The notes under the pieces are model-generated. The model saw nothing but the letters and a program-made list of their open reading frames with translations, did not search any database and had not been told where the DNA came from. This document shows positions 1-64,000 of a DNA stretch of 64,000 bases, in pieces. Each line of letters starts with the position of its first letter. The first letter of the stretch is position 1. The DNA comes from Anaerolineales bacterium (GTDB taxonomy: Bacteria; Chloroflexota; Anaerolineae; Anaerolineales; RBG-16-64-43), in contig JAFGKK010000002.1 of the NCBI GenBank assembly GCA_016928575.1, forward strand, positions 65,519 to 129,518. The letters are read 5' to 3'. Both the position numbers and the translations under genes were made by a program.

Positions 1-268
1 CATCCGGGTCCAGGTGGAAGTGGCGGGAATGGAGAAAGCGGATTTTTCCGTGACGATGGAGGGGATGGGACTGCGGATCTCCGGCTGCCGGAAGGCTTCC
101 GCGGAACGCAGGATCTACCACCAGATGGAGATCCATACCGGGGAATTCCTGACCGAGGTGGAACTGCCGGTGAGGGTCGAGCCGGATTTCATCCAGGCGG
201 ATTACCACGACGGATTCTTGATCGTCGAATTGCGTAAAACCCGAACCCCGCCGGACAACGCCGCCTGA
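1..268 (+). CDS. Hsp20/alpha-crystallin family small heat-shock protein, C-terminal part (gene starts upstream of window)
   Basis: The frame is open from nt 2. Translation ..[45 protein letters not shown] follows the alpha-crystallin-domain pattern. Stop TGA at 266-268. Confidence 0.75.
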
Positions 269-299
269 CGGGACCGGACCGAAAGAAAGAACATTGCCC

Positions 300-2927
300 A
301 TGCCGGCCTCCCGGTGGACGAACTCCACGGAAGAATTGATCGAAGGAATCGCCGAAGCCCCGCTTCCGGCGGACATCGCACTGCCGTCGATCACCACCCA
401 GATCCAGGAACCGGCCGAAGCCGAGGCGGTTCCCAAACCGGAAGGGGGAGAAGCGGAATTCCACATTCCCGATTCGCTGCCCATCCTGCCCCTGCGCGGC
501 GTCGTGGTCTACCCGCAGACGGTCGTGCCGCTGACGGTCGGTCAGCCGCGGTCGATCCGCCTGGTGGACGACGCCACCGTGGGCGAGAAGATCATCGGCC
601 TGGTCACCTCCAAGGATCCGGAGCTCGCCTCCCCCGGCCCGAACGATTTGTTCCCGATCGGGACGGCGGCGATCGTCCACCGCCTGTTCCGCGCTCCGGA
701 CGGCACCATCCGAATCGTGGTCCAGGGGCTGTCCCGCATTCGGGTCCTCGAGTACGTCGCGGAGGAGCCGTACCTGAAGGCCCGCGTGGAGCTGGCGCCG
801 GAAACGGTGGACACCGGGCTGGAGGTGGAAGCCCTTTCGCGCAACGTCCGGGACCAGTTCGCCAAGATCGCCGAGCTGATTCCCTCCGTGCCGCGCGAGC
901 TGGTGACCACCATCGTCAGCCTCGAGGATCCGCTTCAGGTGGCCTACACCATTTCCAACTACCAGCGGATGGACCTGGATCAGGGGCAGAAGATCCTCGA
1001 GATGGATTCGGCCGCCGCGAAGCTGAAACTGCTCGTCGGCCTCCTGACCAAAGAGCTGGACGTGCTCCAGCTCGGGGCGAAGATCCAGGAGGAAGCCCGC
1101 TCCGAGATCGAGAAGGTCCAGCGCCAATATTTCCTGCGCGAGCAGATGAAGGCGATCCAGAAGGAATTGGGGGAAACCGACGAGCAGGCCGCCGAGGTCG
1201 CGGAACTGCGCGCCAAGGCCGAGGCCGCCGGCTTGCCCGAGGAAGCGGCCGAACAGGCCAAGCGCGAGCTCGAGCGGCTGGCGAAACTGCCGACGGCCAT
1301 GGCCGAGTACGGCGTCATCCGCACTTACCTGGATTGGCTGATCGCACTGCCGTGGAACAAAGTGACGGAAGACGACCTCGACGTAGCCCACGCGCGGCGG
1401 GTGCTCGACGAGGACCATTACGCGCTGGACGACGTAAAGAAGCGGATCCTGGAATACTTGGCGGTGCGCAAGCTGAGGCTGGAACGGAAGGGGGAGATGC
1501 CTTCGGGGTTGCGACCGGGGGACGCCATCCGCCGCGAGCGCGAAGGGGCGATCATGTGCTTCATCGGCCCGCCGGGGGTGGGCAAAACCTCGCTTGGCCG
1601 TTCGATCGCGCGCGCCATGGAGCGCAAGTTCGTCCGCATCTCGCTCGGCGGAGTACACGACGAGGCCGAGATCCGCGGCCACCGGCGGACCTACATCGGC
1701 TCGATGCCGGGGCGGATCCTCCAGGCCCTGCGGCGGGTGGAGAGCCGCAATCCGGTGTTCATGCTCGACGAGGTCGACAAGCTCAGCTCGGATTTCCGCG
1801 GGGATCCGGCGGCGGCGCTGCTCGAGGTGCTGGATCCGGAGCAGAACCGCGAGTTCCGCGACAATTACCTGGAGGTGGCCTTCGACCTCTCGCAGGTGCT
1901 GTTCATCACCACCGCCAACCAGATCGAAACCATCCCCGGGCCGCTGTTGGACCGGATGGAAGTGATCGCGATCCTTTCCTACACCGAGCGCGAGAAAATC
2001 GAAATCGCCAAGCACTACCTCATCCCGCGCCAGCTGCGCGAGAACAGCGTCCGCGAAGGGGAGGTGGAATTCGGGGAGGACGGCCTGCGGACCCTGATCC
2101 GCCACTACACCCACGAAGCGGGGGTGCGCAGCCTCGAGCGCGAGATCGGCTCCATCTGCCGCAAGGTGGCCACCGCCGTGGCCGAGGGCAAGGCGATGCG
2201 CGAAAAGATCACCGCCGAAAAGGTGGCGGAGTACCTCGGCCCGAGCCGGTTCTTCAACGCCGAGGAGGTCCAGGAACGGACCTCGATTCCCGGGGTGGCG
2301 ACGGCTCTGGCCTGGACCCCCGTCGGCGGGGACCTGCTCTTCATCGAGGCGACTCAGATGCCGGGCAAGCGCGGATTCCAGCTGACCGGCTCGCTGGGGC
2401 AGGTGATGCAGGAATCCGCCCACGCCGCGCTTTCCTACGTGCGCTCCAAGTCGAAATCCCTGAACCTGCCGGCCGATTTCTTCGACACCCACGACATCCA
2501 CCTGCACATCCCCGGCGGCGCCCAGCCCAAAGACGGGCCGTCGGCCGGGATCACCATCGCCACCGCGCTGGTGTCGCTGATGGCGGGCCGGCCCGTGCGT
2601 TCGGATATCGGCATGACCGGCGAGATCACCCTGCGCGGGAAGGTGCTGCCGATCGGCGGGGTGAAGGAGAAGGTGCTGGCCGCCCACCGCGCCCGGCTGA
2701 AGACGGTCATCCTTCCGCGCCGGAACGAAAAGGACCTTAAGGGCATCCCGGACGACGTCCGCAAGGAGATGATGTTCGTCTTCGTAGATACGGTCGACGA
2801 AGTCCTCCGCCAGGCCCTCTCGCCCGAATCCGGAAACGGAAGGCGGGCCGGTTCCGCGGCCAAAAGGCGGATTCCGGGGAAGGGGCGGAAAAACGGCGCC
2901 CGGCGGGCGAGCGGCGGGAAGCGCTGA
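300..2927 (+). CDS. lon: ATP-dependent Lon protease (LonA type)
   Basis: Lon N-terminal domain [35 protein letters not shown]+ Walker [16 protein letters not shown] and Walker [10 protein letters not shown]. Protease serine context [19 protein letters not shown] at 300 is preferred over TTG at 294. Basic Arg/Lys/Gly-rich C-terminal tail. Confidence 0.95.
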
Positions 2928-2987
2928 AGGCTTCCCCTTCCGACCGGGAGCAGGCGGACAGCATTCGGGCGGATTTGGAGGAACGGA

Positions 2988-3413
2988 ATGCCGAAAATAT
3001 TGTTGTTGGAAGACGACCGCGATATGACCATGCTCCTGCAAACCCTGCTGGAGATCGAGGGATACGCGGTGCGGTCGTACGACGCCAAACGCCCCGCCGC
3101 GGCGCAGGTCGAAGAAGAAAACCCCGACCTCGTCCTGCTGGACGTGCATCTCGGCGGCAAGGACGGGGTGGAAATTCTGCGCGAGATCCGGCAAAATCCG
3201 AACCTGAACGATGTACGGGTGGTGATGACCTCCGGGATCAACCTGACCGAGGAGTGCCTGCAGGCCGGCGCCAACGCCTTCATCGTCAAGCCGTACATGC
3301 CGGAAAATCTTCTACGCCTGCTCGCGGCGGTGCTTGCCGCGCCGGCCGACCGGATTCACCGGGAGGAGAGCCCGAAACCGCCCTCCTCCGCATCCTTTCA
3401 GAGATTCCTCTAG
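2988..3413 (+). CDS. Stand-alone response-regulator receiver domain protein (CheY-like)
   Basis: 141 aa with receiver motifs ILLLEDD, DLVLLDVHLGGKDG, VVMTSG and KPY. No output domain. GGAGGA lies 6 nt upstream of the ATG. Confidence 0.85.
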   Translation: MPKILLLEDDRDMTMLLQTLLEIEGYAVRSYDAKRPAAAQVEEENPDLVLLDVHLGGKDGVEILREIRQNPNLNDVRVVMTSGINLTEECLQAGANAFIVKPYMPENLLRLLAAVLAAPADRIHREESPKPPSSASFQRFL

Positions 3414-3419
3414 AGAGCC

Positions 3420-5150
3420 ATGAGCCGAAAAAACCGCCAGTGGTACACCGTTGACCTGCATTTGCACACCCCCGCCTCGTCGGATTACCAGGAGCCGGGG
3501 GTGGACATGCTCGACATCCTCCGCCGCGCCGAGGCGCGCGGCCTTTCGGCGATCGCCGTCACCGACCACAACACCGTCGCCGGCTACCGCCGGATGCGCG
3601 AGGAGATCGTCTTCCTGGAAACGCTCGAAAAGGGCGGGCGGCTGACGGCCGAGGAGCGGGCGCGGCTGGAGGAATTCCGCCGCTTGCTGGGGAAGCTGGT
3701 CGTCTTTCCGGGGTTCGAGTTCACCGCCACGTTCGGGTTCCACATCCTCGGCGTGTTCCCGCCGGAAAAGAACGTGCGCGAGATCGAGCACATCCTGCTC
3801 GACCTGAACATCCCCTCCGACCGGATCGACCTCGGATCCGTGACGGTGGGCGCCTCGGCCGACGTGCTGACCGCCTACCGCAAGATCGATGAAGCCGGCG
3901 GACTGGCGATCGCCGCCCACGCCAACAGCACCAACGGCGTGGCGATGCGCGGATTCGATTTCGGCGGCCAGACCAAAATCGCCTACACCCAGGATCCGCA
4001 CCTGCACGCCCTGGAGGTGACCGACATGGAACAGCGCGGCCGGCGCTCGACCGCCGCCTTCTTCAACGGCGCCAAGCCGGAATACCCGCGGCGGATGCAC
4101 TGCATCCAGGGATCCGACGCCCACCGCCTGAGGACGGACCCCGCCAACCGTAAAAACCTGGGGGTGGGGGACCGGACCACCGACGTGCTGCTGCCGGAGC
4201 TTTCTTTCTCCGCCCTGCGCGACCTGTTCCTGGGCAACGATTTTTCGCGCACCCGGGCCCACCGGGCTTCCAAAGAAGAGGAGACGGAGGCCTTCGATTT
4301 CATCCAGAACGCGCGCGAGGAAGGCCCGACCATCGTCCAGGACTTCCACGAGAGCATGGCGGAAAAAGGCGGCAAACTCTACGAGGTGATCGCCAACGTG
4401 TGCGCCTTCGCCAACACCAATGGCGGGACTCTGTTCGTTGGCGCGCGGGCGGATCCGAAGGCGCCTCCGGCGGGGGTCCCCGACGCGGCCAGAGCGACGG
4501 CGATGCTCGAGCGCGAGATCGGGCGCAGGATCACGCCGGCCCTGCCGGTGACGGTCGACGTCCAGGAATCGCGCGGAAAGCACATCATCCGGGTCATGGT
4601 TCCGCGCGGGGAGGATCCGCCCTACGCCGTGGAGGGCAGCAAGATCTACGTCCGCAACGAAGATGAAACCGGCCTGGCGGTGCGGGACGAGATCGTCACG
4701 CTGGTGGGGCGCAAAGCGCGGGCGCAGGCGCCGCCGCCGGCCGAGGCCCCCGCCGCGCCGACATCGGCCGAACCGGCCGCGGTTCCCGCAAGCGAGCAGG
4801 AAATCGCCGCCCCGCGGACCGGGGTGGAGGTGGTCTCGTTCGAGGAGCGCGACGGCGTGCGCTACTACACCGTGCGAGACCTGCGCAACGGCAGCATGGT
4901 GAAGAACGTCACCCTGGCCTCCTCGCGGCGGCTGTGGCATTACGCACTGGAAGAGCACGCCAAGCTCCCGGCCCCGGAAACCTTCGGCTGGCAGGGCGAC
5001 CTGGCACTGCTCAAGAAGCGCACGCGGCGGGGGGATGAGAGCTACGACCTGGTCCAGCGCACCCCGAAGGGCATCCGCTATTATTTCGGCGTCAGCGAGG
5101 ACGGGATCCACGGCGAGTGGAAGCGGCTGGTGGGCGCGGAAGAAGAGTAG
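3420..5150 (+). CDS. PHP-domain phosphoesterase fused to an AlbA_2/Schlafen-like putative DNA-binding module
   Basis: 576 aa. N-terminal PHP metal-site signature [26 protein letters not shown]. The central segment [23 protein letters not shown] resembles the AlbA_2 (divergent AAA/Schlafen-type) domain. The C-terminal ~110 aa are unassigned. Confidence 0.6.
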
Positions 5151-5164
5151 AAAAATCGGACGAT

Positions 5165-5199
5165 GGACCTTGGACCAAGGACCAAGGACCATGGACCAT
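5165..5199. repeat. Heptanucleotide tandem repeat (GGACCWW) x5
   Basis: ggacctt ggaccaa ggaccaa ggaccat ggaccat, read directly. It starts 15 nt after the PHP-gene stop. It creates CCWWGG palindromes every 7 nt. Confidence 0.9.
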
Positions 5200-5357
5200 A
5201 GACTATAGAAGATCAACTTATCCTTGCGTGATCGGTTGTTGTTTTCCCGCTCTTACAGACTGCGCGTTTTATGCCACGTCGTCCCCGCGTTATCCTGGCG
5301 GGAACATCCCCGCACCAGACCCATCCAAGTCCATTTAAGTAGTATGGCGGATCCGAA

Positions 5358-6011
5358 TTGACCGACGGTTCTCCGGGATCGGGCGTGGACCGGATCGAGT
5401 ACCGCCAAAACGGTTCGGAGGAATGGATTTTATTCACCGATGACATCCTGCTCAACTCCTCTGGATATCATGCGCTGCAATTTCGGCCCATCGACAAAGC
5501 CGGCAACATAAATGAAAGCGATCTGCTTGAAATTTGGGTGGATCTTGAATCGCCGATTAGCTCGGCCGCCGTTACGGGGGAACAGGTATCCGAAAGCCAA
5601 TACGCTCCCGGTGCGCTGGTGGAGGTGACTGTCGAGAACCCGCCGCTCACCGATGGCAATCCGGGCTCTGGATTGAAATACATCGAGTTCAGCTTGGATG
5701 CGGAAAACAACTGGCAGGCATATACCGATCCCATCATGCTTGACCAATCCGGCCCGCATACCGTCTTCTTCCGCGCAATGGATTTGGCCGACAATGTCGG
5801 AGCGACACAACAGATCGAGGTCGAAATCGTTGCGGACGTCGAACCGCCGACGATGGAGGTATTCGCCGATCCTATGGAACTCAGGCCGCCGAACAGCAAG
5901 CCTGTTCCGGTGCGGATCTTCGGCACGGCCTTTGATACGGGAAGCGGCATCCAAAGCATCCATATCGAGGTGATTGACGAATACGGCGAATGCCAAACGG
6001 TCGTTCAATAA
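5358..6011 (+). CDS. Ig-like/OmpL47-type repeat protein, probable orphan fragment of a larger surface protein
   Basis: Two ~95-aa internal repeats (GSPGSGVDRIEYRQNGSEEW..HALQFRPIDKAGN and GNPGSGLKYIEFSLDAENNW..HTVFFRAMDLADN). It has only a TTG start, no signal peptide and no RBS. It is visibly AT-richer than the flanks. Confidence 0.45.
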   Translation: MTDGSPGSGVDRIEYRQNGSEEWILFTDDILLNSSGYHALQFRPIDKAGNINESDLLEIWVDLESPISSAAVTGEQVSESQYAPGALVEVTVENPPLTDGNPGSGLKYIEFSLDAENNWQAYTDPIMLDQSGPHTVFFRAMDLADNVGATQQIEVEIVADVEPPTMEVFADPMELRPPNSKPVPVRIFGTAFDTGSGIQSIHIEVIDEYGECQTVVQ

Positions 6012-6015
6012 TTTT

Positions 6016-6051
6016 ACCGGGGCGGTTTCAAGGACCGTCCCGGTCTTTTTT
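6016..6051 (+). terminator. Rho-independent terminator candidate
   Basis: 10-bp stem accggggcgg/ccgtcccggt (one G-U pair), 9-nt loop, then cTTTTTT. It begins 5 nt after the stop at 6011. Confidence 0.6.
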
Positions 6052-6195
6052 CATCAACGGGGAGGGGGCAATCAACATTCGAAACCCCAGAGTGTTTAGG
6101 AAGGGTGGGGGCTGGGCTGATGCTTGAAGATATCCGCCGATGGATTTCTGGATGCCCGCCAAATGCATGCGGGCATGACGATCATTTTTTCTTGC

Positions 6196-7818
6196 TTATG
6201 CCAGGTATGGAAAGAGGGAGCGCCAGTCCTTTCCGGAATTCGGATCCAACGCGATAAATCCGGAGAGAAGTTGGCCGCTTGTTGCGCCGTCCCTTGGAAG
6301 GAAAATCGATTGCGGGCTGACCTGCCAGCCGGTCAGGGGCGTGGGGGAAAGGTCCGGCGGAAGCCAGGCCGGTTGGAGCGCATACACCTGCTCCAATCCG
6401 GCGAGGAAATTCCACTCTCCGGCCCCGTCCAGGATGACCACGTCGAACCGTTGCGAGAGGACGGCTGCGGTGATCTCGTCCAGAAGGATTTTCTTGCCGC
6501 GGTTGGGCGCATCGCCGCGCAGGACGTCCCACAGCGCGGCTTGATGGGCGAGCGCCGGCTTGCCGGCCAGGACGGCGTACCCGGTATGGTAGGGAACGTA
6601 CACCTCGCCGGGGAATTCGGCCAGGTACTCGACGAACGCCGCTCCGCTTTGGAGGTTTTGCTGCGTGGGAAGCTGATCCGCCGGGGAATAGCGGAGGTGG
6701 TAGAGCTGATACAGGGCGGCGGCGGTCAGCAGAATGCTGGCGGCGTCGCGCAGGAACTCCGGCCGCTTCCACAACGCGGCCGCGATTCGGTCCCAGCCGA
6801 TTCCGAGCAAGATGCCGATCACGGCCACCGAGGGCAGGAGGACGTTGTCGAACCCGCCGGCTTTGATCCGCGCCAGGAAGGAGCTCAACAGCGCGCCGGC
6901 CAGCAGCGCCAGCCATTGCCAGAATTCCTTCCGGCGCTCGCGGAGGATGAGGACCAGCCCGGCCGCGCCGATGCTGAGCGAAACGAAGTAGTGCCGCAGG
7001 ATGTTGGTCGTCCAAAAGCCGAGGGCCACCTCGCCGCCGAGCCAATCCGCCTGCGCCCCGAGGATTTCGACGGTGTAAAAGGAATACCAACCGTCGCTGG
7101 CGGCATGGAGGATGCCGGTGACCACGACCAGCGGCGCCAGAAAGCCCGCCAGCATCCAAGCGGATCGGCGGCGGTATTGCGCCATGTGGACGAGGAAAAA
7201 CGGCAGGACGGCGACTGTCATTGATTGCTTGGCGAGCACCATCAAGGCCGCGATGCCGCCCGCCGCAACCCACCGGAACCGGTTTGCGGATTGTGGAAGC
7301 GCCCAGCAGAACAGCACCAACAGCGCGATGGACAGCGAATCCACCCTGCCCACGTCAAGCCAGGCGCCGGTGATGCGGTAAGAGGCGGCCAAGAGCCCGG
7401 CGGCCAGCGCGGCGGCGACGAGGTTGCGGTTGCGCCGGAAGACGAGCGCAAACGTTCCGGCCATCGCGGCCAGCGAGGAGAGGACGGATACCAGGCGCAG
7501 GGAAAAAAGGCTGTCCCCGAAAATGCGGGCCGCGGATGCGGAAAGGTAGAAGTAGAGCGGGGTGTAGATGAAGGGGGTGAATTCGATCGACGGCGGGCCG
7601 TAGACGGTCTGCTCGGCGAGGATCCGGCTCACCTGTCCGGCGAACCCGCCTTCGATCCATTCCAATTCGTACGGATAGCCCATCCGCGCCGCGGCGAGGC
7701 ACAGGTAGACGGCCAAATATCCGCAGACCGCCGCCAGCGCCAGCGCGGTCAGGCCGAGGAGCAGGACGCGGATGGCGGCCCTGGCGCGAAACAGAACATC
7801 CAGTATGGTTTGGATCAT
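6196..7818 (-). CDS. Polytopic GT-C-fold glycosyltransferase (family 39/ArnT/PMT-like)
   Basis: About 12 hydrophobic segments, an early loop motif YPYELEWIEGG, and a soluble C-terminal domain. The start is moved to ATG 7818 (MIQTILDV..) because the upstream 53 codons are Arg/Gly-rich and non-protein-like. Confidence 0.65.
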   Translation of the reverse strand: MIQTILDVLFRARAAIRVLLLGLTALALAAVCGYLAVYLCLAAARMGYPYELEWIEGGFAGQVSRILAEQTVYGPPSIEFTPFIYTPLYFYLSASAARIFGDSLFSLRLVSVLSSLAAMAGTFALVFRRNRNLVAAALAAGLLAASYRITGAWLDVGRVDSLSIALLVLFCWALPQSANRFRWVAAGGIAALMVLAKQSMTVAVLPFFLVHMAQYRRRSAWMLAGFLAPLVVVTGILHAASDGWYSFYTVEILGAQADWLGGEVALGFWTTNILRHYFVSLSIGAAGLVLILRERRKEFWQWLALLAGALLSSFLARIKAGGFDNVLLPSVAVIGILLGIGWDRIAAALWKRPEFLRDAASILLTAAALYQLYHLRYSPADQLPTQQNLQSGAAFVEYLAEFPGEVYVPYHTGYAVLAGKPALAHQAALWDVLRGDAPNRGKKILLDEITAAVLSQRFDVVILDGAGEWNFLAGLEQVYALQPAWLPPDLSPTPLTGWQVSPQSIFLPRDGATSGQLLSGFIALDPNSGKDWRSLFPYLA

Positions 7819-7932
7819 GGGTTGCTTTTTTCTGCCGCGAGAAATTATAACATCCGGGGATCCGTGGAGTGCACGGAATAGAAAAACGATTGTACGGATG
7901 CAACCGCTTTTCCTGGCCCCGCATCCCTTCCT

Positions 7933-7971
7933 CCCGTCACTGTCCCGCGCTCCACGCGGGACAGTGACGGG
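7933..7971. repeat. Perfect 17-bp inverted repeat (hairpin, 5-nt loop)
   Basis: cccgtcactgtcccgcg ctcca cgcgggacagtgacggg, located between the DUF4349-like gene and the glycosyltransferase gene. No U-tract on either strand. Confidence 0.85.
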
Positions 7972-8114
7972 ATTCATTCTCCCAGCCTCACCTCAGTGGA
8001 CGGAGGATTGCGATACTCCGAGTCTGTCGGCTGGGAGTGATGGGCTGGGAGAAGGTGCCCGGACCCGTCCCGGAGCGGAGCGACGGGAGGGCGGAGGCGG
8101 GGAGATATCCGCGG

Positions 8115-9080
8115 TTAGGATTGGATGACCTTCCGCTTGCGGGTGGCGATCTTGTACGCCATCCAGACGATCAGCGCCGGAACCGCGAAGGGCAGCCATA
8201 CCGCCAGGTAGATGAACGCGTCCACCAGGAACTGGCCGGCCTTCACCGCCATGCCGCTTGCGCGCTGGAAGGTCGCGCCGGGATCCCAGACGTAGGGAAC
8301 GGGCTCGGGCGTCGGGGTCGGGGTCGGGGCGGCGGGGAGGGAGGGATCGAATTGCACGGTGATCGTCGAATAGGCCGCCCGTCCGGCGAGGTAGCGCATC
8401 CGGCCCTGCACCTGTTCGATCTGTTCTTCGATCGCGGCCAGTTCGTTGTTGATCCGCAGCGATTCCTCAACCGTCTGGGCTTGATCCAGGAAGCCGCGGA
8501 TGCGGTCGCGGGTGGCCTCGAGATTGTGCAGGCGGGATTCGAGGTCGACGTATTCCTCGCTCACGTCCTGGCCGCCGGCGGTCTCATCGAGAACCCGAAC
8601 GCCGAGCGAGCGGATCCGCCGCAGGGCCGTCTCGAACATGTCGACCGGCACGCCGATGGTGTAGGTGGCGTATTTGAAATTCTCCCCGCCGGCGGGCTGA
8701 TACCAGATCCGGTTGCTGATGATGTAACCGCGGGTGTCGGAGACGATCTGGGTGAAGCGGTCGATGGCTTGGTCGGTGTCCGCCACTTCCAGGCGGACTT
8801 GGGCCTGCTTGATGATCAGCGGAGACCCTCCGGCCCCGCCCGCCGGAGCGCCGCTCAAATCCGCCGCGGGGGCCGCGCTCGCCGGCAGGCGGGGGAGTCC
8901 GGCCTCGTCGGCGGCTTTTTCCCCGACCTCGCCCGGTTGGACGGCCGCATCGCCGGAATCGGAGAAGGCCTGCAAACCCGGGGAGAGAGCGTTCCGCGCG
9001 GATTTATCGGCGGCGCAACCGGCAAGCAGCGCGGGGAGAAGAAGGATGAAAACGGCGGGAAGAACACGGTGCGCGGACAT
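8115..9080 (-). CDS. DUF4349-like lipoprotein
   Basis: Lipobox LLAGC at the N-terminus. The central region ..YTIGVPVDMFETALRRIRSLG..DVSEEYVDLESRLHNLEATRDRIRGFL..ELAAIEEQIEQVQGRMRYL matches my memory of the DUF4349 coiled-coil core. C-terminal TM helices are present. Confidence 0.65.
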   Translation of the reverse strand: MSAHRVLPAVFILLLPALLAGCAADKSARNALSPGLQAFSDSGDAAVQPGEVGEKAADEAGLPRLPASAAPAADLSGAPAGGAGGSPLIIKQAQVRLEVADTDQAIDRFTQIVSDTRGYIISNRIWYQPAGGENFKYATYTIGVPVDMFETALRRIRSLGVRVLDETAGGQDVSEEYVDLESRLHNLEATRDRIRGFLDQAQTVEESLRINNELAAIEEQIEQVQGRMRYLAGRAAYSTITVQFDPSLPAAPTPTPTPEPVPYVWDPGATFQRASGMAVKAGQFLVDAFIYLAVWLPFAVPALIVWMAYKIATRKRKVIQS

Positions 9081-9156
9081 GGTTGCCTCCTGGATGCAGA
9101 TGTGGATATCCAGGAAGACGCCGTGCGCCGCGGCGAAGTTCCCGCCGCGGGAGGGG

Positions 9157-10512
9157 TCAGGCGGCCGAGCCGCCTGGAGCGGGGGGCGCGCCCAGGGACT
9201 GCGCGCGTTCGCGCATCACCTGCCGCAGATCCCGGATGTCCTTGGGGATCACGCAGACCGTCCCCACCAGAAGGACCGTGCACAGCGCCCAAGCCGAAGT
9301 GCAAATGAGCAAGATGGACGTGTGCATGGAGTAGGCGGAGGCGATGATCCCGGCCAGCGCCGGGGCGGTCGCCGCGCCGGCGTTTTCGATCAAATATTGG
9401 ACCGCGAGGGCAGTGCTGCGAACCTCCGGCACGGTCACATCGTAGACGGTCGAAACGACGTTGGGGGAGGAGAAGGGGATCACCAGGGCGGTCAGGCACA
9501 GCAAAACGAAGAAAAGCAGCTTGTCTTCGGCCGGGACCAGCATTGTCAGCCAGAGGAACACCGTGCCGGTCAGCACGCCGATCAGGCAGATGATCACCCG
9601 GCCGCGGGGCGTGCGCTTGAACAGCGAATCGCCGAGCAATCCGCCGAGGAAATACCCGCCGGCGAGGATCAGGACCGCCGGCGCCATGGTGATCAGGCGT
9701 TCGGTTTCGGTGTAGTTGCGCTCGGTCTCAAGGTAGTAGAGGAACCAGGTGGTGATCACGTTCCAGGGGAAGACGCCCACGAAGCCCTGGGCAAAGAGCA
9801 GCAGCAAACCGCGCTTGCGGAACAGGCCGAGGGCGAGCTTTTTTTCGAAATGAAACACGCCGACGTTTTCCAGCCCTTCCATCTCCGGCTCGCTTTTCCC
9901 GCGGGGCGCCTCGCGCACCCCGAAGAAGATCACGAAGGCGAGGAGGATGCCCAAGGCGCCGGTGGCGAAGAACAGGTTGCGCCAGCCGACGAGCCCGCCC
10001 AGGACGAGGGCCAGGATCATCCCCAGCAGGTATCCGAGCGGTTGGGCCAGCTGCAGGATGCCGTAGATCTTCGAACGCATGGTGGGAACGAAGTAATCGG
10101 CGATCAGGCTGTAGAGGCCGGGGTAGGAGGAGTTGTCGATGCCGGAGGCGGCCCGCGCGGCCATGAACGATGGGTAGGTCGGGGCAATTCCGCTCAACCA
10201 GGTGGTCGATCCCCAGACGAAGGAGGCGATCCCGAGCAGTTTGGCGCGGCTGAAGCGGTCGTAGAGGAATCCCCACAGCGGGTAGAGCACCGCCGCGACC
10301 AGGAGCGATCCGCTCATCACGAAGCCGATCTCCTTCTCGGTGATCCCGAAGGTGTCCATGATGGGCGAGAGCAGGGAGTTGATCATCAGCATGTCGGTTT
10401 GGTGGAGGAGCATGAAGAGGAACATCACCAGGACGATGAACCAGCGGGGATTGAGGTTTCTTTTCACGGCGTCACCTTTTCCGATGGGATTGGGATGGGC
10501 GTTGGCGGGCAC
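9157..10512 (-). CDS. MFS transporter
   Basis: 451 aa with about 12 TM segments. MFS signature-like loop LWGFLYDRFSRAKLLG between TM2 and TM3. Confidence 0.8.
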   Translation of the reverse strand: MPANAHPNPIGKGDAVKRNLNPRWFIVLVMFLFMLLHQTDMLMINSLLSPIMDTFGITEKEIGFVMSGSLLVAAVLYPLWGFLYDRFSRAKLLGIASFVWGSTTWLSGIAPTYPSFMAARAASGIDNSSYPGLYSLIADYFVPTMRSKIYGILQLAQPLGYLLGMILALVLGGLVGWRNLFFATGALGILLAFVIFFGVREAPRGKSEPEMEGLENVGVFHFEKKLALGLFRKRGLLLLFAQGFVGVFPWNVITTWFLYYLETERNYTETERLITMAPAVLILAGGYFLGGLLGDSLFKRTPRGRVIICLIGVLTGTVFLWLTMLVPAEDKLLFFVLLCLTALVIPFSSPNVVSTVYDVTVPEVRSTALAVQYLIENAGAATAPALAGIIASAYSMHTSILLICTSAWALCTVLLVGTVCVIPKDIRDLRQVMRERAQSLGAPPAPGGSAA

Positions 10513-10881
10513 GGTATGAGTATAGCAGGGTGTGGATTAGGCGCGGCAAGTTTTCCGCGGGCTCCGCCCCGGCCCGCGCCTTGCGAGGGTTGGATAGACC
10601 GCGGCGAGGTTGGGGAAGCGAAGCGTCCCCGGCCCGGTGGGTTTGCCGGAACGGGCTTCGCTTCTCCGGTCGCCCCCGCTCCGCGAGGAGATCCAGGCGA
10701 TGAAATTGTATGCGGCTTTTTTCGGCACTCAGACTGGGTCAAGAAATCCACCGGGGGCATTTTTCTTTCGCCTAGCCGGCCTTAAGGCCGAGTCGGTCTT
10801 AAGCCCGACTCGGGCTGTACGATCCCGAAATGGAAGAAAACCCTTTGAAAATGGATATTTTGGATGGGTTTTGGCCTATCC

Positions 10882-10910
10882 TTGACCAATTCCAGGCGGA
10901 TGGATATAAT
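10882..10910 (+). promoter_or_regulatory. Near-consensus sigma-70-type promoter upstream of rpoC
   Basis: TTGACC (10882-10887), a 17-nt spacer, then TATAAT (10905-10910). It lies ~125 nt upstream of the rpoC start. Confidence 0.55.
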
Positions 10911-11037
10911 TTCCCCACCAAGATAAACCTCCAACCATGAGCGCGTGGGCGGTGCCCCATGCGCTTGTTTTGCCTGCGTTAACCCGGCAGGGGGTGTTCC
11001 GGGTCCAAGCCTCGGATTTCTACCCGGAGAGTGAATA

Positions 11038-15252
<4,215 letters not shown>

Positions 15253-15402
15253 CGGAGACCGGAAGCGGCTCCGGCTTCCGATTCTAAAAACGAATCGAGG
15301 TGATGACGACGGGGCAACACGGCATGGCGCTCTTGTTCACCACGCTTGTGGTGCGGGAATGGATTCTCGAAAAACAAAAAAGGGATTCAACCAACGAGGT
15401 GA

Positions 15403-15717
15403 ATGATGAAAACGAAAACCCCTGCCAAGCCCCGCCGGAACCGCGCGCCTTTCCGCGCCGGACCCCAGCGCAACAACCGAACCGGGTATAACGGCGTCAG
15501 CGTAACCTACACCAAGGGCAACAAAGGCCGGACGGTCATGCCGGTGGTGAGCGTCTATTACAAGCTGAAGGGGAAAGTGCACAACAAGCGGTTCTACATC
15601 CATCTGTTCCCCTCGAAGAAGGCGGCGATCGCCGCCGCGGTGAAATTCCGGAAAAAGATGGAAAGGGAAATGCTCCGGGAACGGAAGGCCAAATCGGCCC
15701 GGAAAGTAAAGCGCTGA
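15403..15717 (+). CDS. Small basic protein with AP2/ERF-like DNA-binding domain (putative)
   Basis: 104 aa. TGYNGVSVTY..VVSVYYKLKGKVHNKRFYIHLFPSKKAAIAAAVKFRKKME follows the AP2 pattern: YxGV, three strands, then a helix with an AA..A motif. Followed by a good terminator. Confidence 0.4.
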   Translation: MMKTKTPAKPRRNRAPFRAGPQRNNRTGYNGVSVTYTKGNKGRTVMPVVSVYYKLKGKVHNKRFYIHLFPSKKAAIAAAVKFRKKMEREMLRERKAKSARKVKR

Positions 15718-15736
15718 TCGGGCGCGGTATGAGACA

Positions 15737-15764
15737 AAGCGGCTCCCAGAGCCGCTTTTGGTTT
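15737..15764 (+). terminator. Rho-independent terminator
   Basis: 9-bp perfect stem aagcggctc/gagccgctt, 3-nt loop, then ttggttt. Confidence 0.65.
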
Positions 15765-15773
15765 CCCTTGGGG

Positions 15774-15799
15774 ACCCTAAGGGTTCCCAAGGGTTGGCG
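15774..15799. repeat. Direct repeat R1 (CCCWWGGG-box array)
   Basis: accctaagggttcccaagggttggcg. It matches R2 at 25 of 26 positions. A third box aaccctaagggt follows at 15801-15811. Confidence 0.9.
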
Positions 15800-16110
15800 A
15801 AACCCTAAGGGTCGTGAAAATTCCGCCCGATTTTCAGGAATTCAATGTAAACAGCGAGGATTGGGCGGGTGGGTCCCGCGGGAGCGTGAGTATGGCCTTC
15901 CATTGCATCCCGATGCTTGCGAAAACAATAAAACCGGGAATTTTACTTTTCGGTGATATTATTAGGTAATCTTTTTTCACTTCCTAACCGGATCGATTTT
16001 GCATTTTCCGTCGGACACTAGTAAATTGCCACGAAACCGGACCGAACAGTGGTGAAAATTCTTCCCCCACGCTTCCAGACTTCCGATTAAGCCATTATTT
16101 GGAGATACAT

Positions 16111-17244
16111 ATGACAATGAATAAACGCAATGGAAACAACATATGGGTAAAGGGCGGCCTAATCCTTGTTGTTGTGCTGATGAGTTTGGGTGCCTGCCTG
16201 GGAATCCGATCCGTCGTGGCGTGTCGGGAATTGGGATACTTTGACCTTTCCTGGTCGCCTGGAGAGCGGATCGCTTATACGCGGGCTGACTACTTCAGCC
16301 CAATCCCCCTTTGGCCCTTCCCGCCCGATGATGTTTATATCATCGATGAAAATGGTAGTGAAGAAAAGGCAAACGGCGATTTTGTGGATACTGTCAATCT
16401 GGGATGGTTGCCGGACGGGCGCCGCTTGGCATTTGCCGGCGGTCGATCATCCGGATGCTTTATCGCTGTTTTTGACGACGATGAAAATTCCCCGACGTGT
16501 GTTAACGATAGCACCCCCATGGCGGCACCCGCTTGGTCGCCGGATGGGACTCGCCTGGCCTTTTGGTCAACCGAACTCGTCCTGCAAATCATGACCAGTG
16601 ACGGCGCCAACACAAAAGAATATCCCTACATTACCGGCACAATCTACAATGATCTCAGTTGGTCGCCGGATGGGATGTTCATCGCCTATGTGACCAATAT
16701 ATTTGGTAATTTAGAAATATACAAAGTACAATCGGATGGAAATTCGCCAAAACGGCTGACCGACGAGTTTTCCGACGATTGGTCCCCATCATGGTCACCG
16801 GATGGGACGCGAATAGCTTTCCTGTCCCGGCGCGGCGGATACATGGGGGGACCTACACCGGAAAGCAAATGCGGCATTTCCTCAGGGTGCGGTTATCCCA
16901 AAACATACACGATGAAATCCGATGGGACGGATGTAAAGCTTCTCATCGATGCTCCGGCCACCGATTGGCGTGCGAAGTGGTCGCCGGATGGCTCGAGGAT
17001 AGTCTTGGTATCCGAACGCGACGGCAATCCGGAAATTTACATCGTTAACCCGGATGGCAGCGGTCTTGTGCGGCTGACGGACAATCGATACGAGGATTCC
17101 TCGCCCGTGTGGTCGCCGGACGGGACGCGAATCGCGTTTACTTCGAAGAGGAACGGTTTCCTTAACATCTATGTCATTAACGCGGATGGGACCGGGGAAA
17201 TCCAATTAACGCGAAATCCGTCGAATGCCCCTTGCCTACCCTGA
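16111..17244 (+). CDS. TolB-like beta-propeller protein (PD40/WD40-like repeats) with N-terminal membrane anchor
   Basis: Repeated WSPDG(T/M)R(L/I)AF motifs (at least 6). N-terminal hydrophobic helix GGLILVVVLMSLGACLG. ATG at 16111 with GGAGA 5 nt upstream. AT-richer than the flanks. Confidence 0.75.
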   Translation: MTMNKRNGNNIWVKGGLILVVVLMSLGACLGIRSVVACRELGYFDLSWSPGERIAYTRADYFSPIPLWPFPPDDVYIIDENGSEEKANGDFVDTVNLGWLPDGRRLAFAGGRSSGCFIAVFDDDENSPTCVNDSTPMAAPAWSPDGTRLAFWSTELVLQIMTSDGANTKEYPYITGTIYNDLSWSPDGMFIAYVTNIFGNLEIYKVQSDGNSPKRLTDEFSDDWSPSWSPDGTRIAFLSRRGGYMGGPTPESKCGISSGCGYPKTYTMKSDGTDVKLLIDAPATDWRAKWSPDGSRIVLVSERDGNPEIYIVNPDGSGLVRLTDNRYEDSSPVWSPDGTRIAFTSKRNGFLNIYVINADGTGEIQLTRNPSNAPCLP

Positions 17245-17342
17245 CCTTTCCTGGTGCCACAACCGGGGCCTCGTCGCTTCATTCTTCCGAAAACGCGTTT
17301 CACGACCGCACAATCTTGATTCATCCGTGCGGCGGCGGGAGT

Positions 17343-18320
17343 TTAGACAACCCTTAGGGTTCCCAAGGGTTCCCAAGGGTTGGCGGTCAGGCGCAGGAAG
17401 CCGCGCCGCAGAAGGGCCGTCCGCCGATCCACCGGATGCCCGTACTCGGAAGCCAGGAACCCGGCGGCCAGGACGAACCCATGCCGCGCATCCGCCGGGC
17501 TTTGCCGCAAGGCCCGCCGCCAGGAGGTTTCCCAATCGTCGAAGAACTTATCCAGCGAACTCCCGGGTCCGGCGCGGTGGATCAGGTCTTTCGGCAGGAC
17601 CGCCTGCCAGCCGCGCGGAGAAAAGGGGTGCTGCAAACGGACATAGAAGATCAGGCTGTCGTGCGTGGTCGCGGTCCGGGCGCGGCGATACAGATGAAAG
17701 ACCATCATCCGCCCCAACGGATCGCTGGTTCCTTCCAGCAAAAACCCCCCGTCGCATAAATATCCCGTCAGCGTTTCCAATGAGGAGGAATATTCCGCCT
17801 CCGGATACTGGCGGAGGACGTTCATCGCCCGGATCACCGCCGCGCGTTCCCCTTCGCGGAGCGGCAGATTAAATCCCCCCAGCCGGAATTCGATCCCCGG
17901 CCCGGACGCCTCCCGTGCGGCGGCCACCCGCGCCGGATCGATTTCCACGCCGAGGAACCGAAGATTCGGATTCAAGCGCCGCAGACGGGCTGCGGATTCG
18001 AGTGTCGTCTGCGGCGTTTCCCCGTAGCCCACATCAACATACAAGGCGGAAAGGGAGCGGATGAATTCGGCGTGGCACAGCGACAGATACGCATCAGTCG
18101 GCCGCAGGCGGTTGGCGGAGGTTTTGCCGCGGGTGGGAAGGCCGAGCGGTTTCTTCGAACGGAAAGGATTCCGTTTGAGCCCGTCCTTCCAGCCGCCTTT
18201 GGATCCGGAGGAATGCGGGGATATGGATTGCAGGGGGGAGGATGGATGGGGATTTACCTTCCGGCTGGACATCGATGATTCGGAAACCATTCCAATCTTT
18301 CCCGCCTTCCCTTCTCCCAT
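17343..18320 (-). CDS. Class I SAM-dependent methyltransferase-like protein
   Basis: Motif I-like YVDVGYGETP and motif II-like RFLGVEIDP. The start codon is uncertain (several in-frame Met). The C-terminus ..LTANPWEPLGTLRVV is encoded by repeat R2. Confidence 0.5.
   Translation of the reverse strand: MGEGKAGKIGMVSESSMSSRKVNPHPSSPLQSISPHSSGSKGGWKDGLKRNPFRSKKPLGLPTRGKTSANRLRPTDAYLSLCHAEFIRSLSALYVDVGYGETPQTTLESAARLRRLNPNLRFLGVEIDPARVAAAREASGPGIEFRLGGFNLPLREGERAAVIRAMNVLRQYPEAEYSSSLETLTGYLCDGGFLLEGTSDPLGRMMVFHLYRRARTATTHDSLIFYVRLQHPFSPRGWQAVLPKDLIHRAGPGSSLDKFFDDWETSWRRALRQSPADARHGFVLAAGFLASEYGHPVDRRTALLRRGFLRLTANPWEPLGTLRVV
17350..17385. repeat. Direct repeat R2 (CCCWWGGG-box array, one extra 10-nt unit)
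   Basis: acccttagggttcccaagggttcccaagggttggcg. It overlaps the last 13 codons of the minus-strand methyltransferase-like gene. Confidence 0.9.
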
Positions 18321-18351
18321 GGGAAGGGACGGTGGGGCGGGAGGCGAGGGG

Positions 18352-19287
18352 TCAGCTCAGCAGCCCGACTTCCCGCAACCGGACCTCGAGGATCCGGCTG
18401 TCGGAAAAATCCGTCAACCGGAGATTTTCCGGATCCCATCCGGCGGCCGCCTCGTGGGGAATCAGGCCGACCAACTCGGACTTCTCGATCTCCGCGCCGA
18501 GGGACGCGGCTTCGGCGCGGACGGCTTCGAAGGCTTGCCGGACGGATGTCCGGCGGTAATCGGTCAGGTTCATGGAAACTTGGGCCAACCCGCCGACCGG
18601 CAAGCCGAGCGCCTTGAGCGCCGGAAGGCCGCCGGAGGAGGCGCGGATTTTTTCGGCGACGGCGCGGGCGATCTCCACATCGCCGGTTTTCAGATACACG
18701 TTGAAGGCTATCAGCGGGCCGCGCGCGCCGACGGCGGCCGCGCCGGCCGGTCCGAGCCGGGCGGGGCCGAAATCCGGCCGCCGGGCGGGATCGGAACCGA
18801 TCGCGGCGGCGAGTCCTTCATACCCTCCCCGGCGGATCGCCGAGAGGTTTTTGCGCTCGGGCCGGGCGGCGGCTTCGCCGTAAAGGTAGACGGGGATTTC
18901 CAGTTCGTCGCCGATCCGGCGGCCGAGCGCGCGGGCGAGCTCGGCGCAATCTTCCATGGAGGCGCCCTGCAAGGGGATGAACGGGACGACGTCGGCGGCG
19001 CCGATCCGCGGATGAACGCCCGTGTGCCGGCGGAGGTCGATCCTTTCCGCGGCGCGCCGGACGGCCGCAAAAGCGGCTTCCAGCATTGCCGCGGGATCCC
19101 CGGCCAGGGTGACGACGGTCCGGTTGTGGTCGCGGTCGCCGGAGGAATCGAGCAGGCAGGCGCCGGGGACGGCGCGTGCGGCGGAGAGGATCGCGCCGAT
19201 CGTTGCCCCGTCGCAGCCTTCGGAAAAGTTCGGAACGCATTCGACCAACGGTCCCGCCAACGGATCCTCCCGGGAAGGAAAAAGCAC
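18352..19287 (-). CDS. Glutamate formimidoyltransferase
   Basis: N-terminal hallmark LVECVPNFSEG followed by ..DRDHNRTVVTLAG. 311 aa, which is typical for the transferase-only form. Confidence 0.85.
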   Translation of the reverse strand: MLFPSREDPLAGPLVECVPNFSEGCDGATIGAILSAARAVPGACLLDSSGDRDHNRTVVTLAGDPAAMLEAAFAAVRRAAERIDLRRHTGVHPRIGAADVVPFIPLQGASMEDCAELARALGRRIGDELEIPVYLYGEAAARPERKNLSAIRRGGYEGLAAAIGSDPARRPDFGPARLGPAGAAAVGARGPLIAFNVYLKTGDVEIARAVAEKIRASSGGLPALKALGLPVGGLAQVSMNLTDYRRTSVRQAFEAVRAEAASLGAEIEKSELVGLIPHEAAAGWDPENLRLTDFSDSRILEVRLREVGLLS

Positions 19288-19308
19288 CGCGGACGGCGGT
19301 GCCTCAGG

Positions 19309-19395
19309 CGGAGAGGGTGGGATTTGAACCCACGGAGCCTTTCAGCTCACGCGCTCTCCAAGCGCGCGCATTAGACCGGACTATGCAACCTCTCC
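19309..19395 (-). tRNA. tRNA-Ser (anticodon GGA)
   Basis: I folded the cloverleaf manually. Acceptor GGAGAGG/CCTCTCC. D stem GCAT/ATGC. Anticodon stem CGCGC/GCGCG with loop TTGGAGA. Long variable arm TGAGCTGAAAGGCTCC. T arm GTGGG-TTCAAAT-CCCAC. Discriminator G. CCA is not fully encoded. Confidence 0.9.
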
Positions 19396-19453
19396 AGGTG
19401 TTGCGCGCCGGGGTCTCCGTCGGCGCGCGGGGATTATACCACCCCCTCACCTG

Positions 19454-19520
19454 CCCTCCCCAAAATGGGAAAGGCGGAAAACCCGTATCCCGTGGTTCCT
19501 TTTTCCCATTTTGGGGAGGG
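19454..19520. repeat. 19-bp perfect inverted repeat abutting the PGI/PMI stop codon
   Basis: ccctccccaaaatgggaaa (19454-19472) and tttcccattttggggaggg (19502-19520), separated by a 29-nt spacer. No U-tract. Confidence 0.85.
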
Positions 19521-20585
19521 TTAGGGCGGGGTCAACAGCATCTTCTTCAGGTCCTCGATCACCGCCACGGGACTCGGATCGGTGTTGTAGAGGAAAGCCA
19601 GATAGAGGGCGGCGTAATCGCCGAAGTGCAGGCAGGTGTACATTTGCGAGAGCGGCCCGCCGCCGGAACCCTCGATCACCTCGGTCTGCCATCCCTGGCG
19701 GGCGAACAGGCCGCGGGTGATTTCGATCCGCCGGACGTTGCGCGGGTGGTTGCAGGTCGACCGCAGGAACACCGCGAACGACCGCTCGATCACTTCCCCC
19801 GGCTGGACCGTGCCCGCGACGGTGTTGTGATCGAGCTCGGGCAGTTCTTCGAACTGACTCCAGGCTTTGGCCACCTCGGAAACCTGCCCTTTCCAACGGC
19901 GGGCGACCGGCGCCAGATAGTCCGCGCCGAAAACGATCACCGACTTGCCGGGCCATTTGGCGGCCAGCTGCTTTGCGGGATTTTCTGCGCTGGGCATCCC
20001 CGCGGCGATGCTTTTCTGCTGGTTCCGCATCGCCGCCGCGGCGGCGGCAACATCCGCCGCCGGATCCGGGATCAGCCCGAGCCGGACGGCCGCCGCGCAG
20101 GGCAGTGCGAAGGTGTATCCGACCGCGCTGCGCGGTTGGCCGCGGTAGGAGAATTTCCACAGCGGAACTCCGTCCTTTTCCGCCTCCGCCGCCAGCTTGC
20201 CGCCGGTAGTCATAGCCAGCAACGCGCATTTGTTCTCCCGCGCGGATTGATAGGCTGAGAGGGTCTCCTCGGTGTTTCCGGAATAGGAGGAAGCGATCAC
20301 CAGCGTCTCCGGGCCCTTGGCCCAGGCCGGAAGGGAATAATCGCGCCAGACCGTGACCGACGCTCCGGAAAGCGGCGCAACGTAGGCGGAGAGCAGAGAG
20401 CCGCCGATGGCCGAGCCGCCCATGCCGGTGATCAGAACCCGCCGGACCTTCTTGTAAGAATCCGGGAGCGGGAAGGATTGCCCGGCCTGCCAGGCTTCCT
20501 CGAGCTGGTCCGGCAGGCGGTCGATCGCGCCGAGCATGTCTTGCGCGTCGATTTTCTTCATGGTCTGCAAGTCGTCTAGGATCAT
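19521..20585 (-). CDS. Bifunctional phosphoglucose/phosphomannose isomerase (SIS-domain family)
   Basis: SIS motifs ITGMGGSAIGG and VIASSYSGNTEET. The start is moved to ATG 20585 (MILDDLQTMKKID..) with GAGAGGA upstream. Confidence 0.8.
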   Translation of the reverse strand: MILDDLQTMKKIDAQDMLGAIDRLPDQLEEAWQAGQSFPLPDSYKKVRRVLITGMGGSAIGGSLLSAYVAPLSGASVTVWRDYSLPAWAKGPETLVIASSYSGNTEETLSAYQSARENKCALLAMTTGGKLAAEAEKDGVPLWKFSYRGQPRSAVGYTFALPCAAAVRLGLIPDPAADVAAAAAAMRNQQKSIAAGMPSAENPAKQLAAKWPGKSVIVFGADYLAPVARRWKGQVSEVAKAWSQFEELPELDHNTVAGTVQPGEVIERSFAVFLRSTCNHPRNVRRIEITRGLFARQGWQTEVIEGSGGGPLSQMYTCLHFGDYAALYLAFLYNTDPSPVAVIEDLKKMLLTPP

Positions 20586-20907
20586 GAGTCCTCTCAATTT
20601 TTTCCCCCTACTATTCTTTCGCCGTTTGAAAAGAGTCAAGAGTATACACCGGATTGTCTGACTCGCGTCCGCCCCGTGAAATATCCGGTTAGTGGAAAAG
20701 GGGGATCGGGATGATCATGAAGCGGTGTGTTCCAAGAGGGATCCGGTTGCAAAACCCCTGGATCCCGGCTTGGAACCCCGCTTCCCACGCTTCGCGAGGG
20801 CGGGCGCGGGGGAGCCACGCCGGGATGACGATCCAACGACTGCCGGGTATCGATCACAACGCCCTCTCTACCTTTGTAGACCGATCTTGGAGAAAAAGAA
20901 CCCTCTG

Positions 20908-21142
20908 CGGCATCCTCCCCCGATTGCAAGGCAAACGGGGGAGATAAAGGCGTCCGACATCCTACCCCGGTTACGCGGCAGGCGAGGGAGACGAAGGCGT
21001 ACGACATCCACCCCCGGTTGCGCATCAAACGGAAAGGACGAAGGCGTCCGACATCCTCCCCCGTTTGCGCAGCAAACGGGGGAGACAAAGGCGTCCGGCA
21101 TCCTCCCCCGGTTGCGCAGCAAACGGGGGAGGACAAAGGAGG
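20908..21142. repeat. Five tandem copies of a 47-bp hairpin-containing repeat
   Basis: Units start at 20908, 20955, 21002, 21049 and 21096. The best unit is cgacatcctcccccgtttgcgcagcaaacgggggagacaaaggcgtc, which contains a 13-bp stem ctcccccgtttgc/gcaaacgggggag with a 3-nt loop. The middle copies are degenerate. Confidence 0.9.
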
Positions 21143-21151
21143 GGGAGCGGA

Positions 21152-21964
21152 TTAGGAGTGAATCAACCTATACACATCCCGCTTGTTCCAGCCGCTTTGG
21201 TTGGCGATCTCTTCCGCCAGTTCTCCGGCCGGCCGGCCGCGCTTTGCTGCGCGCTGCAACGCCGTGCGGACGTCCGCTTCCGTCCATTTTTGCGCCTCCT
21301 CCGCGCCGCCGATCACCAGCGTGATCTCTCCGAGGAGCGGATGGGCGCGGAAGTGCGCCAGCACATCCGGCGCCGTGCCGCGCACGAATTCCTCGTGCAC
21401 CTTGGTCAACTCGCGGGCGACGGCCAGGCGGCGCGAGCCGAGGGCGGCGAGGATATCCTCCAGCGATTCCACCAACCGGTGCGGCGCCTCGAGGGCGACC
21501 AGAGTCCGGCGCTCCCCGGCGAACCCGGCAAGCAGAGCCCGGCGTTGGGCGGATTTCCGGGGCAGGTAGCCCAAGTAGATGAAGGAGTCGGTCGGCAGGC
21601 CCGAGGCGGTCAGCGCGGCGACCGGGGCGCACGGCCCGGGAATGGGAGTTACTTTATACCCGGCATCCAGGGCGGCGAGCACCAGCTCGTAGCCCGGATC
21701 GTTCAGCCCGGGCGTCCCGGCGTCGCTGACCAGCGCCACGTCGCCTTCCGCCAGCCGGGCGAGGATCTCCTCCATCCGCGCCAGTTTGTTGTGCTCGTGG
21801 TAGGAGATCCTCGGCGTGCGGATGCCGTAATGGGCGAGCAGTTTCGCCGTTTGGCGCGTATCCTCGGCGGCGATGCAGCCCGCCTCGCGCAGGACGCGCA
21901 ACGCGCGGGCGGAGACGTCCTCCAGATTGCCGATCGGCGTGGCAACCAGAAACAGCGTTCCCAT
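21152..21964 (-). CDS. rsmI: 16S rRNA (cytidine1402-2'-O)-methyltransferase
   Basis: N-terminus MGTLFLVATPIGNLEDVSARALRVLREAGCIAAEDTRQTAKLL is the tetrapyrrole-methylase-fold RsmI signature. 270 aa. Confidence 0.9.
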   Translation of the reverse strand: MGTLFLVATPIGNLEDVSARALRVLREAGCIAAEDTRQTAKLLAHYGIRTPRISYHEHNKLARMEEILARLAEGDVALVSDAGTPGLNDPGYELVLAALDAGYKVTPIPGPCAPVAALTASGLPTDSFIYLGYLPRKSAQRRALLAGFAGERRTLVALEAPHRLVESLEDILAALGSRRLAVARELTKVHEEFVRGTAPDVLAHFRAHPLLGEITLVIGGAEEAQKWTEADVRTALQRAAKRGRPAGELAEEIANQSGWNKRDVYRLIHS

Positions 21965-22096
21965 GGCGGCGGGATTTTAACATAGATCGCTTGTCCGGGG
22001 CGATGGTAAAGAAAGGGGAACGGAAAAGGGGATGATTGTTGTCTCTCCACCAGATACCGCCCTGCAGAAAATTTTCCGGCCGCCCCCCGTTCACTC

Positions 22097-22705
22097 TTAC
22101 GGTTTATGGCTTGCTTTTCTGGCGATCCAAGATAGGAAGAGCAAGATCAGAACCATGACCAAGGCGCAGGCGAAGAGGAAGGGAATCCATAGCCATCCTT
22201 CGACGTGTAAAAACGGGGCTAGGATAGTAAAGATAACCATCGATAAAATACCACTGATCACCAAGAAGAAAAGCCGAGCCGACGCTCTCAACAAGCTGCC
22301 GGGTTTCTGGTACGAATATTCTCCATCGGAACGATCGGCGGCGGATGGGGAGGACTCCTGCTCGATAAATAATCTCCCTTTTCGGGTAATGCCGCACACC
22401 ATCGAGTATGTCAAACCGTCCTTGGCATCCAGGTTGACGGGCAAAGAGGACTGGTTCACAAGTCCGCGCAATGAGATCTGATGAGGTCCGCTTTGCAGGG
22501 GGAATGTTTTTGTAAGGTCAGAGACGATATCGCCTGCTTTTTGGTTATCAATAAAGATTGAAAATATACCGAACAGATCGACAAGCGGGTTTATCCCAAA
22601 GCCTCCGATAAACTCACTGTGGATGCAATACACTTTCAAAAGTGCCGGCATGGCGGTTATCCTTGGAGAAATCATTGGATATATTCTGATACGGAATAAT
22701 ATCAT
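22097..22705 (-). CDS. Hypothetical membrane protein
   Basis: AT-rich ORF with a soluble N-terminal part and two C-terminal hydrophobic helices (LFFLVISGILSMVIFTILAPFL and WLWIPFLFACALVMVLILLFL). I recognise no domain. The start is uncertain. Confidence 0.4.
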   Translation of the reverse strand: MILFRIRIYPMISPRITAMPALLKVYCIHSEFIGGFGINPLVDLFGIFSIFIDNQKAGDIVSDLTKTFPLQSGPHQISLRGLVNQSSLPVNLDAKDGLTYSMVCGITRKGRLFIEQESSPSAADRSDGEYSYQKPGSLLRASARLFFLVISGILSMVIFTILAPFLHVEGWLWIPFLFACALVMVLILLFLSWIARKASHKP

Positions 22706-22782
22706 CCCTTGTCATTTTAATTTATATTGGAAGGAGTGACGGCGTCGGTGACGTGTTTTGCTTTGTACCAGATGCATGAAAA

Positions 22783-22887
22783 AATCCTCCACCCGCGCCA
22801 GTTGGTTATGCTCGTGGTACGAGATCGTCGGCGTGCGGATGACGCAATGCGCGAGCAACTTCCCCGTTTAGTGCATATCTTCAGTTG
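22783..22887 (-). pseudogene. rsmI-derived gene fragment (codons ~32-67 equivalent)
   Basis: Ungapped manual alignment to rsmI 21768-21850 (offset 1017 nt) gives 72 of 83 identical positions. It translates as STEDMH*TGKLLAHCVIRTPTISYHEHNQLARVEDFF, against RsmI AAEDTRQTAKLLAHYGIRTPRISYHEHNKLARMEEIL. Confidence 0.8.
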
Positions 22888-23389
22888 AAAATTGTCCGGG
22901 CTTCCATGAGTCTTTTAGTTTCCGAAAAAACACAAACAGCAATGAAAAAACCGCCGTAAGAACGACTACCGCTCCGACACTCCAGCGCAATAATCCATAC
23001 AGGGCATTAATGCTTATTTCAAATGTCCATAATTCATCAAAGTAACGAACCTGTACTTTAAACAAAAGAAGGCGAAAGGCGTATATGATACTTGCAATAA
23101 ATAATATAATTAATAGAAAAATAACGAAGGGAAATAAATGATGTTTGGGGTGGAATGTCTTTGAATATAAGAACAGAATCCATCCCGCGCATACAGAGCA
23201 AAATGATAAGCACAAAGCATAGGACATCTCAAAAAGTGGAACTTCCCATTGATGCAGTGAAACCAGCGATTGCCCCAGGACGATCTCGGACACCTTCACA
23301 AGCCAGGGGCCGGTAAGCAGACCGACGATTAACAAGATAGTCGTGATAAAAAGTAGGGTATTAAAAAATGGAAAACACTTTCGGTTCAT
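22868..23389 (-). CDS. Hypothetical polytopic membrane protein (candidate immunity protein)
   Basis: 173 aa with 4-5 hydrophobic helices, very AT-rich. Its last ~6 codons and its stop codon lie inside the rsmI-derived fragment. Confidence 0.5.
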   Translation of the reverse strand: MNRKCFPFFNTLLFITTILLIVGLLTGPWLVKVSEIVLGQSLVSLHQWEVPLFEMSYALCLSFCSVCAGWILFLYSKTFHPKHHLFPFVIFLLIILFIASIIYAFRLLLFKVQVRYFDELWTFEISINALYGLLRWSVGAVVVLTAVFSLLFVFFRKLKDSWKPGQFSTEDMH

Positions 23390-23526
23390 TATTCACCGTT
23401 CATTCCTTCCAATGATTTCTGCATGAGAATATATAGATTGGTTTGAATAAACAGGAAAGAAAGGATCCTCAGTTAAGGAAACATTTGGCATGGAAATATT
23501 CCATCCCGGCGCAAACAAATATATAT

Positions 23527-24201
23527 TTATGGGGCGACATATCTCGTCTCGACCCATGGAGTTCCCTCCGCGGTTTCCCTAGTATCCAACACGGTAATGA
23601 ACCCGCACATATCCTCCACATATTCTTCTTTTTGGGCCCAGGCCACTTGTCTGGCTTCAAATTTTCCCCAATCGAGTTCTCCTTTTGGTAATCCTAAATC
23701 AGCTTCAATGCTTATTGGCCCGGCGGAGAATATCTGATTAAAATCGTAGTCAATATGTAGATTCGCCCCTCCTTTGCTTGGGCCATCGGTCCAAGGACCA
23801 TAATATAAATAAGGCTCTCCGACTCTCCTCCAATAATATTTTGTTGGGCTGGATAAATCTGCAGAGTCAGCTTTACAGGCTTCACTACATGTCGTGCTAC
23901 AATCCTCAAAGATATTTACTGTTTGCCCATCAACATCTTCAAAGGCTTTTAAAATTCTAATTAATAGATCCGAATCGTCCTTAAAGCCCGAAGATAAATT
24001 ATTACATTGCTTGTAAATTTCCTCGGCATCGTTTCGGGCGGCTTTTTGTAACTTCCCATCGAATTCCGGCATGGCGCTCGCAACCATTATCAACGAGTTT
24101 TTGGTTTTTTCACCGGAACCGCCGATGGTTTTTGAATGGTTTTCATAGCCGCCGGCATATGATCTGAGGAGTTCAGTGTTGACTTTTATCCAGTCGGTCA
24201 T
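23527..24201 (-). CDS. WXG100/LXG-like N-terminal domain protein with unknown C-terminal domain (putative secreted toxin)
   Basis: The start is moved to ATG 24201 with AGGAGGGGG upstream. N-terminus MTDWIKVNTELLRSYAGGYENH..AMPEFDGKLQKAARNDAEEIY..ILKAFEDVDGQ has the helix-turn-helix layout and an (E)FxGK turn like LXG/WXG100 proteins. The C-terminal ~110 aa are unrecognised. Confidence 0.4.
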   Translation of the reverse strand: MTDWIKVNTELLRSYAGGYENHSKTIGGSGEKTKNSLIMVASAMPEFDGKLQKAARNDAEEIYKQCNNLSSGFKDDSDLLIRILKAFEDVDGQTVNIFEDCSTTCSEACKADSADLSSPTKYYWRRVGEPYLYYGPWTDGPSKGGANLHIDYDFNQIFSAGPISIEADLGLPKGELDWGKFEARQVAWAQKEEYVEDMCGFITVLDTRETAEGTPWVETRYVAP

Positions 24202-24297
24202 TTTCCCCCTCCTTGAAGGAGGGGATAAGTAAAATATTGACAGTAATATTATCATGATTTATAATAATCGGCAATATTATCTTCGGAGGGGGAAGCC

Positions 24298-24595
24298 ATG
24301 ACCAATAACAAGGCGCCCGTCTACCGGCAAGTCACCTTTCATCCCCATGAGGCGGATCGGATCGCGGAAGATATTACCCGGTTAATTCAAACGTTAACCA
24401 CCGAACATAGCCAATTGGATACCGCCAGTATTAACGTCTGCTATGACTGGCTTGGGCATCAGAAGGATGTCTTTTTCGAGGAAACCCGGCCAAAAGTGAA
24501 AAAAAATGGCCACTTTTATTGAATATCTGCGACAGCGTGAGACATTTTACAGGAATGTTTTAGTTACAAAATGGGAAGAAGTAACACAGCCGTAA
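24298..24595 (+). pseudogene. WXG100 (ESAT-6-like) family protein, reading frame broken at an A8 tract
   Basis: The 74-aa ORF has a central W-x-G (CYDWLGHQKDVFFEE). It stops 5 codons after the A8 run at 24499-24506. Removing one A extends it as ..KVKKMATFIEYLRQRETFYRNVLVTKWEEVTQP* to about 98 aa, the canonical WXG100 size. Confidence 0.5.
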
Positions 24596-24982
24596 ACCAA
24601 TATTATTGAATCCTCCCGCTGAATACCGCGCAGCTTGCTGCGCGGTAGTTCCTTTTTTGAAAAAGCCATTCCGCCTCGATGTGTTTTCCAATGAGGCCGG
24701 AGTAGGGGCTTCCCAGACTATCTCCCTAAGGATCTTGACTCTGGGGGATAAACGCGGAAGTCGAATTCTCATGGCGCGATGGAGGATTTCCGGATCCCGT
24801 GGTGCGCGCACAGGTGACCGGGGAAAACCCGCCGACTCGGCGGCAGACATTCCCTTTCAGAGGAATGGGCAAAACCGATAAGCGGGGAAGGGCCGCAGCG
24901 TTTGCTGGATGCGGCCGGTGCAGATTGTCTCAAAAGTGTAATAACTCCGCGAAAGGCAATCCATTCCAGTATAATTTTCCAC

Positions 24983-25687
24983 ATGGCGGATATTTTGCTG
25001 GTGGAAGATGCGATCGAGTTGGCCGATAGGGTGGCGCGGGAGCTATCGGCGGAGGGCTACCGGGTTCTCCGCGCGGCCGACGGTGTGGCGGCATTGCAGC
25101 TATTCGGTGCCTCGAAGCCGGACCTGGTCATCTTGGATTGGATGCTGCCCGGCCTCGACGGATTGGAAGTGCTGCGGCGGATCCGGCAGGATCCGGATTG
25201 CGCCGTGCCGGTGCTGATGCTGACGGCGCGCAGCGAGGAGACCGACCGCGTGGTCGGGTTGGAGCTCGGCGCCGACGACTACCTCACCAAGCCTTTCGGA
25301 ATGCGCGAGCTGATTGCACGGGTGCGAGCGCTGTTGCGGCGCGTCCAACGGATCCAGTCCCTGATCCACGCCGACCGGATCGACGACGAGACCGAAATCC
25401 AATACGGCCCCTTCCATCTGATTCCGGCCGGGTTCCATGCGGACTGCGGCGGCGAAACCCTCGCCCTGACCCGCACGGAATTCAAATTGCTGCACCTCAT
25501 GCTGCGCAATCCCGGACGGGTGTTCAGCCGCGAGTATCTGATCGATTCGGTGTGGGGCGAACAACATGTGCCGGGCGACCGCTCCGTGGATAATACCGTT
25601 TCCCGCCTGCGGAAGAAAATCGGCGGCCCGGCCGATGCGATCGAATCGGTTTGGGGCGTCGGATACCGGTTGAGACCGCTGGAATGA
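24983..25687 (+). CDS. OmpR/PhoB-family response regulator
   Basis: Receiver motifs ILLVEDA, DLVILDWMLPGLDG and LMLTAR. Winged-helix output LTRTEFKLLHLML..VDNTVSRLRKKI..GVGYRL. The start is moved to ATG 24983. Confidence 0.9.
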   Translation: MADILLVEDAIELADRVARELSAEGYRVLRAADGVAALQLFGASKPDLVILDWMLPGLDGLEVLRRIRQDPDCAVPVLMLTARSEETDRVVGLELGADDYLTKPFGMRELIARVRALLRRVQRIQSLIHADRIDDETEIQYGPFHLIPAGFHADCGGETLALTRTEFKLLHLMLRNPGRVFSREYLIDSVWGEQHVPGDRSVDNTVSRLRKKIGGPADAIESVWGVGYRLRPLE

Positions 25688-27264
25688 ACCGCCTCTTCCC
25701 CGTCCGGTTTTTTGGAGCGGCGCGCTCCTGGCAGGCTATGCTGGAGGTTGTCGCCTGCAGCTTGGCGTATATTCTCATCGTGGTTCTCCTGACGCCTTAT
25801 CTTTCCGGCGAGACCCTGGCGGTGGCCCTGCTCTTATTAAACCCATTGTGTGCGATATGGTGCGCCTTGCGGATCCGGTTTATCGGGGGGAGAAGAATGA
25901 TTAAGGCTCTGCGTGAAATTGCGCTTCCTGTCCTCGTCCAGTTGGCCGTTATCCTGGGCGTCGTTTTACCGGTATCTTTCGCGGGAGGCGCCGCCCTGGA
26001 CATTTGGCGACGCATTCAAGAAGGCGCCCCGATCACGTCCTTCTATTTTTCACTGCTTTTTGTCGGACCGAGTTATTTCATTCTCCGGCTGGGCGTGTGG
26101 TTTCTCCGTTTGTGGAGCCGATATCAACGCCGGTATATGGTTCTTTCGCTGACCAACGCCATTCTCAGTACGGCCCTGATCGGGGGGGCGATTTTTATGT
26201 TCTTCATCGCAATCCTTGGGGTTTTTACCAACTCTTCCAGCGCGAATCTGGGAAACGAATCGGGGTTGGGAATTTGGATATTCGCCAATTTGCAGCTGCT
26301 CGTATCGTTGTTCATGGGTTCCTTTGTTTCGGTTTTCTGCCTGATCGCCGGATTGCTCCCGTTCGCGGCGGTGTTTTCCTTCTGGGTCGCGCGCCGTACG
26401 ACCAAGCGGCTGACCGAGTTAGCCGGCGCCGCGGATTTAATGCGGCAGGGGCGTCTCGACGCGCGCGTGACGGTTTCGGGCGAAGATGAGGTGGCCCGCT
26501 TGCAGGCCGGTTTCAATTCGATGGCATCGGATTTGGAACGGACACTCAGGGATTTGAAAACCGAACGCGACCGCGTGAGTGGCTTGCTGAAATCGCGCAA
26601 GGAACTGATCGTCGATATCTCCCACGACCTGCGCACTCCGGTGGCGACCCTGCGCGCAATGCTGGAATCGGAACAGAAATCCGGATCGCCGTCCGCCGCC
26701 TCGGCGCAGACTCTGGCGACCATGGACCGTGAAATCATACGTCTTCAGGGCCTGATCGATGAATTGTTTGCGGTCTCCCAGGCGGAAGTTGACAGGTTGA
26801 CGATCGATCCGCAACCGATACAGATCGGCGAAGTGGTCCGGCAGCGCGTGGAAGCGGCTGCCCCCCTCGCTTGGCAGACCGGCCGCGTATCGGTCGGCGC
26901 GGATATCCTCCCGGATCTTCCCCCGGCCGTAGCGGACCGCGCACGGCTCGAGCAGGTTCTTTCCAACCTGTTGCAGAATGCCATCCGGCACACGCCGCCC
27001 GGCGGACTGGTGGTCGCCGGTGTGTCCCCGGAACCCGATTTCCTGCGCATTGAAGTCAAGGATACGGGCGGGGGGATAGAACCGGAAGAGCTTCCGCACA
27101 TTTGGGACCGGTATTACCGGGGCAGGCACGAGGCCGAAGATAACGGCGCCGGAATCGGTCTGGCACTCGTTAAAGAATACACAGAAGCGATGGGCGGTAC
27201 CGTCGCGGTTAAAAGCGAACCGGGCAGGGGCAGCGTCTTCACGCTGTTCCTGCCGCGAGCGTAA
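25684..27264 (+). CDS. Sensor histidine kinase (multi-TM, HAMP, HisKA, HATPase_c)
   Basis: ATGA overlap with the regulator stop. H-box ISHDLRTPVATL. N-box LLQNAIRHTP. G-boxes KDTGGGI and GAGIGLALV. About 6 N-terminal TM helices. Confidence 0.9.
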   Translation: MNRLFPVRFFGAARSWQAMLEVVACSLAYILIVVLLTPYLSGETLAVALLLLNPLCAIWCALRIRFIGGRRMIKALREIALPVLVQLAVILGVVLPVSFAGGAALDIWRRIQEGAPITSFYFSLLFVGPSYFILRLGVWFLRLWSRYQRRYMVLSLTNAILSTALIGGAIFMFFIAILGVFTNSSSANLGNESGLGIWIFANLQLLVSLFMGSFVSVFCLIAGLLPFAAVFSFWVARRTTKRLTELAGAADLMRQGRLDARVTVSGEDEVARLQAGFNSMASDLERTLRDLKTERDRVSGLLKSRKELIVDISHDLRTPVATLRAMLESEQKSGSPSAASAQTLATMDREIIRLQGLIDELFAVSQAEVDRLTIDPQPIQIGEVVRQRVEAAAPLAWQTGRVSVGADILPDLPPAVADRARLEQVLSNLLQNAIRHTPPGGLVVAGVSPEPDFLRIEVKDTGGGIEPEELPHIWDRYYRGRHEAEDNGAGIGLALVKEYTEAMGGTVAVKSEPGRGSVFTLFLPRA

Positions 27265-27397
27265 TTCCCCGTCCGGGCGGCTCCCCTTCTTCATCGATTT
27301 CGTGCGTTTGCTCGCGGCATTCCCGCCGAGGGATGTTTGCGCGTTTCCGGGCGTAAAAGCCTGCGGATCCGCACGGACGGCTCTTTCCGCAGGAACC

Positions 27398-27419
27398 TCT
27401 GCGACAATTCTGCGAAACA
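27398..27419 (+). promoter_or_regulatory. Direct repeat TCTGCGAMA x2 at 11-nt spacing (candidate OmpR-family binding site)
   Basis: tctgcgacaat tctgcgaaaca, ~105 nt upstream of the first small membrane-protein gene and downstream of the TCS. Purely a pattern-based call. Confidence 0.25.
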
Positions 27420-27525
27420 AAAAGGAAGAAATCCATACATTCGGCTGCTAGAGTGGTGTTCAGGATGGGGGAAGGCAGGCGCTGTTTGCCTGATCAGGAA
27501 ATGAAGTGCCGGATAGGAGGCGATC

Positions 27526-27891
27526 ATGAATGATGGCTGGTTGGTGGCGTACATTATCTTCTTTATGCCGATCGGCTCGGCGATGTTTCTATACGCCGGG
27601 TTGTTGCAGCTGCTTCGGCATCGGGAGAAGATGCTGTACGTATCGAAGGATCTCATCCCCGCGGACGCCGCTTCCGTGACCAAGGGATCGGATCCGTTGC
27701 GGTGGGCGGTGGTGCTGTTGTTTGCCGGGCTGGGAATCGCGCTGGGAATCTGGCCGGCGGGAATGACCAATCCGCTGTATCCGCTTGGATTGACGCCGTG
27801 GATGCTGCTGGGCGCGCTGCCGGTTTGCATCGCACTTGGTCTGCTGACGGTTCATGCGATGAACCGTCGGGACCGGCGGGGCGGGGGATAG
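27526..27891 (+). CDS. Small membrane protein, paralogue 1
   Basis: 121 aa with AGGAGG upstream. One N-terminal TM, a polar linker and two C-terminal TM helices. The C-terminal block NPLYPLGLTPWMLLGALPVCIALGLLTVHAMNRR is shared with paralogue 2. Confidence 0.55.
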   Translation: MNDGWLVAYIIFFMPIGSAMFLYAGLLQLLRHREKMLYVSKDLIPADAASVTKGSDPLRWAVVLLFAGLGIALGIWPAGMTNPLYPLGLTPWMLLGALPVCIALGLLTVHAMNRRDRRGGG

Positions 27892-27975
27892 GCGCACACG
27901 GGAGCCGCGGACGATACGCGGCGGATGTCAATCACCGGATTGCTGTGCAATCCATCAAAATACCAGGAGGTGAAA

Positions 27976-28344
27976 ATGTTTGGCGAACAATTTGCGGCGG
28001 TGGGATTCTGTCTCTCGCCCTTCGTGGTGCTGGGTTTCATCGTGGCGGTGATCTTCCGCATTCTCCGACACAAGGAGATCATCCAGTCCGTGAACAAGGG
28101 CATTGCCTTGGCGGAGGAAAAATCCGGTGATCACGACTCGCCCGCGTTGAGCTGGGGGATCGTGATCGCGTCTGTGGGGCTGGCGCTAATACTGGGTTTA
28201 TTGCCCTTGGGCATGATTAATTGGGAGTACCCGCTGGGGCTGGGCCCCTGGATGCTCTTGGGGTATATCCCGTTCCTGCTCGGGTTGGGGCTGGTGATCG
28301 TGCATGCGGTCAGCCGTCCGCGCAAATCCACGATGAAGGATTGA
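27976..28344 (+). CDS. Small membrane protein, paralogue 2
   Basis: The start is moved to ATG 27976 with AGGAGG 5 nt upstream. It has the same architecture as paralogue 1. Shared block: WEYPLGLGPWMLLGYIPFLLGLGLVIVHAVSRPRK. Confidence 0.55.
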   Translation: MFGEQFAAVGFCLSPFVVLGFIVAVIFRILRHKEIIQSVNKGIALAEEKSGDHDSPALSWGIVIASVGLALILGLLPLGMINWEYPLGLGPWMLLGYIPFLLGLGLVIVHAVSRPRKSTMKD

Positions 28345-28487
28345 AGCCGCAAGGAAGCAACCATAAACCGCAACAGGAAGATGGACCGTTGGTTTACGGT
28401 CCATCTTCCTGTTTTTTACTAACCGTTGTATTTGCTCAGCCTGATGCAAGTATTGAAAAAATCGCCCCCCAAAAAACGCCCAATTAT

Positions 28488-29503
28488 TCATCCCCTCATC
28501 CCATCCTCCCATTCCTGTCCGGAGCACCTTTCCCGATCGGGGCGAGGGAAGGCGGCGTGAGGATGGACGAGGGGGAGGCTGAGCAGATACAATTGATCCA
28601 GACATTCACTCTTCAAACCGCCCATTGACCGCTTGGAACATGCATTTGCTTTTGGGGCGCGAAAAGGCGTCTTCCGCACCAGGATTCCGGTATGAAAAGC
28701 AATACCGGTGAACCGGTTTCCGGACTTGCTGTCACGATAGCGAAGAAGATATTTCGGCTTTTCTCCCCAGGCAGTGGCCTCCCGCAATTGCTGCGTTGTC
28801 CATTCGTCGATGGGGGAATCGATGACGGCGACATGGATAATTCGGCGCCTTATAAGTTTCATAATGACAAAGATGTAGAGGGGCCGAAACAACCAGTCGT
28901 ATACGGTCGTGAAATCGCGCGCCCAAATATCACCGGCATGATTCCGGATGAAAGTGCCCCAATTGTGGTTCGAATATGGGATCTTCCGCATTCTATGGAT
29001 GTATTTCTGAATGGTTCGTTTACTCAATGTGATGCCCAATTTGAGGAGCCCACCCCGGATCCGCTCGGCGCCCCAAAGACGATTTTCCCAAACCATTTGT
29101 CGAAGAACGCCGATGGTTTCTGGAGATATTCTCGGTTTCTTCCGCCAATTCCTGGATATATGCCGCCGGAAAAGACGAAAGAGATTGCGATGCCGGCGGA
29201 GGAGCGTATCCGGTTGAATAATGTAAAGAGCCTGGTCCCAGGACTTGGTGCAGCGAGCCAGAAGAACAAGGCGATCCGGTCCTTATGGGTCAGCCGCGGC
29301 CGTTTCACTAATCGGTGGAGAACGATTACTTGGTGACGCAGTGTGGCATTTTCCACCAGCAAGTCGGCTTTGCTTCGGGATACATCCGCAAGGGCACCCA
29401 AGGCGAGTGAGACGGTTGTGGTTTCATCCAACCCTTGATTTGATGGTGAATCCATTGCAAAATTGAAACCCGGAACGGGCAGGGCGCAAGGTTCATTTCG
29501 CAC
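28488..29503 (-). mobile_element. Decayed IS transposase (HTH + rve/integrase-core type), multiply frameshifted
   Basis: Two overlapping frames carry pieces of one protein. The N-terminal part reads ..LLVENATLRHQVIVLHRLVKRPRLTHKDR. The C-terminal part reads ENRLWGAERIRGGLLKLGITLSKRTIQKYI..DFTTVYDWLFRPLYIFVIMKLIRRRIIHVAV... The intervening region matches in neither frame. I found no terminal inverted repeats. Confidence 0.7.
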
Positions 29504-29702
29504 CCAGGTGGGGGGGGATGGAGATCAAAACGAATAATCATACAGGAAGGGGGAAATCCCCCATTTTCGGGTGATACTGGGCAGGATGAGTGAAGTGGCC
29601 GGCACAATTGAAAAAAGCGACTTGAATTGACAGCGTGTTGCAACGCCGGCAATTCATTCGACACGATGGACCGACGGTTGTTTATGGGCGGCTTTTTCCT
29701 TC

Positions 29703-31901
29703 CTACATCAGAAGCCTGATTAATTCCAGGGCGCCGGAGGCGGCGAAGTTGATCGAGAAGTCTTTGCCCAATTCGGCGAGGATTTTCCAATATTTATTCT
29801 TGAACTTCGGCAGGACTCCTTTGATCTCCTTTAAATTTTCCAAACCACCTGCAGAAAGCCATTCATCCGCTTTTTGTTGATCTTCTTCATCGCCCGGCTC
29901 GGCAATAACCTCCTGCTGGATCCATCGCGCCAACGATGCAGAGAAAAGGACATACCGCCCATCGCGTTCCTCCACCATGCCGCGCTTGCCGAGCGCATCC
30001 AGGTCGTGGAGCGCTCGCGGCCGGAATCCGGAAATCACTTCCCGAGTGGGAATCGTCTTCTGGGAGGGCTTTTGCAATCCCAGGATTAATACCGTCAGAA
30101 GGGTGATTTTTTCACTTTCCGAACAATGTGACCACAGGTAGGAATAATGCGAATCGGCCTGTTGGTCGAAGTTCCGGGAGACAAATTGAATCAACCCTTC
30201 CCCGGAGAGGCCTTGTGTTTTTCCTTCCACCAGGAAATAGCCGGCCATCTGAATGAGAAATGGATAACCGCCTGCAAGATTCCATAGGAAATCGCGTTCG
30301 GCGGCTGCAAGCGCACAATCACTCTGCTTCGAATAGCCGTCGAAAAGCAATTCCACATCGGAACGCGGGAAGGGATACAGGACGACGTTGGAGAAGATGT
30401 TGAAAAACGGGGAGCCTTTGATCTCGTTGGAGTGGCACAGATCGACCAGCTCCCGCCGCGTGGCCGGGATCAGCGCCAAGCCGTGATGGATGGCCAGCGC
30501 CCGCAACCCGCCGAAGAAATCGGCGGTGAAGTTGCTGTTTTGGGTGACGTACTCAAATTCGTCCATCAGCAGAACGGTGGTCAGGTTGCGGTTTTGAGCC
30601 GATTCGAAGAGGTCTTCCAGGTCGAATAAGTCGAACGCGGCTTGTTTGCTGAGTGCCTGCAGGGCCGGCTTCATGCTTTCATCCGCGACGGTTCGCGAGA
30701 TTTTTTCCAGGATGCGCTGCCAGAAGCGCTGGGGGGTAATATCGGTCAGACCCTGGAAATCCACGTAGACAACGCAAAATTTGTCCGGGGTTAACCCAAG
30801 GCCGGCGGCCACTTGGGGATTGGAAAGGTGAGTCAGCAGCGAGGTCTTCCCGATCCGGCGCTCGCCGACGATGGAGGTGCTTTCGTGGGCGCTGGAAAGC
30901 AGACGGTTGACAATCTGGCGGAGTTCCGCCTTCCGCCCGTAAAAGCGCTCCGGTTCGCGGATGGGATTCCCGAACGTAAAGGGGTTTGGCTTCATTCGTT
31001 CTCCAGGATGGACAATGTTTTTTTTCGTTGAGACGCCGGCGGCCATGGAGGCCGTGTGGACGGCGGCCGCTTTTAATGCCTCTCCGAGATCGGAGGCTTT
31101 GTCAAAACGGGATGCGGGATCCTTGGCCAGGGCCCGCTGCAGGATTTCCCCGACGGCGGGGGAAAGGTCCGGCCGGATCGCCGCCAGGGAGGGGACCGGC
31201 TCATGGAGATGCATCATCAAGACCTGCGCCGGCGAATCGGCAGCGAACGGCGGCTGGCCGCATAAAGCCTCAAAGAGAACGATTCCCAGGGAATAGATAT
31301 CGGACCGGGGGCCGATCGCGGCGCCGCCCTCGATCTGCTCCGGACTCATGTAAGTGGGAGTCCCGATGAGCTGGGAGCCAGTGAGCGGGTTCCCGGCTTG
31401 GGAGATCCGGGCGATACCGAAATCGGATAAGTACACCTCGTGGAACTCGTCGAAGAGGATGTTGCCCGGCTTGACGTCGCGGTGGATGATATCGCGGGAA
31501 TGAGCGGCGTCGAGCGCAAGGCCGACCCGTCCGATGATGCGGGTTGCTTCCGGAAGTGAAAACGGGGCACCGATGCGGCTCAGGAGGGAGCCGCCGGCGA
31601 GGTAGCGCATCACCAGGTAGGGTTGCCCCTGTTCCTCGCCGAAATCGTAAACCGGGACGATAGCGGAGTGTTCGAGGGAGGAGAGTATCTTGGTTTCGCG
31701 CAGAAAGCGCTGCTTGAAAACCGGATCCATCAGGAGGATGGGAGGAAGGATCTTTATGGCGACGTCACGGTCGAACTTGGGCTCGCGGGCATGGTAGACG
31801 ATCGCCATGCCGCCGCGTCCGATGACGCCGTGGATCGGATAGCGGCCGATGGATTTGCTTTTGCCCGGAGGGACAATCGGGGTTTCGGAAGAGTTATCCA
31901 T
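29703..31901 (-). CDS. Hanks-type Ser/Thr protein kinase fused to a STAND/ATPase_2-like P-loop NTPase
   Basis: Kinase motifs GRGGMAIV, VAIK, HRDVKPGN, DFG and TPTYMSPE. These are followed by NPFTFGNPIREPERFYGRKAEL, Walker A GERRIGKTS, Walker B VLLMDEFE, a winged-helix-like region and a helical C-terminal tail. Confidence 0.85.
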   Translation of the reverse strand: MDNSSETPIVPPGKSKSIGRYPIHGVIGRGGMAIVYHAREPKFDRDVAIKILPPILLMDPVFKQRFLRETKILSSLEHSAIVPVYDFGEEQGQPYLVMRYLAGGSLLSRIGAPFSLPEATRIIGRVGLALDAAHSRDIIHRDVKPGNILFDEFHEVYLSDFGIARISQAGNPLTGSQLIGTPTYMSPEQIEGGAAIGPRSDIYSLGIVLFEALCGQPPFAADSPAQVLMMHLHEPVPSLAAIRPDLSPAVGEILQRALAKDPASRFDKASDLGEALKAAAVHTASMAAGVSTKKNIVHPGERMKPNPFTFGNPIREPERFYGRKAELRQIVNRLLSSAHESTSIVGERRIGKTSLLTHLSNPQVAAGLGLTPDKFCVVYVDFQGLTDITPQRFWQRILEKISRTVADESMKPALQALSKQAAFDLFDLEDLFESAQNRNLTTVLLMDEFEYVTQNSNFTADFFGGLRALAIHHGLALIPATRRELVDLCHSNEIKGSPFFNIFSNVVLYPFPRSDVELLFDGYSKQSDCALAAAERDFLWNLAGGYPFLIQMAGYFLVEGKTQGLSGEGLIQFVSRNFDQQADSHYSYLWSHCSESEKITLLTVLILGLQKPSQKTIPTREVISGFRPRALHDLDALGKRGMVEERDGRYVLFSASLARWIQQEVIAEPGDEEDQQKADEWLSAGGLENLKEIKGVLPKFKNKYWKILAELGKDFSINFAASGALELIRLLM

Positions 31902-34134
31902 TGGCCCCCAGCAGAAAAACGCCGTTCGGCGTGGCCGCGTAGACGTTGGATTGCGAGTCGATCACGATGGAATAGACAACCGTTGCGCCGAGCAGGCCGT
32001 CGTTAATGGAACCCCAATGAATCCCGCCGTCGAAAGAAACGTACGCTCCTCCGTCCGTGCCGGCATAGATGATTTCAGAATGGAATGGATCCACAGCGAC
32101 CGAGTTGACGAAAAGGCCGCCCAATCCGTCGTTGCTGGGATTCCAGGATCGACAGCCGTCTGCGCTGATAAGAATCCCATCCCCCTTTGTGGCCAGGTAT
32201 AGTCTTTGGGGATCGTCGGAAACGATATCCACAGAGGTAGGAACCGCTTCGGGCTCCAGACCGCAAAGTTGCCAGGAGGCCCCGTTGTCTGTCGAAACGT
32301 AGGCCGGAGAACCGTATCCGGTGATGTCGACGGAATAGATTATTTCCGATGGGGCGGGCGGGAAGTAGAAACGGCCATACGGGATGTCTTCGCCCGTATT
32401 GTGCGCCCAGTTCTGACCCGCGTCCATGGAAATGAATAGGCTCCGATTGGGATCCATGGAGATATCCGATACGAAGAGCGTATCCTCGCGGGAACTGACA
32501 TTCAATAGGACGCCCCTATTCGCGGTATCCACAGGGGCGGGAAGGAAATCCCATGTTGTTCCTTGGTTTTTTGAAATCCGGATTGTCTGTTCATGGGCAA
32601 GGTACAAATCGCCGTTCTTTCCGATGGAAAGCCAATATCGCGGCCATTCCACCTCGTATGAGCCTCCAAAAAAGGGGCTGGCTTGTTGCCACGGAATCCC
32701 CCAATCGGGGGAATGGAAAATATAGCCGTAGGCGTCTTCCGCATAGAGGCTTTCATGGGCCGGATCCGTTTTCAGCTTTATCCGCAGGTTCCCCAAACCA
32801 TTCCCGATCTCCGTCCAGCTGATGCCGGAATCGGAGGAAGACAATAATCCGCCCTCGCCCCCGCCCAGCATGCGTGTCCCATCGACCGAAAATGCAACGG
32901 GTGCACAACACCGCTCCGGCAATGGGTTCCATGACAAGCCTGCATTGGTGGAGGAATACCCGCCGTTCACGCCATGGCAATACATTGTGGATGGATTGGC
33001 CGGGTTGACATATAAAGCGCTGCAGGCGATCTGCGCCAATTCGCTCCAATTCTGCCCGCCATCATCCGAGGCATACAGCCTGTTTTCAGATCCCACAGAG
33101 GATGCATAGAGGATTTCCCGGCCGCTTGGGTCCGAGCCGATGGCCATCGCATAAATGCCGGTTTCTTCCAGGCCGAGACGCGTCCAATTCCCGCCGCCAT
33201 CGGTAGAGTGAAAAACACCTGCCGGGCAATCCGAATCTTCCCGTATTTGAGTGGCGTACAGTTTTCCGTTTACCTGCGGATGCACGAGGAAGGCCCCAAT
33301 GGCCGATGGGCAAGGGGAAAGGCTCGTCTCGTTCCAGGTCGTGCCGCCGTCGTTTGAGTCCATCCAGCCATAATCCGGCGCTGCCAGGAAGATATGTTGG
33401 TTGTCGAACGGATCAATCAACACGGATGTATCACCCGCGTAAGAATTTTCCATCCGCGTGTCGATGGCCTGCCATGCGCCGCCGCCATTCACGGTTTTGA
33501 AGATCAGGTTGGACGGTGTGCCGGCATAAAGCGTTTGCGGATTCTTCGGATCGATTGCCAGCCCGGAAATGCCGGCGAAGCTCAAGCCGTTTTGAATCGG
33601 CATCAGAGTAATGCCGCCGTCGAGGGATTTGTAGATCCCGGCGTTGCGTGTGCCGATGTAGACTACATCCGGATCGTTGGGATCGATAACGATGCTGGTA
33701 ATCTCATCCCGCGAAAATTCCTGGCCGGTGGAAAGCCGTTTCCACCTTAAGGGGATGAGCGTGGATGTGAAAGCAGGGAGAAGTTCGGGCGTGCTGGTGG
33801 AATAGGGTGTTGCGGTAAATGGCGGATTTGTTGACGGCGCCGTCGTTTCAGCAGGAGAAGCGATGCTTGGGGAGAAGGCTTTCAGGCGGGGAGCCGACCA
33901 TACGGCCAATCCGACCAGGGCAACGGCTCCCAACGCCGCCCATGATTTGGGATTGTTGTACCAGCGCTGGCGCTTGAGCCGCACCATCCGGGCCAGCAGC
34001 CGGGAAGTGTCTTTGTAGTTCTCGTCGATGGCCAGGAGTTGCCTGAGCAGATCGCTGGCGCGGTCGTAATCCTTTGCCGATAGGGCGGCCTTGGCTTGGG
34101 TGTACAGGCTTTCCAGTTCTTGGTCGTCAGCCAT
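31894..34134 (-). CDS. Single-pass membrane protein: short TPR-like cytoplasmic head, TM, extracytoplasmic Asp-box (BNR) propeller region
   Basis: The start is moved to ATG 34134 (MADDQELESLY..), which overlaps the upstream stop by 1 nt. TM helix WAALGAVALVGLAVW. I count 13 Asp-box-like motifs (e.g. SNDGGTTW, STDGGGNW, SDDGGQNW). Confidence 0.8.
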   Translation of the reverse strand: MADDQELESLYTQAKAALSAKDYDRASDLLRQLLAIDENYKDTSRLLARMVRLKRQRWYNNPKSWAALGAVALVGLAVWSAPRLKAFSPSIASPAETTAPSTNPPFTATPYSTSTPELLPAFTSTLIPLRWKRLSTGQEFSRDEITSIVIDPNDPDVVYIGTRNAGIYKSLDGGITLMPIQNGLSFAGISGLAIDPKNPQTLYAGTPSNLIFKTVNGGGAWQAIDTRMENSYAGDTSVLIDPFDNQHIFLAAPDYGWMDSNDGGTTWNETSLSPCPSAIGAFLVHPQVNGKLYATQIREDSDCPAGVFHSTDGGGNWTRLGLEETGIYAMAIGSDPSGREILYASSVGSENRLYASDDGGQNWSELAQIACSALYVNPANPSTMYCHGVNGGYSSTNAGLSWNPLPERCCAPVAFSVDGTRMLGGGEGGLLSSSDSGISWTEIGNGLGNLRIKLKTDPAHESLYAEDAYGYIFHSPDWGIPWQQASPFFGGSYEVEWPRYWLSIGKNGDLYLAHEQTIRISKNQGTTWDFLPAPVDTANRGVLLNVSSREDTLFVSDISMDPNRSLFISMDAGQNWAHNTGEDIPYGRFYFPPAPSEIIYSVDITGYGSPAYVSTDNGASWQLCGLEPEAVPTSVDIVSDDPQRLYLATKGDGILISADGCRSWNPSNDGLGGLFVNSVAVDPFHSEIIYAGTDGGAYVSFDGGIHWGSINDGLLGATVVYSIVIDSQSNVYAATPNGVFLLGANG

Positions 34135-37100
34135 TATGTTCCTTCCAGTTTGAATATTCCATAAGGGGTGGACGCGTAGACGTTGGATTGCGTGTCGATC
34201 ACGATGGAGTAGACGACCGTCGCCCCCAGCAATCCATCGTTGATCGGATCCCAGTGTTGGCCTGCGTCGAAAGAGATATACACTCCGCCGTTCGTCCCCG
34301 CATACATGGTCTGAGGGTTGTTCGGATCGATGGCAATGGCATGGGCGAACAAGTTGCGGAGGCCGGTATTCATCCTTGTCCAGGAGAGGCAGCCGTCCGG
34401 GCTCGCCATCACGCCGCCGCCCCGCGTTGCCGCCCAAATCCGTTTACGATCTTGAGGATTGACGGCCATCATGGAGATTGTTTCCGTGAACGCGTCGAGA
34501 TCGCCGGGTGGATTGCAGTTTGACCATGTCTCCCCGGAATCGCTGGACCGATAAGGCGGATAATCTCCTTCATTTCCATAAACATATACGTCGGTATCGG
34601 AACCGAAAAAGAGTGAGATGGTTTCACCCTGCCGGAGCTCATCGGTTGGAAAACCGCCACTCTCCTTCCAGGTGTTTCCCTTATCCAAGGAGATTAAAAT
34701 GCGATTGAAATATGGCAGGTACACCTTCCCGTCGATGGAGGGGTGGGCGGCGACAATTCCTGGCGAAATCGGATCGGGGACACCCGGTAAAGATGCCCAA
34801 TTCTTCCCGCCGTCTTGAGAGCGTAGTAAACCGTTGAAGTCGGACCGGAATAACGTCTGGCCATCCGCGCTGAAGGCCAATCCATAACCCTTCTGGGTTA
34901 ATGGACTCCAATTCTTTCCTTTGTCCGGGGAATAAAAGAGAGGAACACCTGGCCATTCCGTTCGCTGTCCTTGCAGATAGAAGCTATTGGTATCGCCGGA
35001 ATTTTGATTTAGTAATAATTCGGTTCGAAATCCTCCCAAGCCGTCGCTTTTATCCGTCCAGGAACTCCCCCCATCCACTGATTCGTATACTACCTCTCCT
35101 CCCACAAGTATTGTGTCGGAAGCACCGGGTTTAATGGCGATCTGAATGATCGTTCCATTCGTCCAGGGGAGCTTTTGCCAGTGTTTTCCCGCATCAATGC
35201 TTTTGAAAAGATCGTTGGTTTCTTTACCACAAACGATCATTCGACCATCCTGAGGGGAAATGGCACAGGCCGTAAACACACCGGTGAGCGGGTGGGTCCA
35301 AGTTGAGCCGCCGTCGGAGGAAACATGAACCCCGTCGCGGGCATAGGCAATAATGGTGTTGCCATCCCGGCTGATCTGGAGATTTTCTCCCCAGCCCAGA
35401 TCTTCGATTTTCGGAGAGGCCAATGACCAAGTGTCTCCGCCGTCCGTGGATCGGAAAACGCCGCCATCCGATGCTCCCAACCCGAAATTCGAGACGAACA
35501 AGGTCTGCGGATCAACCGGCGACTCGACAATCCAACCCGCGTTGGGAGGGCAATATTTCCCGCCGTCACAGAAGGTCGACGGGCGCCAGGAATCTCCTCC
35601 GTCGAAGGATTGATAAACGTTGCTGTTGAGATAATAGAGGTTGTTGGAATTCGTGGGGGAGATGGTGACTCCGCTGAACCAAGTGAAACCCCACCCGATA
35701 TTCGCGGAATTCACGGATTTCCAGTTCGCACCCCCATCCGTGGTTTTATAGATCCCGCCGGGCAACACGCTGGCATAAAGGATCTGCGGATTATTCGGGT
35801 CGATGGCCAGGGTTGAGATCGCGGCGCTTTCCAGGCCGGCGTGCGCGGGAAACCACGAAGCCCCTCCATCGATCGTTTTATACACACCGGCATCCGCCGT
35901 CCCGGCATAGATGATCCCCGGATCCTCCGGATCAAATTTTATCGCCGTGACTTTGCTGCGGGTTAAAAACTGTCCCGCATTCAGCCGGATCCATTGAAAC
36001 GGGATCGGCGTCGGTGGAAGAGTGGGCAAGGGCATTGCGGTTACGGTGCGGGTCGGCGATGCGCCCAACAGGTTGGAGAGGGACGTCGGTTGTGTAGAGA
36101 CGGCGGTCGGGCTTGTCGACGACGGCACCATCCTTTGCAAAGCCAACCCACCCAGCACCAGGATTGCCATTGCTCCCACGCCTCCCCAAAGCCACCGCGA
36201 CTGCCAGAATTTGCGTGTTTTCTGGCGCAGCTCAACCGCCTGGGCCAATATTTGCGAAGCGTCTTTGTAGTCCGGGTTATTAATGACGATGCTTTTCATC
36301 AGGCCGATGGCTTTGGCGTAATTCTTTTTCGCCATTGCCCGCTGGGCTTCGGAATACGTCTGCGCCAGGGATTGGGCGCTTTCCACTTTACCCATCTCCC
36401 CGCGAATCATTTCCGCGTCATCGGGCGCAAGCAATAAAAGCTCGTTCCATGCGGTCAAGGCGTCGCTGAATTTTTCGGCCTTCGATAAACTTTGCGCTTT
36501 TGATTGCAGGGAATTTCGCTGCGCTTCGCGCTGCTGGATCTGATTTGCGGCCAGCCTTTTTTGGACGCTCTCGTCATCCGGCATTAAGGCCAGATATTCC
36601 TTCAGGGATGCGATGGCCGCTTCCCAGTTTTTTTCCGCCTCCATTTGTTTCGACCGCGCCCGGAGGATTTCCAAGCGGGCGGTTTGCAATAATTGACGGA
36701 CTTCCGCCAACCGCTTTTGAAGCGCGGCGTCCTCGGGAGCCAATCGAAGCGCTTCTTCCAACGTGGCCGCCGCGGAATCCAGGTTTTTCGCAGATATCTC
36801 CTTCTCGGATTTTGCGACGAGACTTGCCAAAACCTTTGCTTTTTTCTCCGACTGGACGGACTGAACCCGTTCGATGAGGATCGGATCTTCGGGGGTGTAT
36901 TTCAACGCTTCGGCAAATGCGGACAAGGCTTGCTCATCCCGCCCTTCCTTGAGCGCTTTTTCGGCTTGTTGGCGCTGGATTTCGGCCAAGCGTTGGCGCG
37001 CCTCGGTATGCTCCGCGTTGATGGACAATACGCGTTGAAAGGATTGGGTTCCTTCGCGGATCCGGCCCCGGTCCGCGGCGGCGTTGCCGATCGCCAGATG

Positions 37101-38474
37101 CGCTTCACACAACCCGGACCGGGCCGCAACGTCTTCGTCGTCAATCGCCAATGCCTTCTCAAACTCGACCACCGCCTTCTCATAGGATTTCTGCTCCATA
37201 TACACCAGGGCGATGTTGACCAGGGCCTGGGCATTTTCCGGGGCGACCGCGAGCGCTTCCTGGAAACTTTCAATGGCCTTTTCGTAAACGCCGCTGTCTT
37301 TGAACTCCATCCCAATCTCGATATAGCGGTTGGCGATGGGATTTATCTCGGTCAGTTCCTCGCGCACTTGCTCCAGGGGGCGGTTTTTGCACAACCACAG
37401 TTTGAGCAGGTGGATGACAAAGTGATTGTCCGGAGTGAGCACATCTTTCTCGCGCAAGTGGAGCAAGGCGGATGTCAAATTGGAGTCGCTGAAACGGACG
37501 CGCTGCTTGCGCAGAAAGTCGGCAAGGCCGCGGCTGTCCGCCGGACCGAGCTGTGCGAGGGCCGCCAGGGACCATTTTTCCAGATCCGCGGCCTCGTCCC
37601 AGAGGAATTTTAAATTGACCGTTCCGCGTTCCACCACATCGTCCAGAACGGCTTCGACATCCGATTTGCCGATTTCCCGTTGGCCCGTCCGCTGGCAGCG
37701 CGCGAATAATTCATGACAGATCAGCTGGGTGAAGTATGGATGACCGGAAGCGATCTGATAAATGGAATGGGCGGACGGACGCTGGTAATTAATCAGGCCT
37801 TCCACCGGCAGTGTGATCAGGTTGCGCGATTCATCCTCGGAAAGAAAGCTGATCTTTTTGTACAGGGCCGTTTTAAAAAAATCGGTATACGCGGCCTGCA
37901 TGTTTTCCAGTTTCCGTCCCGAGGAACCGATGGAGAATATGAAATTAAGCCCCTGTTGTTCCAGCAGCCGGCGCAGATAATCGATCAGCGGGCGGGCCAG
38001 CGCTTCCCGGACCTCCGATTCTTCCAAATTGTCAAATTCGTCAAATGTCAGCAGCAGCGAATGGTCGCCAAGAATGGGCTTTAAGCCGGGGATAAATTGA
38101 TGTTCGAAATATTCCAAATCGGCAGTAAAGAGGCCTTTTTCCGGCAACGGAACGTCCAAGTTATGGGCTTGCTTGAGCCCCCGGACAATTTCACGCGCGA
38201 GCCACCATAAAAAACGGTCCAGGGTCGTGTGCGTACGGCCTTGAAAGTCGAAGAAAACCGGGATAAAACGCTCCGGCAGGCGGTTTCCCAGTTGCTTGAG
38301 GACGGATGTCTTCCCCACCCGCCTTTGACCGTGGAGAACCAAGATGTGGTCGGCATACCGTCCGGAAAGGTTATTCCGGATCCAATCAAAGACATCCTCC
38401 CGGCCGAAGAACATCCTGGCTTCGGTAACGGGTGCGCCGGCAATATATGGGTTTACAATTTCGTCCATATTCAC
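34134..38474 (-). CDS. Transmembrane STAND/ATPase_2-like NTPase with TPR array and extracytoplasmic Asp-box (BNR) propeller region
   Basis: 1446 aa. N-terminal NPYIAGAPVTEARMFFGRE, Walker A GQRRVGKTS and Walker B LLLTFDEFD. About 350 aa of TPR-like repeats. TM helix WLWGGVGAMAILVLGGLAL (nt ~36133-36195). 13 Asp-box-like motifs (TIDGGASW, TTDGGANW, STDGGDTW..). Start is GTG 38474 or ATG 38468. Confidence 0.85.
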   Translation of the reverse strand: MNMDEIVNPYIAGAPVTEARMFFGREDVFDWIRNNLSGRYADHILVLHGQRRVGKTSVLKQLGNRLPERFIPVFFDFQGRTHTTLDRFLWWLAREIVRGLKQAHNLDVPLPEKGLFTADLEYFEHQFIPGLKPILGDHSLLLTFDEFDNLEESEVREALARPLIDYLRRLLEQQGLNFIFSIGSSGRKLENMQAAYTDFFKTALYKKISFLSEDESRNLITLPVEGLINYQRPSAHSIYQIASGHPYFTQLICHELFARCQRTGQREIGKSDVEAVLDDVVERGTVNLKFLWDEAADLEKWSLAALAQLGPADSRGLADFLRKQRVRFSDSNLTSALLHLREKDVLTPDNHFVIHLLKLWLCKNRPLEQVREELTEINPIANRYIEIGMEFKDSGVYEKAIESFQEALAVAPENAQALVNIALVYMEQKSYEKAVVEFEKALAIDDEDVAARSGLCEAHLAIGNAAADRGRIREGTQSFQRVLSINAEHTEARQRLAEIQRQQAEKALKEGRDEQALSAFAEALKYTPEDPILIERVQSVQSEKKAKVLASLVAKSEKEISAKNLDSAAATLEEALRLAPEDAALQKRLAEVRQLLQTARLEILRARSKQMEAEKNWEAAIASLKEYLALMPDDESVQKRLAANQIQQREAQRNSLQSKAQSLSKAEKFSDALTAWNELLLLAPDDAEMIRGEMGKVESAQSLAQTYSEAQRAMAKKNYAKAIGLMKSIVINNPDYKDASQILAQAVELRQKTRKFWQSRWLWGGVGAMAILVLGGLALQRMVPSSTSPTAVSTQPTSLSNLLGASPTRTVTAMPLPTLPPTPIPFQWIRLNAGQFLTRSKVTAIKFDPEDPGIIYAGTADAGVYKTIDGGASWFPAHAGLESAAISTLAIDPNNPQILYASVLPGGIYKTTDGGANWKSVNSANIGWGFTWFSGVTISPTNSNNLYYLNSNVYQSFDGGDSWRPSTFCDGGKYCPPNAGWIVESPVDPQTLFVSNFGLGASDGGVFRSTDGGDTWSLASPKIEDLGWGENLQISRDGNTIIAYARDGVHVSSDGGSTWTHPLTGVFTACAISPQDGRMIVCGKETNDLFKSIDAGKHWQKLPWTNGTIIQIAIKPGASDTILVGGEVVYESVDGGSSWTDKSDGLGGFRTELLLNQNSGDTNSFYLQGQRTEWPGVPLFYSPDKGKNWSPLTQKGYGLAFSADGQTLFRSDFNGLLRSQDGGKNWASLPGVPDPISPGIVAAHPSIDGKVYLPYFNRILISLDKGNTWKESGGFPTDELRQGETISLFFGSDTDVYVYGNEGDYPPYRSSDSGETWSNCNPPGDLDAFTETISMMAVNPQDRKRIWAATRGGGVMASPDGCLSWTRMNTGLRNLFAHAIAIDPNNPQTMYAGTNGGVYISFDAGQHWDPINDGLLGATVVYSIVIDTQSNVYASTPYGIFKLEGT

Positions 38475-39456
38475 TCACTTTTATCCTTTGCACGGGTCGC
38501 GATTGGTTCGGACTCTTTATCTATTCATAGCAACTGTTAAGCCATACGTTGCCGCCGGGATCTGTCCCCGGCCAGTGAAAGCCTTCGCGCAACCAAGCGT
38601 CAAAGAAAACCCGCTTCTGGGCGCCGATGTTGCCTCTACTGGCGATACCCAATCGAATCAATTCTCTTGATCCTGTGTCTCTCCTATCAACCATCCCGCG
38701 GTGTGTAAGGAAGTATACCTCTATAGGCGACTGGAGAAAAACGCGAAATGCAGGTCGCCGTACAATCCATCCCCTCCGGAATATCACTCCCCCCAACCAA
38801 ACCCATCCCAGATGCTTTACTTATCCGTTGGAATAATTGGTCGGTAAGGGGTTTGGAACCCGGGAATAGCTGTGGCAGGGTCCCCCAAAAAATGCAACCG
38901 ACCTCATTTCTCCGGATCCGCGAATGGCTGGACGGTCAGGACGGTTTGGAATGCGTTGATCCTTGCCTGGATGGGGGCGTTCTTGAATTGAAATAGCCAC
39001 AAAATTAACAGGCCAATCGTTTCGGATGCGGAATGGAAGGATGATCCGGACATTCCCTATTACAGACCTTCATGAACCGTTCGCAAACTGCGGTTAGCTT
39101 ATCCTTCATTCTGTAAATTCAGTCCGATGGGGAGCGATCTTCTTTATCCTGCCGTCAATCGCCCATGGATCGCATTGAACTCCATCCGCTTTCCGCTCCT
39201 CAATTCCCGTCCGCAGGCAACGAGCGGCCCGGTTCCATCCATCCCATTCCGCCCCCCCGTGATGGCTGCCGGCTGCAGGGTGAATCCGCCATCCCGCCCC
39301 CCCGCTTCCCATGCCACGGGATGCGGGGGAGGATGGCAGGGGCAGGGCGGGATGGCGCCCGGCGCCGCGCTGGGGCGATGCTTCCGCGGCCCGCCCCACG
39401 GCCCGGGCCGATTTCACAATCATCGCCCGGCGGCCGCTCGATGGAAAAATCTAAAT

Positions 39457-40359
39457 CTAAAAATCCCATGCCGGCTCGGTTTCAAGCCGCACGGCGCGGT
39501 TTCCCCGCCTCTCCTTGGCGGCGGAATCGACGATCCCCGTCTCCGCCCCGGCGGGGGTGACGCCGTTCTCCGCGAGGTAGAATTCCACCAGGTTGTCGGC
39601 GGCGAGTTCTTCCATCCCGCCCGAAAGCCACAGCAGGCTGTTGCAAGCGACTTGGTTTCCTTGAATGACCAGGCGGGTGATTTGGTTGCGTTCCGAGACC
39701 ACTCCGCGGCCGCTGCACCCTCCGCCGTAGACGAAAAACGCCACCCCTTTGGTGATGTCCTTCGAGGCGATGGTGTTCGCTTCGATCCGCACCCCGTCCA
39801 CCCGGTTGTCGCCGGCGCCCTCGCCGCCGAACAGGCTGATCCCTTCGAATTGGAAATCCGGCAATTGGTTCGAGAGGATGCGGATGTTCGCCGGCCGCCC
39901 GGTTTCACCCGAAAGCGGCGGATCACCCGGCGCGGGGAGGTAATATTCCCCCGACGCGGCATACATCGTGATCGCGGCCATCTGCGTGCGGAGGATGTTG
40001 CCTTCCACCGGCACGTCCTCCACGGCGTTCTCGCGCAGTGCGGCGCCCGGATCCGGCAGGTAGGAGGAGGAGTCGATCGCCGCGGCGTGGATCGCCACGC
40101 CGTACTCGGCGTCGGCCGAGACTTCGTTGCCGGTGATCTCCACGCCGCGGATGAAGTTGCCGCTGTTGCCCATGTTCCCCGCCAGGAGGAGGATCCCGGT
40201 CGGGCGCGAGGCGTCGCTGCCCACGCCCTGCGGATCCAGGAAGTTGTCTTTTATGACGACGTTCTCCACCAGGCTGTCGTCGGAGAAGGCCGGCGGTCCC
40301 GGGTGGCCGAAGTAGGCGCTGTAAGATACCGCGCCGCGCCGGGGCGGGAGATAAATCAT
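39457..40359 (-). CDS. Right-handed parallel beta-helix repeat-like protein (possibly truncated)
   Basis: 300 aa with periodic ..N.I.GN.. turns (ITGNEVSA, VEGNILRT, IEANTIAS, IQGNQVAC). No signal peptide. Weak call. Confidence 0.35.
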   Translation of the reverse strand: MIYLPPRRGAVSYSAYFGHPGPPAFSDDSLVENVVIKDNFLDPQGVGSDASRPTGILLLAGNMGNSGNFIRGVEITGNEVSADAEYGVAIHAAAIDSSSYLPDPGAALRENAVEDVPVEGNILRTQMAAITMYAASGEYYLPAPGDPPLSGETGRPANIRILSNQLPDFQFEGISLFGGEGAGDNRVDGVRIEANTIASKDITKGVAFFVYGGGCSGRGVVSERNQITRLVIQGNQVACNSLLWLSGGMEELAADNLVEFYLAENGVTPAGAETGIVDSAAKERRGNRAVRLETEPAWDF

Positions 40360-40514
40360 GGATTTTTTTCGCGCAATTTTCCGGCCACCGAAGCGGAAAT
40401 GCGGTCCCGGCTACTCCGCTTCAGAACCAGAGTATTGGGATTGATCTATAATTGGGCATATTCCCTGCTTTTACAAGCGTGGCAAGCCCTAAGAAACGAC
40501 AACACCGGAGCGCT

Positions 40515-42497
40515 ATGGACCAACCACAACTGAACTGGATCGCCAACTTCATCTGGGGAATCGCCGACGACGTGCTCCGCGACCTCTACGTGCGCGGCAA
40601 GTACCGCGACGTGATCCTGCCGATGACGGTGCTGCGCCGCTTCGACGCGGTGCTCGAGCCTACCAAGCAGGCCGTGCTCGATATGAAGAAGAAGCTCGAT
40701 AAGGCGAAAATTACCAACCAGGATCCGGCGCTCCGCCAGGCGGCCGGGCAGGGTTTTTACAACACCTCCAAATTCACCCTGCGCGATTTAAAGGCCCGCG
40801 CCAGCCAGCAGCAGCTCCGGGCTGATTTCGAAGCCTACCTCGGAGGCTTCTCGCCCAACGTCCAGGAGATCCTCGAAAATTTCGAGTTCCGCAACCAAAT
40901 TCCAAGGCTCTCGAAGGCCGATGCGCTGGGCACGCTGATCGAGAAGTTCCTCTCGCCCGAAATCAACCTCAGCCCGAACCCGGTCCTGAATTCCGACGGC
41001 TCGGAAAAGACACCCGGCCTCGACAACCACGCCATTGGGACCGTATTTGAAGAGCTGGTGCGGCGCTTCAACGAGGAAAACAACGAGGAGGCCGGCGAGC
41101 ACTGGACCCCGCGGGACGCGGTGCGGCTGATGGCGAACCTGATTTTCCTGCCGATCGCCGACGAAATCGAATCCGGGACCTACCTGCTCTACGACGGCGC
41201 GCTCGGCACCGGCGGCATGCTGACCGTGGCGGAAGAGACGCTCAAGGAGCTGGCCGGGAAGCACGGCAAGCAGGTCGCCACGCACCTCTACGGACAGGAG
41301 ATCAACTCCGAGACCTACGCCATCTGCAAGGCGGACCTGCTGCTCAAGGGCGAGGGCGAGGCGGCCGACAACATCGTCGGCGGCCCCGAGTATTCCACGC
41401 TCTCCAACGACGCCTTCCCCTCGCGCGAATTCGACTTCATGCTCTCCAACCCGCCGTACGGAAAAAGCTGGAAAAGCGACCTGGAGCGGATGGGCGGCAA
41501 GGGCGGGATCAAGGACCCGCGCTTTGTCATCGAGCACGCGGGGGATCCGGAATACTCGCTGATAACCCGCTCGAGCGACGGCCAGATGCTGTTCCTGGCG
41601 AATATGCTTTCCAAGATGAAGCACGGCAACAAGCTCGGCAGCCGGATCGCCGAGGTGCACAACGGCTCATCGCTGTTCACCGGCGATGCCGGGCAGGGCG
41701 AGAGCAACATCCGCCGTTGGATCATCGAGAACGATTGGCTGGAGGCGATCGTCGCCCTGCCGCTTAATATGTTCTACAACACCGGCATCGCCACCTACAT
41801 CTGGGTGATTGGCAACCGCAAGCCCAAACACCGCGCCGGCAAGGTGCAGCTCATCGACGCCACGCAGTGGTACAAGCCGCTGCGTAAGAACCTGGGCAAG
41901 AAGAACTGCGAGCTCTCGCCTGAAGATATCGAGCGGATTTGCGACGCATTCCTGCGGTTCGAGGAAACTGAGCAATCGAAAATCTTCCCGAACGCCGCCT
42001 TCGGCTACTGGAAGGTGACGGTCGAACGCCCGCTCCGGTTGAAGGGCATCGACCCCGAAAAGGAATATTCGCCGAAGGAAATCAAGGCGCTCAAAGAAAG
42101 TTCCGAGCGCGCCGAGGATGCGCCGCCGGTCATCCGCAAGATTCATAGGAAGGGAACCGCCGCCGATCCGCTGCGCGGATTGTTCCCGGTGACCATCGGC
42201 GGAAAAGCGGCCGTCGTCGAATACGAGCCCGACCCGGACCTGCGCGACACCGAGCAGGTGCCGATGCTGGAAAAGGGCGGCGTCGAGCCCTTCATCCGCC
42301 GCGAAGTGCTTCCGCACGCCGCGGACGCCTGGATCCTCGCCGAGAGCGTCAAGACCGGATACGAGATCAGCTTCACGCGCTACTTCTACAAGCCGCAGCC
42401 GCTGCGCACGCTGGAGGAAATCCGCACCGACATCCTGGCGCTGGACAAGGAAACCAAGGGTCTCTTGGATGAGATCATCGGGGGCAATGGGGCATGA
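40515..42497 (+). CDS. hsdM: Type I restriction-modification system, DNA methyltransferase subunit M
   Basis: HsdM N-terminal domain NWIANFIWGIADDVLRDLYVRGKYRDVILPMTVLRRFD. AdoMet motif YDGALGTGGML. Catalytic NPPYG (MLSNPPYGKSW). The start is moved to ATG 40515. Confidence 0.92.
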   Translation: MDQPQLNWIANFIWGIADDVLRDLYVRGKYRDVILPMTVLRRFDAVLEPTKQAVLDMKKKLDKAKITNQDPALRQAAGQGFYNTSKFTLRDLKARASQQQLRADFEAYLGGFSPNVQEILENFEFRNQIPRLSKADALGTLIEKFLSPEINLSPNPVLNSDGSEKTPGLDNHAIGTVFEELVRRFNEENNEEAGEHWTPRDAVRLMANLIFLPIADEIESGTYLLYDGALGTGGMLTVAEETLKELAGKHGKQVATHLYGQEINSETYAICKADLLLKGEGEAADNIVGGPEYSTLSNDAFPSREFDFMLSNPPYGKSWKSDLERMGGKGGIKDPRFVIEHAGDPEYSLITRSSDGQMLFLANMLSKMKHGNKLGSRIAEVHNGSSLFTGDAGQGESNIRRWIIENDWLEAIVALPLNMFYNTGIATYIWVIGNRKPKHRAGKVQLIDATQWYKPLRKNLGKKNCELSPEDIERICDAFLRFEETEQSKIFPNAAFGYWKVTVERPLRLKGIDPEKEYSPKEIKALKESSERAEDAPPVIRKIHRKGTAADPLRGLFPVTIGGKAAVVEYEPDPDLRDTEQVPMLEKGGVEPFIRREVLPHAADAWILAESVKTGYEISFTRYFYKPQPLRTLEEIRTDILALDKETKGLLDEIIGGNGA

Positions 42498-43186
42498 AGG
42501 GCGATATACCGGAAAAACCTCGTCGTAAATCGCTCCGGCTGCCTAACTACGATTACGCGGCCGACGGCGCCTATTTTGTAACCATCTGCACGGCCGGCCG
42601 CCAATGCCTGTTTGGAGAGGCGGCAGGCGGCCGGGTCATCCTGAAAGACGGCGGTCGAGCAGCGCGGGCGTGTTGGATGGAAATTCCCGCCCATTACCCG
42701 GCGGTGCGATTGGATTCGTTCGTAGTGATGCCGAACCATATTCACGGGATCATCGTGATTGACAATTCGGCGGATATCGGGATGGCGCGGGACGCAGGGG
42801 CGAATGGTATTTCCGCAGGGGCGAACGGTATTTCCGCAGGGGCGAATAATTATTCGCCCCTACGGGGACCCGTGTTGCGGACCGCATCCCGTGGTGCGGA
42901 TGTCCGCGCGGCGGTGCGGTTCCGTTCCCCGTCCAGGACCGTGGGATCCATTGTGCGCGGGTTTAAAATCGGCGTGACGAAATGGTTCCGATCGAACACG
43001 GACGTCGCCAACGTCTGGCAACGCAACTATTACGAACACATCATCCGCGACGAGGCGTCGTTGCGGCGCATCCGCGAGTATATCGCCGCGAATCCTGCGC
43101 GGTGGGCGTACGATGCCGAAAACCAGGAACACGCGCGGGCCGACGGCATTCCGCTCCAGGTTCCGGGCGAGGGTAAACACGTATGA
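42494..43186 (+). CDS. IS200/IS605-like Y1 (HUH) transposase homologue, RAYT-like
   Basis: 230 aa. Motif PNYDYAADGAYFVTICT. HUH motif VVMPNHIHGIIVI. Catalytic-Tyr motif WQRNYYEHIIRDE..IREYIAANPARW. ATGA overlaps with hsdM (42494-42497) and hsdS (43183-43186). Confidence 0.8.
   Translation: MKGDIPEKPRRKSLRLPNYDYAADGAYFVTICTAGRQCLFGEAAGGRVILKDGGRAARACWMEIPAHYPAVRLDSFVVMPNHIHGIIVIDNSADIGMARDAGANGISAGANGISAGANNYSPLRGPVLRTASRGADVRAAVRFRSPSRTVGSIVRGFKIGVTKWFRSNTDVANVWQRNYYEHIIRDEASLRRIREYIAANPARWAYDAENQEHARADGIPLQVPGEGKHV
42794..42860. repeat. 2.5 copies of a 21-nt tandem repeat ending in a perfect 22-nt palindrome, inside the RAYT-like ORF
   Basis: gcaggggcgaatggtatttcc / gcaggggcgaacggtatttcc / gcaggggcgaataattattcgcccc. 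The palindrome ggggcgaataattattcgcccc lies at 42839-42860. The repeat encodes GANGISAGANGISAGANNYSP in frame. Confidence 0.9.
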
Positions 43187-44535
43187 TCGCCGAGCTAAAG
43201 GCTTATCCTAAAATGAAGGACTCCGGCGTGCCGTGGCTCGGGAAGATCCCGTACCATTGGAATATGAGGCGCGCGAAATGGTTATTTCGAAAAATGAATC
43301 GTATCGTTCGCGATTTTGATGAAGTGGTTACTTGTTTTCGCGATGGCTCAGTTACATTAAGGAAGAACAGAAGACTACGTGGATTTACCGAGTCCTTGAA
43401 GGAAATCGGATATCAAGGAATTCGGCAGGGTGACCTTGTAATACATGCAATGGATGCCTTTGCGGGTGCAATCGGGGTTGCTGATTCCGATGGAAAGGGC
43501 ACACCTGTTTATTCGGTATGTAAGCCTATGCAGGCGGCTAACTCGCACTACTTTGCATTTACAGTAAGAGAGATGGCTCGGAGCGCGTGGATTCAAGCCC
43601 TAGCAAAGGGAATACGGGAGAGATCAACGGATTTCCGTTTTGAGGAATTCTCTTCACAATTATTGCCTCTTCCGCCGAGCGGCGAACAAGCAGCCATCGT
43701 CCGCTTCCTCGACTACATGGACCGGCGGATACGGCGATACATTCGCGCCAAGCAGAAGCTGATCAAACTGCTGGAGGAGCAGAAGCAGGCCATCATCCAC
43801 CGCGCCGTCACCCGCGGGCTCGATCCAAACGTCCGCCTCAAGCCGTCCGGCGTGGCGTGGTTGGGGGAGGTGCCGGAGCACTGGGAAATTAGGCGATTAA
43901 AAAACCTATGCTCAATGAGGAGTGGTGAGGGCATTACTGCAATTTCAATCGAGCCGAAGGGTGATTATCCCGTATTCGGTGGTAACGGGATACGAGGTTA
44001 TACATCTCAATATACACATGATGGAAATTTTATTTTACTCGGGCGTCAAGGGGCATTATGTGGAAATGTTCATGTTGCACATGGCCGTTTTTGGGCTTCA
44101 GAGCATGCAGTAGTAACCACACTCCATGGAACCAACGATTTAAATTGGTTAGCTGCAGTATTACGAATAATGAATCTTAATCAATATTCAATAGCAGCGG
44201 CACAACCTGGGCTTGCCGTCGAAAGGATTCAGAACCTTACAATACCAATTCCTCCCAGACAAGAACAGGAGTTTATTGCTGAAAAAATCCAAGGATCAAC
44301 AACAAGTTTAGCGATTGCCATCGAAAAAATGCATCGCGAGATTTCAATTATCCGCGAATACCGCACCCGCCTTATCGCCGACGTGGTCACCGGCAAACTC
44401 GACGTGCGCGAGGCGGCGGCGCGCCTGCCGGATGAGATGGAGGAACCCGAGCCGATCGAAGAAGAATCGGAGAATGGCGCGGAAGAAGCGGAATCCGGTG
44501 AGATGGATGAGGCGCCGGAGGAGGCCGAATCATGA
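43183..44535 (+). CDS. hsdS: Type I restriction-modification system, specificity subunit S
   Basis: Two variable target-recognition regions alternate with two conserved helices: LPLPPSGEQAAIVRFLDYMDRRIRRYIRAKQKLIKLLEEQKQAIIHRAVTRG and IPIPPRQEQEFIAEKI..REISIIREYRTRLIADVVTGKLDVRE. Acidic C-terminal tail. Confidence 0.9.
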   Translation: MIAELKAYPKMKDSGVPWLGKIPYHWNMRRAKWLFRKMNRIVRDFDEVVTCFRDGSVTLRKNRRLRGFTESLKEIGYQGIRQGDLVIHAMDAFAGAIGVADSDGKGTPVYSVCKPMQAANSHYFAFTVREMARSAWIQALAKGIRERSTDFRFEEFSSQLLPLPPSGEQAAIVRFLDYMDRRIRRYIRAKQKLIKLLEEQKQAIIHRAVTRGLDPNVRLKPSGVAWLGEVPEHWEIRRLKNLCSMRSGEGITAISIEPKGDYPVFGGNGIRGYTSQYTHDGNFILLGRQGALCGNVHVAHGRFWASEHAVVTTLHGTNDLNWLAAVLRIMNLNQYSIAAAQPGLAVERIQNLTIPIPPRQEQEFIAEKIQGSTTSLAIAIEKMHREISIIREYRTRLIADVVTGKLDVREAAARLPDEMEEPEPIEEESENGAEEAESGEMDEAPEEAES

Positions 44536-45176
44536 CCGTTCCGGCGCAGCCCAAGATTTATCATATCGTTCATGTGGACCTGCTGGAATCCATCATTGCC
44601 GACGGACAAATCTGATGCGATCGGGAGAAACAAAGGCATCCGCTTACCGGAACTCCCATCGGGATGAGCGGGGTTAAGCGGCGGCGGCTTGAAGAGCTGC
44701 GTCTTTCCAGCCATCCCGACCTGTTCGTGGGGGATTGCGTGCCTTTCTACTTTTGACCGCGTTCGGTCATGCTGTACATGATCGCCCAGGGCAATCATCC
44801 GGAACTAACCTACCATGGCGGGCAGGATCCCATTATCCATCTCGAAGCCGACCTGCGTTCGGTAGTCGCCTGGGCCGATGCAAATGGCCGGCGTTGGGCT
44901 TTCACATTATCCAACGCGGGCGCCCGGTATTTTGAGGACCGGTGCGACCTTGACCGGCTTGGCGAAATAAATTGGGACGCGGTGGAAGCCACCGAATGGA
45001 GGTTATGCAAAGACGGAAAACAAGCCGAATTCCTTCTGGAACGCAGCTTTCCCTGGAGCTTGGTGGAACGGATCGGGGTACATTCGCAGGGAATCTACCA
45101 AAGGGTGGCGAATGCCCTTCCGAAAACGGGCCATCATCCGGGGGCGGAAATCCGCACGGAATGGTATTATCCATGA
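44532..45176 (+). pseudogene. darT: DarT (DUF4433) ssDNA ADP-ribosyltransferase toxin, single frame interrupted by two in-frame TGA codons
   Basis: One frame from ATG 44532 to TGA 45176 reads MTVPAQPKIYHIVHVDLLESIIADGQI*CDRE..FVGDCVPFYF*PRSVMLYMIAQG..WAFTLSNAGARYF..KQAEFLLERSFPW. The in-frame TGAs lie at 44613-44615 and 44754-44756. No frameshift. ATGA overlaps at both ends. Confidence 0.8.
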
Positions 45177-46252
45177 AGGAGACCGCGATGATCGAATATA
45201 AAAGCGGCGACATTTTGAACAGCAAGGCCGACGCGCTCGTCAACAGCGTCAATTGCGTCGGCGTGATGGGGCGCGGAATCGCGTTGCAGTTCAAAACCGC
45301 CTATCCGGACAACTTCAAAGCGTATGCCGCGGCCTGCAAACGGGAGGAAATTCAGCCCGGCCGCATGTTTGTCTTTGAAACCGGCCGGATAGACCCTCCG
45401 CGGTTCATTATCAATTTCCCCACCAAACGCCACTGGCGGGGTAAGAGCCGGATCGAAGATATCGAAGCCGGATTGACGGCGCTTGCGGGAGTCATTCGTT
45501 CCAAGGGTATTCATTCGATTGCGATCCCGCCCTTGGGGGCCGGTCTGGGCGGGCTGGATTGGGCCAGCGAGGTGCGGCCGCGCATCGAGCAAGCATTGAG
45601 TCCGCTGACCGATGTGACCGTTCTCATTTATAAGCCGGAAGGGGCGCCGGCGTCGGACGTCATGAAGCACCGCCGTGATGTGCCAAAAATGACTCCCGGC
45701 CGGGCCGCCTTGGTGGGATTGATGTCCCGCTATCTCGGCGGTCTGCTCGATCCTTTCATTACTCTTCTGGAATTGCATAAACTGATGTATTTTATGCAGG
45801 AGGCCGGAGAGCCTTTACAGCTTCGATATAAGCAAGGTCTCTTTGGCCCGTATGCGGAAAATTTACGCCACGTTTTGCATGAAATCGACGGGTACATGGT
45901 CGCCGGATACAACAACGGCGGCGACGCGCCCCATAAGCAATTAACTCTTGTGCCCGGGGCGGTGGCGGATGCCGAAACTATCCTGAATGAGCATGAGGAT
46001 ACACGCGTTCGTTTCGACCGGGTGGCTTCGCTGGTGGATGGTTTCGAATCGCCGTTTGGATTGGAATTGCTTTCCACCGTCCATTGGGTGATGAAGAACG
46101 AGCCGGTGCGTTCGCAGGAGGAGGTAGTCGATCGCACCTATTCGTGGAACGAGCGCAAGCGTCAGTTTACCCCCCGTCAAATAAAAATCGCAGCGGAGAC
46201 CCTCATGGAAAAGGAATGGGTGTCTCCCCTGCCTGGGCAAATCTCGCAGTGA
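45173..46252 (+). CDS. darG: DarG antitoxin (macrodomain DNA ADP-ribosyl glycohydrolase + C-terminal DarT-binding domain)
   Basis: Macrodomain IEYKSGDILNSKADALVNSVNCVGVMGRGIALQFK..INFPTKRHWRGKSR..IAIPPLGAGLGGLDW. ATGA overlap with darT at 45173-45176. Confidence 0.85.
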   Translation: MKETAMIEYKSGDILNSKADALVNSVNCVGVMGRGIALQFKTAYPDNFKAYAAACKREEIQPGRMFVFETGRIDPPRFIINFPTKRHWRGKSRIEDIEAGLTALAGVIRSKGIHSIAIPPLGAGLGGLDWASEVRPRIEQALSPLTDVTVLIYKPEGAPASDVMKHRRDVPKMTPGRAALVGLMSRYLGGLLDPFITLLELHKLMYFMQEAGEPLQLRYKQGLFGPYAENLRHVLHEIDGYMVAGYNNGGDAPHKQLTLVPGAVADAETILNEHEDTRVRFDRVASLVDGFESPFGLELLSTVHWVMKNEPVRSQEEVVDRTYSWNERKRQFTPRQIKIAAETLMEKEWVSPLPGQISQ

Positions 46253-49200
46253 GCGTCACCGACATCTCCGAACGCGGCCTCGAAAGTCTGATCTGCGCGG
46301 CGTTGACCGGCTCGCCGTGTCTGTCCGCCGAAGGCTCGGCGATGGCGGGCGAAACGGGAGACGCCCAAGCTGTCCATGAACGGCCGGCGGCCTACGGAGC
46401 CGGATGGATCTGCGGCGATCCGGAAGCCTACGACCGCGAATATTGCGTCGACCTCGCCCAATTATCGGCTTTCCTGAACGCGACCCAGCCGGAAACCGCC
46501 GACGCGCTCGAACTCGGCCGCGACGGCCCTGCGCGCCGCTCGTTCCTGGCGCGGTTGCAGGGCGAAATCAGCAAGCGCGGAACCATCGACGTCTTACGCA
46601 ACGGCATTAAGCACGGACCGCACCACATCGACCTGTTTTTCGGAACCCCCTCGCCGGGCAACGCCAAAGCTGCCGAGCGCTTTGCCGCGGACCGTTTCAG
46701 CGTCACCCGCCAGTTGCGCTACAGCCGGGATGAAACCCAGCATTCGCTCGACCTGTGCCTATTCATTAACGGTCTGCCCGTCGCCACCTTCGAACTGAAG
46801 AACAGCCTGACCAAGCAAACGGTCGAGGACGCCATCCAGCAGTACCAGCGCGACCGCGATCCGCGCGAGAGGCTCTTCGAGTTCGGGCGCTGCGTGGCGC
46901 ATTTCGCCGTGGACGACCATGAAGTGCGTTTCTGCACCCACCTCGCCGGCAAGAGCGCCTGGTTCCTGCCTTTCAACCGGGGCTGGAACGACGGCGCAGG
47001 CAATCCACCCAATCCGGACGGCTTGAAAACCGACTACCTCTGGAAGCGAATCCTCACCCGCGACGGCCTCACAGACATTCTCGAAAACTACGCGCAGATC
47101 ATCGAAACCAAGGACCCGAAGTCCGGTAAGAAAAAAGCGGTTCAAATCTGGCCGCGGTTCCATCAGCTCGACGTGGTGCGCAAACTGCTCGCCGACATCC
47201 GGGAAGCCGGCGCCGGCCGGCGCTACCTGGTCCATCACTCGGCGGGGAGCGGAAAATCCAACTCCATCGCCTGGCTGGCGCACCAGCTGATCGGCTTGAA
47301 AAAGAACGACGCCGCTGTCTTCGATTCGATCATCGTCGTCACCGACCGGATCCTCCTCGACCAGCAGATCCGCGACACGATCAAACAATTCGCCCAGGTC
47401 AGCGCCACGGTCGGCCATGCCGAGCGTTCGGGGGACCTGCGCAAGTTCATCGCCGAGGGAAAGAAGATCATCATCACCACGGTGCAGAAGTTCCCCTTTA
47501 TTCTCGATGAGATCGGCAGCGAGCATCGCGGGCGGAAATTCGCGATCATCATCGACGAGGCGCACTCCAGCCAGGGCGGCCGCACCTCGGCGGCGTTGTC
47601 GATGGCGCTCTCCGCGGCCGGAGCCGAGGACGAAGACGAAACGCTGGAAGACAAGATCAACCGGTTGATGGAATCCAAGAAGCTGCTGCCCAACGCCAGC
47701 TACTTCGCCTTCACGGCCACGCCCAAGAACAAGACGCTCGAGATTTTCGGCGAGCCCGAGCCGCAGCCGGACGGCAAGGTCAAGCACCGGCCGTTCCACA
47801 GCTATACGATGAAGCAAGCCATCCAGGAGGGTTTCATCCTGGATGTGCTTAAGTATTACACGCCGGTGGACAGCTACTACAAGCTGGTCAAGAAAATCGA
47901 GGGCGACCCCGAATTCGACACCAAACGGGCGAAGAAAAAACTGCGCCGCTACGTCGAAAGCCACGAACACGCCATCCGGCTCAAAGCCGAGATCATGGTC
48001 GACCACTTCCACGAGCAAGTTTTGGCGCTGAATAAAATCGGCGGCGAGGCGCGGGCGATGGTCGTGACGAGCGGCATCGAGCGCGCAATACAGTACTTCC
48101 ACGCCATCCGCGACTACCTGGCCGAGCGCAAGAGCCGTTACCGGGCGATTGTGGCGTTTTCGGGCGAGCACGAATACGGCGGGGTCAAGGTCACTGAGGC
48201 GTCTCTCAACGGTTTCCCTTCCAGCCAAATCGCCGACAAAATTCAGGAGGATCCGTATCGTTTTCTGATCTGCGCCGATAAATTCCAGACCGGATACGAC
48301 GAACCGCTTCTGCACACGATGTACGTGGATAAGGTGCTTTCCGGGATCAAGGCCGTGCAGACCCTTTCGCGCCTCAACCGGGCGCATCCGAAGAAGCACG
48401 ACGTGTTCGTGCTCGACTTCATGAACGACTCCGACACGATCCAGTTGGCGTTCTCCGACTACTACCGGACGACGATTCTGGCGGAGGAGACCGATCCCAA
48501 CAAACTGCACGACCTGAAGGCATCACTCGACGATTATCAGGTCTATGCACCCGTGCAGGTGGAAGAGCTCGTAGCGCTCTATCTGGGCGGCGCCGACCGC
48601 GACCGGCTCGACCCGATCCTCGACGCCAGCGTCGCGGAATACCGGGGGCGGCTGAACGAGGACGGGCAGGTCGATTTCAAGGGAAAGGCCAAAGCCTTCC
48701 TGCGGACATACGGATTCCTATCCTCGATCCTGCCGTATACCAATGCCGATTGGGAAAAGCTTTCAATCTTCTTAACATTCCTGGTTCCCAAATTACCGGC
48801 GCCGGTGGAAGAAGACCTCGCGCGTGGGATCCTCGAAGCGATCGACATGGACAGTTATCGAGTGGAAAAACAGGCGGCCATCCGGATCCAGCTTCCCGAC
48901 GCTGACGCGGAGATTGGCCCGGTCCCCGCGCTCGGCGGCGGCCACCTGCCCGAACCCGAACTCGACCGGCTTTCCAACATCATCAAAGCCTTCAATGACC
49001 AATTCGGGAACATCCCCTGGTCCGATGCCGACCGGGTACACAAGCTGATCACCGAGGACATCCCCAGCCGGGTCGCTGCGGACAAGGCGTACCAAAATGC
49101 GCGACTGAATTCCGACAGACAAAACGCCCGGATCGAGCACGACAAGGCGCTCGCCCGGGTGATGACGACGGTGCTGAGGGACGACACCGAGTTGTTCAAA

Positions 49201-49281
49201 CAGTTCATGGATAATGAGGGATTCCGGCGCTGGCTGACGGATACGGTGTTCGGGCTGACGTATGAATCCCCAAGACCATAG
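46249..49281 (+). CDS. hsdR: Type I restriction enzyme, endonuclease/translocase subunit R
   Basis: N-terminal PD-(D/E)xK region DLCLFINGLPVATFELKN. Helicase motif I HHSAGSGKSNSIAWLA and motif II IIIDEAHSSQ. Later motifs are present. GTG 46249 is proposed as the start because it forms a GTGA overlap with the darG stop. ATG 46216 is the alternative. Confidence 0.9.
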   Translation: MSVTDISERGLESLICAALTGSPCLSAEGSAMAGETGDAQAVHERPAAYGAGWICGDPEAYDREYCVDLAQLSAFLNATQPETADALELGRDGPARRSFLARLQGEISKRGTIDVLRNGIKHGPHHIDLFFGTPSPGNAKAAERFAADRFSVTRQLRYSRDETQHSLDLCLFINGLPVATFELKNSLTKQTVEDAIQQYQRDRDPRERLFEFGRCVAHFAVDDHEVRFCTHLAGKSAWFLPFNRGWNDGAGNPPNPDGLKTDYLWKRILTRDGLTDILENYAQIIETKDPKSGKKKAVQIWPRFHQLDVVRKLLADIREAGAGRRYLVHHSAGSGKSNSIAWLAHQLIGLKKNDAAVFDSIIVVTDRILLDQQIRDTIKQFAQVSATVGHAERSGDLRKFIAEGKKIIITTVQKFPFILDEIGSEHRGRKFAIIIDEAHSSQGGRTSAALSMALSAAGAEDEDETLEDKINRLMESKKLLPNASYFAFTATPKNKTLEIFGEPEPQPDGKVKHRPFHSYTMKQAIQEGFILDVLKYYTPVDSYYKLVKKIEGDPEFDTKRAKKKLRRYVESHEHAIRLKAEIMVDHFHEQVLALNKIGGEARAMVVTSGIERAIQYFHAIRDYLAERKSRYRAIVAFSGEHEYGGVKVTEASLNGFPSSQIADKIQEDPYRFLICADKFQTGYDEPLLHTMYVDKVLSGIKAVQTLSRLNRAHPKKHDVFVLDFMNDSDTIQLAFSDYYRTTILAEETDPNKLHDLKASLDDYQVYAPVQVEELVALYLGGADRDRLDPILDASVAEYRGRLNEDGQVDFKGKAKAFLRTYGFLSSILPYTNADWEKLSIFLTFLVPKLPAPVEEDLARGILEAIDMDSYRVEKQAAIRIQLPDADAEIGPVPALGGGHLPEPELDRLSNIIKAFNDQFGNIPWSDADRVHKLITEDIPSRVAADKAYQNARLNSDRQNARIEHDKALARVMTTVLRDDTELFKQFMDNEGFRRWLTDTVFGLTYESPRP

Positions 49282-49525
49282 ACGGAGTAACATGCCGGAA
49301 TTTTCAGACTGAGCGGCAGGCAAGGACCGAGATGCACAGAGCATCAAACAGCCGGAAGGGTTACTTCTGATGAAATATTACCCGCGTCTCGCTAACCCAT
49401 AAATGGATTAGGTTGACGCAACACCGGCTCGTTATCGGGGGGGGGGTGAACGATGAGGAATTGGATTTCATCGCCAAATATGATGCCCGATAACGAATGG
49501 GAGCCGAAATAGACGAGGGGAAGCA

Positions 49526-50380
49526 GTGTCCGAAAAAGAATATATTCTATTCTGCGACGAGTCCGATAAGCGCGGCAAATACTATTCCAATTTCTATGGC
49601 GGAGTCCTGGTAGGTGCATCATAATATCAACGCGTTTCAAGGCGCCTTGGAGAAGTTAAAACCGGTCAAAATCTGTTTGGCGAGATCAAATGGGAGAAAG
49701 TCACCGATCGGTATCTTGAAAAATACAAACGGCTTATCCATGCGTTCTTCGAAGAGATCTCCAGGGGGAATCTCCGTGTTCGGGTAATGTTCCACCAGAA
49801 TGCGAATCGGCCGCGGGCTTTGGCGCGCATGCAAGTGGAATTCGAATACTTTCTACTCTATTACCAGTTCATCAAACATGCCTTCGGGCTGGAATTCGCG
49901 CCGGGCCCAATCCGGATGCGCCTGTATTTTGATACCTTCCCCGACACCGAGGAAAAAACCGCGCAGTTCAAGGGCTATCTGCTGGGCCTGACAAAAACAA
50001 AAAGATGGCGCACCGTCGACATCCAGCGCGAGGATATCACGGAAGTGCGCACCCGCAACCATGTCCTCCTGCAATGCCTGGATATCGTATTTGGTTCCAT
50101 GTCATTCCGTTTAAACGATAAGCACAAGGAAAAACTGGCTGATTCGAGCCGGCGGAGAAAACGCACGATCGCAAAGGAACAACTTTACCGCTTTATCTTG
50201 GCGGAAATTGGGAAAATACATCCGAGGTTCAACATTGGCATTAGCACCAGCTTGCATGGAGATGCCAACCGACAGTGGAGTGATCCCTATCTGCATTGGA
50301 ATTTCGTTCCCGCGGATGGAGTGTTCGAATCTACGCTTACCAAACCGCGGAGAAAGGGGAAAAAAGAAAACCCCATCTGA
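49526..50380 (+). pseudogene. DUF3800-family protein interrupted by one in-frame TAA
   Basis: From GTG 49526 the frame reads SEKEYILFCDESDKRGKYYSNFYGGVLVGAS*YQRV..GEIKWEKV..RVRVMFHQN.. and continues into the 197-aa ORF. The N-terminal (Y/F)CDES motif is the DUF3800 hallmark. The TAA lies at 49622-49624. Confidence 0.6.
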
Positions 50381-50625
50381 CCTACATATGTATCTGGCGC
50401 ATAACGTCAGACTTCGGTCAGACAGGGTTTCATTTACGTAGTAAATATAGCATAATAAATAGGTTCTGTCCATAAACGCATTGTTTTTGGCTGGTGTAAA
50501 GGCAGATTCCTGAACTTGCGCATGATTGAACGAAGGGGGAAAACGGGCATAAATCCAAAAGCGATTATCAAGAATAGGCCTGATCGGACAGATAATTGAC
50601 GCATCAATAATCACTGGAGGGGACC

Positions 50626-52074
50626 ATGCACATCATCGCCAATCGCTGGAAAAACCTGACCGATGGGTATCGATCCGCGCAGGATTCATCTGCCACGCTC
50701 GACCGCAAATGGGCCGGGGAACTGAAGGAAGTAAACAAAGACCTAAATCCATACCTCGCACAAAGCATCTCGAAGCAGAAAGAATACCTCCGCCTCGCAA
50801 TCGGTTCGTTATTGGCAAGCCTGACCGTTATTCTGGCCGTGGTAACCCTGCCGCTCTCCATATACTTCTACATCCGGTACCGGTTGCTGAAGCGTGATAA
50901 TGACAGGCTGTCACACCCCCCGTCTCCCGACATCATGCCCCGATGGTGGAGGGCCGTCGAGTCCGGATTTGCGGCGATCGAAAAAGACGGCGATATCGGG
51001 GAGGTGGAACTGATCCGCAGCCTCGCCTTCCGTTTGCCCGATACCCATATGGCCATCCGGGGCTTGCTGGTGGATATGAGCCTCGACGTCGATGTGTTGA
51101 TCCTGGGCGATTCCGGCGCCTGGAACCTCGAGAGCAAGTATTGGAGCGGGGCGCTTTCCTTCAAGAACGGCCGCTGGTCGAGGATCAAATCCTACTACGC
51201 CCGGGGAGGCATACCGGTGAACGAACGCCAGGACATGGAGAAGGGATTCGACGCCCAGTGGCAGCGTGAAACCAAGGAACTTGGCCGGACCCTGGAAAGA
51301 CGGGCGGCGAAGGCCGGCGCGGAGCTGGCCGGTCACATCAAGGGGGGCCTGGTATTCACCCATCCCGACGTGAGATTGGCGATCGATCCGGATTGTCCGG
51401 TGAAGTGCGGGAAGACGGATTATTGGATAAAGAGGATTCTTGAAAGCCCGGCCGTCATCCGGCTGGATACCCGGTCGCAACTGGAAACGCTGGACGCGCT
51501 GATCGATTATTCGGACAAATGCCAGGCGCAGAACAGACTATCCGCTGTGGACCCGGTGAAAAAAATCGCCGCAAAGACCGACTCGGAGATCACCGGTTAT
51601 CTAAAATTCGCCAAGCAATGGCTGGCCAAGGCGAAGGATACGGCGCACAGCGAAGCCAAGGCGCCGGCGGGTCCTGCCAAGGCCGCACCTGTTGCGTCGC
51701 CCGCAAAAACACCACCGGTAGTAAAACCGGTTTCTCCAAAAAGGAACCATCGGTGGCTGTTGGGATTGGCCGCCGCGGCCATCATCGCGGGAGCGGCGCT
51801 CTGCGGCTTGCTGGTCATCCCGGCGGCCGGGATTAACGCGCCCGAAGCCTGCGCCTACGAAACGACCATGATCTACGACCAGCCGATATCCAAGGCGCAC
51901 ACCAGCGGAGAGCTTGAGAAAAAGGAATGCGTCCGGATCGACGCGAAAACAACAAGCGGGTGGGGGAGGATCACCGGATTGACCGTATACCGCGGAAAAT
52001 GGGTTTACCTGGGCGTGTTCACCTACGATCCAAAAGAGATATCCAAGCTGCCGATTGTAAAACCCAAGCAGTGA
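50626..52074 (+). CDS. Membrane-associated NERD (nuclease-related) domain protein with C-terminal SH3-like segment
   Basis: NERD core GDIGEVELIRSLAFRLPDTHMAIRGLLV..LDVDVLILGDSGAWNLESKYWSG. Hydrophobic helices lie at about aa 60-85 and 395-420. Pro/Ala/Lys-rich linker. Confidence 0.65.
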   Translation: MHIIANRWKNLTDGYRSAQDSSATLDRKWAGELKEVNKDLNPYLAQSISKQKEYLRLAIGSLLASLTVILAVVTLPLSIYFYIRYRLLKRDNDRLSHPPSPDIMPRWWRAVESGFAAIEKDGDIGEVELIRSLAFRLPDTHMAIRGLLVDMSLDVDVLILGDSGAWNLESKYWSGALSFKNGRWSRIKSYYARGGIPVNERQDMEKGFDAQWQRETKELGRTLERRAAKAGAELAGHIKGGLVFTHPDVRLAIDPDCPVKCGKTDYWIKRILESPAVIRLDTRSQLETLDALIDYSDKCQAQNRLSAVDPVKKIAAKTDSEITGYLKFAKQWLAKAKDTAHSEAKAPAGPAKAAPVASPAKTPPVVKPVSPKRNHRWLLGLAAAAIIAGAALCGLLVIPAAGINAPEACAYETTMIYDQPISKAHTSGELEKKECVRIDAKTTSGWGRITGLTVYRGKWVYLGVFTYDPKEISKLPIVKPKQ

Positions 52075-53175
52075 TTGGAGTTCCCGTTGAAACCCATGCA
52101 AACGATCCTGTCCCTGACCCATGGTTGGAATCTACCGCGAGACGAAAAAGACGCGGAAAGGCTCATCTCCGCCTATTATGAACTATCCACGGCCGAAGGT
52201 AAGAAACTGGCGCAAAAGGTTCTCCATTCCAAAGATGAAAAAACCTGTGAAATAATACTCCTCAACCTTTCCCTGTTGGTTCCCGGTTCTCTGGAAGGCC
52301 ATTATCCTGAAATCATCGAACGCAGGTTTTTCGATTGGTATGAGTATTTCCGGTATGCGGAACCTGATGTCCGGGAGATGATCATAAAAAGGATCCGGTC
52401 CGAAAAAGAACCGAAGATGAAACGGGGGTTGATTTATGCCTTGGCTTGGATCGGGGATATTCCTGCGCAAAAGGAACTGGCCGCCATGGCCGATCAGAAT
52501 GTGGATTGGGGGAGTCCGGAGGCGGAAAAACTCGCGCCCACGATTTCGCACCTCATTCCCATGGCCGGTTGGGAATTGACGGGAAAGGGCGAGCGCAGGG
52601 ATCTCTATCTGCCGACGGCGTACGACTTGGACTTGATCGATCGTGAACCGACCGAGATTACTCGGGGATCCTGTCCGTGGTGCGGAACGGAGTTGAAACC
52701 GACATTCGAATTTGATCTTTCGGACGAAAGAACCAGGGAAATCGGACTTGACGGCGGGAAGATAATTCTCGGCATGTGCACGCGCTGCGTGCAGTACGCA
52801 GCGATCTTCACCGAATTGGATGCACAAGGCGGCTTCCGGTGGAGCCCGCACAATGAGAAACCCTCCAACCTTCCGGAGGCCTTTCCCGATCCGGATGAAA
52901 TCGGAGCGTTCTGGTCGATGAACCGGATCCGGATCGGCAAACAAAGACGTTCCCCGTACGAGAGAGTGGCCTGGTTACCGACCGGAATGGAGCGATTCGG
53001 AGGCTTTCCGGGTTGGGTGCAATGGCCGGAATACCCGGTTTGCCCATCCTGCAAGCGCAGGATGGTTTGCTTAGCGCATGTGGATTATGCTTCGACCGGG
53101 CAAGCCTCCGGTGTGGCGTATGGCTTTCTCTGCAAGGAATGCCTGATGGGGGCGGTGAATATGCAGTGCGATTAG
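52075..53175 (+). CDS. Hypothetical protein with HEAT-like N-terminus and Cys-rich (zinc-ribbon, DUF1963-like) C-terminus
   Basis: CPWCG..CTRC and CPSCKRRM..FLCKECL cysteine pairs. The terminal GGFPGWVQWPEYPVCPSCKRRMVCLAHVD..GVAYGFLCKEC resembles the DUF1963/YwqG end. It starts at TTG 52075 or ATG 52096, directly after the NERD stop. Confidence 0.45.
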   Translation: MEFPLKPMQTILSLTHGWNLPRDEKDAERLISAYYELSTAEGKKLAQKVLHSKDEKTCEIILLNLSLLVPGSLEGHYPEIIERRFFDWYEYFRYAEPDVREMIIKRIRSEKEPKMKRGLIYALAWIGDIPAQKELAAMADQNVDWGSPEAEKLAPTISHLIPMAGWELTGKGERRDLYLPTAYDLDLIDREPTEITRGSCPWCGTELKPTFEFDLSDERTREIGLDGGKIILGMCTRCVQYAAIFTELDAQGGFRWSPHNEKPSNLPEAFPDPDEIGAFWSMNRIRIGKQRRSPYERVAWLPTGMERFGGFPGWVQWPEYPVCPSCKRRMVCLAHVDYASTGQASGVAYGFLCKECLMGAVNMQCD

Positions 53176-53325
53176 CAGGCGGGAATTAGATTGCGTGATA
53201 GTAATACTGATAGAAATGGGCTTTACCTACAGACGAAAAACATCGTTTCAGGAAAATAATTATATAATGATATTCTGTGAGGACTATCAGCCTGAAAAAC
53301 CAGTAGAGAATAAGGGATAAATTAA

Positions 53326-54015
53326 ATGGATTCATTCAATATGTATCTTGCACTCATGAAAGAGCGCCCCGAGCTTTTTAAGAATACCGGAGAGAAGAAT
53401 GAGATTAAAATCATCCACAATCCGGAACGAATTCTTGCTGAGCAAGAGAAAATTAAGGCCGAGTTGCGTTCTAAAGGATTACCCGAGTATTGGATAGAAA
53501 TTGGTGTTTTATCTGAGGATGAATGGTTCTGGACAGTACGCGATATGGTTGAGTTTCCGAATGGTTTCGTTTGGGGGTATATCCGCCAAATAAACCGAAA
53601 AGTACAAGATGGGGGATTCGGAGTCATATTGTTATGTGCAAGAGAAGGGCAATTATTAATGATTAAAAAATTCCGGCATGAAGAACGGGGTTGGAGTTGG
53701 GAATTTCCTCGTGGCTTTGGCGATCCTAAACTAACGGCAAATGAAAACGCTCAGAAGGAATTACTAGAGGAAACAGGGCTTGTAGAAAAAAAGTTGGAAA
53801 TGCTTGCGGAAATAAAGGAAGGCAAAGGTGGATTGTCTGTATTCCTTGCAAGGATAGAATCCGATCAGAAGATTGTCAAGGATGACGTAGAAGGTATTGG
53901 TGAATATATATGGGTGTCAGAAAAGGATATTGAAAAATTAATCCTGGAAGGAAAGATAAAAGATTGGTTTTCATTGTGGGCTTTTATTTTAGCAAGAAGT
54001 AGAAAGATATTCTAG
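53326..54015 (+). CDS. NUDIX hydrolase (ADP-ribose pyrophosphatase-like)
   Basis: Nudix-box-like GFGDPKLTANENAQKELLEETGL. The KELLEETG core is present. L and K replace the first Glu and the Arg of the canonical GX5EX7REUXEEXGU. Very AT-rich. Confidence 0.75.
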   Translation: MDSFNMYLALMKERPELFKNTGEKNEIKIIHNPERILAEQEKIKAELRSKGLPEYWIEIGVLSEDEWFWTVRDMVEFPNGFVWGYIRQINRKVQDGGFGVILLCAREGQLLMIKKFRHEERGWSWEFPRGFGDPKLTANENAQKELLEETGLVEKKLEMLAEIKEGKGGLSVFLARIESDQKIVKDDVEGIGEYIWVSEKDIEKLILEGKIKDWFSLWAFILARSRKIF

Positions 54016-54029
54016 AAGGGATCAATGCT

Positions 54030-55361
54030 ATGCCGGGAAAAAAGAATGCTGATAATACATTTGTTGAAGCGCTTGACACCGTATTTCAGATTAGAAATCC
54101 TGACAGGGATGCTCGGCGGGTAAGTCGTTTATTGACCGGCAGTATCCTCTATTCAAGAGGATTGGCTTTTTCAGATACTATGCTGATCGATAACCTTGGA
54201 TTACGTCGACTATTTAGGAAGAACTCAGCCTTTAGGGAGTTAATATCACAAATCGGTGTTGCGGGAATTCGCAATGGTTCAGACAACCTGCTAAGCGTTG
54301 TTGAAAAGCAGATAAAGTCGGGGATGATATTTTCCTCCTTCCCAGAACAGTTGCGAAATAAAGTAAAAAATAACAAGTTAGATGAAGTAACAATTACCCC
54401 GGACGAAGTATTTTCTAAAGAGCCTGAATATTACCGATATATTGAAGCCCTAGATAATGCCCTAAATAGGACAAATAATAAATTTACAGCTTCTTGGGAA
54501 GTATATGAAACAGTGCTTAAGCGATTAATTGATAAAGAGAAATTACAACTAGCTGATAAGGGTGCTATTTATATATTGGACGGATTAATAGATAGAACAC
54601 GGATCTATGCGGCTAGTAAAGGTAGAAAACGTATAGATCGATCGGATTATTACAAAGTAGTCAGGCAAGGAATTGGATTGGAATATCCAGGCCCCGATAA
54701 TTCTCAACAAATAGTAATAGAATTCTTTGTGGATCGGGCATACCGCGAGAACTTCTGGATGAATAACAACGTATCCATTGTTTCCTTTACATCGAAAAAG
54801 GGGGCCGAATTATTTAAATCGGCGTTCCCTGAGCGCGAAAAGATGCTTAGGTATATGGATTTAAATAATAGTAAAATAATAAAATTACCTTCTATAGAGA
54901 TCGATACAAAGGCGATAATCTCACTAGATCAATTGGATTTTGATTTTCATATAGGCCTTCGAGAAGAAAATATTTCTCTAGATTATCTAGATACTATATA
55001 TAAAGCAGAAGATGACGGGGAAGCAAAAACTGTATTGCGTGAATATTGGTTATATATTGATAGCAAGATAGCCGAATATTACAAAAAGAAGAAAAAACCA
55101 CAATTACTTAAGAATGGAAAAATGGCGATAGAAATTGTTGCCATTACAGCAGAAGGGCTCAATCTCTATTCTGCATTACGTGCATATCAACAACTGTCGC
55201 CAAACTTAACTATATTACTTAGCGCCGCTGGAGCTGTATTAATAGTGGAATTAGTCAAAACACTATATGGCAAGATCGAAGAAACAGAAAGGGATAAACA
55301 AACAAAAACAGAACAAGACTTAAAAAAATATTTCAGGGATGTAATTATCGAGGATGAATAA
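54030..55361 (+). CDS. Hypothetical 443-aa protein with C-terminal hydrophobic segment
   Basis: Long uninterrupted AT-rich ORF starting 14 nt after the NUDIX gene. I recognise no domain. A hydrophobic stretch LTILLSAAGAVLIVELV lies near the C-terminus, followed by a charged tail. Confidence 0.6.
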   Translation: MPGKKNADNTFVEALDTVFQIRNPDRDARRVSRLLTGSILYSRGLAFSDTMLIDNLGLRRLFRKNSAFRELISQIGVAGIRNGSDNLLSVVEKQIKSGMIFSSFPEQLRNKVKNNKLDEVTITPDEVFSKEPEYYRYIEALDNALNRTNNKFTASWEVYETVLKRLIDKEKLQLADKGAIYILDGLIDRTRIYAASKGRKRIDRSDYYKVVRQGIGLEYPGPDNSQQIVIEFFVDRAYRENFWMNNNVSIVSFTSKKGAELFKSAFPEREKMLRYMDLNNSKIIKLPSIEIDTKAIISLDQLDFDFHIGLREENISLDYLDTIYKAEDDGEAKTVLREYWLYIDSKIAEYYKKKKKPQLLKNGKMAIEIVAITAEGLNLYSALRAYQQLSPNLTILLSAAGAVLIVELVKTLYGKIEETERDKQTKTEQDLKKYFRDVIIEDE

Positions 55362-55437
55362 ATGTGACAATAAAAAAATAATTATTTCTCATCAGCCCCC
55401 CCCGTCACTGCCCTTTCCTCACCCCCGACCCCAACAA

Positions 55438-55481
55438 CCCCTTTCCCCTCTCCTGACATATGTCAGGAGAGGGGAAAGGGG
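55438..55481. terminator. Perfect 21-bp inverted repeat between convergent genes (bidirectional terminator candidate)
   Basis: cccctttcccctctcctgaca ta tgtcaggagaggggaaagggg. An outer imperfect extension pairs cctcaccc with ggggtgagg. No clear U-tract. Confidence 0.5.
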
Positions 55482-55557
55482 ACAGGGGATAGGGGTGAGG
55501 ATGGAAAAGAGCAGGATTTCATTTCAATATTACTGAGGCTGAGCAGATGCAAATAAT

Positions 55558-55818
55558 CTACGAATAATGATTAATTATATCGCGGGGCGTATAATATTCC
55601 TTCTTAATACGCTTAACCAACTCATGGAGCATCTCCGAAAACTTCTCGTTGGGGACGTTTTCAAGGACGGTTGCGGAACTCTCCTGCACATCACCCTTCG
55701 AAAACAGCCCCGCAATCAGCTTCCCAACCTCCTCCGGCGACAGCATGGCATAGGCATCATCCGTCGTCCGGATGTCGGCGCGGATCATGTTCTCCGGCAA
55801 CGCCTTATCGTCCGCCAT
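55558..55818 (-). CDS. Hypothetical small protein
   Basis: 86-aa ORF with protein-like composition (MADDKALPENMIRADIRTTDDAYAMLSPEEVGKLIAGLF..). No recognisable domain. Confidence 0.35.
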   Translation of the reverse strand: MADDKALPENMIRADIRTTDDAYAMLSPEEVGKLIAGLFSKGDVQESSATVLENVPNEKFSEMLHELVKRIKKEYYTPRDIINHYS

Positions 55819-56247
55819 CGTCCCGGCCCGCAGGAGGCCGAAGACGGCGCGGCCGTGGCGGACCTTACGCGTGAACCGGGGCGCCGGAGCGACGCGGCGA
55901 TCGCGGGAGCAGGGCGGCTTCCGGCGCCGGATCGGATTCGCGACCGCCGCGCCATGGTAAAATGAAGGCGGAATTCATCGCCGCAATAATATCCGTATCC
56001 GTCCAGCCCATACGTTTCCGCAACCTGCCGCCGTCAAAGAAGACGGCCTTCTTTCCCCTCCTCCGGGCTTCCGCCTTTTTTCTTTGTTCCGCAAGCCGGC
56101 GGCGGGGGAAAAGCTTCCGAACGGCGGGCCCGGGCGCTTTTCCGGGAAGAAAGGTCCAGTTGAGCCGAGGGAAGCGGCGGGATGCCTGGCGGAGGCGGCT
56201 GGACCGGAATCCTGACCCGGCGCGACGGATGAAAGGAGAAAAGGACC

Positions 56248-56664
56248 ATGAGCGGGAAACCGATCTGCATCACCGAAAAGGACTTGGGGCGGTTGAAAAA
56301 ATTAATCCTGGATTCCGACACCACCGAATACCGCAAGAGCCCGTACCTGGAGCGGCTCAAAGAGGAGCTCGAGCGGGCGGCTGTCGTCCCGGCCGGGGAG
56401 ATACCCAACAGCGTGGTGACCATGAACTCGACGGTCTGCCTGGAAGACCTGGATACCGGGGAGGAGGAAACCTACACCTTGGTCTTCCCGGACCAGGCCG
56501 ATCTCAAGCTGGGGAAGGTATCGATCCTGGCTCCGATCGGCACCGCCATGCTGGGATACGAGACGGGGGATGTGTTCGAGTGGGAGGTCCCTTCAGGCAA
56601 GCGCAAACTGCGCGTGAAAAAGGTCCTCTATCAGCCGGAAGCCGCGGGGGATTTCCATTTGTAG
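56248..56664 (+). CDS. rnk: Nucleoside diphosphate kinase regulator (GreA/GreB C-terminal-domain family)
   Basis: 138 aa. ICITEKDLGRLKKLI.. followed by VTMNSTVCLEDLDTGEEETYTLVFPDQADLKLGKVSILAPIGTAMLGYETGDVFEW is the typical Rnk layout. Confidence 0.8.
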   Translation: MSGKPICITEKDLGRLKKLILDSDTTEYRKSPYLERLKEELERAAVVPAGEIPNSVVTMNSTVCLEDLDTGEEETYTLVFPDQADLKLGKVSILAPIGTAMLGYETGDVFEWEVPSGKRKLRVKKVLYQPEAAGDFHL

Positions 56665-56970
56665 TACCCGTCGCCGTGGCTGTTAACCGAAGGCTCTCTG
56701 GAAGGATCATGCATTCCGAAGGACCGCCGGCGGTTTTCGGCCTGAGTACCCCCCGGCGCGATCAAGACGCTTCCTTCCCGAGTCGGAGGGCGCGTTTTCG
56801 CCTTGTTTCCCCGGAGGCGGAATCCTCCGTTAATTCCTCGGCGGGATCGGAAGGGCTTGCGCGATATCCGCCGGTCTGTGTGTAGCGACGGCGCTGACGG
56901 ACTCGGGCGCGGCGGACCTCGGACGGATGGATTTCTTTGCCCCGCGGCGTACATACTCCCGCCCCCGTTG

Positions 56971-57075
56971 TTTATAATATCCTCCGCGCGGTTCAAGATC
57001 ATCCTTCACGCCGTTTGGCTGTCCGAAACCGCCCGTTGCGGCGCGCGCCCGGCGCTGTGGGCGGAGTGCGGCCGG
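56971..57075 (+). pseudogene. Start-less copy of the 5' end of the downstream SNF2 helicase gene (direct repeat copy 1)
   Basis: Manual alignment to 59790-59896: 70 of 79 ungapped identities (56997-57075 vs 59818-59896, offset 2821), plus 18 of 20 just upstream. It encodes (K)IILHAVWLSETARCGARPALWAECGR, against MIILHAVWLPETARCGARLALWAETGR. The ATG is replaced by AAG. Confidence 0.85.
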
Positions 57076-57105
57076 AAAGCGGAACGGGTTTTCATCGGAG
57101 GCCGG

Positions 57106-57139
57106 CCCCCGATACGAACGCTCGGGGGCTTGTTTTTTT
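57106..57139 (+). terminator. Rho-independent terminator candidate
   Basis: 7-bp stem cccccga/tcggggg, 9-nt loop, then cttgttttttt. It follows the SNF2 5' remnant. Confidence 0.55.
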
Positions 57140-57166
57140 AATTCCGCTTGCTCCGGCCCGGCCCGG

Positions 57167-57904
57167 CTACAGGATCCACCTGCGGTAGATGTTGCGCAGG
57201 CTGGCCAGGAACAATCCAACGCCGAACAGCGCGATCAGCCCGAAGGAAAGCGGATACGCCAGCGCGTTCTCGCCGCGGATCGCGCCGTGCAGGATGTCCA
57301 CGCCGTAGGTCAGCGGCAGCAGGTAGGAAAGCGGCTGCAGATAGACGGGCAGCGAGGCGACCGGCAGGAACAGCCCGCACAGGAAGATCATCGGGAAGCG
57401 GAAGAAGTTCGAGAAGGTCTGGGCCTCGAACACTTCGCTGACCGAGACGGCGATGAACAGGCCCAGGAAGGTGGAGGCCAGCGCGATCAGGATCACCGCC
57501 GCCAGCGCCAGCGGCCAATCCACGCCGGTAAGGTCGGTCAGCAGGGCGGCCAGCAGGGCCGGGATGAAGGCGTTGAGGATCCCGAAGAAAACCGCGCCGC
57601 CGGTTTTGGCCAGCATGAGCAGCCAGAGCGGAATGGGCGCGAGCAGCAGGCGTTCGAAGGATCGGTGCTTCTTTTCGAAGGTGACGGTGACGGACAGCAT
57701 CGAGGTGGTGCCGAACAGGATCGAGACCGCCATCATCCCGGGCAGGATCGAGCGGATGTTCTCTGGCCCCGTGCCGGAACGGAGGAAGAACATCCCCGCC
57801 CAGGCGAGCGGGAAGATCAACCCCCAGCTGATGTTGGGCGGCTTGAGGTAATAGGCGCGCATATCTTTCCAGAGGATGTTCCAGAACGCGATCCAGCGCT
57901 TCAT
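57167..57904 (-). CDS. ABC-2 type transporter permease
   Basis: 245 aa from ATG 57904 (MKRWIAFWNILWKDMRAYY..), six TM segments. ATGA overlap with the upstream ATPase stop. Confidence 0.8.
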   Translation of the reverse strand: MKRWIAFWNILWKDMRAYYLKPPNISWGLIFPLAWAGMFFLRSGTGPENIRSILPGMMAVSILFGTTSMLSVTVTFEKKHRSFERLLLAPIPLWLLMLAKTGGAVFFGILNAFIPALLAALLTDLTGVDWPLALAAVILIALASTFLGLFIAVSVSEVFEAQTFSNFFRFPMIFLCGLFLPVASLPVYLQPLSYLLPLTYGVDILHGAIRGENALAYPLSFGLIALFGVGLFLASLRNIYRRWIL

Positions 57905-58917
57905 TCTCCGCCTCCTCCGCCCTTTTCCTTTTCCTTCCGCATCGACTCCGCCTGCAGGCCCGTCACGCGCACGAACACCTCTTCCAGCGAAGGGTGCAGG
58001 CGGCGGGCCTCGGTCACATCCAGCCCGCGCTCCGCCAGGTAGTCCACCAGCGGGGCCAGCGGAATGGCGGCCGCGGCTTCGATGCGCACTCCGCCGTCGC
58101 CGTCGGCCGTGACGCCGTATTCCGGAAACGCCTCCGCCAGCCGCGCGCAGAGCGCACCGTCCGCTCCCGGGACGGTCAGAACCAGCAGGTGCTTGTTCTG
58201 CAGAGGCTGGAGCAGGCGCGGCACGCTGTCCTCGAGGACGATCCGGCCGCCGACGAGGAAGGCGATCCGGTCGCACAGCCGTTCCGCTTCTTCGATATAG
58301 TGGGTGGTCAGGAAAACGGTCGTCCCGTCCCTGCGCAGGTCCCGGATCCGCCCGCGGATCCGGCGGGCGCTGGCGACGTCGATCCCGGTGGTGGGCTCGT
58401 CGAGGAAGAGTATGGACGGGCGGTGGATCAGCCCGGCGGCGATCGTCAGTTTGCGCCGCATCCCCCGCGAGTAGCCGGCGACCTTGCGCCCGGCCGCCCC
58501 GGCCAGGTCGAAGGCCTCAAGCAGTCCGCGCGCACCCGTCCGGCGCTCTTCTTTGCGCATCCCGTAGAGGGCGGCGCAGAAGCACAGGTTCTCGAAGCCG
58601 CTGAGCTCCGGGTAGAGGTTGCTCTCGTCGGGGACGACGCCGATCAGGTGCTGGGCCGCCTTCGGGTCGCGGCTGCAATCCAATCCGGCGATGCGGACCG
58701 TGCCCGAATCCGGGCGGGCCAGGCCGGTGAGGATGTTGATCGTCGTGGTCTTGCCGGCCCCGTTCGGCCCCAGCAAACCGAAGATCTCCCCGCGGTTGAC
58801 CTGGAAGGAGATGCCGTCGACCGCGGTGATTTGTGCGAACCGCTTGACCAGCCCCGAAACGGAGATAATCGGTTCGTTTGCGGCCGGCGGAGGCGCGGCG
58901 TTCCTGCCGGCGGTCAT
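57901..58917 (-). CDS. ABC transporter ATP-binding protein
   Basis: Walker A GPNGAGKTTT, Q-loop, signature YSRGMRRKL, Walker B ILFLDEPTTGID and H-loop TTHY. The start is moved to ATG 58917. Confidence 0.88.
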   Translation of the reverse strand: MTAGRNAAPPPAANEPIISVSGLVKRFAQITAVDGISFQVNRGEIFGLLGPNGAGKTTTINILTGLARPDSGTVRIAGLDCSRDPKAAQHLIGVVPDESNLYPELSGFENLCFCAALYGMRKEERRTGARGLLEAFDLAGAAGRKVAGYSRGMRRKLTIAAGLIHRPSILFLDEPTTGIDVASARRIRGRIRDLRRDGTTVFLTTHYIEEAERLCDRIAFLVGGRIVLEDSVPRLLQPLQNKHLLVLTVPGADGALCARLAEAFPEYGVTADGDGGVRIEAAAAIPLAPLVDYLAERGLDVTEARRLHPSLEEVFVRVTGLQAESMRKEKEKGGGGGE

Positions 58918-59116
58918 GTTTCCGTCTCCGCCGGCCGCGAGTCCGCGGCGGCCTCTTCCTTCCCGGCCCGTCCGCAGGGGCGGGGCGATGTTCCCGCAAA
59001 GCGGCGGCCGGCACGCGGCGCGCCGCCGCTCCGGTGACTGCGGCCGACGCATTTTCCTTCGGGCATGATGGATCCTCCTCAATACGCATGGATGGGATGG
59101 GCCGGCATCCGGCGGA

Positions 59117-59461
59117 TCACTTCTTTCCGCGGCGGTCCGGGCAGCCGCCCTTCCACGCCGCCGGCGACTTGGGCAGTCCCACCCGCTTCAGCCGCGCCGC
59201 GGCGCGGATCAGGCCGAGCAGCCTCGGGTCGGCCAGCCGGTAGTGGACGAAGCGGTTCTGCCGCCGGGCGCAGACGACCCCGGCCCGGCGCAAGGCCATC
59301 AATTGCTGGGAGATGTGGGATTGGGATCCGCCCAGCAGGGTTTGCAGCCGGTGGACGCAGATCTCCCGGTTGCCGATCGCCAGAAGGATCGCCAGCCGCG
59401 AGGGGTGGGAGATGGTTTTCAGGACCGAAGCAACCTGCCTCATGCCGCCGGAGGGCTTCAT
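59117..59461 (-). CDS. ArsR/SmtB-family transcriptional regulator
   Basis: ISHPSRLAILLAIGNREICVHRLQTLLGGSQSHISQQLMALRRAGVVCARRQNRFVHYRL is the ArsR winged-HTH core. Start is ATG 59461 or 59443. Confidence 0.8.
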   Translation of the reverse strand: MKPSGGMRQVASVLKTISHPSRLAILLAIGNREICVHRLQTLLGGSQSHISQQLMALRRAGVVCARRQNRFVHYRLADPRLLGLIRAAARLKRVGLPKSPAAWKGGCPDRRGKK

Positions 59462-59789
59462 GTCAGACACCGCGGAAACGCATCGGAATATATTTGGTTT
59501 TTCAAATGTATTATACCGCGGCACGGGAAAAACTAATCCGTGAAACCACCCGGCGTTCCCCATTCCCGCTTGCGCGGGGGCAAGGGCGCCGCGGCCGGCG
59601 CCTCGGTTCCGCCGAGCCGCCGGAACAAAAAAATGGTAGAATGCTGTCGTGCGTTGCGCGGCCAGCCCCCCTCTGGTCGCCGGCGCACATTTCTTATCGG
59701 CATCCGGCGGCGCCGTGAGAAAACCTTCACCGCGCCGGTCTTCCGCCGGCTGCCTCCCTTTTTTCCGGCGGGGATTTCCCGCTCTCTTT

Positions 59790-59896
59790 TTTATGATATC
59801 CTTCGCGCGATCCCAATGATCATCCTTCACGCCGTTTGGCTGCCCGAAACCGCCCGCTGCGGCGCTCGACTCGCGCTGTGGGCGGAAACCGGCCGG
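59790..59896 (+). repeat. Direct repeat copy 2 (promoter-proximal region and first 27 codons of the SNF2 helicase gene)
   Basis: See copy 1. This copy contains the functional ATG at 59816. Confidence 0.85.
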
Positions 59897-62890
59897 GGCG
59901 CGGGCGCGCCCCGCCGTGTCCGCGGAAAGGCGCATCCGTTCGCCGCGCCGGCCCGCGCCATCGAGGAGCTTCTTCCGGGCGCGTCCGCCGGGCCGAATGC
60001 CCGGGCGGGCAAGATCACGCTCCTGCTTCCTTCCTGCGGCCGCGTCCCTCAGCCCTCGCGGTCGCTCTTATGGGATGCCCCCGCATCCAAAAAAATCATT
60101 TTGCGCGAATGGGAAGTGCCGGCGCTGCTCTTCGAACCGGCCGCGGCGCCGATCGTCCTCACCGGCCTGGCCGCGCGGGAGGACGGAGGGCGGCGGACCG
60201 AGCCCGGCGCCGACGCGCGCTTCTGGCGCGCCGCCGCCCGCTTCGCGCTCGAACTGCTCGCCGGCCAGCGCTTCCGGCCCGTCCTATTAAAAGAAGACGG
60301 TCGGTGGTCCGCCCGCTGGCGGCCGATACTCGATTCGCCCGATGAGCAAGCCCGTCTGGAATCCCTCGCCGCGGCGATGCCCTCCGCCGCCCGTTGCGCG
60401 ATCCGCTCCGGGAAGGAGCCGCTTCCCGCGCGCGGACGGCGGGCGTTGCTCGCGGATTTCCTGGATGCGTCCGTCGATGCCTTCGTCCGCGTTACCGCAC
60501 ATCCGCCGCGTTTGAGTGCGGGCGTGCGCGCAACCCCCGCCGGGCGCTGGCTGGCCGCGCTTGCCGCGCCCGATTCCAATGCCGACCTGCCCGATGAATT
60601 CGTCGAAGACTACCGCGCCTGGGATAGGTTGGAGGAGCGGCGCGAGGGGGATTTCCGACTGTGCTTCCGGCTCGATCCGCCCGGGGCGAAAGAATCGGAC
60701 GGAATGACCGTTCCCGATCCCCGCGCCCGCGATTGGAAATTGCGCTACTTCCTCCAGGCCGGCGACGACGTCAGCCTGCTCGTGCCCGCGTCCGAGGTGT
60801 GGCGGGCGCGCGGGTCCGCCCTAAGGTTCCTCAACCGCCGCTTCGATGCGCCGCAGGAGCGGATGCTCGCCGGCTTGGGAAGCGCCGCCCGCGTCTTCCC
60901 GCCGATTGAATCCAGCCTGCGCGCGGCGCGGCCCGAAGCCTGCCGGCTCGACGCGCAATCCGCGTATTCCTTCATCCGCGAAACCGCTCTGCTCCTGCAA
61001 TCCTCCGGGTTCGGCGTGCTCCTGCCCGGCATCGGCGCGAAAGCCGGCCTGCGCCTCCGACTGCGGCCGGCCCGAAACGCGAAAGCGCCGGCGGGCGGAA
61101 CGGGCGGGCTCTCGATGGCGAATGTGATCGCCTTCGATTGGGAGCTGGCCCTCGGCGGGCAGGTCCTCTCGCGCGAAGAGTTCGAGCGGCTGGCCGAATT
61201 GAAAATCCCCCTGGTGCGGATCCGCGGTCAATGGGCCGAGGTGCGGCCGGACCTGCTGGAAAAGGCATCCGCATTTTTATCAGCCCGGGAGGAGGGCGGA
61301 GGGCTCTCGCTGGCCGACGCGCTGCGGACCGCCCTCGCGCCCGAGACGGCCGGGCTGGCGGTGGAAAGCGTGCAGGCCGAGGGCTGGCTGGCGGAATTGC
61401 TCGGCAGGCTCGGCGGCGGGGAGAAGATGGAGCCGCTGGCGGCGCCGGCCGGGTTCGCGGGGACTCTGCGGCCGTATCAATCCGCCGGGCTCTCGTGGCT
61501 GGCGTTCCTCGGCCGGTTCGGGCTCGGCGCCTGCCTGGCGGACGACATGGGCCTGGGGAAGACTCCCCAGGCGATCGCCTACCTGTTGCACCGGCGTTCC
61601 GGCGGCGGCCGCCGCCCGCCCGCGCTCGTCGTCTGCCCGACCTCGGTGGTGGGCAACTGGGAGCATGAGCTGGCCCGGTTCGCCCCCGGGCTGAAGGTTC
61701 TCGTCCACCATGGGACCGGACGCGGGCGCGAATCCTTCGCCCGCGAGGCGGCCGGCCGCGACGTTGTCGTCACCTCTTATGCGCTGTTGCACCGCGATTC
61801 CGCCCGAATGCGGGAAGTGGAATGGGGCGAAGTGATCCTCGACGAGGCGCAGAACATCAAGAACCCCGGCACCCGCCAGGCCGCGGCCGCGCGGGCTCTG
61901 CGCGCCGGGCACCGCCTGGCGCTCACCGGCACGCCGCTCGAAAACCGGCTCGCCGAATTGTGGAGCATCTTCCAGTTCCTCAACCCGGGCTGGCTTGGGT
62001 CGCAGGAATCCTTCCAGCGCAGTTTTGCCCGGCCGATCGAACGGATGGGGGATTCCGAATCCGCCCGGCGCCTGAGGCTGTTATCCTCTCCGTTCATCCT
62101 CCGCCGGGTCAAAACCGACCGCAGCATTATCTCCGACCTCCCGCCCAAGAACGAAATGAAGGTGTTCTGCAGCCTGACCCGCGAGCAGGCGACTCTCTAC
62201 CGGGCGGTGGTGGCGGATTCGCTCCGCGCGATCGAGGGCGCCGAGGGGATCGGCCGGAGGGGGGCGATCCTGGCCGCGCTGACCGCGATGAAGCAGGTGT
62301 GCAACCATCCGGCCCACTTCCTGGGCGACGGCAGCGCGCTCCCGGGCCGCTCCGGCAAGCTCGAGCGGTTAGTGGAGATGCTCGAGGAGGTTCTGGCGGT
62401 GGGGGAGCGGGCGCTGATCTTCACCCAGTTCGCCGAGATGGGCGGCCTGCTGCGGGCGCACCTGCAGGAAACGCTCGGCGCGGAAACGCTGTTCTTGTGC
62501 GGGGCGGTGCGGGCTGCGGAGCGGACGAAGATGATCGCGCGCTTCCAAGAGGATCCGCGCGGCCCGCCGCTGTTCGTCCTCTCGCTCAAGGCCGGCGGGA
62601 CGGGAGTCAACCTGACCCGCGCCAACCACGTGTTCCACTTCGACCGCTGGTGGAACCCGGCGGTGGAGAACCAGGCCACCGACCGGGCCTTCCGCATCGG
62701 CCAGAGCCGCGCGGTGCAGGTCCACAAGCTGATGTGCGCCGGCACGGTGGAGGAGCGGATCGACGAAATGATCGAGCGCAAACGGAAATTGGCGGATGAG
62801 ATCGTCGGCGCGGGCGAGGGTTGGATCACGGAGATGACGGCGGAACAACTGCGCGAGCTGTTCGTCCTGCGCGGCGGCGCGGCGGATTAA
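59816..62890 (+). CDS. SNF2/RAD54-family helicase (HelZ-like)
   Basis: Start at ATG 59816 (MIILHAVWL..). Helicase motif I LADDMGLGKT, motif II ILDEAQNIKN, motif III LTGTPLENRL, and motifs V/VI LKAGGTGVNLT..DRWWNPAVENQATDRAFRIGQ. Confidence 0.9.
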   Translation: MIILHAVWLPETARCGARLALWAETGRGAGAPRRVRGKAHPFAAPARAIEELLPGASAGPNARAGKITLLLPSCGRVPQPSRSLLWDAPASKKIILREWEVPALLFEPAAAPIVLTGLAAREDGGRRTEPGADARFWRAAARFALELLAGQRFRPVLLKEDGRWSARWRPILDSPDEQARLESLAAAMPSAARCAIRSGKEPLPARGRRALLADFLDASVDAFVRVTAHPPRLSAGVRATPAGRWLAALAAPDSNADLPDEFVEDYRAWDRLEERREGDFRLCFRLDPPGAKESDGMTVPDPRARDWKLRYFLQAGDDVSLLVPASEVWRARGSALRFLNRRFDAPQERMLAGLGSAARVFPPIESSLRAARPEACRLDAQSAYSFIRETALLLQSSGFGVLLPGIGAKAGLRLRLRPARNAKAPAGGTGGLSMANVIAFDWELALGGQVLSREEFERLAELKIPLVRIRGQWAEVRPDLLEKASAFLSAREEGGGLSLADALRTALAPETAGLAVESVQAEGWLAELLGRLGGGEKMEPLAAPAGFAGTLRPYQSAGLSWLAFLGRFGLGACLADDMGLGKTPQAIAYLLHRRSGGGRRPPALVVCPTSVVGNWEHELARFAPGLKVLVHHGTGRGRESFAREAAGRDVVVTSYALLHRDSARMREVEWGEVILDEAQNIKNPGTRQAAAARALRAGHRLALTGTPLENRLAELWSIFQFLNPGWLGSQESFQRSFARPIERMGDSESARRLRLLSSPFILRRVKTDRSIISDLPPKNEMKVFCSLTREQATLYRAVVADSLRAIEGAEGIGRRGAILAALTAMKQVCNHPAHFLGDGSALPGRSGKLERLVEMLEEVLAVGERALIFTQFAEMGGLLRAHLQETLGAETLFLCGAVRAAERTKMIARFQEDPRGPPLFVLSLKAGGTGVNLTRANHVFHFDRWWNPAVENQATDRAFRIGQSRAVQVHKLMCAGTVEERIDEMIERKRKLADEIVGAGEGWITEMTAEQLRELFVLRGGAAD

Positions 62891-62903
62891 CGGGAGGCGG
62901 CGG

Positions 62904-63806
62904 ATGGGCTATTGGAACTGGTACCCCAAACCGAAACGCCGGCGCCCGGCGGACGGCATCCGCGCCAAGACGGCGCGCGGGGAATTCGGCGCCACCTGGT
63001 GGGCGGGGCGGTGGATCGCGGCGCTCAAGCGGCTGATGGATCCGGCGCGGCTTTCGCGCGGGCGGAGCTACGCGCGCAGCGGCCAGGTGCTCAACATCGA
63101 CATCCGCCCCGGGCGCGTGGACGCCCGCGTGCAAGGGAGCCGCATGACCCCCTATACGGTGTCGATCCGGATCAAGCCGCTTTCCCCGCACGCTTGGAAC
63201 GGCGTCGTCAAGGCTATGGCTTCGCAGGCCGCGTTCGCCGCCAAATTGCTTTCCGGCGAGATGCCGCAGGATATCGAAAAGGCGTTCCGCAAGGCGGGGG
63301 CGAGCCTGTTCCCGGCCGCGCGCGGCGACTTGGATACCGAATGCTCGTGCCCGGATTGGGCCAACCCCTGCAAGCACATCGCCGCGGTTTACTTCCTGCT
63401 CGGCGAGCGCTTCGACGAGGATCCGTTCCTGCTCTTCCGCCTGCGCGGCCGCACGCGGGAGCAGATCCTGGCGGCCTTGCGCGCCGCCCGCGCGGCGGGC
63501 GGCTCTACCCGGCGCGCGGGCAAGCCCTCCGCGCGCAAGCCGCGCGCCGCGGCCGAAAAGCCCGAACCGCTCACGGCGGAAGCGTTTTGGGAGGCGGCGG
63601 CCGAACCGGACGGCCTGCATTTCCACGCCCAGGCCCCGGAGGTGGATGCCGCGCCGGTCAAACGGCTCGGCGAGCCGCCTTTCCGAATCGGGCCGGGCGG
63701 CCTGGCGGCCTGGATGGAGAGGGTTTACCGTTCCGTCACCGAAGAAGCGCTGAGGGCTGCGGGCGGCGGGGAGGAGCGTTCCGGCGGGCGCGCGGCCGGG
63801 GGCTGA
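62904..63806 (+). CDS. SWIM zinc-finger protein (SNF2-helicase partner)
   Basis: SWIM motif CSCPDWANPCKHIAAVYF. It begins 14 nt after the helicase stop. Confidence 0.8.
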   Translation: MGYWNWYPKPKRRRPADGIRAKTARGEFGATWWAGRWIAALKRLMDPARLSRGRSYARSGQVLNIDIRPGRVDARVQGSRMTPYTVSIRIKPLSPHAWNGVVKAMASQAAFAAKLLSGEMPQDIEKAFRKAGASLFPAARGDLDTECSCPDWANPCKHIAAVYFLLGERFDEDPFLLFRLRGRTREQILAALRAARAAGGSTRRAGKPSARKPRAAAEKPEPLTAEAFWEAAAEPDGLHFHAQAPEVDAAPVKRLGEPPFRIGPGGLAAWMERVYRSVTEEALRAAGGGEERSGGRAAGG

Positions 63807-64000
63807 TCCGGCGGGCGGGGGCCGGGGCGCTCTGCGGTTGATCCTACCTCGCAGGCGCCACGAACGCCGTCACCGCATCGGTCCGGGTCGTGCCCGTTCC
63901 GGCGGCCGTGGGGCTGCCGGCATTCGCATAAGGATTATGGTGATTAGATAATCCATTTATATTACCTTTTCATTTCCCTCAAAATGAACGATATAACATT

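Follow-up and report, generated by a model that had tools for sequence, protein, structure and literature searches.

The N-terminus of STAND proteins is the typical site of TIR or kinase effector domains in conflict systems (PMC8195603), and fungi use STAND proteins for allorecognition, a parallel that has been drawn for bacterial STAND sensors (PMC10907252). The window analysed here, a 64,000-nt stretch of an Anaerolineales genome (contig JAFGKK010000002.1, positions 65,519 to 129,518), contains three overlapping minus-strand genes, gene 1 (34134-38474), gene 2 (31894-34134), and gene 3 (29703-31901), which represent one version of an operon that is widespread in Anaerolineae/Chloroflexota and has components A, A′, and B. 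The three-part operon is conserved in Anaerolineae and is not named in PADLOC, NCBIfam, or the literature searched. PADLOC matched only the kinase domain of gene 3, NCBIfam returned no specific system for the trio, and the literature search found no description of the operon, so that correspondence to an already named family, a possibility considered with the original prediction, found no match.

The membrane receptor and its ATPase-less paralogue

The three reading frames had been described as chained by 1-nt and 8-nt overlaps, which was borne out by the ORFs and the junction sequences. Genes 1 and 2 have 1 nt in common in the stop/start sequence TAATG (34132-34136, minus strand), and genes 2 and 3 overlap by 8 nt in the start/stop sequence ATGGATAA (31894-31901, minus strand); the overlap at the latter junction is 1 nt or 4 nt in homologous operons. 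A weak sigma-70-like promoter match, to the consensus only (TTGATA-18-GAGAAT, 38661-38690, minus strand), lies 5′ of gene 1, in an upstream region that contains fewer sigma-70-like sites than shuffles of the same region.

Gene 1, identified from its ORF, Pfam domains, and a 100% match to an NCBI entry, encodes component A, the sensor STAND receptor. It is 1446 aa long if translation starts at GTG 38474, and 1444 aa from ATG 38468, the start used two codons later in the NCBI entry (P0001, 'MAG: tetratricopeptide repeat protein [Anaerolineales bacterium]'). The predicted order of P-loop NTPase, TPR repeats, one transmembrane helix, and Asp-box region was confirmed by Pfam, motifs, and hydropathy. 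The cytoplasmic NTPase (NOD-like) module (aa 1-370; 37365-38474, minus strand) matches ATPase_2/AAA_22 at aa 22-247, carries the Walker A motif GQRRVGKT (aa 49; nt 38330-38307) and the Walker B motif LLLTFDEF (aa 140; nt 38057-38034), and has a mean column identity of 81% over 118 homologues. The cytoplasmic TPR/helical array that follows (aa 371-750; 36225-37364, minus strand) was assigned from TPR families and TPR matches in the PDB. Of the approximately 350 TPR-like residues originally proposed, those from about aa 380 to 600 match Pfam TPR families, and the remainder up to the membrane is helical only. A conserved juxtamembrane unit (..NPDYKDASQILAQAVEL..), common to gene 2 in the alignment of the two proteins, closes the array.

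The sole hydrophobic segment of gene 1 is the transmembrane helix (aa 761-779, WLWGGVGAMAILVLGGLAL; 36138-36194, minus strand), with a Kyte-Doolittle value of 1.86 over 19 aa, and five K/R residues upstream and one downstream. Likewise, 113 of 120 gene 1 homologues have a single hydrophobic helix that separates the TPR array from the ectodomain (4.75 K/R in the preceding 15 aa versus 1.04 after). In the gene 2 family, 50 of the 51 members have a hydrophobic segment (5.2 before, 1.5 after), and the linker after the helix is 49% Pro/Thr/Ser. The single helix, the strong positive-inside bias, and the linker composition support an N-in, C-out topology, as does the helix in the AF2 model of gene 2; since the ATPase is cytoplasmic, the propellers must be outside, as had been anticipated. 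The extracytoplasmic part of gene 1 (34137-36137, minus strand) consists of a Pro/Thr/Ser-rich linker (aa 780 to about 825) and a BNR/Asp-box tandem propeller (about aa 826-1446), and was assigned from BNR-type matches (Sortilin-Vps10/BNR/PSII_BNR, aa 838-1415), Asp-boxes, and colinearity with the modelled gene 2 ectodomain. The 13 Asp-box-like motifs first counted in each of genes 1 and 2 are reached once degenerate copies are included; the strict pattern, [ST]xDxGxx[WFYL], yields 12 and 9, respectively. Component A is a type-II membrane protein with an intact ATPase and TPR array inside and a lectin-type ectodomain outside.

Gene 2 (31894-34134, minus strand; 746 aa) encodes component A′, an ATPase-less co-receptor paralogue, as revealed by its ORF, Pfam matches, alignment to gene 1, and AF2 model. 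Its cytoplasmic helical unit (aa 1-61; 33952-34134, minus strand) is followed by a transmembrane helix (aa 62-85; 33880-33951, minus strand) seen in the AF2 model and by hydropathy and K/R bias, a linker (aa 86-123) that is disordered in the AF2 model, and a modelled tandem propeller (aa 124-746; 31897-33765, minus strand). The protein aligns colinearly with the C-terminal 755 aa of gene 1 (32% identity, E 3e-105) across the juxtamembrane helical unit, transmembrane helix, linker, and ectodomain, in keeping with the claim that only these parts were retained; A′ corresponds to the A receptor minus its ATPase and the greater part of its TPR array.

In the AF2 model of gene 2 (pLDDT 85.9), the ectodomain is a GH74-like tandem propeller, with GH74 xyloglucanases as the best Foldseek matches (E 3e-27) and the nearest relatives by sequence as well as fold. 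The model is similar, too, to the propellers with which Bacteroides hybrid two-component systems sense glycans in the periplasm. GH74-like folds are enzymes where they have been characterised. In homologues, the constant cytoplasmic half of A carries BNR, DUF1080/3-keto-disaccharide hydrolase, Lectin_C, FGE-sulfatase, Laminin_G_3, or Bmp ectodomains, and, judged by these fold classes, the putative extracellular ligand would most likely be a glycan or a glycoconjugate.

The partner ATPase and its kinase

Gene 3 (29703-31901, minus strand) encodes component B, a helper STAND protein of 732 aa with an N-terminal Ser/Thr kinase (ORF and Pfam), and matches P0121, 'protein kinase [Anaerolineales bacterium]', at 100%. 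The Hanks-type kinase domain (aa 23-290; 31032-31835, minus strand) was detected by Pkinase (Pfam; aa 23-266, 161.7 bits), and its catalytic motifs are complete and intact (GRGGMAIV, VAIK, HRDVKPGN, DFG, and SPE). The nSTAND2 module (aa 305-732; 29706-30989, minus strand), delimited by PF20702 (aa 341-599, 88.2 bits, cut-off 24), homologues, and AF2 with Foldseek, comprises an NBD, a helical domain, a winged helix, and a conserved C-terminal helical tail (LPKFKNKYW...), with GERRIGKT as Walker A and TVLLMDEF as Walker B. Of its 1073 homologues, the 120 listed are 60-71% identical to it, and the mean column identity is 73% in alignment A2.

The NTPase modules of A and B are homologous (hhalign probability 97.3%, E 2e-11, 312 columns), and Walker A and B are invariant throughout both families. 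The nearest Foldseek neighbours of the gene 3 module are the ATPase_2 archetypes 2qen and 2fna, ORC/Cdc6, and NLRs; the AF2 model of B is of moderate quality (pLDDT 74), and its confidence is low near the P-loop. Motifs, Pfam, and hhalign agree with the earlier description of gene 3 as a full Hanks kinase joined to a second NTPase of the gene 1 type, and both modules are P-loop AAA+/STAND-type NTPases (hhalign, with Foldseek for gene 3). B is a soluble ATPase homologous to that of A, without sensor repeats.

The operon in other genomes

Across genomes, component A combines an ATPase_2-type NTPase, a TPR array, one transmembrane helix, and a swappable lectin-type ectodomain; A′ is present in zero to five copies per locus; and B, a very conserved nSTAND2 ATPase, is the last gene, no conserved extra gene being found 3′ of it among the homologous loci examined. 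All four gene 1 homologues looked up are followed by gene 2-type genes and then by an nSTAND2 gene. Forty-one species-representative genome loci were anchored on B; 28 of them extend 5 kb or more upstream, and in about 26 of these an A-type gene lies there on the same strand. Among metagenome loci anchored on A, 17 extend 7 kb or more downstream; B is present there in at least 13 of these, and at least two of the remaining four end inside A′ genes. Co-conservation of the three parts is strong by both counts, and the genes, overlapped or tightly spaced, are inherited together. Median identity to the window proteins is 73% for the A NTPase, 61% for B, 54% for the A′ cytoplasmic unit, 50% for the TPR array, and 35-37% for the ectodomains.

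B is mostly a bare 428-aa nSTAND2 protein; among the 120 listed of 1073 homologues, about 12 (about 10%) have an N-terminal TIR domain. The kinase-nSTAND2 fusion is rare, but two other lineages (L050/P0363 and L070) have it with an identical gene order. In all three cases, the kinase-B gene overlaps the BNR ectodomain gene directly before it by 1 nt or 8 nt. The N-terminal slot of B is empty, or holds a TIR or a kinase, depending on the lineage, and the TIR and kinase fusions point to B as the output side. The proposal that the kinase-STAND protein is a likely output is supported for this locus, but would not extend to the bare proteins that make up most of the family.

The GC content of the trio is 0.53-0.59, compared with 0.62-0.71 in the outer flanks. 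Positions 28488-29503 contain transposase-like ORF fragments with frameshifts, and positions 40452-52074 a Type I R-M operon, in which a DarG-like gene is embedded, together with a NERD protein. This matches the AT-richer setting between an IS remnant and a defence island noted originally. This defence-island setting is peculiar to this genome and is not conserved elsewhere.

Proposed signalling and alternative readings

The trio probably forms a membrane-spanning sensor/helper STAND pair with outside-to-inside signalling and the kinase as output at this locus, a reading of moderate confidence. A would be a sensor without an effector and B a helper without a sensor. Binding of an extracellular ligand by the A and A′ ectodomains would alter receptor clustering or conformation, and thereby release the cytoplasmic NOD-TPR module of A; ATP-bound A would nucleate co-oligomerisation of B, following the logic of NAIP/NLRC4 and of sensor/helper NLR pairs in plants. 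The N-terminal domains of B, brought together, would lead to trans-autophosphorylation of the Ser/Thr kinase and phospho-signalling at this locus, and to NAD+ cleavage in the TIR variants. Because the majority of B proteins lack an N-terminal effector and are followed by no conserved gene, proximity-driven activation of a kinase may be the exception rather than the rule. A′ copies may broaden or fine-tune ligand specificity, serving as co-receptors or decoys, much as plant receptor-like proteins act alongside receptor kinases. The original reading of a STAND switch wired to an external sensor is supported; throughout, we infer its function and signalling direction, the ligand, the A-B contact, and the kinase substrates.

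An anti-phage or anti-invader STAND/NLR-type system, in which the propellers would detect phage or competitors at the surface and the helper would free a kinase or TIR effector for abortive infection or growth arrest, is unlikely. Antiviral STANDs, where characterised, are known to sense phage proteins intracellularly. The gene 3 kinase scores high against the PADLOC PD-T4-6 and MADS6 kinase models, but these matches are limited to the generic kinase domain, and genes 1 and 2 have no significant defence-model match. The trio lies in low-GC DNA beside the R-M operon, but other loci adjoin housekeeping or carbohydrate-metabolism genes (smpB, thrS, alpha-amylase, GH1/GH38, NAD synthase). The sensor domains are swappable and fast-evolving, and the FGE/C-type-lectin variants resemble STAND-CLec 'antigen sensors' (PMC10907252), but the cytoplasmic modules show a degree of conservation that is unusual in immune genes (the medians of 73% and 61% hold across genera). 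The TIR or kinase of B occupies the typical effector position of conflict systems (PMC8195603), but about 88% of the listed B proteins (120 of 1073) are without any N-terminal effector.

Self/kin recognition or cell contact in filamentous Anaerolineae, with ectodomains engaging neighbours or sheath polymers and the STAND pair reporting it, is improbable. The near-restriction of the system to Anaerolineae/Chloroflexota, many of which are filamentous, the divergence among A′ copies in multi-copy arrays, the conserved N- and C-terminal blades flanking variable central propeller surfaces, and the fungal analogy (PMC10907252) are consistent with it; however, the alternative ectodomains of lectin type are just as compatible with glycan sensing.

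Quite improbable is inside-out signalling, or a structural or enzymatic role, in which the ATPases would govern the activity of GH74-like propellers at the surface, or how these are displayed or clustered (for adhesion, the sheath, or polysaccharide processing), and the kinase would only regulate this machinery. The kinship of the ectodomain to GH74 xyloglucanases, the glycoside hydrolase genes near the operon in several genomes, and the scarcity of output domains on B would suit such a role, and gene 1 passes the NCBIfam 'F510_1955 family glycosylhydrolase' cut-off (175.7 versus 175), through its repeats. The GH74 HMM matches are repeat-wise rather than colinear, however, and gene 2 reads YIGTRNAG at the blade-1 motif, which holds a catalytic Asp in GH74, and where the family consensus is variable. 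The same cytoplasmic module also carries non-enzymatic lectin folds, and the TIR and kinase fusions suggest that B is the output side.

That the genes are chance neighbours, or the kinase-nSTAND2 fusion an assembly or annotation artefact, is hardly credible: the source is a metagenome-assembled genome and the contig index has no record of this exact gene 3 sequence, but an independent Logan assembly (L001) has gene 1, gene 2, and the first 147 aa of gene 3 with the same junctions, NCBI has the identical 732-aa protein, the two further kinase-nSTAND2 genes (50-51% identical) occupy the same place after BNR ectodomain genes, and synteny is kept across dozens of genomes, the counts of which refute chance adjacency.

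Gene order, domain content, and membrane topology

The trio was found to consist of three minus-strand ORFs arranged head to tail, in the order g1 (34134-38474), g2 (31894-34134), and g3 (29703-31901), encoding a sensor STAND receptor, its ATPase-less co-receptor paralogue, and a kinase-bearing partner ATPase, respectively. At the g1/g2 junction (TAATG), one base is common to the g1 stop and the g2 start, and the g2 stop and g3 start overlap by 8 nt (ATGGATAA). The g1 start originally proposed, GTG 38474 (1446 aa), is possible; the second candidate, ATG 38468 (1444 aa), is the one annotated in NCBI for P0001, an identical protein that comes from an Anaerolineales MAG. Pfam searches of g1 returned ATPase_2/AAA_22 (aa 22-247), several TPR families (aa ~380-600), and, in the C-terminal part, Sortilin-Vps10/BNR/PSII_BNR (aa 838-1415), and those of g2 returned BNR-type families only. 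The g3 product matched Pkinase (aa 23-266, 161.7 bits) and nSTAND2 (PF20702, aa 341-599), the latter with 88.2 bits against a cut-off of 24. PF20702 was not matched by g1 at E values up to 0.01, which scored instead with ATPase_2 (33.9) and AAA_22 (40.7). The Walker A and B motifs are intact in g1 (GQRRVGKT, LLLTFDEF) and g3 (GERRIGKT, TVLLMDEF), and are invariant across both NTPase families. All Hanks kinase motifs are present in g3, namely GRGGMAIV (aa 28), VAIK (47), HRDVKPGN (140), DFG (160), and SPE (186). The g2 product can be aligned colinearly to the C-terminal 755 residues of g1 (32% identity, E 3e-105); the match begins with the final TPR-like unit and continues across the TM helix and linker up to the C terminus. 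A direct-repeat scan gave no sign of recent gene conversion between g1 and g2, whose conserved 3' ends share 73% DNA identity. The ORFs, junctions, Pfam matches, motifs, and alignment thus bear out the original prediction of three overlapping genes with these domain orders. Its count of 13 Asp boxes in each of g1 and g2 holds only when degenerate copies are included, the strict counts being 12 and 9.

The membrane topology was assessed from hydropathy, the positive-inside rule, and linker composition. The g1 protein contains a single hydrophobic segment (aa 761-779), with five Lys/Arg in the 15 residues before it and one after it. Exactly one such segment occurs at the same position in 113 of 120 g1 homologues, with mean Lys/Arg counts of 4.75 before and 1.04 after. 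In the g2 family, the segment is present in 50 of 51 members (5.2 Lys/Arg before, 1.5 after), and 49% of the 40 residues that follow it are Pro, Thr, or Ser. The AF2 model of g2 (pLDDT 85.9) consists of three N-terminal helices, a helix at aa 62-85, a disordered linker, and two propellers. Because the ATPase needs cytoplasmic ATP, the propellers must lie outside. A TM helix with outside propellers, as first proposed, is supported by the hydropathy, the Lys/Arg bias, and the composition of the linker.

Both profile and structure searches pointed to a GH74-like ectodomain. The g2-family profile matched GH74 xyloglucanases in the PDB (E 1.9e-47), and the best 25 PDB matches in a Foldseek search of the g2 model were all GH74 chains (best E 3e-27, TM ~0.5, identity 16-17%), so the modeled ectodomain is a GH74-like pair of seven-bladed propellers. 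The GH74 xyloglucanases likewise contain two tandem seven-bladed Asp-box propellers, of ~620-700 aa; unlike them, the g1 and g2 domains are predicted to be membrane-anchored by an N-terminal TM helix, and the identity is limited to 16-17%. Periplasmic tandem-propeller sensors of Bacteroides hybrid two-component systems appeared further down the Foldseek list (ranks 29-50). The ectodomain is interchangeable. About 94 of the 120 listed g1 homologues (from more than 500) contain BNR-type ectodomains, and the types exchanged with one another are BNR, DUF1080/3-keto-disaccharide hydrolase, C-type lectin, FGE-sulfatase, Laminin_G_3, and Bmp, with a constant cytoplasmic half beneath all of them. The main receptor and its co-receptors may also bear different ectodomains, as in the homologous loci L006-L008 and L070.

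Sequence variation in the propellers is concentrated in the middle; the N-terminal strand and the last blade (..INDGLLGATVVYSIV..) are near-invariant. The last blade, ..DGG.Y.S.D.G..W..INDGLLGATVVYSIV.D..SNVYAATP.G.F.L, is found at aa ~1385-1446 of g1, aa ~685-746 of g2, and positions 1-162 of the homologous locus L050. It hardly varies between g1, g2, and distant homologues, in an ectodomain that is otherwise only ~35% identical, and it may form a conserved interface or a membrane-proximal base. A separate Pkinase protein of 1235 aa (P0356) has the same BNR/Sortilin-type domains as g2, with 29% identity across 99% of the g2 length. In sequence, it resembles a conventional receptor kinase assembled on this type of sensor, and this receptor-kinase-like architecture supports a sensing role for the BNR ectodomain.

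Conservation of the operon and of the partner ATPase

Homologues of g1 number more than 500, almost all from metagenomes and MAGs of Anaerolineae/Chloroflexota. In all four that were looked up, one to four g2-type genes follow on the same strand, and then an nSTAND2 gene. A survey anchored on nSTAND2 covered 41 loci in species-representative genomes, 28 of which have at least 5 kb of upstream sequence. A g1-type NTPase-TPR gene was present upstream in ~26 of these 28, a count that includes one exception, L039, in which two g1-type copies lie downstream. In L010 and L021, the flank ends within the array, and the g1 gene is partly visible or in the overlapping locus L005. A second survey, anchored on the g1 NTPase in metagenome contigs, covered 17 loci whose downstream sequence extends for 7 kb or more; the nSTAND2 gene was found in 13, and of the four without it, two or more stop inside g2-type genes. 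The two surveys bear out the proposed co-occurrence of the three genes. The last receptor gene usually overlaps the nSTAND2 gene by 1, 4, or 8 nt. In the cultured Pelolinea submarina MO-CFX1, a minimal two-gene version with a 4-nt overlap is flanked by thrS and an alpha-amylase gene, and this version makes the model described below directly testable.

Conservation was highest in the cytoplasmic ATPases. The median identity to the window proteins is 73% for the g1 NTPase, 61% for the nSTAND2 module, 54% for the short cytoplasmic unit of g2, 50% for the TPR array, and 35-37% for the ectodomains, and in the family alignments the columns of the g1 NTPase and of the nSTAND2 module average 81% and 73% identity, respectively. 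The largest array seen, in the metagenome locus L070 (319-20065), starts with four consecutive BNR co-receptor genes; next come the gene for a 1767-aa receptor whose ectodomain is DUF1080, that for a fifth co-receptor, and a kinase-nSTAND2 gene. In one Anaerolineales lineage (L006 15264-16528, L007 9736-11000, L008 9803-11067), the match to the nSTAND2 partner is broken into two segments that lie in different frames, and the annotated protein has no more than 332 aa, as would result from either a frameshifted pseudogene or a sequencing error common to these loci.

The partner family is also large, with 1073 homologues of the nSTAND2 module, and both receptor and partner are highly conserved in their cytoplasmic parts. 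The 120 partner homologues listed are 60-71% identical across the full 430 residues. Most of these are bare proteins of 428-432 aa that start with MNPFTFGNPI, ~12 have an N-terminal TIR domain (proteins of ~600 aa), and the window protein is the only one with a kinase fusion. An exhaustive search of 1.8 billion cluster representatives recovered a second kinase-nSTAND2 protein (P0363, 725 aa, 50% identity), together with more distant Pkinase-nSTAND2 proteins. The P0363 gene lies directly after a gene that ends in the conserved last blade of the family, with a 1-nt overlap. The third example is the L070 partner (743 aa, 51% identical to g3), which follows the DUF1080-ectodomain receptor and BNR co-receptor, again with a 1-nt overlap. 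Further Pkinase+nSTAND2 proteins, of 710-746 aa, are P0392, P0435, P0444, and P0497. The distant Pkinase-nSTAND2 proteins share only 31-34% identity with g3 in the NTPase part, and receptor genes were absent beside the one whose context was inspected (L051).

A single ancestral kinase fusion looks less likely than recurrent capture, since the three kinases are not mutual nearest relatives and the window NTPase is nearer to unfused partners. The window kinase is 42% identical to the other fused kinases, which rank 37-47 among its matches, no nearer than unrelated kinases, and the window NTPase part is 71% identical to unfused partners, compared with 57-60% to fused ones. These relationships suggest that kinases were captured repeatedly at the same position. 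The top-scoring g3 relatives in the exhaustive search, P0361 (1598 aa) and P0362 (1536 aa), each have kinase domains, four in tandem, ahead of a STAND-type NTPase match, and P0361 additionally carries an N-terminal EAD9, an adaptor of predicted conflict systems in multicellular bacteria. The C-terminal tail of g3, considered as an amphipathic membrane anchor, did not rank high in a hydrophobic-moment scan, and was discarded as such.

A proposed sensor/helper pair of STAND ATPases

Sequence comparisons indicate that the g1 and g3 ATPases are paralogues. BLASTP aligned the first ~100 residues of the two NTPases with 34% identity, and hhalign of the two family alignments gave a probability of 97.3% (E 2e-11) over 312 columns, which take in the nucleotide-binding, helical, and winged-helix parts. 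A PDB sequence search with the nSTAND2 module returned no relative (best E 0.35), and a fold search was therefore needed. The AF2 model of the g3 module (pLDDT 74) contains a beta-alpha core, a helical domain, and an H-H-E-E-H winged helix. Its nearest Foldseek matches were the ATPase_2 archetypes 2qen and 2fna, followed by ORC/Cdc6 and NLRC4/NLRP3. The tripartite NOD is thus seen in the predicted g3 structure, and would extend to the g1 module by its alignment to g3. Walker motifs, Pfam, hhalign, and Foldseek agree on the assignment of the N-terminal domains to P-loop NTPases, as originally proposed. The single-chain order of effector, NOD, and repeats is absent, as g1 combines NOD and TPR without an effector, and g3 combines kinase and NOD without repeats. 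With the STAND arrangement split in this way across g1 and g3, the trio would act as a sensor/helper pair, unlike a canonical STAND on a single chain.

A sensor/helper pair is also the most economical reading of the trio as a whole. The g1 protein has the sensor side (TPR, TM helix, ectodomain) without an effector, g3 has an effector slot without a sensor, g2 is a receptor minus its ATPase, and all three genes are co-inherited and coupled. In the proposed mechanism, a ligand outside the cell would act on the g1/g2 ectodomains, and the cytoplasmic module of g1 would become assembly-competent. This module would nucleate the ATP-dependent co-assembly of g3, whose clustering would activate its N-terminal domain, in this case the kinase. 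Glycans or glycoconjugates are the most likely ligands, as the alternative ectodomains are all lectin-/carbohydrate-related or solute-binding folds. We consider the mechanism overall to have slightly better than even chances. Its main weakness is that most partners have no effector domain, and that no conserved extra gene follows the partner. A wider interpretation is that of Chloroflexota-wide transmembrane NLR-like receptors, the first STAND/NLR switch gated by an extracellular ligand, with co-receptor paralogues resembling receptor-like proteins (RLPs), a dedicated helper with a plug-in slot (empty, TIR, or kinase), and a cell-surface immune or kin-recognition role in filamentous bacteria; taken together, these proposals are tentative and rather doubtful.

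An anti-phage or anti-invader role is unlikely. It would account for the TIR and kinase fusions on the partner, the variability of the sensors, and the setting in the window (low GC, an IS remnant, and a Type I R-M system with DarG and NERD), but the cytoplasmic modules are very highly conserved, the neighbourhoods elsewhere consist of housekeeping or carbohydrate genes, and defence models gave no matches beyond the generic kinase. PADLOC and NCBIfam scans of the trio returned generic kinase, TPR, and BNR matches only, and thus the trio is not a catalogued defence system. In PADLOC, g1 matched only PDC-S01, over ~45 aa (E 6e-4 and 2e-3), and no catalogued defence STAND, and g2 had no match. 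The 25 listed of the 36 matches of g3 are all confined to the kinase region (aa 13-317); among them, PD-T4-6 reached E values down to 5e-88, in the kinase domain only, and the generic PknB-type NCBIfam model NF033483 scores the g3 kinase equally well (E 1e-87). Kin or contact sensing in filamentous Anaerolineae is possible, and was rated lower. An inside-out or enzymatic role of the GH74-like propellers was also given a lower rating as a possibility. The GH74 catalytic aspartates were sought in HMM alignments, which are repeat-wise and out of register. In the blade-1 motif of the g2 family (Y.GT.NAG), there is no conserved Asp at the position of the GH74 Asp, in the motif that we take to be YARTDIGG, and from this motif conservation of the catalytic aspartates in the g1/g2 domains looks unlikely. 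Chance adjacency or an assembly artefact is excluded, as an identical g3 protein is present in NCBI, and P0363 and L070 repeat the kinase-nSTAND2 order.

Comparison with known systems

The closest published description is that of a predicted operon of two genes, also with nSTAND2 (Kaur, Burroughs, Iyer, and Aravind, eLife 2021, Fig. 6C), in which two related STAND NTPases, one with eroded NTP-binding motifs, are predicted to form a hetero-multimer, and the inactive protein bears GT4 or HEPN effectors (PMC8195603). The trio shares with it the two-STAND operon and the variable effector modules on one of the proteins, and g3 is a clear PF20702 member. However, both NTPases here have invariant Walker motifs, g1 scores as ATPase_2/AAA_22 rather than nSTAND2 and continues into TPR, a TM helix, and an ectodomain, genes for ATPase-less co-receptors lie in between, and the N-terminal domains of the partner are none, TIR, or Pkinase, with GT4 and HEPN absent; the Kaur operon contains no membrane receptor. 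A second related group is the STAND NTPase-FGS/C-type-lectin "antigen sensors", which are single, mostly cytoplasmic polypeptides of effector, NTPase, and lectin, often diversified by DGRs (PMC8195603, section 7; PMC10907252). Their N-terminal effectors include TIR or S/T kinase, and they are enriched in multicellular bacteria (PMC8195603; PMC10907252). The trio similarly couples a STAND to a lectin-fold sensor, some g1 homologues having FGE-sulfatase or Lectin_C domains, but sensor and effector are on two separate STANDs, and the sensor would be located outside by virtue of the predicted TM helix. In a general scan of ORFs in the window, none of those covered was a reverse transcriptase gene.

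In NAIP-NLRC4 and in plant sensor/helper pairs, an effector-less, ligand-binding STAND recruits a homologous, effector-bearing STAND. These NLR pairs are wholly intracellular, with NACHT or NB-ARC modules and LRR sensors. The trio resembles them in its division of labour, is not homologous to them at the family level, and would share the sensor-helper interaction by analogy. Plant receptor-like proteins keep the ectodomain, TM helix, and juxtamembrane stub, and have lost the cytoplasmic signalling domain; the relation of g1 to g2 is like that of plant receptor kinases to RLPs and decoy co-receptors. The plant kinase, however, is on the receptor, whereas here the STAND ATPase is on the receptor and the kinase on a separate soluble partner. 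The Bacteroides sensors BT4663, BT3049, and BT4673 also combine an outside tandem propeller, a TM helix, and a cytoplasmic signalling module, but their propellers are Reg_prop rather than BNR/GH74-like (TM-scores 0.2-0.3), and their output is a histidine kinase and response regulator rather than STAND ATPases. PknK of Mycobacterium tuberculosis consists of an N-terminal Hanks kinase, followed by a MalT-like NTPase with its own TPR sensor. The combination of N-terminal Hanks kinase and STAND-type NTPase recurs in g3, which, in contrast, lacks sensor repeats and whose gene lies downstream of that for a separate transmembrane sensor STAND. The trio is not a member of the NAIP/NLRC4-type, plant RLP, or Bacteroides hybrid families, and its resemblance to them is a functional one.

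The trio is a real, conserved system for which no description was found. In literature searches, whose coverage left out most subscription-journal papers, so that absence is not proof, the architecture was not described; the original failure to match a named system agrees with this outcome, and with the PADLOC and NCBIfam results. All domains are of known kinds, and the arrangement, a membrane-crossing STAND ATPase with co-receptors and a dedicated helper, is new. STAND/NLR switches are understood as intracellular sensors, and the sensing of signals at the bacterial surface is attributed to histidine kinases, receptor Ser/Thr kinases, and chemoreceptors. If correct, the sensor/helper model would add a further bacterial route for signals across the membrane, in which a STAND ATPase is joined by a single TM helix to exchangeable ectodomains of lectin type and is paired with a homologous helper. 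It would also provide a bacterial parallel to sensor/helper NLR pairs and receptor/co-receptor sets, which to our knowledge are otherwise known from plants and animals.

The surrounding DNA contains a Type I R-M operon (40452-49281), with hsdM at 40452-42497, hsdS at 43183-44535, and hsdR at 46084-49281. Embedded in it are a DarG-like macro-domain protein (44972-46252; PADLOC DarG, E 5e-136) and a 230-aa ORF (42494-43186) with a weak IS200-like match. On the other side of the trio, two minus-strand ORF fragments in different frames (28488-29503) resemble a frameshifted integrase-core transposase, gave no Pfam match at E values up to 1e-3, and would be the IS remnant of the original prediction. 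Between the IS remnant and two small ORFs that resemble membrane proteins, a perfect 18-bp stem with a 6-nt loop precedes a T-run (28372-28413, plus strand); no other terminator-like hairpin in the region comes close to it in strength. The IS remnant also separates the trio from a nearby pair of genes for an OmpR-type response regulator and a HAMP/HisKA histidine kinase (24902-27264, plus strand). A functional link with this two-component system was rejected; it is probably unrelated to the trio, since the pairing was absent at all other homologous loci inspected. Sharp GC troughs at 22001-24000 (0.44) and 52001-56000 (0.43-0.48) lie within a lower-GC block of 22-56 kb, which is flanked by core genes (Lon and RpoC upstream, an SNF2 helicase downstream), and several ORFs in these troughs had no Pfam or PADLOC match. 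Within the high-GC core region, a 576-aa protein (3420-5150, plus strand) contains a Schlafen AlbA_2 domain, with a Ppl-like N-terminal match in PADLOC (E 8e-20).

Follow-up and report, generated by a model that had tools for sequence, protein, structure and literature searches.

The genes described here very probably belong to a type I restriction-modification (R-M) operon of a kind that is widespread and moves horizontally. It carries two cargo inserts; in one of them darT is a pseudogene, and the other, a Y1 transposase-like gene, most likely has an accessory function. The overall picture is that of an ordinary operon with a decayed toxin gene and one good lead, the Y1 subfamily. New here are the recurrence of this subfamily as cargo of R-M operons and the palindrome inside its gene. 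The locus was analysed within a window of 64 kb, which is the whole stretch of DNA examined, and the features are listed in Table 1.

Table 1. Features of the operon and its surroundings, with positions in the window
Feature	Position	Strand	Evidence
Possible -10 box TATAAT	40447..40452	+	Direct reading of the sequence; weak evidence
hsdM, methyltransferase subunit, 660 aa	40515..42497	+	Pfam HsdM_N, N6_Mtase; PADLOC MTase_I 799 bits
RAYT-like gene for a Y1/HUH single-strand DNA nuclease, 230 aa	42494..43186	+	NCBIfam REP_Tyr_transpos and Pfam Y1_Tnp, both sub-threshold
REP-like element inside the Y1 coding sequence	42793..42865	.	21-bp unit repeated 2.6 times, plus palindrome
hsdS, specificity subunit, 450 aa	43183..44535	+	PADLOC Specificity_I 293 bits; Pfam Methylase_S
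darT pseudogene, DNA ADP-ribosyltransferase toxin	44532..45176	+	Pfam DarT 2.6e-58; NCBIfam toxin_DarT 227 bits; stops masked
darG, macrodomain antitoxin, 354 aa, intact	45188..46252	+	NCBIfam antitoxin_DarG 464 bits; PADLOC DarG 452 bits
hsdR, restriction/translocase subunit, 1010 aa	46249..49281	+	Pfam HSDR_N, SWI2_SNF2, ResIII, T1R_D3-like
DUF3800-family gene, outside the operon	49526..50380	+	Pfam DUF3800 match on both sides of the stop

Gene order, junctions and expression

Pfam, PADLOC and NCBIfam searches recognised hsdM, the Y1_Tnp/RAYT-like gene, hsdS, darT, darG and hsdR, in agreement with the identities that an earlier reading of this DNA (the sequence-only reading) had assigned. 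That reading had also placed all the genes on one strand with no intergenic space and had noted ATGA at 42494, 43183, 44532 and 45173 and GTGA at 46249, all of which was borne out. It was wrong in counting six open reading frames, because the darT frame holds two in-frame TGA stops. Its chain of five 4-nt overlaps held in part: the junctions hsdM/Y1, Y1/hsdS and darG/hsdR are plain start/stop overlaps, whereas that of hsdS/darT joins hsdS to a dead gene and the ATGA between darT and darG is probably a coincidental overlap and not a start. Operons of this family normally join their genes by such 4-nt overlaps, even those relatives that have no guest gene at all.

HsdM combines the domains PF12161 (HsdM_N) and PF02384 (N6-adenine methyltransferase), as in a type I enzyme, and its start at 40515 agrees with that of an identical recorded protein (P0241, 660 aa). 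HsdS, recorded as MBN1437859.1, is full length, with the Specificity_I match spanning residues 3-413 of 450. HsdR carries an N-terminal nuclease domain and an SF2 translocase domain, and nearly its whole length aligns to relatives. The proposed GTG start of hsdR, which overlaps the darG stop as GTGA, was supported by close relatives. The HsdR homologues start 2-4 residues ahead of a conserved TDxSExGLE motif; the equivalent start lies in TTGA in the related operon L165, where a stop in the same frame closely precedes it, and in ATGA in L164. Because the homologous N-termini and the L164 and L165 overlaps support the same position, we take GTG 46249 as the start.

The start of darG is most likely the ATG at 45188, to judge from its surroundings, and not that of the ATGA at 45173. 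A Shine-Dalgarno sequence, AAGGAG (45176-45181), lies 6 nt upstream of this ATG, the PADLOC and NCBIfam DarG profiles begin at its Met, a recorded protein that is 100% identical (P0121, 354 aa) starts there, and the darT-darG spacer in relatives is 15-20 nt. The NCBIfam match (cutoff 250) covers residues 7-344, the protein has both the macrodomain and the C-terminal domain, and the macrodomain motif NFPTKRHW is kept.

The operon had been proposed to be a single expression unit that includes an active ADP-ribosylating toxin-antitoxin module. Junctions as close as these would allow for a single transcript; the active module is lost to the nonsense codons in darT. All the genes are probably cotranscribed from upstream of hsdM, as their spacing suggests. 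Promoter-like and terminator-like sites inside the region were no more frequent than in shuffled sequence. A perfect TATAAT hexamer lies 62 nt upstream of the hsdM start; the consensus promoter scan did not call it, and a good -35 hexamer is absent. The start/stop overlaps could couple translation from hsdM to Y1, from Y1 to hsdS and from darG to hsdR. Coupling through darT into darG is broken, because darT carries two nonsense codons, and darG would be translated from its own ribosome-binding site. The premature darT stops leave about 570 nt untranslated, which could exert polarity on darG and hsdR. The locus would still methylate and restrict DNA as a classical type I system, while DarT-based abortive infection would be lost and DarG kept as an orphan antitoxin.

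Cargo slots between conserved ends

Aligned with its relatives, the operon has highly conserved ends and a variable middle with two cargo slots. HsdM and HsdR are about 89% and 86% identical, respectively, in unrelated phyla, and HsdM has more than 100 clusters at 86-90% identity, spread across phyla. For HsdR, the value of about 86% refers to the part of the protein that the truncated contigs of L164 and L165 contain; compared along almost its entire length, HsdR is 69-75% identical to those of L036, L052, L053 and L060. Between HsdS and its counterparts in close relatives the identity is only 36-44%, as one would expect of a specificity subunit, which is variable.

Slot 1 lies between hsdM and hsdS and here holds the promoter-less Y1 gene; slot 2 lies between hsdS and hsdR and holds darT-darG. 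Among relatives, slot 1 contains SIR2+DUF87, AAA_13, Ymh, ImmA+DUF4411, GmrSD or Fic+TIR+Y1. The sister operons (L162, L163, L164, L165, L050, L052 and L079) share the 4-nt overlaps and the two slots, with HsdM identities of about 89% for L162-L165, 67-84% for L050 and L052, and about 55% for L079. Among them, a Y1 gene is shared by L079 alone; it is 40% identical and lies directly upstream of hsdS. The combination of conserved hsdM and hsdR ends, a variable middle and fixed 4-nt overlaps suggests that cargo is swapped by recombination between the ends.

Guests on both sides of hsdS had been called unusual. This fails for the present operon family, in which double nesting is, by gene order, routine: L165 reads hsdM-SIR2-DUF87-hsdS-darT-darG-hsdR, and L162 begins hsdM-AAA_13-hsdS-darT. 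The proposed nesting of DarTG and a Y1-transposase homologue in a type I R-M locus was itself supported, except that DarT is not intact. That DarTG modules occur inside type I R-M loci, as the sequence-only reading stated, is published: the placing of darT-darG between hsdS and hsdR, with all of them on one strand, has been described as frequent (Jankevicius et al. 2016, PMC5179494; PMC12255303). The arrangement is thus catalogued as far as darTG is concerned; the Y1 guest is uncatalogued, though recurrent elsewhere.

The published operons contain the same gene families as ours and the same position of darTG; they differ from it in that our darT is a pseudogene and an additional Y1 gene lies between hsdM and hsdS. 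The same differences separate it from EPEC's RRDM island (RptR-RMS-DarTG-M48), which protects against phage (PMC12255303). The M48 peptidase of that island is absent downstream of our operon, where a broken DUF3800 gene is found instead. No Pfam family was found for the open reading frames upstream of hsdM, and an RptR-like regulator was not recognised among them in this comparison by Pfam. The DUF3800 gene, about 250 nt downstream of hsdR, is broken by an in-frame TAA at 49622-49624; this disruption would fit a decaying island or a data problem.

The darT pseudogene

With its stops masked, darT scored well above the NCBIfam toxin_DarT cutoff of 150. Despite this strong homology, an intact DarT (DUF4433) open reading frame is lacking. 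In-frame TGA codons occur at 44613-44615 (codon 28), where 47 of 73 homologues have Trp, and at 44754-44756 (codon 75), where all 76 homologues compared have Cys. The DarT of L165 is intact (213 aa) and has both Trp28 and Cys75. The longest real open reading frame in the darT frame, 44769-45176 (135 aa), is the sole GenBank annotation there. Besides the stops, darT departs from its homologues at 3 of 56 highly conserved columns (one of these being the Cys75 stop itself), and no frameshift was found in it. As the conserved columns are nearly all kept and a frameshift is absent, the decay is recent. By comparison with its homologues, darT was killed recently by two nonsense mutations of one base each: the codon of Trp28 went from TGG to TGA, and that of the invariant Cys75 from TGY to TGA. 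The other five genes of the operon are intact.

The loss is not peculiar to this copy. In a survey of representative genomes, darT was broken in 8 of 76 loci, through stops, frameshifts or an inversion, and absent upstream of darG in one further locus, while darG was full-length in 80 of 80 loci. Which stop codon interrupts darT, and where, varies from locus to locus. Toxin-first decay of darTG therefore recurs, and these genomes, in which about one darT gene in ten is broken and darG never is, provide a clean example of it. A defence-system caller that reported 'DarTG' at the present locus would err, because the toxin gene is dead.

The stops might instead be sequencing, assembly or consensus artefacts, with the real darT intact. 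The DNA comes from a metagenome-assembled genome, 5 kb of it contain three nonsense codons in two genes (darT and DUF3800), the databases hold no close strain for comparison (the next DarG is only 77% identical), and a restored DarT sequence was not found on record. However, a separately built assembly of the same sample (Logan contig L001) is identical over 2437 of 2438 aligned bases and keeps both TGAs; the two assemblies probably share the same reads, so that a sequencing error or a minority allele could be common to both. The defects are substitutions, where assembly or long-read error would typically give indels, the long neighbouring genes (hsdR, 1010 aa; hsdM, 660 aa; an upstream gene of 1446 aa) are intact, and darT is commonly disrupted in other genomes. 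We consider such an artefact very improbable. It is even harder to believe in readthrough or recoding of the two UGAs, or in an intact six-gene functional unit with active DarT and DarG. UGA is the leakiest stop codon, and both darT stops are UGA; they fall where homologues have Trp or Cys, the residues that UGA tends to receive from near-cognate tRNAs. Apart from the stops darT is in good condition, its catalytic KQAEF motif included, and a strong Shine-Dalgarno sequence precedes its start. Yet serial readthrough of two in-frame stops would give a vanishing yield of DarT, an Rfam search of the region found no recoding element, and darT copies elsewhere are broken in unrelated ways, as in plain decay. 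Nor is the genetic code altered, since TGA, TAA and TAG all end other genes of the window as ordinary stops (TGA in four of the other genes of this locus).

The Y1 gene and its association with R-M operons

The Y1 protein scored below the curated thresholds of both relevant families: 60.6 bits against a cutoff of 80 for NCBIfam REP_Tyr_transpos (NF047646), and 20.6 bits against 23 for Pfam Y1_Tnp (PF01797). Its HUH motif, H82-I-H84 (codons 42737-42745), and Tyr196 (codon 43079-43081) do not vary within the family and align to TnpA_REP, in which the counterpart of Tyr196 is the catalytic Y115; the best Foldseek match of its AF2 model was TnpA_REP (4ER8, E 5.6e-5). PADLOC has no model for this protein. 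The gene, as cargo of the hsdM-hsdS slot, is bounded by ATGA overlaps at both ends. It lacks the subterminal hairpin ends and the multiple copies that mark an IS200/IS605 insertion sequence: the element ends would have no room, the 64-kb window holds no second copy, and no homologue was found on 72,556 plasmids.

Within the coding sequence, a 21-bp unit is repeated at 42793-42847, and the element ends in a palindrome with 16-bp arms at 42834-42865 (CCGCAGGGGCGAATAA and TTATTCGCCCCTACGG). The RNA of 42785-42875 folds with -41.5 kcal/mol. This REP-like element encodes a disordered insert, residues 95-139, in the loop after the HUH strand. A GC-rich palindrome, often with GTAG heads, is present at the same place in 65 of 79 Y1 homologues. 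In the 64-kb window the palindrome occurs only once, and the flanking extragenic REP/REPIN sequences of RAYT genes are absent here, the 4-nt overlaps leaving no flanks; several homologues are flanked by copies of their own palindrome, like a REPtron unit. Our literature search found no report of a palindrome inside a RAYT-like coding sequence.

Co-oriented type I R-M genes adjoin Y1 in 17 of the 80 nearest metagenome homologues; among loci of at least 5 kb, the proportion is 11 of 36. The 80 were picked by their similarity to the present copy, which already lies within an R-M operon, and many of their contigs are short. The orientation is the same as that of the R-M genes in all 17 linked loci. 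Among 118 immediate neighbours of Y1, the commonest Pfam families are all R-M families, and type I R-M proteins make up about 15%; from general gene frequencies, their share would be well under 1%. Gaps between Y1 and its neighbours are mostly -4 to +12 nt. The linked copies span four Y1 sequence clusters, and the R-M families beside them are only about 25% identical to those of this operon. Independent database look-ups showed an R-M setting in two of four cases, with the orders hsdS-Y1-hsdR (P0001) and hsdM-Y1-hsdS (P0071). No report of a Y1 subfamily as R-M operon cargo was found in the literature searched.

An accessory role linked to restriction is most likely, and a random transposon hit less so, because Y1 is met repeatedly, in the orientation of its neighbours and closely spaced, in a slot that in other cases is occupied by defence genes. 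Y1 could act as a single-strand DNA nuclease, possibly a hairpin-specific one directed against single-stranded invaders that type I enzymes cannot cut; alternatively, its hairpin could tune operon expression, the hairpin and the Y1 protein together setting the ratio of methylase to restriction gene expression. More generally, we propose tentatively, and as a rather doubtful idea, that a Y1/HUH subfamily of about 190-230 aa, with an internal REP-like palindrome that is often GTAG-headed, is an unrecognised accessory module of R-M operons. That Y1 is a selfish REPtron- or IS200-like passenger in a tolerant spot, with no functional tie to restriction, has a real though less than even chance of being correct. 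Both the sequence and the fold of Y1 show homology to RAYT and IS200/IS605 transposases, the homologues of Y1 often have palindrome copies just outside the gene as in REPtrons, many of them are not beside R-M genes, no PADLOC model covers Y1, and defence islands gather transposase-like genes for trivial reasons. Such a passenger is at odds with the lack of room for element ends between full-length HsdM and HsdS, the single copy of gene and palindrome in the window, the absence from plasmids, the uniform orientation and operon-like spacing, the excess of type I R-M neighbours, and the spread of the association over type I families that are unrelated and over four clusters of Y1.

As a domesticated transposase family that recurs in restriction operons with its own in-frame REP-like hairpin, the subfamily is a candidate for experiments; should it prove functional, the RAYT/REP systems, which have long lacked an explanation, would gain a connection with anti-phage immunity. 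PrrC/EcoprrI offers a parallel, in that there too one accessory gene lies within a type I R-M operon (review PMC12707154); it guards the restriction enzyme. PrrC, an anticodon nuclease, has a known trigger, whereas Y1 is, by homology, a putative HUH nuclease. With the RAYT/TnpA_REP proteins and REPtrons (E. coli TnpA_REP, PDB 4ER8; Nunvar 2010; Di Nocera 2013, PMC3733652; Bertels 2017, PMC5581495), Y1 shares the HUH-Y1 fold, the HUH motif, the catalytic Tyr and GTAG-headed, GC-rich palindromes. It differs from them in its sub-threshold scores, in having the palindrome inside the coding sequence and not only in flanking extragenic DNA, and, for the copy in the window, in being embedded in an R-M operon with no extragenic flanks. 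Its taxonomic range resembles that of RAYT 'Group 4', which is said to occur commonly in Cyanobacteria, Chlorobia and Caldilineae.

The operon, its junctions and its relatives

The co-oriented gene run at 40515-49281 (ORF list and translations of the window) is a locus of a known kind: a type I restriction-modification (R-M) operon with an embedded DarTG module, in a configuration known for its family. The sequence-only reading had described it as a defence operon of six ORFs, hsdM, a RAYT-like gene, hsdS, darT, darG and hsdR, joined by five 4-nt overlaps, and had regarded the two guests flanking hsdS as unusual. The gene identities were matched by Pfam, PADLOC and NCBIfam, overlaps are real, and DarTG and a Y1 gene are indeed nested in a type I R-M system; the intact darT, the darT/darG overlap and the rarity of two guests could not be retained. 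The DarG and HsdM proteins on record come from a metagenome-assembled 'Anaerolineales bacterium' (131,962-bp contig).

Features of the operon and its surroundings (window positions)
Feature	Position	Strand	Basis or remark
kinase-nSTAND2 protein	29703-31901	-	STAND-type NTPase
AAA-TPR-BNR/Sortilin protein	34134-38474	-	STAND-type NTPase, 1446 aa
Region 5' of hsdM	38500-40514		~2 kb, 63% GC
Rejected ORF	39127-40533		468 aa, overlaps hsdM start
HsdM	40515-42497	+	Pfam, PADLOC, NCBIfam
Y1_Tnp/RAYT-like protein	42494-43186	+	Pfam, NCBIfam (below thresholds)
21-bp unit × 2.6	42793-42847		encodes disordered insert of Y1
Palindrome	42834-42865		16-bp arms
HsdS	43183-44535	+	Pfam, PADLOC, NCBIfam
DarT frame	44532-45176	+	Pfam, NCBIfam with stops masked
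TGA, darT codon 28	44613-44615		in frame
TGA, darT codon 75	44754-44756		in frame
AAGGAG	45176-45181		6 nt 5' of darG ATG
DarG	start ATG 45188 (probable)	+	Pfam, PADLOC, NCBIfam
HsdR	GTG 46249 to 49281	+	Pfam, PADLOC, NCBIfam
DUF3800-family gene	49526-50380		next downstream of hsdR
TAA in DUF3800 gene	49622-49624		in frame
DUF3800-VIII RNA motif	50367-50431	-	Rfam
Low-GC patch	53000-55500		37-42% GC
NUDIX-domain gene	53326-54015		in low-GC patch

The tetranucleotides occur where they had been reported (ATGA at 42494, 43183, 44532 and 45173; GTGA at 46249). The ATGA at 45173 is probably coincidental, because the recorded DarG (354 aa) begins with ATG 45188, the first position of the DarG profiles is the Met of the same codon, AAGGAG precedes it, and the darT-darG spacer is 15-20 nt in relatives (20 nt in L165, one of the closest HsdM relatives). 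In the case of hsdR, homologues start 2-4 residues ahead of a conserved TDxSExGLE motif and have stops upstream; L165 and L164 (another close HsdM relative) have TTGA and ATGA, respectively, exactly where the window has the GTG, and thus the GTGA overlap is real. The alternative start ATG 46216, chosen by the Logan gene caller, was discarded on these comparative grounds. The hsdM/hsdS junction is also ATGA or GTGA in guest-free relatives; 4-nt overlaps are constant across this operon family. Transcription as a single unit would be plausible from the sequence; consensus scans found no excess of promoter-like or terminator-like sites over shuffled sequence, and the hexamer TATAAT occurs without mismatch 62 nt 5' of hsdM.

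The ORF overlapping the hsdM start was considered as a seventh gene and rejected as a probable wrong frame. It has no Pfam, PADLOC or NCBIfam match, is not conserved in relatives, and is rich in Arg, Gly and Pro, as is typical for a wrong frame in GC-rich DNA; ORFs on the opposite strand around it gave no family matches. The region 5' of hsdM contains no recognisable gene and nothing common to relatives.

In the EPEC hsdM-hsdS-darT-darG-hsdR island, for which phage protection was demonstrated, darT-darG occupies the position between hsdS and hsdR, likewise in the window operon (PMC12255303). About 14 of the 80 sampled DarG loci sit in the type I family of the window operon. HsdM of this family occurs at 86-90% identity in >100 protein clusters from many phyla, and HsdM and HsdR are both 86-90% identical across phyla. 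Gene orders were retrieved for four of the nearest relatives: L165 (hsdM-SIR2-DUF87-hsdS-darT-darG-hsdR, whose DarT of 213 aa is intact), L164 (hsdM-SIR2-DUF87-PRTase-NADAR/hsdS-hsdR), L162 (hsdM-AAA_13-hsdS-darT...) and L163 (hsdM-Ymh...). ImmA+DUF4411, GmrSD or Fic+TIR+Y1 fill the position between hsdM and hsdS in other relatives. Within this type I family, the hsdM-hsdS junction acts as a hotspot for defence cargo. As relatives such as L165 and L162 carry cargo in both positions, guests on each side of hsdS are routine here.

The cargo seen between hsdM and hsdS in L162-L165 and in three further loci (L050, L052 and L079) comprises SIR2+DUF87, AAA_13, Hypoth_Ymh, PRTase/NADAR, ImmA+DUF4411, GmrSD and Fic+ThsB-TIR, joined mostly by 4-nt overlaps.

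Identity to the relatives is ~89% for HsdM and ~86% for HsdR, versus 36-44% for HsdS, 67% for DarT and 75% for DarG. This difference fits recombinational exchange, and we infer that the middle of the operon may have been swapped by recombination within conserved ends.

A disrupted darT beside darG

The darT frame is broken by two in-frame TGA codons, and the claim of six ORFs fails at this gene. Masking the stops gives a product that matches DarT very well over its full length (Pfam 2.6e-58; NCBIfam 227 bits, cutoff 150). Its alignment with Thermus DarT runs from end to end and takes in the catalytic KQAEF motif. For comparison we used 80 representative-genome loci retrieved with the DarG profile (L002-L081), in which codon 75 is invariably Cys (76 of 76) and codon 28 encodes mostly Trp (47 of 73), with Leu in 18. 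Given ancestral Trp and Cys codons, both stops are one-base changes. Besides the stops, there are two conservative changes in the 56 most conserved DarT columns and no frameshift, and the inactivation looks recent from the sequence. These stops end whatever coupling of translation may have run from hsdS by way of darT to darG.

The stops could be an assembly artefact; this is unlikely, since a Logan contig (SRR13394437), which is an independent assembly, is identical to the window at 2437 of 2438 aligned bases and carries both of them. The Logan gene caller and GenBank both call only a 135-aa C-terminal fragment of darT. Recoding of TGA, or its reading as selenocysteine, was ruled out: TGA or TAG terminates the other operon genes, and all three stops are in use among long genes of the window, so the genetic code is standard. 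Rfam found no recoding element in the region. We thus regard darT as a pseudogene. Collections contained no close strain with an intact darT, the next DarG being 77% identical, and no database record matches the restored DarT sequence.

Among the representative-genome loci, darT is broken in 8 of the 76 with a detectable darT (L007, L029, L041, L044, L048, L049, L075 and L081). The defects are stops of all three kinds at differing sites, frameshifts and, in one locus, an inverted 3' third. In addition, darT is missing upstream of darG in L071. The darG gene is full-length in all 80 loci. In toxin-antitoxin systems, the toxin gene can go, and the antitoxin cannot go first; the broken darT and kept darG are what this established logic predicts. 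Toxin decay is a recurrent pattern for DarTG.

In L048 (9751-9951), the last third of darT runs opposite to the first two-thirds; the defect there is an internal inversion rather than a point mutation. In L162 (14600-19500), darT, darG and hsdR are each split into several short ORFs, which may be indel error and not real decay, as the contig name suggests a long-read assembly.

The Y1 gene and its internal palindrome

The operon itself is ordinary; the parts worth follow-up are the association of Y1 with R-M genes and a REP-like hairpin within the Y1 gene. The 230-aa protein scores below both curated thresholds (RAYT, 60.6 against 80 bits; Y1_Tnp, 20.6 against 23), and no PADLOC model covers it. 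Its family is very large (>7,900 matches, best identity 57%), and the HUH motif (H82, H84) and Y196 do not vary within it; Y196 aligns with the catalytic tyrosine, Y115, of E. coli TnpA_REP. The AlphaFold model (pLDDT 73, residues 95-139 disordered) best matches TnpA_REP, followed by the IS608 and ISDra2 transposases. The window Y1 is not a free element: the locus has no room for element ends, the 64-kb window contains neither a second copy nor a REP population, and no homologues were found on plasmids. A role for Y1 in a phase-variable hsdS shufflon was rejected, as the window holds only one hsdS copy.

Y1 is an uncatalogued but recurrent cargo gene. Type I R-M genes adjoin it, always on the same strand, in 17 of 80 metagenome loci of its nearest homologues (L082-L161); the 17 include 11 of the 36 loci with a length of ≥5 kb. 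These are raw counts without a matched control, from a sample biased towards relatives of the R-M-embedded copy. For a random gene, the expected frequency of R-M neighbours would be well under 1%, as a rough estimate from general gene frequencies. The top Pfam families among the 118 immediate neighbours were N6_Mtase, HsdR domains and Methylase_S (6 each), followed by Eco57I and MmeI methylases, and the gaps were mostly operon-like (-4 to +12 nt). The adjoining R-M systems are only ~25% identical to that of the window, and the R-M-linked Y1 genes form four sequence clusters. Separate look-ups of top database matches gave hsdS-Y1-hsdR with a 4-nt overlap (P0001), hsdM-Y1-hsdS (P0071), Y1 adjoining an Eco57I-type methylase and an OLD-like nuclease (P0010), and Y1 near HNH/McrB genes (P0032). 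We found no description of Y1/RAYT genes inside R-M operons in the open-access literature.

The 21-bp repeat encoding the disordered insert ends in the palindrome CCGCAGGGGCGAATAA/TTATTCGCCCCTACGG; the RNA fold of 42785-42875 is -41.5 kcal/mol. Of 79 Y1 homologues, 65 have a GC-rich palindrome (stem ≥9, loop ≤6), often GTAG-headed, at the corresponding position, with a median distance of 316 nt from the gene start, against 0.17 expected in an equal window of flanking DNA. This site is the disordered loop after the HUH motif in the RAYT-like genes of L082-L161 and the window (42793-42865). Among the typical forms in homologues are GTAGGGGCGAAAAATTTTTCGCCCCTAC, encoding VGAKNFSPL, GTAGGGGCACGGCATGCCGTGCCCCTAC and GTAGAGACGCAAGATTTTGCGTCTCTAC. 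Across lineages these forms tend to keep the GTAG...CTAC heads and change their stems by paired substitutions, which points to selection acting on the hairpin rather than on the encoded peptide. Of the 65 palindromes, 38 were scored as having a head of the GYRG/CYRC type. In homologues, further copies of the palindrome are frequent immediately outside the Y1 gene. REPs and REPtrons with GTAG heads have been described, among others from Cyanobacteria and Chloroflexi (PMC3733652); we found no mention in the open-access literature of a REP inside the RAYT gene itself.

Setting of the operon

The neighbourhood of the operon includes STAND NTPases, a NERD protein and a patch of low GC content with a NUDIX gene. 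It resembles a defence island in partial decay, and the two large STAND NTPases just upstream of the operon fit such a setting. The low-GC patch, in a window of ~58% GC elsewhere, also contains unannotated ORFs and probably represents an independent foreign insertion within this island. The DUF3800-family gene, with its in-frame TAA, is a second nonsense-disrupted gene less than 5 kb from the darT stops. The DUF3800-VIII RNA motif, scored by Rfam at 63.3 bits (gathering score 40.2; E 2.8e-10), lies on the strand opposite to this broken gene and overlaps its 3' end.

Follow-up and report, generated by a model that had tools for sequence, protein, structure and literature searches.

The window examined here, a stretch of 64 kb, carries a six-gene operon in the order hsdM-RAYT-hsdS-darT (pseudogene)-darG-hsdR, in which all five junctions are NTGA overlaps (Table 1). 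The hsdM stop and the RAYT start meet at GCATGAAG and the RAYT stop and the hsdS start at GTATGATC, both as ATGA overlaps, and the HsdM and HsdS proteins encoded around the RAYT are of full length. The initial annotation, which had described a transposase-like ORF of this extent, overlapping both neighbours by ATGA and containing an in-frame repeat and a 22-nt palindrome, is confirmed in these respects. The true start of hsdM is probably the ATG at 40515 (MDQPQLNWI...). The start of hsdR is uncertain: the listed ORF begins at 46084, while the overlap with the darG stop (GTGA) involves a GTG at 46249. Within the darT pseudogene, positions 70-201 of the DarT profile match from 44769 onward, and the N-terminal part (IYHIVHVD...) lies in the same frame, broken by stops.

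Table 1. Genes, protein motifs and repeat features of the RAYT-containing operon (positions in the window).
Feature	Position	Strand	Remarks
hsdM, type I methyltransferase subunit	40452..42497	+	Pfam N6_Mtase 1.9e-49, HsdM_N 4.9e-23; PADLOC MTase_I 9e-241
RAYT / TnpA_REP gene, TnpA_Y1 subclass 2.4 type (putative)	42494..43186	+	230 aa, intact
HUH motif PNHIHGI (H82, H84)	42731..42751	+	columns invariant in alignment A1
Variable linker, residues 96-138	42779..42907	+	predicted disordered; holds the repeats and the REP
Three tandem 21-nt units	42793..42855	+	each opens with the REP left arm CGCAGGGGCGAA
In-frame REP	42834..42865	.	32 nt, one mismatch; core is a perfect 22-nt palindrome, 42839-42860
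WQRNYYEHIIR, GTAG-recognition segment	43016..43048	+	alignment to 4ER8; equivalents W94, Q95, E100, H101, R104; WQ..EH..R invariant in A1
Y196-IAA-N200-P201, catalytic Tyr in class-2 Y---NP context	43079..43096	+	4ER8 alignment; Y196, I197, N200, P201 invariant in A1
hsdS, specificity subunit	43183..44535	+	Pfam Methylase_S 2.4e-24; PADLOC Specificity_I 1.8e-87
darT pseudogene	44532..45176	+	ATG overlaps hsdS stop; in-frame TGA at 44613-44615 and 44754-44756
darG antitoxin (macro domain), intact	45173..46252	+	NCBIfam antitoxin_DarG 4.1e-139; ATG overlaps darT stop
hsdR	46249..49281	+	Pfam HSDR_N, SWI2_SNF2, ResIII, T1R_D3-like

Among domesticated bacterial transposases, RAYTs are the foremost example. 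A search for records identical to the protein of the member found at this locus returned none, and over 7900 homologues match it with an identity of about 50%. The core of its predicted structure reaches an AF2 pLDDT of about 90, and the best Foldseek match of the model is TnpAREP 4ER8_A (E 1.4e-5; TM 0.62, normalised by target length). In the alignment to 4ER8, the H82/H84 motif matches HMH, while W175, Q176, E181, H182 and R185 correspond to W94, Q95, E100, H101 and R104 of E. coli TnpAREP, the residues by which that enzyme recognises GTAG (PMC6006769). Likewise, Y196...N200-P201 pairs with Y115...N119-P120, giving the Y---NP context that is the signature of TnpA_Y1 class 2 (PMC6006769). The motifs had initially been described as intact, which is correct for HUH; WQRNYYEH, taken at that time for the tyrosine motif, is instead the GTAG-recognition segment, and the real tyrosine, Y196 in EYIAANP, is intact as well. 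Two profile scores fall below their cut-offs, namely NCBIfam NF047646 REP_Tyr_transpos (1.4e-16, 60.6 bits, cut-off 80) and Pfam PF01797 Y1_Tnp (20.6 bits, cut-off 23). The match is split by the long linker, and NF047646 is an equivalog of the E. coli type; these missed cut-offs weaken the claim of an E. coli-type RayT and leave class membership untouched. The distance from H84 to Y196 is 112 aa, the median HuH-Y distance of subclass 2.4 being 88 aa (PMC6006769), and the gene is provisionally assigned to this subclass on diagnostic features rather than on its authors' subclass HMM profiles or tree.

The evidence supports a RAYT-type Y1 HUH enzyme with intact motifs and no insertion sequence. 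A recent insertion of an IS200/IS605-type element into the hsd operon is highly improbable: distant homology to the TnpA proteins of IS200, IS608 and ISDra2 and the weak Pfam Y1_Tnp match speak for it, but the ORF has no room for left and right end hairpins because its neighbours overlap it by 4 nt on both sides, neither a tnpB nor a second copy occurs in the window, the tyrosine stands in the class-2 Y---NP context rather than the IS200-type Y---Q, and HsdM and HsdS both have their full length. IS608 and ISDra2 share with the present enzyme a related fold and the HUH/Y1 chemistry on ssDNA hairpins; unlike it, TnpA of the IS200/IS605 family has Y---Q, comes with left and right end hairpins, is often accompanied by tnpB, and is multi-copy and mobile. 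The earlier view that the gene is not a mobile IS is thus upheld by the overlapping neighbours, the lack of tnpB, the Y---NP context and the structural match to 4ER8; flanking IS ends were likewise not found.

Between the HUH motif and the GTAG-recognition segment lies the linker, for which pLDDT drops below 50, compared with about 90 in the core, and whose length differs between homologues in the alignments. Its initial description as variable is therefore apt, in that the repeats occupy a disordered loop tolerating changes in length. The 21-nt repeat, formerly counted as 2.5 copies, is real and is read here as three units with identities of 100, 95 and 81%, only the third of which is followed by the REP right arm. 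Repeats and palindrome are all in frame (GANGISAGANGISAGANNYSPL), and the REP encodes the peptide GANNYSPL. Its feet read 5'-GCAG on the plus strand and the canonical 5'-GTAG on the minus strand only (GCAG...CTAC). Independent duplications resembling these repeats were found in homologues, for example at L002 and at P0001, P0005 and P0022.

The 22-nt palindrome occurs once in the 64-kb window, even when 3 mismatches are allowed, and in 0 of 100 shuffles. As the window holds no REP copy outside the RAYT ORF, the enzyme may find nothing to act on except its own gene. The hairpin forms part of the minimum-energy folds both as DNA and as RNA, the RNA fold having -41.5 kcal/mol and z = -2.5. A search of Rfam returned no family at the hairpin, and a scan for promoters and terminators returned nothing at the RAYT ORF or the hairpin, after which there is no T-run.

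Hairpins of this kind are widespread among the homologues. A linker hairpin of at least 8 bp is present at the same place in 157 of 164 homologous genes, and one of at least 11 bp in 120, the usual form being GTAG-N20-CTAC with stems that differ by compensatory changes. The rest of the same genes (67.7 kb) contains a single hairpin of at least 11 bp, and the density of hairpins with a stem of at least 11 bp amounts to 6.0 per kb in the homologous linkers compared with 0.21 per kb elsewhere in the loci (29-fold). Of the 12 stem pairs, 10 show double changes, with 178 such cells where shuffles give 37, and stem pairing stands at 92% but reaches only 41-52% once the partner is slid. A canonical foot, GT[AG]G or C[TC]AC, is present at least once on 110 of 131 homologous hairpins. 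Of 157 homologous loci, 65 have a further copy of the palindrome, with at most 2 mismatches, beyond the gene itself, and 52 have it within 1 kb. The GTAG/CTAC foot, the family-wide conservation at the nucleotide level and the copies outside the gene support the reading of the internal palindrome as a genuine REP of the enzyme's own type, in line with the suggestion in the initial annotation that it could be a cognate site. The hairpin had also been presented as a special feature of this gene, which does not hold given its near-universal presence in homologues; moreover, Quentin, Siguier, Chandler and Fichant (2018, BMC Genomics 19:475; PMC6006769) had already given as the hallmark of TnpA_Y1 subclass 2.4 an in-frame "double-foot" REP in a variable insertion with repeats that separates HuH from Tyr, a double foot being defined there by 5' GT[AG]G and 3' C[TC]AC. 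Covariation of amino acids in the homologue alignment (K-F, N-Y, E-P) hinted at a constraint on the nucleotides, which is real but already described in the 2018 literature (PMC6006769).

An origin of the palindrome in chance, or as the side effect of a conserved peptide motif (VGAKNFSPL), is hardly credible. The pattern G-A-x-N-x-S-P is near invariant in the closest 27 homologues, and one reading frame dominates, with counts of 112, 18 and 1 for the three frames (n = 131, frame 0 leading), the third of which would meet a stop at TAG; equal use of the three frames, considered as a candidate, was discarded on these counts, and the excess of 112 over 18 for the other usable frame leaves room for some peptide constraint. 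Against a peptide origin, the encoded peptides of the family differ wholly (VETQNFASL, VGARHAVPL, RGTACRAPT, GVLQYAPT, VGVENFQPL...) and the palindrome is kept; synonymous positions track the pairing, and the stem pairs covary as described; the hairpin is read in two frames, or the frame shifts across odd loops; and the same sequence recurs in non-coding flanks. Chance is opposed by the shuffles, none of which contained the palindrome.

The gene resembles the published members of subclass 2.4 (PMC6006769) in its variable-length insertion with short DNA repeats between HuH and Tyr, in the in-frame REP, whose feet agree in part with GT[AG]G...C[TC]AC, in the W/Q/E/H/R residues for GTAG recognition, in the Y---NP context and in the patchy multi-phylum spread of its family (Bacteroidota, Cyanobacteria, Chloroflexota and others). 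It differs from the REPtron of this subclass, a gene flanked by REPs that are also dispersed over the genome, in that its only REP in the 64 kb lies inside the ORF; it also differs from the subclass as described in that overlaps of 4 nt make it part of a type I R-M operon, and from the double foot in carrying canonical GTAG on the minus strand only. With E. coli TnpAREP (4ER8; subclass 2.2; Bertels Group 2) it shares the fold, the HUH motif, the tyrosine followed by N-P, the GTAG-recognition residues and a single-copy, non-IS behaviour, at 16% identity in the structural alignment, whereas the E. coli enzyme possesses neither the long linker nor an in-ORF REP, its REPs being long, bulged elements with a single foot.

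The occurrence of RAYTs within hsd operons, which the initial annotation proposed to look for in other genomes, proved to be a recurrent habit of the subclass. Of 160 homologous loci, 31 have the RAYT within a type I R-M operon, co-oriented in every case; among 32 nested loci it immediately precedes hsdR in 20, and its slot in the operon varies (M-RAYT-S, S-RAYT-R, R-RAYT-M). Overlaps of 4 nt with a neighbour also exist at L047, L021, L014, P0001 and P0007. Among neighbour families, only HsdR, HsdS and HsdM recur strongly (24, 20 and 18 loci), with Fic and RhuM next, and a Pfam search of the immediate neighbours agrees with this clustering. Pfam/PADLOC counts likewise support the recurrent placement, with no type I match in 130 control ORFs 7-10 kb away. 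The association is present in three independent samples, across unrelated R-M families and phyla. The host operons are themselves unrelated, with a median identity of 30% for HsdR and 27% for HsdM and correlations with RAYT identity of r = 0.31 and -0.07, respectively, and the nested genes are dispersed over the RAYT NJ tree; the proposal that hsd-nested RAYTs form one clade co-inheriting its operon was discarded on account of this scatter, the low Hsd identities and the weak correlation. ORFs and catalytic motifs are intact in 32 of 32 nested cases.

Around 80% of the family members sit among ordinary or housekeeping genes, and close relatives elsewhere adjoin type IIG/L R-M enzymes, an OLD/ABC ATPase pair or McrB. 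Viral contigs contain next to no members of the family, the collection searched yielding 2 relatives, and the candidate of a phage-borne gene was discarded on this basis. Operons bearing a RAYT can also hold Fic, RhuM, DarTG, AlbA_2/Schlafen-like and MNT-HEPN genes, cargo that, like the RAYT, lies co-oriented between hsd genes of many unrelated type I families; in contrast to this cargo, the RAYT brings its own repeated DNA element and is not named among such genes in the literature searched. No description of an association of RAYT, TnpAREP, IS200 or COG1943 with hsd or restriction genes was found in open-access papers and preprints, and the words "restriction" and "hsd" are absent from PMC6006769; the type I R-M operon context of subclass 2.4 RAYTs appears to be undescribed. 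Of the initial proposal of an enzyme co-opted by, and expressed together with, a restriction system, the co-expression is very likely, while co-option and any part for the RAYT in restriction or defence stay conjectural, with some four-fifths of the family among ordinary genes.

What is observed directly is the identity of the gene, the integrity of its motifs, a hairpin that is conserved and covaries, and a context that recurs. The account that probably fits the locus best is that of an intact RAYT of subclass 2.4 that has its own in-frame REP and rides as long-resident, co-expressed cargo in type I R-M operons. If it works like E. coli TnpAREP, to which it is 16% identical, the RAYT would act as a monomeric HUH enzyme that binds a GTAG-footed hairpin in ssDNA and nicks and rejoins the strand beside it. 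The 22/32-nt palindrome would be the usual in-frame double-foot REP, situated in the disordered loop that links the HUH strand to the helix preceding the Tyr region, and would be preserved as nucleic acid, being a substrate of the type the enzyme itself uses, rather than for the peptide it encodes. The 21-nt repeats may represent duplications of the REP left arm in a loop tolerant of length, with either slippage at the hairpin or cutting and joining by the enzyme itself as their source. Since the RAYT has no promoter or ends of its own and is the second link in a six-gene chain of 4-nt overlaps, it is presumably made from the hsd transcript via translational coupling. It would reside in type I operons in the manner of Fic, RhuM and DarTG, as an old inhabitant rather than a recent insertion. 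The term "cargo" leaves the preference for type I operons and the intactness of all 32 nested copies unexplained.

A more active part for the gene is conceivable, although rather unlikely: the RAYT may serve the type I R-M system or the defence island in an accessory function, either as a hairpin-specific ssDNA nuclease against DNA that type I enzymes cannot restrict, such as ssDNA phages and conjugatively entering ssDNA, or as a modulator of self-restriction at replication forks. With an equally small chance, subclass 2.4 RAYTs would be selected, recurrent partners of type I and some type IIG/L R-M operons, the in-ORF REP serving as a built-in regulatory or recognition site and the nickase either aiding defence against the same ssDNA invaders or controlling the R-M system. 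An accessory function would suit the recurrent, independent and always co-oriented nesting in unrelated type I families, the scatter of intact nested genes over the RAYT tree, the recurring translational-coupling overlaps, the R-M, OLD/ABC and McrB neighbours of other close relatives, the near absence from viral contigs, and the sharing of the operon in the window with DarTG, another system acting on ssDNA. However, most of the family lives among housekeeping genes, no PADLOC model of a known defence family matches the RAYT protein, the operon position is not fixed, and REP copies invade neighbouring hsd genes at L010, L011 and L047, resembling local REP proliferation rather than cooperation; guilt by association, moreover, fits a selfish cargo equally well.

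Less probable still is that selection acts on the hairpin, with the RAYT ORF as a mere carrier and the inter-cistron REP as an mRNA 3' stabiliser or partial barrier that sets the product ratio, giving less HsdR than HsdM/S or, in this window, M2S1. REPs are mostly placed downstream of coding regions and may work as RNA elements (PMC3733652), which is in keeping with such a role, as are the frequent position of the RAYT immediately upstream of hsdR, the external REPs between hsdS and RAYT at L010, L011 and the Histophilus somni locus L027, and the strength of the RNA hairpin and its fold. Yet the ORF would be expected to decay if the hairpin alone mattered, whereas every nested ORF has retained its motifs; the hairpin lacks a T-run and no terminator-like site was called; ribosomes would unwind it inside a translated ORF; and the same in-ORF REP is carried by the roughly 80% of genes that lie outside hsd operons.

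In terms of the in-gene REP, already published (PMC6006769), the locus adds nothing, and what looks new is the context, approximately one in five relatives being built into type I R-M operons in the same orientation and often with 4-nt overlaps. If this link is functional, it would offer a testable cellular role for RAYTs, and the accessory genes of restriction systems would gain a nuclease for ssDNA hairpins; if the RAYT merely hitch-hikes, type I operons would be long-term shelters for REP/RAYT elements, which would explain the REP insertions inside hsd genes.

The RAYT gene of the window encodes a protein in which the HUH motif, the GTAG-recognition segment and the catalytic tyrosine motif are all intact, in keeping with the initial annotation, except that the WQRNYYEH named there as the tyrosine motif had been misassigned. 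WQRNYYEHIIR aligns to W94/Q95/E100/H101/R104 of E. coli TnpAREP (structure 4ER8), the residues that recognize a REP by its GTAG 'foot' (residue roles: PMC6006769), and EYIAANP, aligned to Y115...N119 of 4ER8, supplies the catalytic tyrosine, Y196. More than 7900 database proteins match the window RAYT at about 50% identity, with lengths of 170-319 aa, and an alignment of 27 homologues demonstrates strong conservation in both halves of the HUH/Tyr core, between which lies a segment of variable length that frequently contains tandem peptide repeats. AlphaFold2 modeled the core with a pLDDT of about 90 and residues 96-138 as disordered, and the top Foldseek match was TnpAREP in complex with its REP hairpin (4ER8), the IS608 and ISDra2 transposases ranking next. 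The curated HMM cut-offs were narrowly missed (Pfam, 20.6 vs 23; NCBIfam REP_Tyr_transpos, 60.6 vs 80), a shortfall due to the long linker, which splits the match.

The 21-nt repeat and the perfect 22-nt palindrome previously noticed inside the ORF were both recovered. The repeat comprises three units, 100/95/81% identical and each starting with CGCAGGGGCGAA, and the palindrome, GGGGCGAATAATTATTCGCCCC, continues from the last unit and lengthens to 32 nt with one mismatch. It occurs once in the 64-kb window with three mismatches allowed, was never yielded by shuffled sequence, and is present in the minimum-energy folds of DNA and RNA alike. In its footed form, the REP is written GTAG-GGGGCGAA...TTCGCCCC-CTAC, the actual foot on the + strand being GCAG. 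Because the canonical GTAG foot is found in the window on the - strand only and no REPs flank the RAYT in the window, the enzyme may be an 'orphan', with its sole local site inside its own gene. An in-ORF REP and repeats are the traits of a typical member of TnpA_Y1 subclass 2.4, which is defined by them in the work of Quentin, Siguier, Chandler and Fichant (2018, PMC6006769), where 'double foot' REPs (5' GT[AG]G ...) are also described; they are therefore no novelty, and what is added here to that work consists of numbers (96% of genes, covariation, frame bias) and no new kind of observation, the genomic context being the more interesting part. The window gene is best read as a subclass-2.4 TnpA_REP. 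By analogy, the internal REP would be the predicted type of substrate of its own enzyme, and the 21-nt repeats are probably left-arm duplications tolerated by the loop.

Homologues of the RAYT were drawn from a genomic and a metagenomic collection; in each, the first 600 pattern matches were taken and the best 80 of them kept, a selection skewed toward relatives of the query. Among these loci, the palindrome is a family-wide feature at the nucleotide level: the equivalent linker carries a hairpin of ≥8 bp in 157 of the 164 genes (about 96%) and one of ≥11 bp in 120. Outside the linker, 67.7 kb of the same 164 genes contain one hairpin of at least 11 bp, and hairpin density is 6.0 per kb in linkers vs 0.21 per kb in flanks. 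The prevailing form is a 28-nt palindrome, GTAG-N20-CTAC, with divergent stems (GGGGCGAAAAA, GGGGCACGGCA, GGGGCGCAGCA, GAGACGCAAAA, GGGGTTGAAAA and others). A palindrome arising by chance or driven by the peptide is contradicted by the data, since pairing is retained while the peptide changes fully (VGAKNFSPL, VGARHAVPL, VETQNFASL, RGTACRAPT...). Across 93 distinct 28-mers, 92% of cells are paired, 10 of the 12 stem pairs display both-sided changes, and double-change cells number 178 vs 37 in shuffles and 13-36 with the partner slid; as this set was pre-selected for the best hairpin per linker, the within-gene control of 67.7 kb is a fairer test of non-randomness than covariation. Frame 0 (GTA GGG...) accounts for 112 of the hairpins and frame 1 for 18, the TAG-reading frame being used essentially never. 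Further copies of the same palindrome (≤2 mismatches) are present outside the gene in 65 of the 157 loci, in 52 of them at most 1 kb away. A gene flanked by its own REPs is the classical RAYT arrangement. Regular, BIME-like arrays of six REP copies were observed outside the gene in two of the fetched loci: L045 carries copies of the window type (GGGGCGAATAATTATTCGCCCC with feet) at a spacing of 103-107 nt, and L059 carries two alternating variants of its local REP at a spacing alternating between 79 and 108 nt.

The operon of the window has the order hsdM - RAYT - hsdS - darT - darG - hsdR. The ATGA overlaps formerly reported for the RAYT and both neighbours (hsdM stop/RAYT ATG and RAYT TGA/hsdS ATG) hold, and all five operon junctions are 4-nt NTGA start/stop overlaps, four of them ATGA and that of darG/hsdR GTGA if hsdR starts at 46249. 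This chain spans core and cargo genes in an unusually complete translational coupling, through which the RAYT would be expressed from the hsd transcript. The N-terminal part of darT (MTVPAQPKIYHIVHVD...) shares its frame with the C-terminal ORF and is broken by two TGA codons, the second of which takes the place of Cys in the conserved VPFYFCPRS; as darG is intact, the toxin has been inactivated while its antitoxin is retained. Immediately upstream of the operon, a divergent gene encodes a 1446-aa protein that combines an AAA/ATPase_2 domain at the N-terminus and a BNR/sortilin-type propeller at the C-terminus with TPR repeats.

Coordinates of features in the window and in homologue loci (L numbers)
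Sequence	Feature	Position	Strand	Remark
Window	29-33-nt hairpins	20915-21133		three copies
Window	1446-aa protein gene	34134-38474	-	
Window	R-M operon	40452-49281		
Window	RAYT ORF	42494-43186	+	230 aa
Window	21-nt repeats	42793-42855		
Window	22-nt palindrome	42839-42860		
Window	darT pseudogene	44532-45176		in-frame TGA at 44613-44615, 44754-44756
Window	darG	45173-46252		intact
Window	44-nt palindrome	55438-55481		
L010	REP in hsd ORF	4566-4593		
L011	REPs in hsd ORFs	5095-5122, 5333-5364		
L014	HsdM remnant/RAYT junction region	283-1226		
L045	REP array	3920-4466		
L047	REP in hsd ORF	6392-6419		
L059	REP array	16045-16440		
L165	region of type IIG/L enzyme, RAYT homologue, ATPase and TOPRIM protein	762-6639		
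L167	region of type IIG/L enzyme and RAYT homologue	2176-6744		

RAYT genes within hsd loci were also found elsewhere. Type I genes, detected by tblastn with an Hsd query panel together with Pfam/PADLOC on truncated neighbours, adjoin 12 of the best 80 genomic and 19 of the best 80 metagenomic loci (raw loci, kinship ignored) and lie on the same strand as the RAYT in every such locus (31/160); with at least 3 kb required on either side, the proportions are 7/46 and 8/20. M-S-RAYT-R is the most frequent order, 3-140 nt separating the RAYT from the hsdR downstream of it, while M-RAYT-S(-R) is found in the window, L081, L076 and L116; R-RAYT-M and S-RAYT-M are also present, and 4-nt overlaps recur in L047, L021 and L014. 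In annotation-free clustering of all ORFs up to 5 kb away, strongly recurrent neighbour families were limited to HsdR (24 loci), HsdS (20) and HsdM (18), followed by Fic (6) and RhuM (5), both classical hsd cargo, and by generic-looking families in at most 5 loci each. Pfam analysis identified Methylase_S (11), N6_Mtase (4) and HsdM_N (3) among the immediate upstream neighbours (n=130) and HSDR_N (13) among those downstream (n=131), and no family unrelated to type I R-M had more than 2 members among these neighbours. PADLOC model matches numbered 358 and 279 for immediate neighbours vs 20 for 130 control ORFs 7-10 kb away, none of the latter being type I.

For a third sample, six proteins encoded on longer contigs were taken from among the most similar database matches. 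The single best match (P0001) lies in an S-RAYT-R arrangement and P0007 in hsdR-RAYT, each with a 4-nt overlap; a type IIG/L enzyme abuts P0022, a type IIG enzyme and an OLD/ABC pair lie beside P0010, McrB is 5 kb from P0032, and P0012 has an ordinary context. In L167 and L165, a type IIG/L R-M enzyme (MmeI_Mtase/Eco57I/TaqI_C) is located directly upstream of a close RAYT homologue; in L165, an AAA_15/AAA_21 ATPase and a TOPRIM protein of OLD-like type come next. The R-M link may reach past type I systems. No description of RAYT/TnpAREP together with hsd or restriction in this sense was found in the open-access literature searched.

The association does not descend from a single inherited event: in a neighbour-joining tree built on the core domain, nested RAYTs occur at scattered positions, the Hsd proteins of host operons are mutually about 27-30% identical vs 44-47% for the RAYTs, and the two identities correlate weakly or not at all (r = 0.31 and -0.07). 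The window Hsd proteins share at most about 29% identity with those of other complete host operons, the HsdM remnants of L014 being closer. There, an 87-aa ORF composed of N- and C-terminal HsdM pieces, 62-68% identical to the window HsdM, shares 4 nt with the beginning of an intact RAYT; the locus represents the same hsdM-RAYT junction after decay, the RAYT having survived the loss of the R-M system. A recent IS insertion is contradicted by the data, and the earlier judgment that the window gene is probably not a mobile IS stands. On viral contigs, the family is almost absent (2 relatives).

Three explanations of the nesting were ranked. The leading one regards the RAYT as a long-term cargo or hitch-hiker of type I operons, like Fic, RhuM and DarTG, and is consistent with the fact that about 80% of the RAYT family lives elsewhere and with the spread of REPs into hsd genes: in L010, L047 and L011, local REP copies lie within uninterrupted hsdM or hsdR ORFs and constitute in-frame insertions into restriction genes beside the RAYT. 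Ranked next is a functional accessory, for which the intactness of nested copies speaks (ORF and HUH motif in 32/32, Y---NP and hairpin in 31/32), together with the co-orientation of RAYT and hsd genes, the independent origins of the nesting and the occurrence of close relatives in R-M/defence neighbourhoods. A hairpin acting purely in cis on the operon mRNA is placed behind both the cargo and the accessory explanations.

Two further palindromic features were observed in the window, namely three close copies of another hairpin (CTCCCCCGTTTGC...GCAAACGGGGGAG), unrelated to the GTAG REP, and a perfect 44-nt palindrome, CCCCTTTCCCCTCTCCTGACATATGTCAGGAGAGGGGAAAGGGG.

Follow-up and report, generated by a model that had tools for sequence, protein, structure and literature searches.

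DarTG toxin–antitoxin (TA) pairs located between the hsdS and hsdR genes of a type I restriction–modification (R-M) system are a known arrangement (PMC5179494; EPEC RRDM island, PMC12255303). In the RRDM island of EPEC E2348/69, the genes are ordered hsdM ... hsdS-darT-darG-hsdR (Jankevicius 2016, PMC5179494; PMC12255303). The DarT toxin acts at minute expression levels (PMC5179494), and darTG2 clones that lack the repressor acquire inactivating mutations (PMC12255303). When chromosomal TA systems erode, the toxin is inactivated before the antitoxin is lost (PMC13617665; PMC2654758). Our literature search returned nothing specific on darT pseudogenes or on in-frame stops in darT.

The DNA analysed here (the window, 64 kb in total) comes from an Anaerolineales metagenome-assembled genome (MAG) and contains an operon with the RRDM gene order, in which darT and darG are placed between hsdS and hsdR as expected of DarTG2 within a type I R-M system. 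About a quarter of 81 related loci share this placement. The window's operon is ordered hsdM, a 230-aa open reading frame (ORF230), hsdS, darT, darG and hsdR, and has the following features, all on the forward (+) strand.

40452–42497 (+): hsdM, type I R-M methyltransferase; its true start is probably slightly downstream of 40452
42494–43186 (+): ORF230, REP-associated tyrosine transposase-like, between hsdM and hsdS, with ATGA overlaps at both ends
43183–44535 (+): hsdS, specificity subunit of the type I R-M system, with a stop codon that shares ATGA with the start of darT; deposited as MBN1437859.1
44517–44524 (+): GGAGGAGG, a Shine-Dalgarno-like run read from the sequence, 7 nt 5′ of the darT ATG and within the 3′ end of hsdS
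44532–45176 (+): darT, by family a DarT2-type ssDNA thymidine ADP-ribosyltransferase; complete in length but interrupted by two in-frame TGAs, apparently a pseudogene
44613–44615 (+): first premature stop, TGA at codon 28, context TGA-T; mostly Trp in orthologues
44754–44756 (+): second premature stop, TGA at codon 75, context TGA-C, in the VPFYF-C-PRS motif; Cys in all orthologues
44769–45176 (+): residual 135-codon open reading frame, the DarT C-terminal fragment (residues 80–214); deposited as MBN1437861.1
45176–45181 (+): the darG Shine-Dalgarno sequence AAGGAG, spaced 6 nt from ATG 45188
45188–46252 (+): darG, predicted macrodomain ADP-ribosyl glycohydrolase with a C-terminal DarT-binding domain, intact as judged by NCBIfam and PADLOC matches and conserved residues
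46249–49281 (+): hsdR, type I R-M restriction subunit; likely start GTG 46249, overlapping the darG stop (GTGA)

ORF230 matches the NCBIfam REP_Tyr_transpos model at 60.6 bits, under the cut-off of 80, and Pfam Y1_Tnp at E = 5e-4. The upstream ORF468 had no match in Pfam, PADLOC or NCBIfam searches.

Translation of 44532–45176 (+) gives a single frame of 215 codons with exactly two internal stops, TGA at 44613 and at 44754, and without a frameshift, as the preliminary description of this DNA had reported. Its ATGA overlap between the hsdS stop and the darT start is correct (44532–44535), and the four conserved DUF4433 blocks that it quoted are all found in the frame. With TGA at codons 28 and 75, there is no uninterrupted open reading frame for the whole DarT enzyme. 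When the stops are masked, the product matches Pfam PF14487 (1–201/201, E = 2.6e-58, 197.5 bits with a cut-off of 22.5) and the NCBIfam toxin_DarT equivalog NF048013 (1–204/204, 227.5 bits with a cut-off of 150), and these end-to-end matches uphold the proposed homology to DarT. PADLOC also assigns the stop-masked product to DarT, and the Thermus aquaticus (Taq) DarT structure 7OMV matches it with E = 1.6e-28. In the alignment, the glutamate of the KQAEF motif (KQAEFLL, E166) falls opposite Taq position 160, and E160 is the catalytic glutamate of DarT (PMC5179494). The residue at this position of the aligned structure is Ala, as the crystal construct is E160A. By its sequence, the frame is classed as a member of the DarT family, in the form of a pseudogene.

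The remaining coding capacity of darT is divided among possible fragments covering residues 1–27, 45–74 and 80–214. The residual open reading frame at 44769–45176 keeps the KQAEF glutamate, and its product is probably inactive because it lacks the YHIxH block of the N-terminus as well as the residue aligned to Taq R51. Split-protein complementation is unlikely because the fragments part the YHIxH/R51 region from the catalytic glutamate.

The antitoxin gene is preserved. DarG matches the NCBIfam antitoxin_DarG equivalog NF048014 over its full length (1–338/338, 464.5 bits with a cut-off of 250) and the PADLOC DarG model with E = 2.4e-136, while its C-terminal part matches the Mtb DarG-CTD (7yk3_B, E = 4.6e-20). 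Residues N22, K80, H82 and W83 are conserved with respect to Taq and Mtb DarG; N22 and K80 are catalytic, and the roles of these residues have been described (PMC5179494). The preliminary description had darG begin in an ATGA overlap with darT, a start (ATG 45173) that is probably wrong. We place the start at Met 45188 because all 81 of 81 DarG homologues align from there, AAGGAG lies 6 nt upstream, and the deposited protein (MBN1437862.1, 354 aa) begins at the same Met. With a Shine-Dalgarno sequence of its own, darG would be translated independently of ribosomes that finish darT.

We compared both stop positions with 80 orthologous loci from species-representative genomes (62–72% identical to the window's DarT), a set in which the window's own MAG is not included. 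At codon 28, 67 of the 80 have TGG (Trp), 11 have Leu, one has Ser and one has Arg. Codon 75 encodes Cys in 80/80 (TGC in 52, TGT in 28), within the invariant block VPFYFCPRS. None of the 80 has TGA at either codon, and the residues that the preliminary description had left to be compared are thus Trp/TGG and Cys/TGY. The nearest intact relative (P0001, locus L082) is 80% identical, lies directly 3′ of an hsdS, and has TTG at codon 28 and TGC at codon 75; one homologue (P0059) carries Cys at position 28. We also scanned metagenomes for the sequence context of Cys75, using a pattern with TGA and a pattern with TGY, and obtained 0 matches for TGA versus at least 120 for TGY. By these alignments, one nucleotide change separates each stop from the common ancestral codon, and TGA is neither conserved nor recurrent at either site. 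Approximately 4% of random substitutions in darT create a stop, and approximately 24–27% of those are TGA. The chance that both stops would be TGA is accordingly p ~ 0.06, a faint hint at most.

Aside from its stops, the window's darT shows no extra decay. Where alignment columns are conserved at 97% or more, its private missense changes number two (R17L and I48V), compared to 0–4 in intact homologues. In a relative-rate test with the consensus of the 80 orthologues as outgroup, 13 amino-acid changes were assigned to the window lineage and 17 to its intact sister L082 (p = 0.58). We chose an amino-acid relative-rate test over dN/dS because synonymous sites are expected to be saturated at 80% amino-acid identity. 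From the lack of extra decay, it follows that the stops are recent relative to the split from the nearest relative, or that darT is still constrained; the pristine state of the rest of darT is as compatible with continued selection as with recent mutation. A six-frame scan of the window for other split genes was swamped by noise in this GC-rich sequence.

Disruption of darT beside an intact darG recurs in other loci. Among the 80 genomes, one (L017) has a TAG near darT codon 32 with darG intact. In L083, darT is frameshifted near codon 57 and darG is intact, while in the P0155 family (L085–L092) an IS3-family element replaces the 5′ end of darT in 19 contigs, again with darG intact. We then surveyed the 120 metagenome loci listed from the Cys75-TGY scan, the positive control for the TGA pattern, where darT is intact in 96, cut by contig ends in eight and disrupted in 16. 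Six of the disrupted genes belong to the nonsense class: TAG at Trp28 (L132, an independent event at the codon of the first stop in the window), TAG at W122 together with a TGA (L151), TAG at W148 (L160), TAG (L170), TAG at Q191 (L198), and TGA with a frameshift (L211); darG is intact in the first five. Seven further listed loci have a frameshifted darT (L102, L103, L128, L135, L202, L165 and L205), with darG intact in L102, L103, L128, L135, L165 and L205. Two are truncated at the 5′ end of darT (L142 and L153), and one has a 3′ deletion with darG intact (L123). The stops in L132, L151 and L160 fall at Trp codons, and one G-to-A transition is enough to turn TGG into TAG or TGA.

Across these listed metagenome loci, darT is disrupted in 16 of 112 and darG in 3 of 85 evaluable genes, even though darG is 1.65 times longer; the loci were chosen by an intact Cys75 motif, which biases the survey against finding disruption of darT. 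After normalizing for length, 16 of the 19 disruption events are located in darT (p = 0.0004), or 11 of 14 when only stops and frameshifts are counted (p = 0.008). This small survey suggests that disruption in environmental DarTG loci strikes darT several times as often as darG.

The preliminary description had offered three explanations for the two TGA codons without choosing among them: a double-nonsense knockout of the toxin with its antitoxin retained, leaky read-through that keeps toxin dosage low, and a consensus or sequencing artefact. We consider the first of these, a recent knockout of darT, to be the probable one. It is supported by the orthologues' Trp/TGG and Cys/TGY codons, the lack of any relative with TGA, the absence of excess decay, the intact darG and the recurrence of toxin-only disruption, while the other two options are not favoured. 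According to this mechanism, two independent single-base nonsense substitutions would have inactivated darT, one most likely at Trp28 (TGG to TGA) and the other at Cys75 (TGC or TGT to TGA). Ribosomes that initiate at the darT ATG, for which GGAGGAGG at 44517–44524 is the putative ribosome-binding site, would stop after 27 residues, upstream of nearly the whole enzyme, and we infer from this that no active ADP-ribosyltransferase is made. DarG would still be made from its own ribosome-binding site, and the operon would now be a type I R-M system with an orphan DarG. Because the rest of the frame has no extra decay, the knockout is probably young relative to the divergence from the closest relative known. 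It would be the first step in the toxin-first decay already described for chromosomal TA systems, and either drift or selection against a costly toxin may have caused the loss. The extreme toxicity of DarT (PMC5179494) and the ready inactivation of darTG2 clones without regulation (PMC12255303) agree with this reading.

The presence of two stops has either of two explanations. The second may have been neutral after the first, or it may have been favoured by selection if leakage through one UGA left some toxicity. Supposing that the first stop already inactivated the gene and the second was neutral, one or more additional stops alongside so few other changes at conserved sites would, by our rough estimate, be expected only in a minority of cases.

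This case is known from a single MAG, a source in which an assembly or consensus artefact is conceivable. If the dominant genotype had TGG and TGY at the two codons, the stops would stem from errors, from a minor allele or from a collapsed polymorphic population. An independent Logan assembly of run SRR13394437 contains a 2,438-bp contig that is 100% identical to window positions 44374–46810 over 2,437 bases, both TGAs included. The agreement of two assemblies argues against an assembler-specific error, although both were built from the same reads and the same run. An artefact would further require that two substitution errors, both creating stops, struck the operon's one toxic gene, an odd coincidence when the flanking operon genes have no internal stops. 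An intact, near-identical darT allele is absent from approximately 5.8 billion clustered proteins, where the best intact match is 80% identical, and none has been assembled anywhere that we searched. Clustering at 90% identity leaves DarG, HsdS and the DarT fragment in clusters of one member each, without strain-level relatives. The artefact explanation is weakened by these comparisons and we regard it as distinctly improbable. The preliminary description took TGA to be a stop in this genome, and this is borne out: ORF468, hsdM, ORF230, hsdS, darT and darG all terminate in TGA, and HsdS, DarT and DarG each end where their homologues do. Given these six operon genes with homologue-shared ends, we rejected an alternative genetic code in which TGA is a sense codon. 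Recoding of UGA as selenocysteine (Sec) at Cys75, or as another residue, would draw on the exact coincidence of a TGA with an invariant Cys (80/80), and on the homologue with Cys at position 28. Cys in the homologues where the gene itself has UGA is the classic signature of a Sec/Cys homologue pair. Yet position 28 is normally Trp or Leu rather than Cys, Cys75 has to our knowledge no redox role in DarT, the same operon uses TGA as its terminator, and a TGA-bearing homologue was found neither among the 80 genomes nor in the metagenome Cys75 scan (0 versus at least 120). The 60 nt located 3′ of each TGA fold no better than shuffled sequences (z = −1.02 and −1.17), as 28/200 and 29/200 shuffles, respectively, fold at least as well. 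No Rfam family matches positions 44300–45400, even at E ≤ 1, and the sole tRNA in the 64-kb window is tRNA-Ser(GGA). The absence of a SECIS-like or Rfam element, combined with the absence of TGA-bearing homologues, makes Sec or programmed read-through elements very unlikely, and we rejected selenocysteine or other recoding, to which we give next to no credence.

In leaky read-through as a dosage control, near-cognate Trp and Cys tRNAs would occasionally decode both UGAs, yielding traces of possibly wild-type-like DarT, and selection would keep the gene. TGA is the leakiest stop codon, TGA-C is the weakest termination context in Escherichia coli, and near-cognate misreading of UGA inserts Trp or Cys. 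Correspondingly, both of the window's stops are TGA (with a chance of ~0.06), the second is followed by C, and they are located at Trp and Cys positions, where misreading would insert the ancestral kind of residue. The darT frame has no other decay and keeps a strong Shine-Dalgarno-like sequence, and its toxin acts at the minute levels mentioned above. Against this, codons for Trp and Cys simply lie one substitution away from TGA. UGA read-through typically occurs at 1e-2 to 1e-4 per stop, and two serial UGAs multiply these rates to a practically null yield. The stops are conserved in none of the 80 genome orthologues, nor at the metagenome Cys75 site, and neither of them is followed by a structured element (z of −1.0 and −1.2) or an Rfam match; a conserved stop and context and a stimulatory element, as programmed read-through would have, are both missing here. 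In the other disrupted darT genes, the lesions are mostly TAG codons, frameshifts, IS insertions or deletions, all of them simple knockouts. These comparisons lent the proposal no positive support, and read-through as a dosage control is possible but unlikely. A more elaborate version, in which the UGAs silence DarT until UGA decoding is perturbed, or in a milder form allow constitutive trace read-through at an ultra-low dose, is a highly speculative one. If it were true, a UGA-suppressor tRNA from a phage (for example, a code-4-like recoded phage) or inhibition of RF2 would generate full-length DarT with Trp28 restored, and the infection would abort.

A knockout of darT would have consequences for annotation. 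The deposited 135-aa ‘DUF4433 domain-containing protein’ would be the tail of a darT pseudogene, and the island would be better entered as type I R-M with an orphan DarG than as an active DarTG defence system. Defence catalogues that count DarTG as functional whenever both domains are present would be affected by the bias of disruption towards darT. The orphan DarG could keep a separate role, such as stripping ADP-ribose that a foreign DarT has placed on DNA. Unless read-through is shown experimentally, the locus calls for no new mechanism.

Compared to described systems, the locus resembles bacterial selenoprotein and programmed UGA read-through genes in having an in-frame UGA where homologues have Cys, but it differs from them by lacking a SECIS-like structure, Sec homologues and conservation of the UGA, and by having its other UGA at a Trp/Leu position. 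Its likeness to the RRDM island extends beyond gene order to a DarT of the thymidine type (Taq DarT 7OMV, E = 1.6e-28) and a DarG composed of a macrodomain and a C-terminal domain. The window differs from that island in the two nonsense codons of its darT, in the additional REP-associated tyrosine transposase-like open reading frame between hsdM and hsdS, and in its host, which belongs to the Chloroflexota rather than the Gammaproteobacteria. RRDM-like islands are also characterized by an M48 metallopeptidase on the downstream side and the repressor RptR on the upstream side; in the window, no M48 peptidase was detected just 3′ of hsdR, where the open reading frame at 49787–50380 has no Pfam match at E ≤ 1e-5, and the upstream ORF468 had no family match. 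As in toxin-first TA erosion (the decay of ccdO157, the inactivation of hok/sok and the Photorhabdus survey; PMC13617665; PMC2654758), the toxin is point-mutated and the antitoxin is intact, and the bias of disruption towards darT in other loci fits the same model. The locus differs from those cases in that the antitoxin is an enzyme and the case rests on one MAG, not on a phylogeny. Overall, the locus is most plausibly an ordinary toxin pseudogene, a new instance within the known arrangement of DarTG2 in type I R-M systems.

Disruption is far more common in darT than in the adjoining, longer darG. Across metagenome loci L093-L212, among the matches listed, darT was disrupted in 16 of 112 and darG in 3 of 85, while across the species-representative genomes L002-L081 the corresponding counts were 1 of 80 and 0 of 79. 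In several of the darT nonsense cases, TAG stands in place of a Trp codon (W28, W122 and W148). In particular, metagenome locus L132 (Ga0105048_10178833) carries TAG at darT codon 28, the same Trp28 codon that holds the window's first TGA, followed by an intact darG; these are independent nonsense mutations. No report of a darT-over-darG disruption bias for DarTG was found in the literature searched.

A different kind of lesion was found in 19 contigs (L085-L092; ENA ERZ27298991 and others), where the first ~45 codons of darT are replaced by an IS3-family element containing HTH_Tnp_1 and rve ORFs. The element's transposase ORF overlaps the residual 168-codon darT ORF, and darG and then hsdR, both intact, lie 3′ of the truncated gene.

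Within the window, the second darT TGA is located inside a small perfect hairpin, UGACCG-CGUU-CGGUCA (44754-44769), in which the last base of the stop codon, A, is paired with a U and the ancestral C or U would be mismatched. The next in-frame ATG (44769) directly follows this hairpin. The placement of the second TGA within it is probably a coincidence.

ATG 45173, which overlaps the darT stop, is probably not the start of darG: the later Met, encoded at 45188, is the first residue in all 81 DarG homologues and in the deposited protein. Translation most likely begins at ATG 45188, which is preceded by AAGGAG at 45176-45181. The hsdR frame is open from TTG 46084, a 169-nt overlap with the 3′ end of darG (46084-46252), and in several homologous loci the alignment also extends over this upstream stretch. 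The likely hsdR start is GTG 46249, in a GTGA overlap with the darG stop.

Shortly 3′ of hsdR, we observed an Rfam DUF3800-VIII RNA motif (50367-50431, minus strand; 63.3 bits, gathering score 40.2). A 197-aa ORF (49787-50380, plus strand), unannotated and with no Pfam match, extends at its 3′ end into this motif. Located 5′ of the R-M operon, three large genes on the minus strand (29703-38474) adjoin the R-M/DarTG island and could together constitute a cluster for signalling or defence:

29703-31901, minus strand, fusion of a Ser/Thr kinase with a STAND NTPase (nSTAND2)
31894-34437, minus strand, BNR/Sortilin-repeat protein
34134-38474, minus strand, 1,446-aa AAA-ATPase/TPR/BNR protein

Two further ORFs border hsdM:

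39127-40533, plus strand, 468-aa ORF directly 5′ of hsdM and overlapping it
42494-43186, plus strand, 230-aa ORF between hsdM and hsdS, with an ATGA overlap at each end

The 468-aa ORF has no Pfam, NCBIfam or PADLOC match. The 230-aa ORF shows weak similarity to REP-associated tyrosine transposases (60.6 bits against an NCBIfam cut-off of 80; E = 5e-4 for Pfam Y1_Tnp), and a homologue is present in only one of 81 related DarTG loci (L064); it is an unusual passenger within a type I R-M operon.
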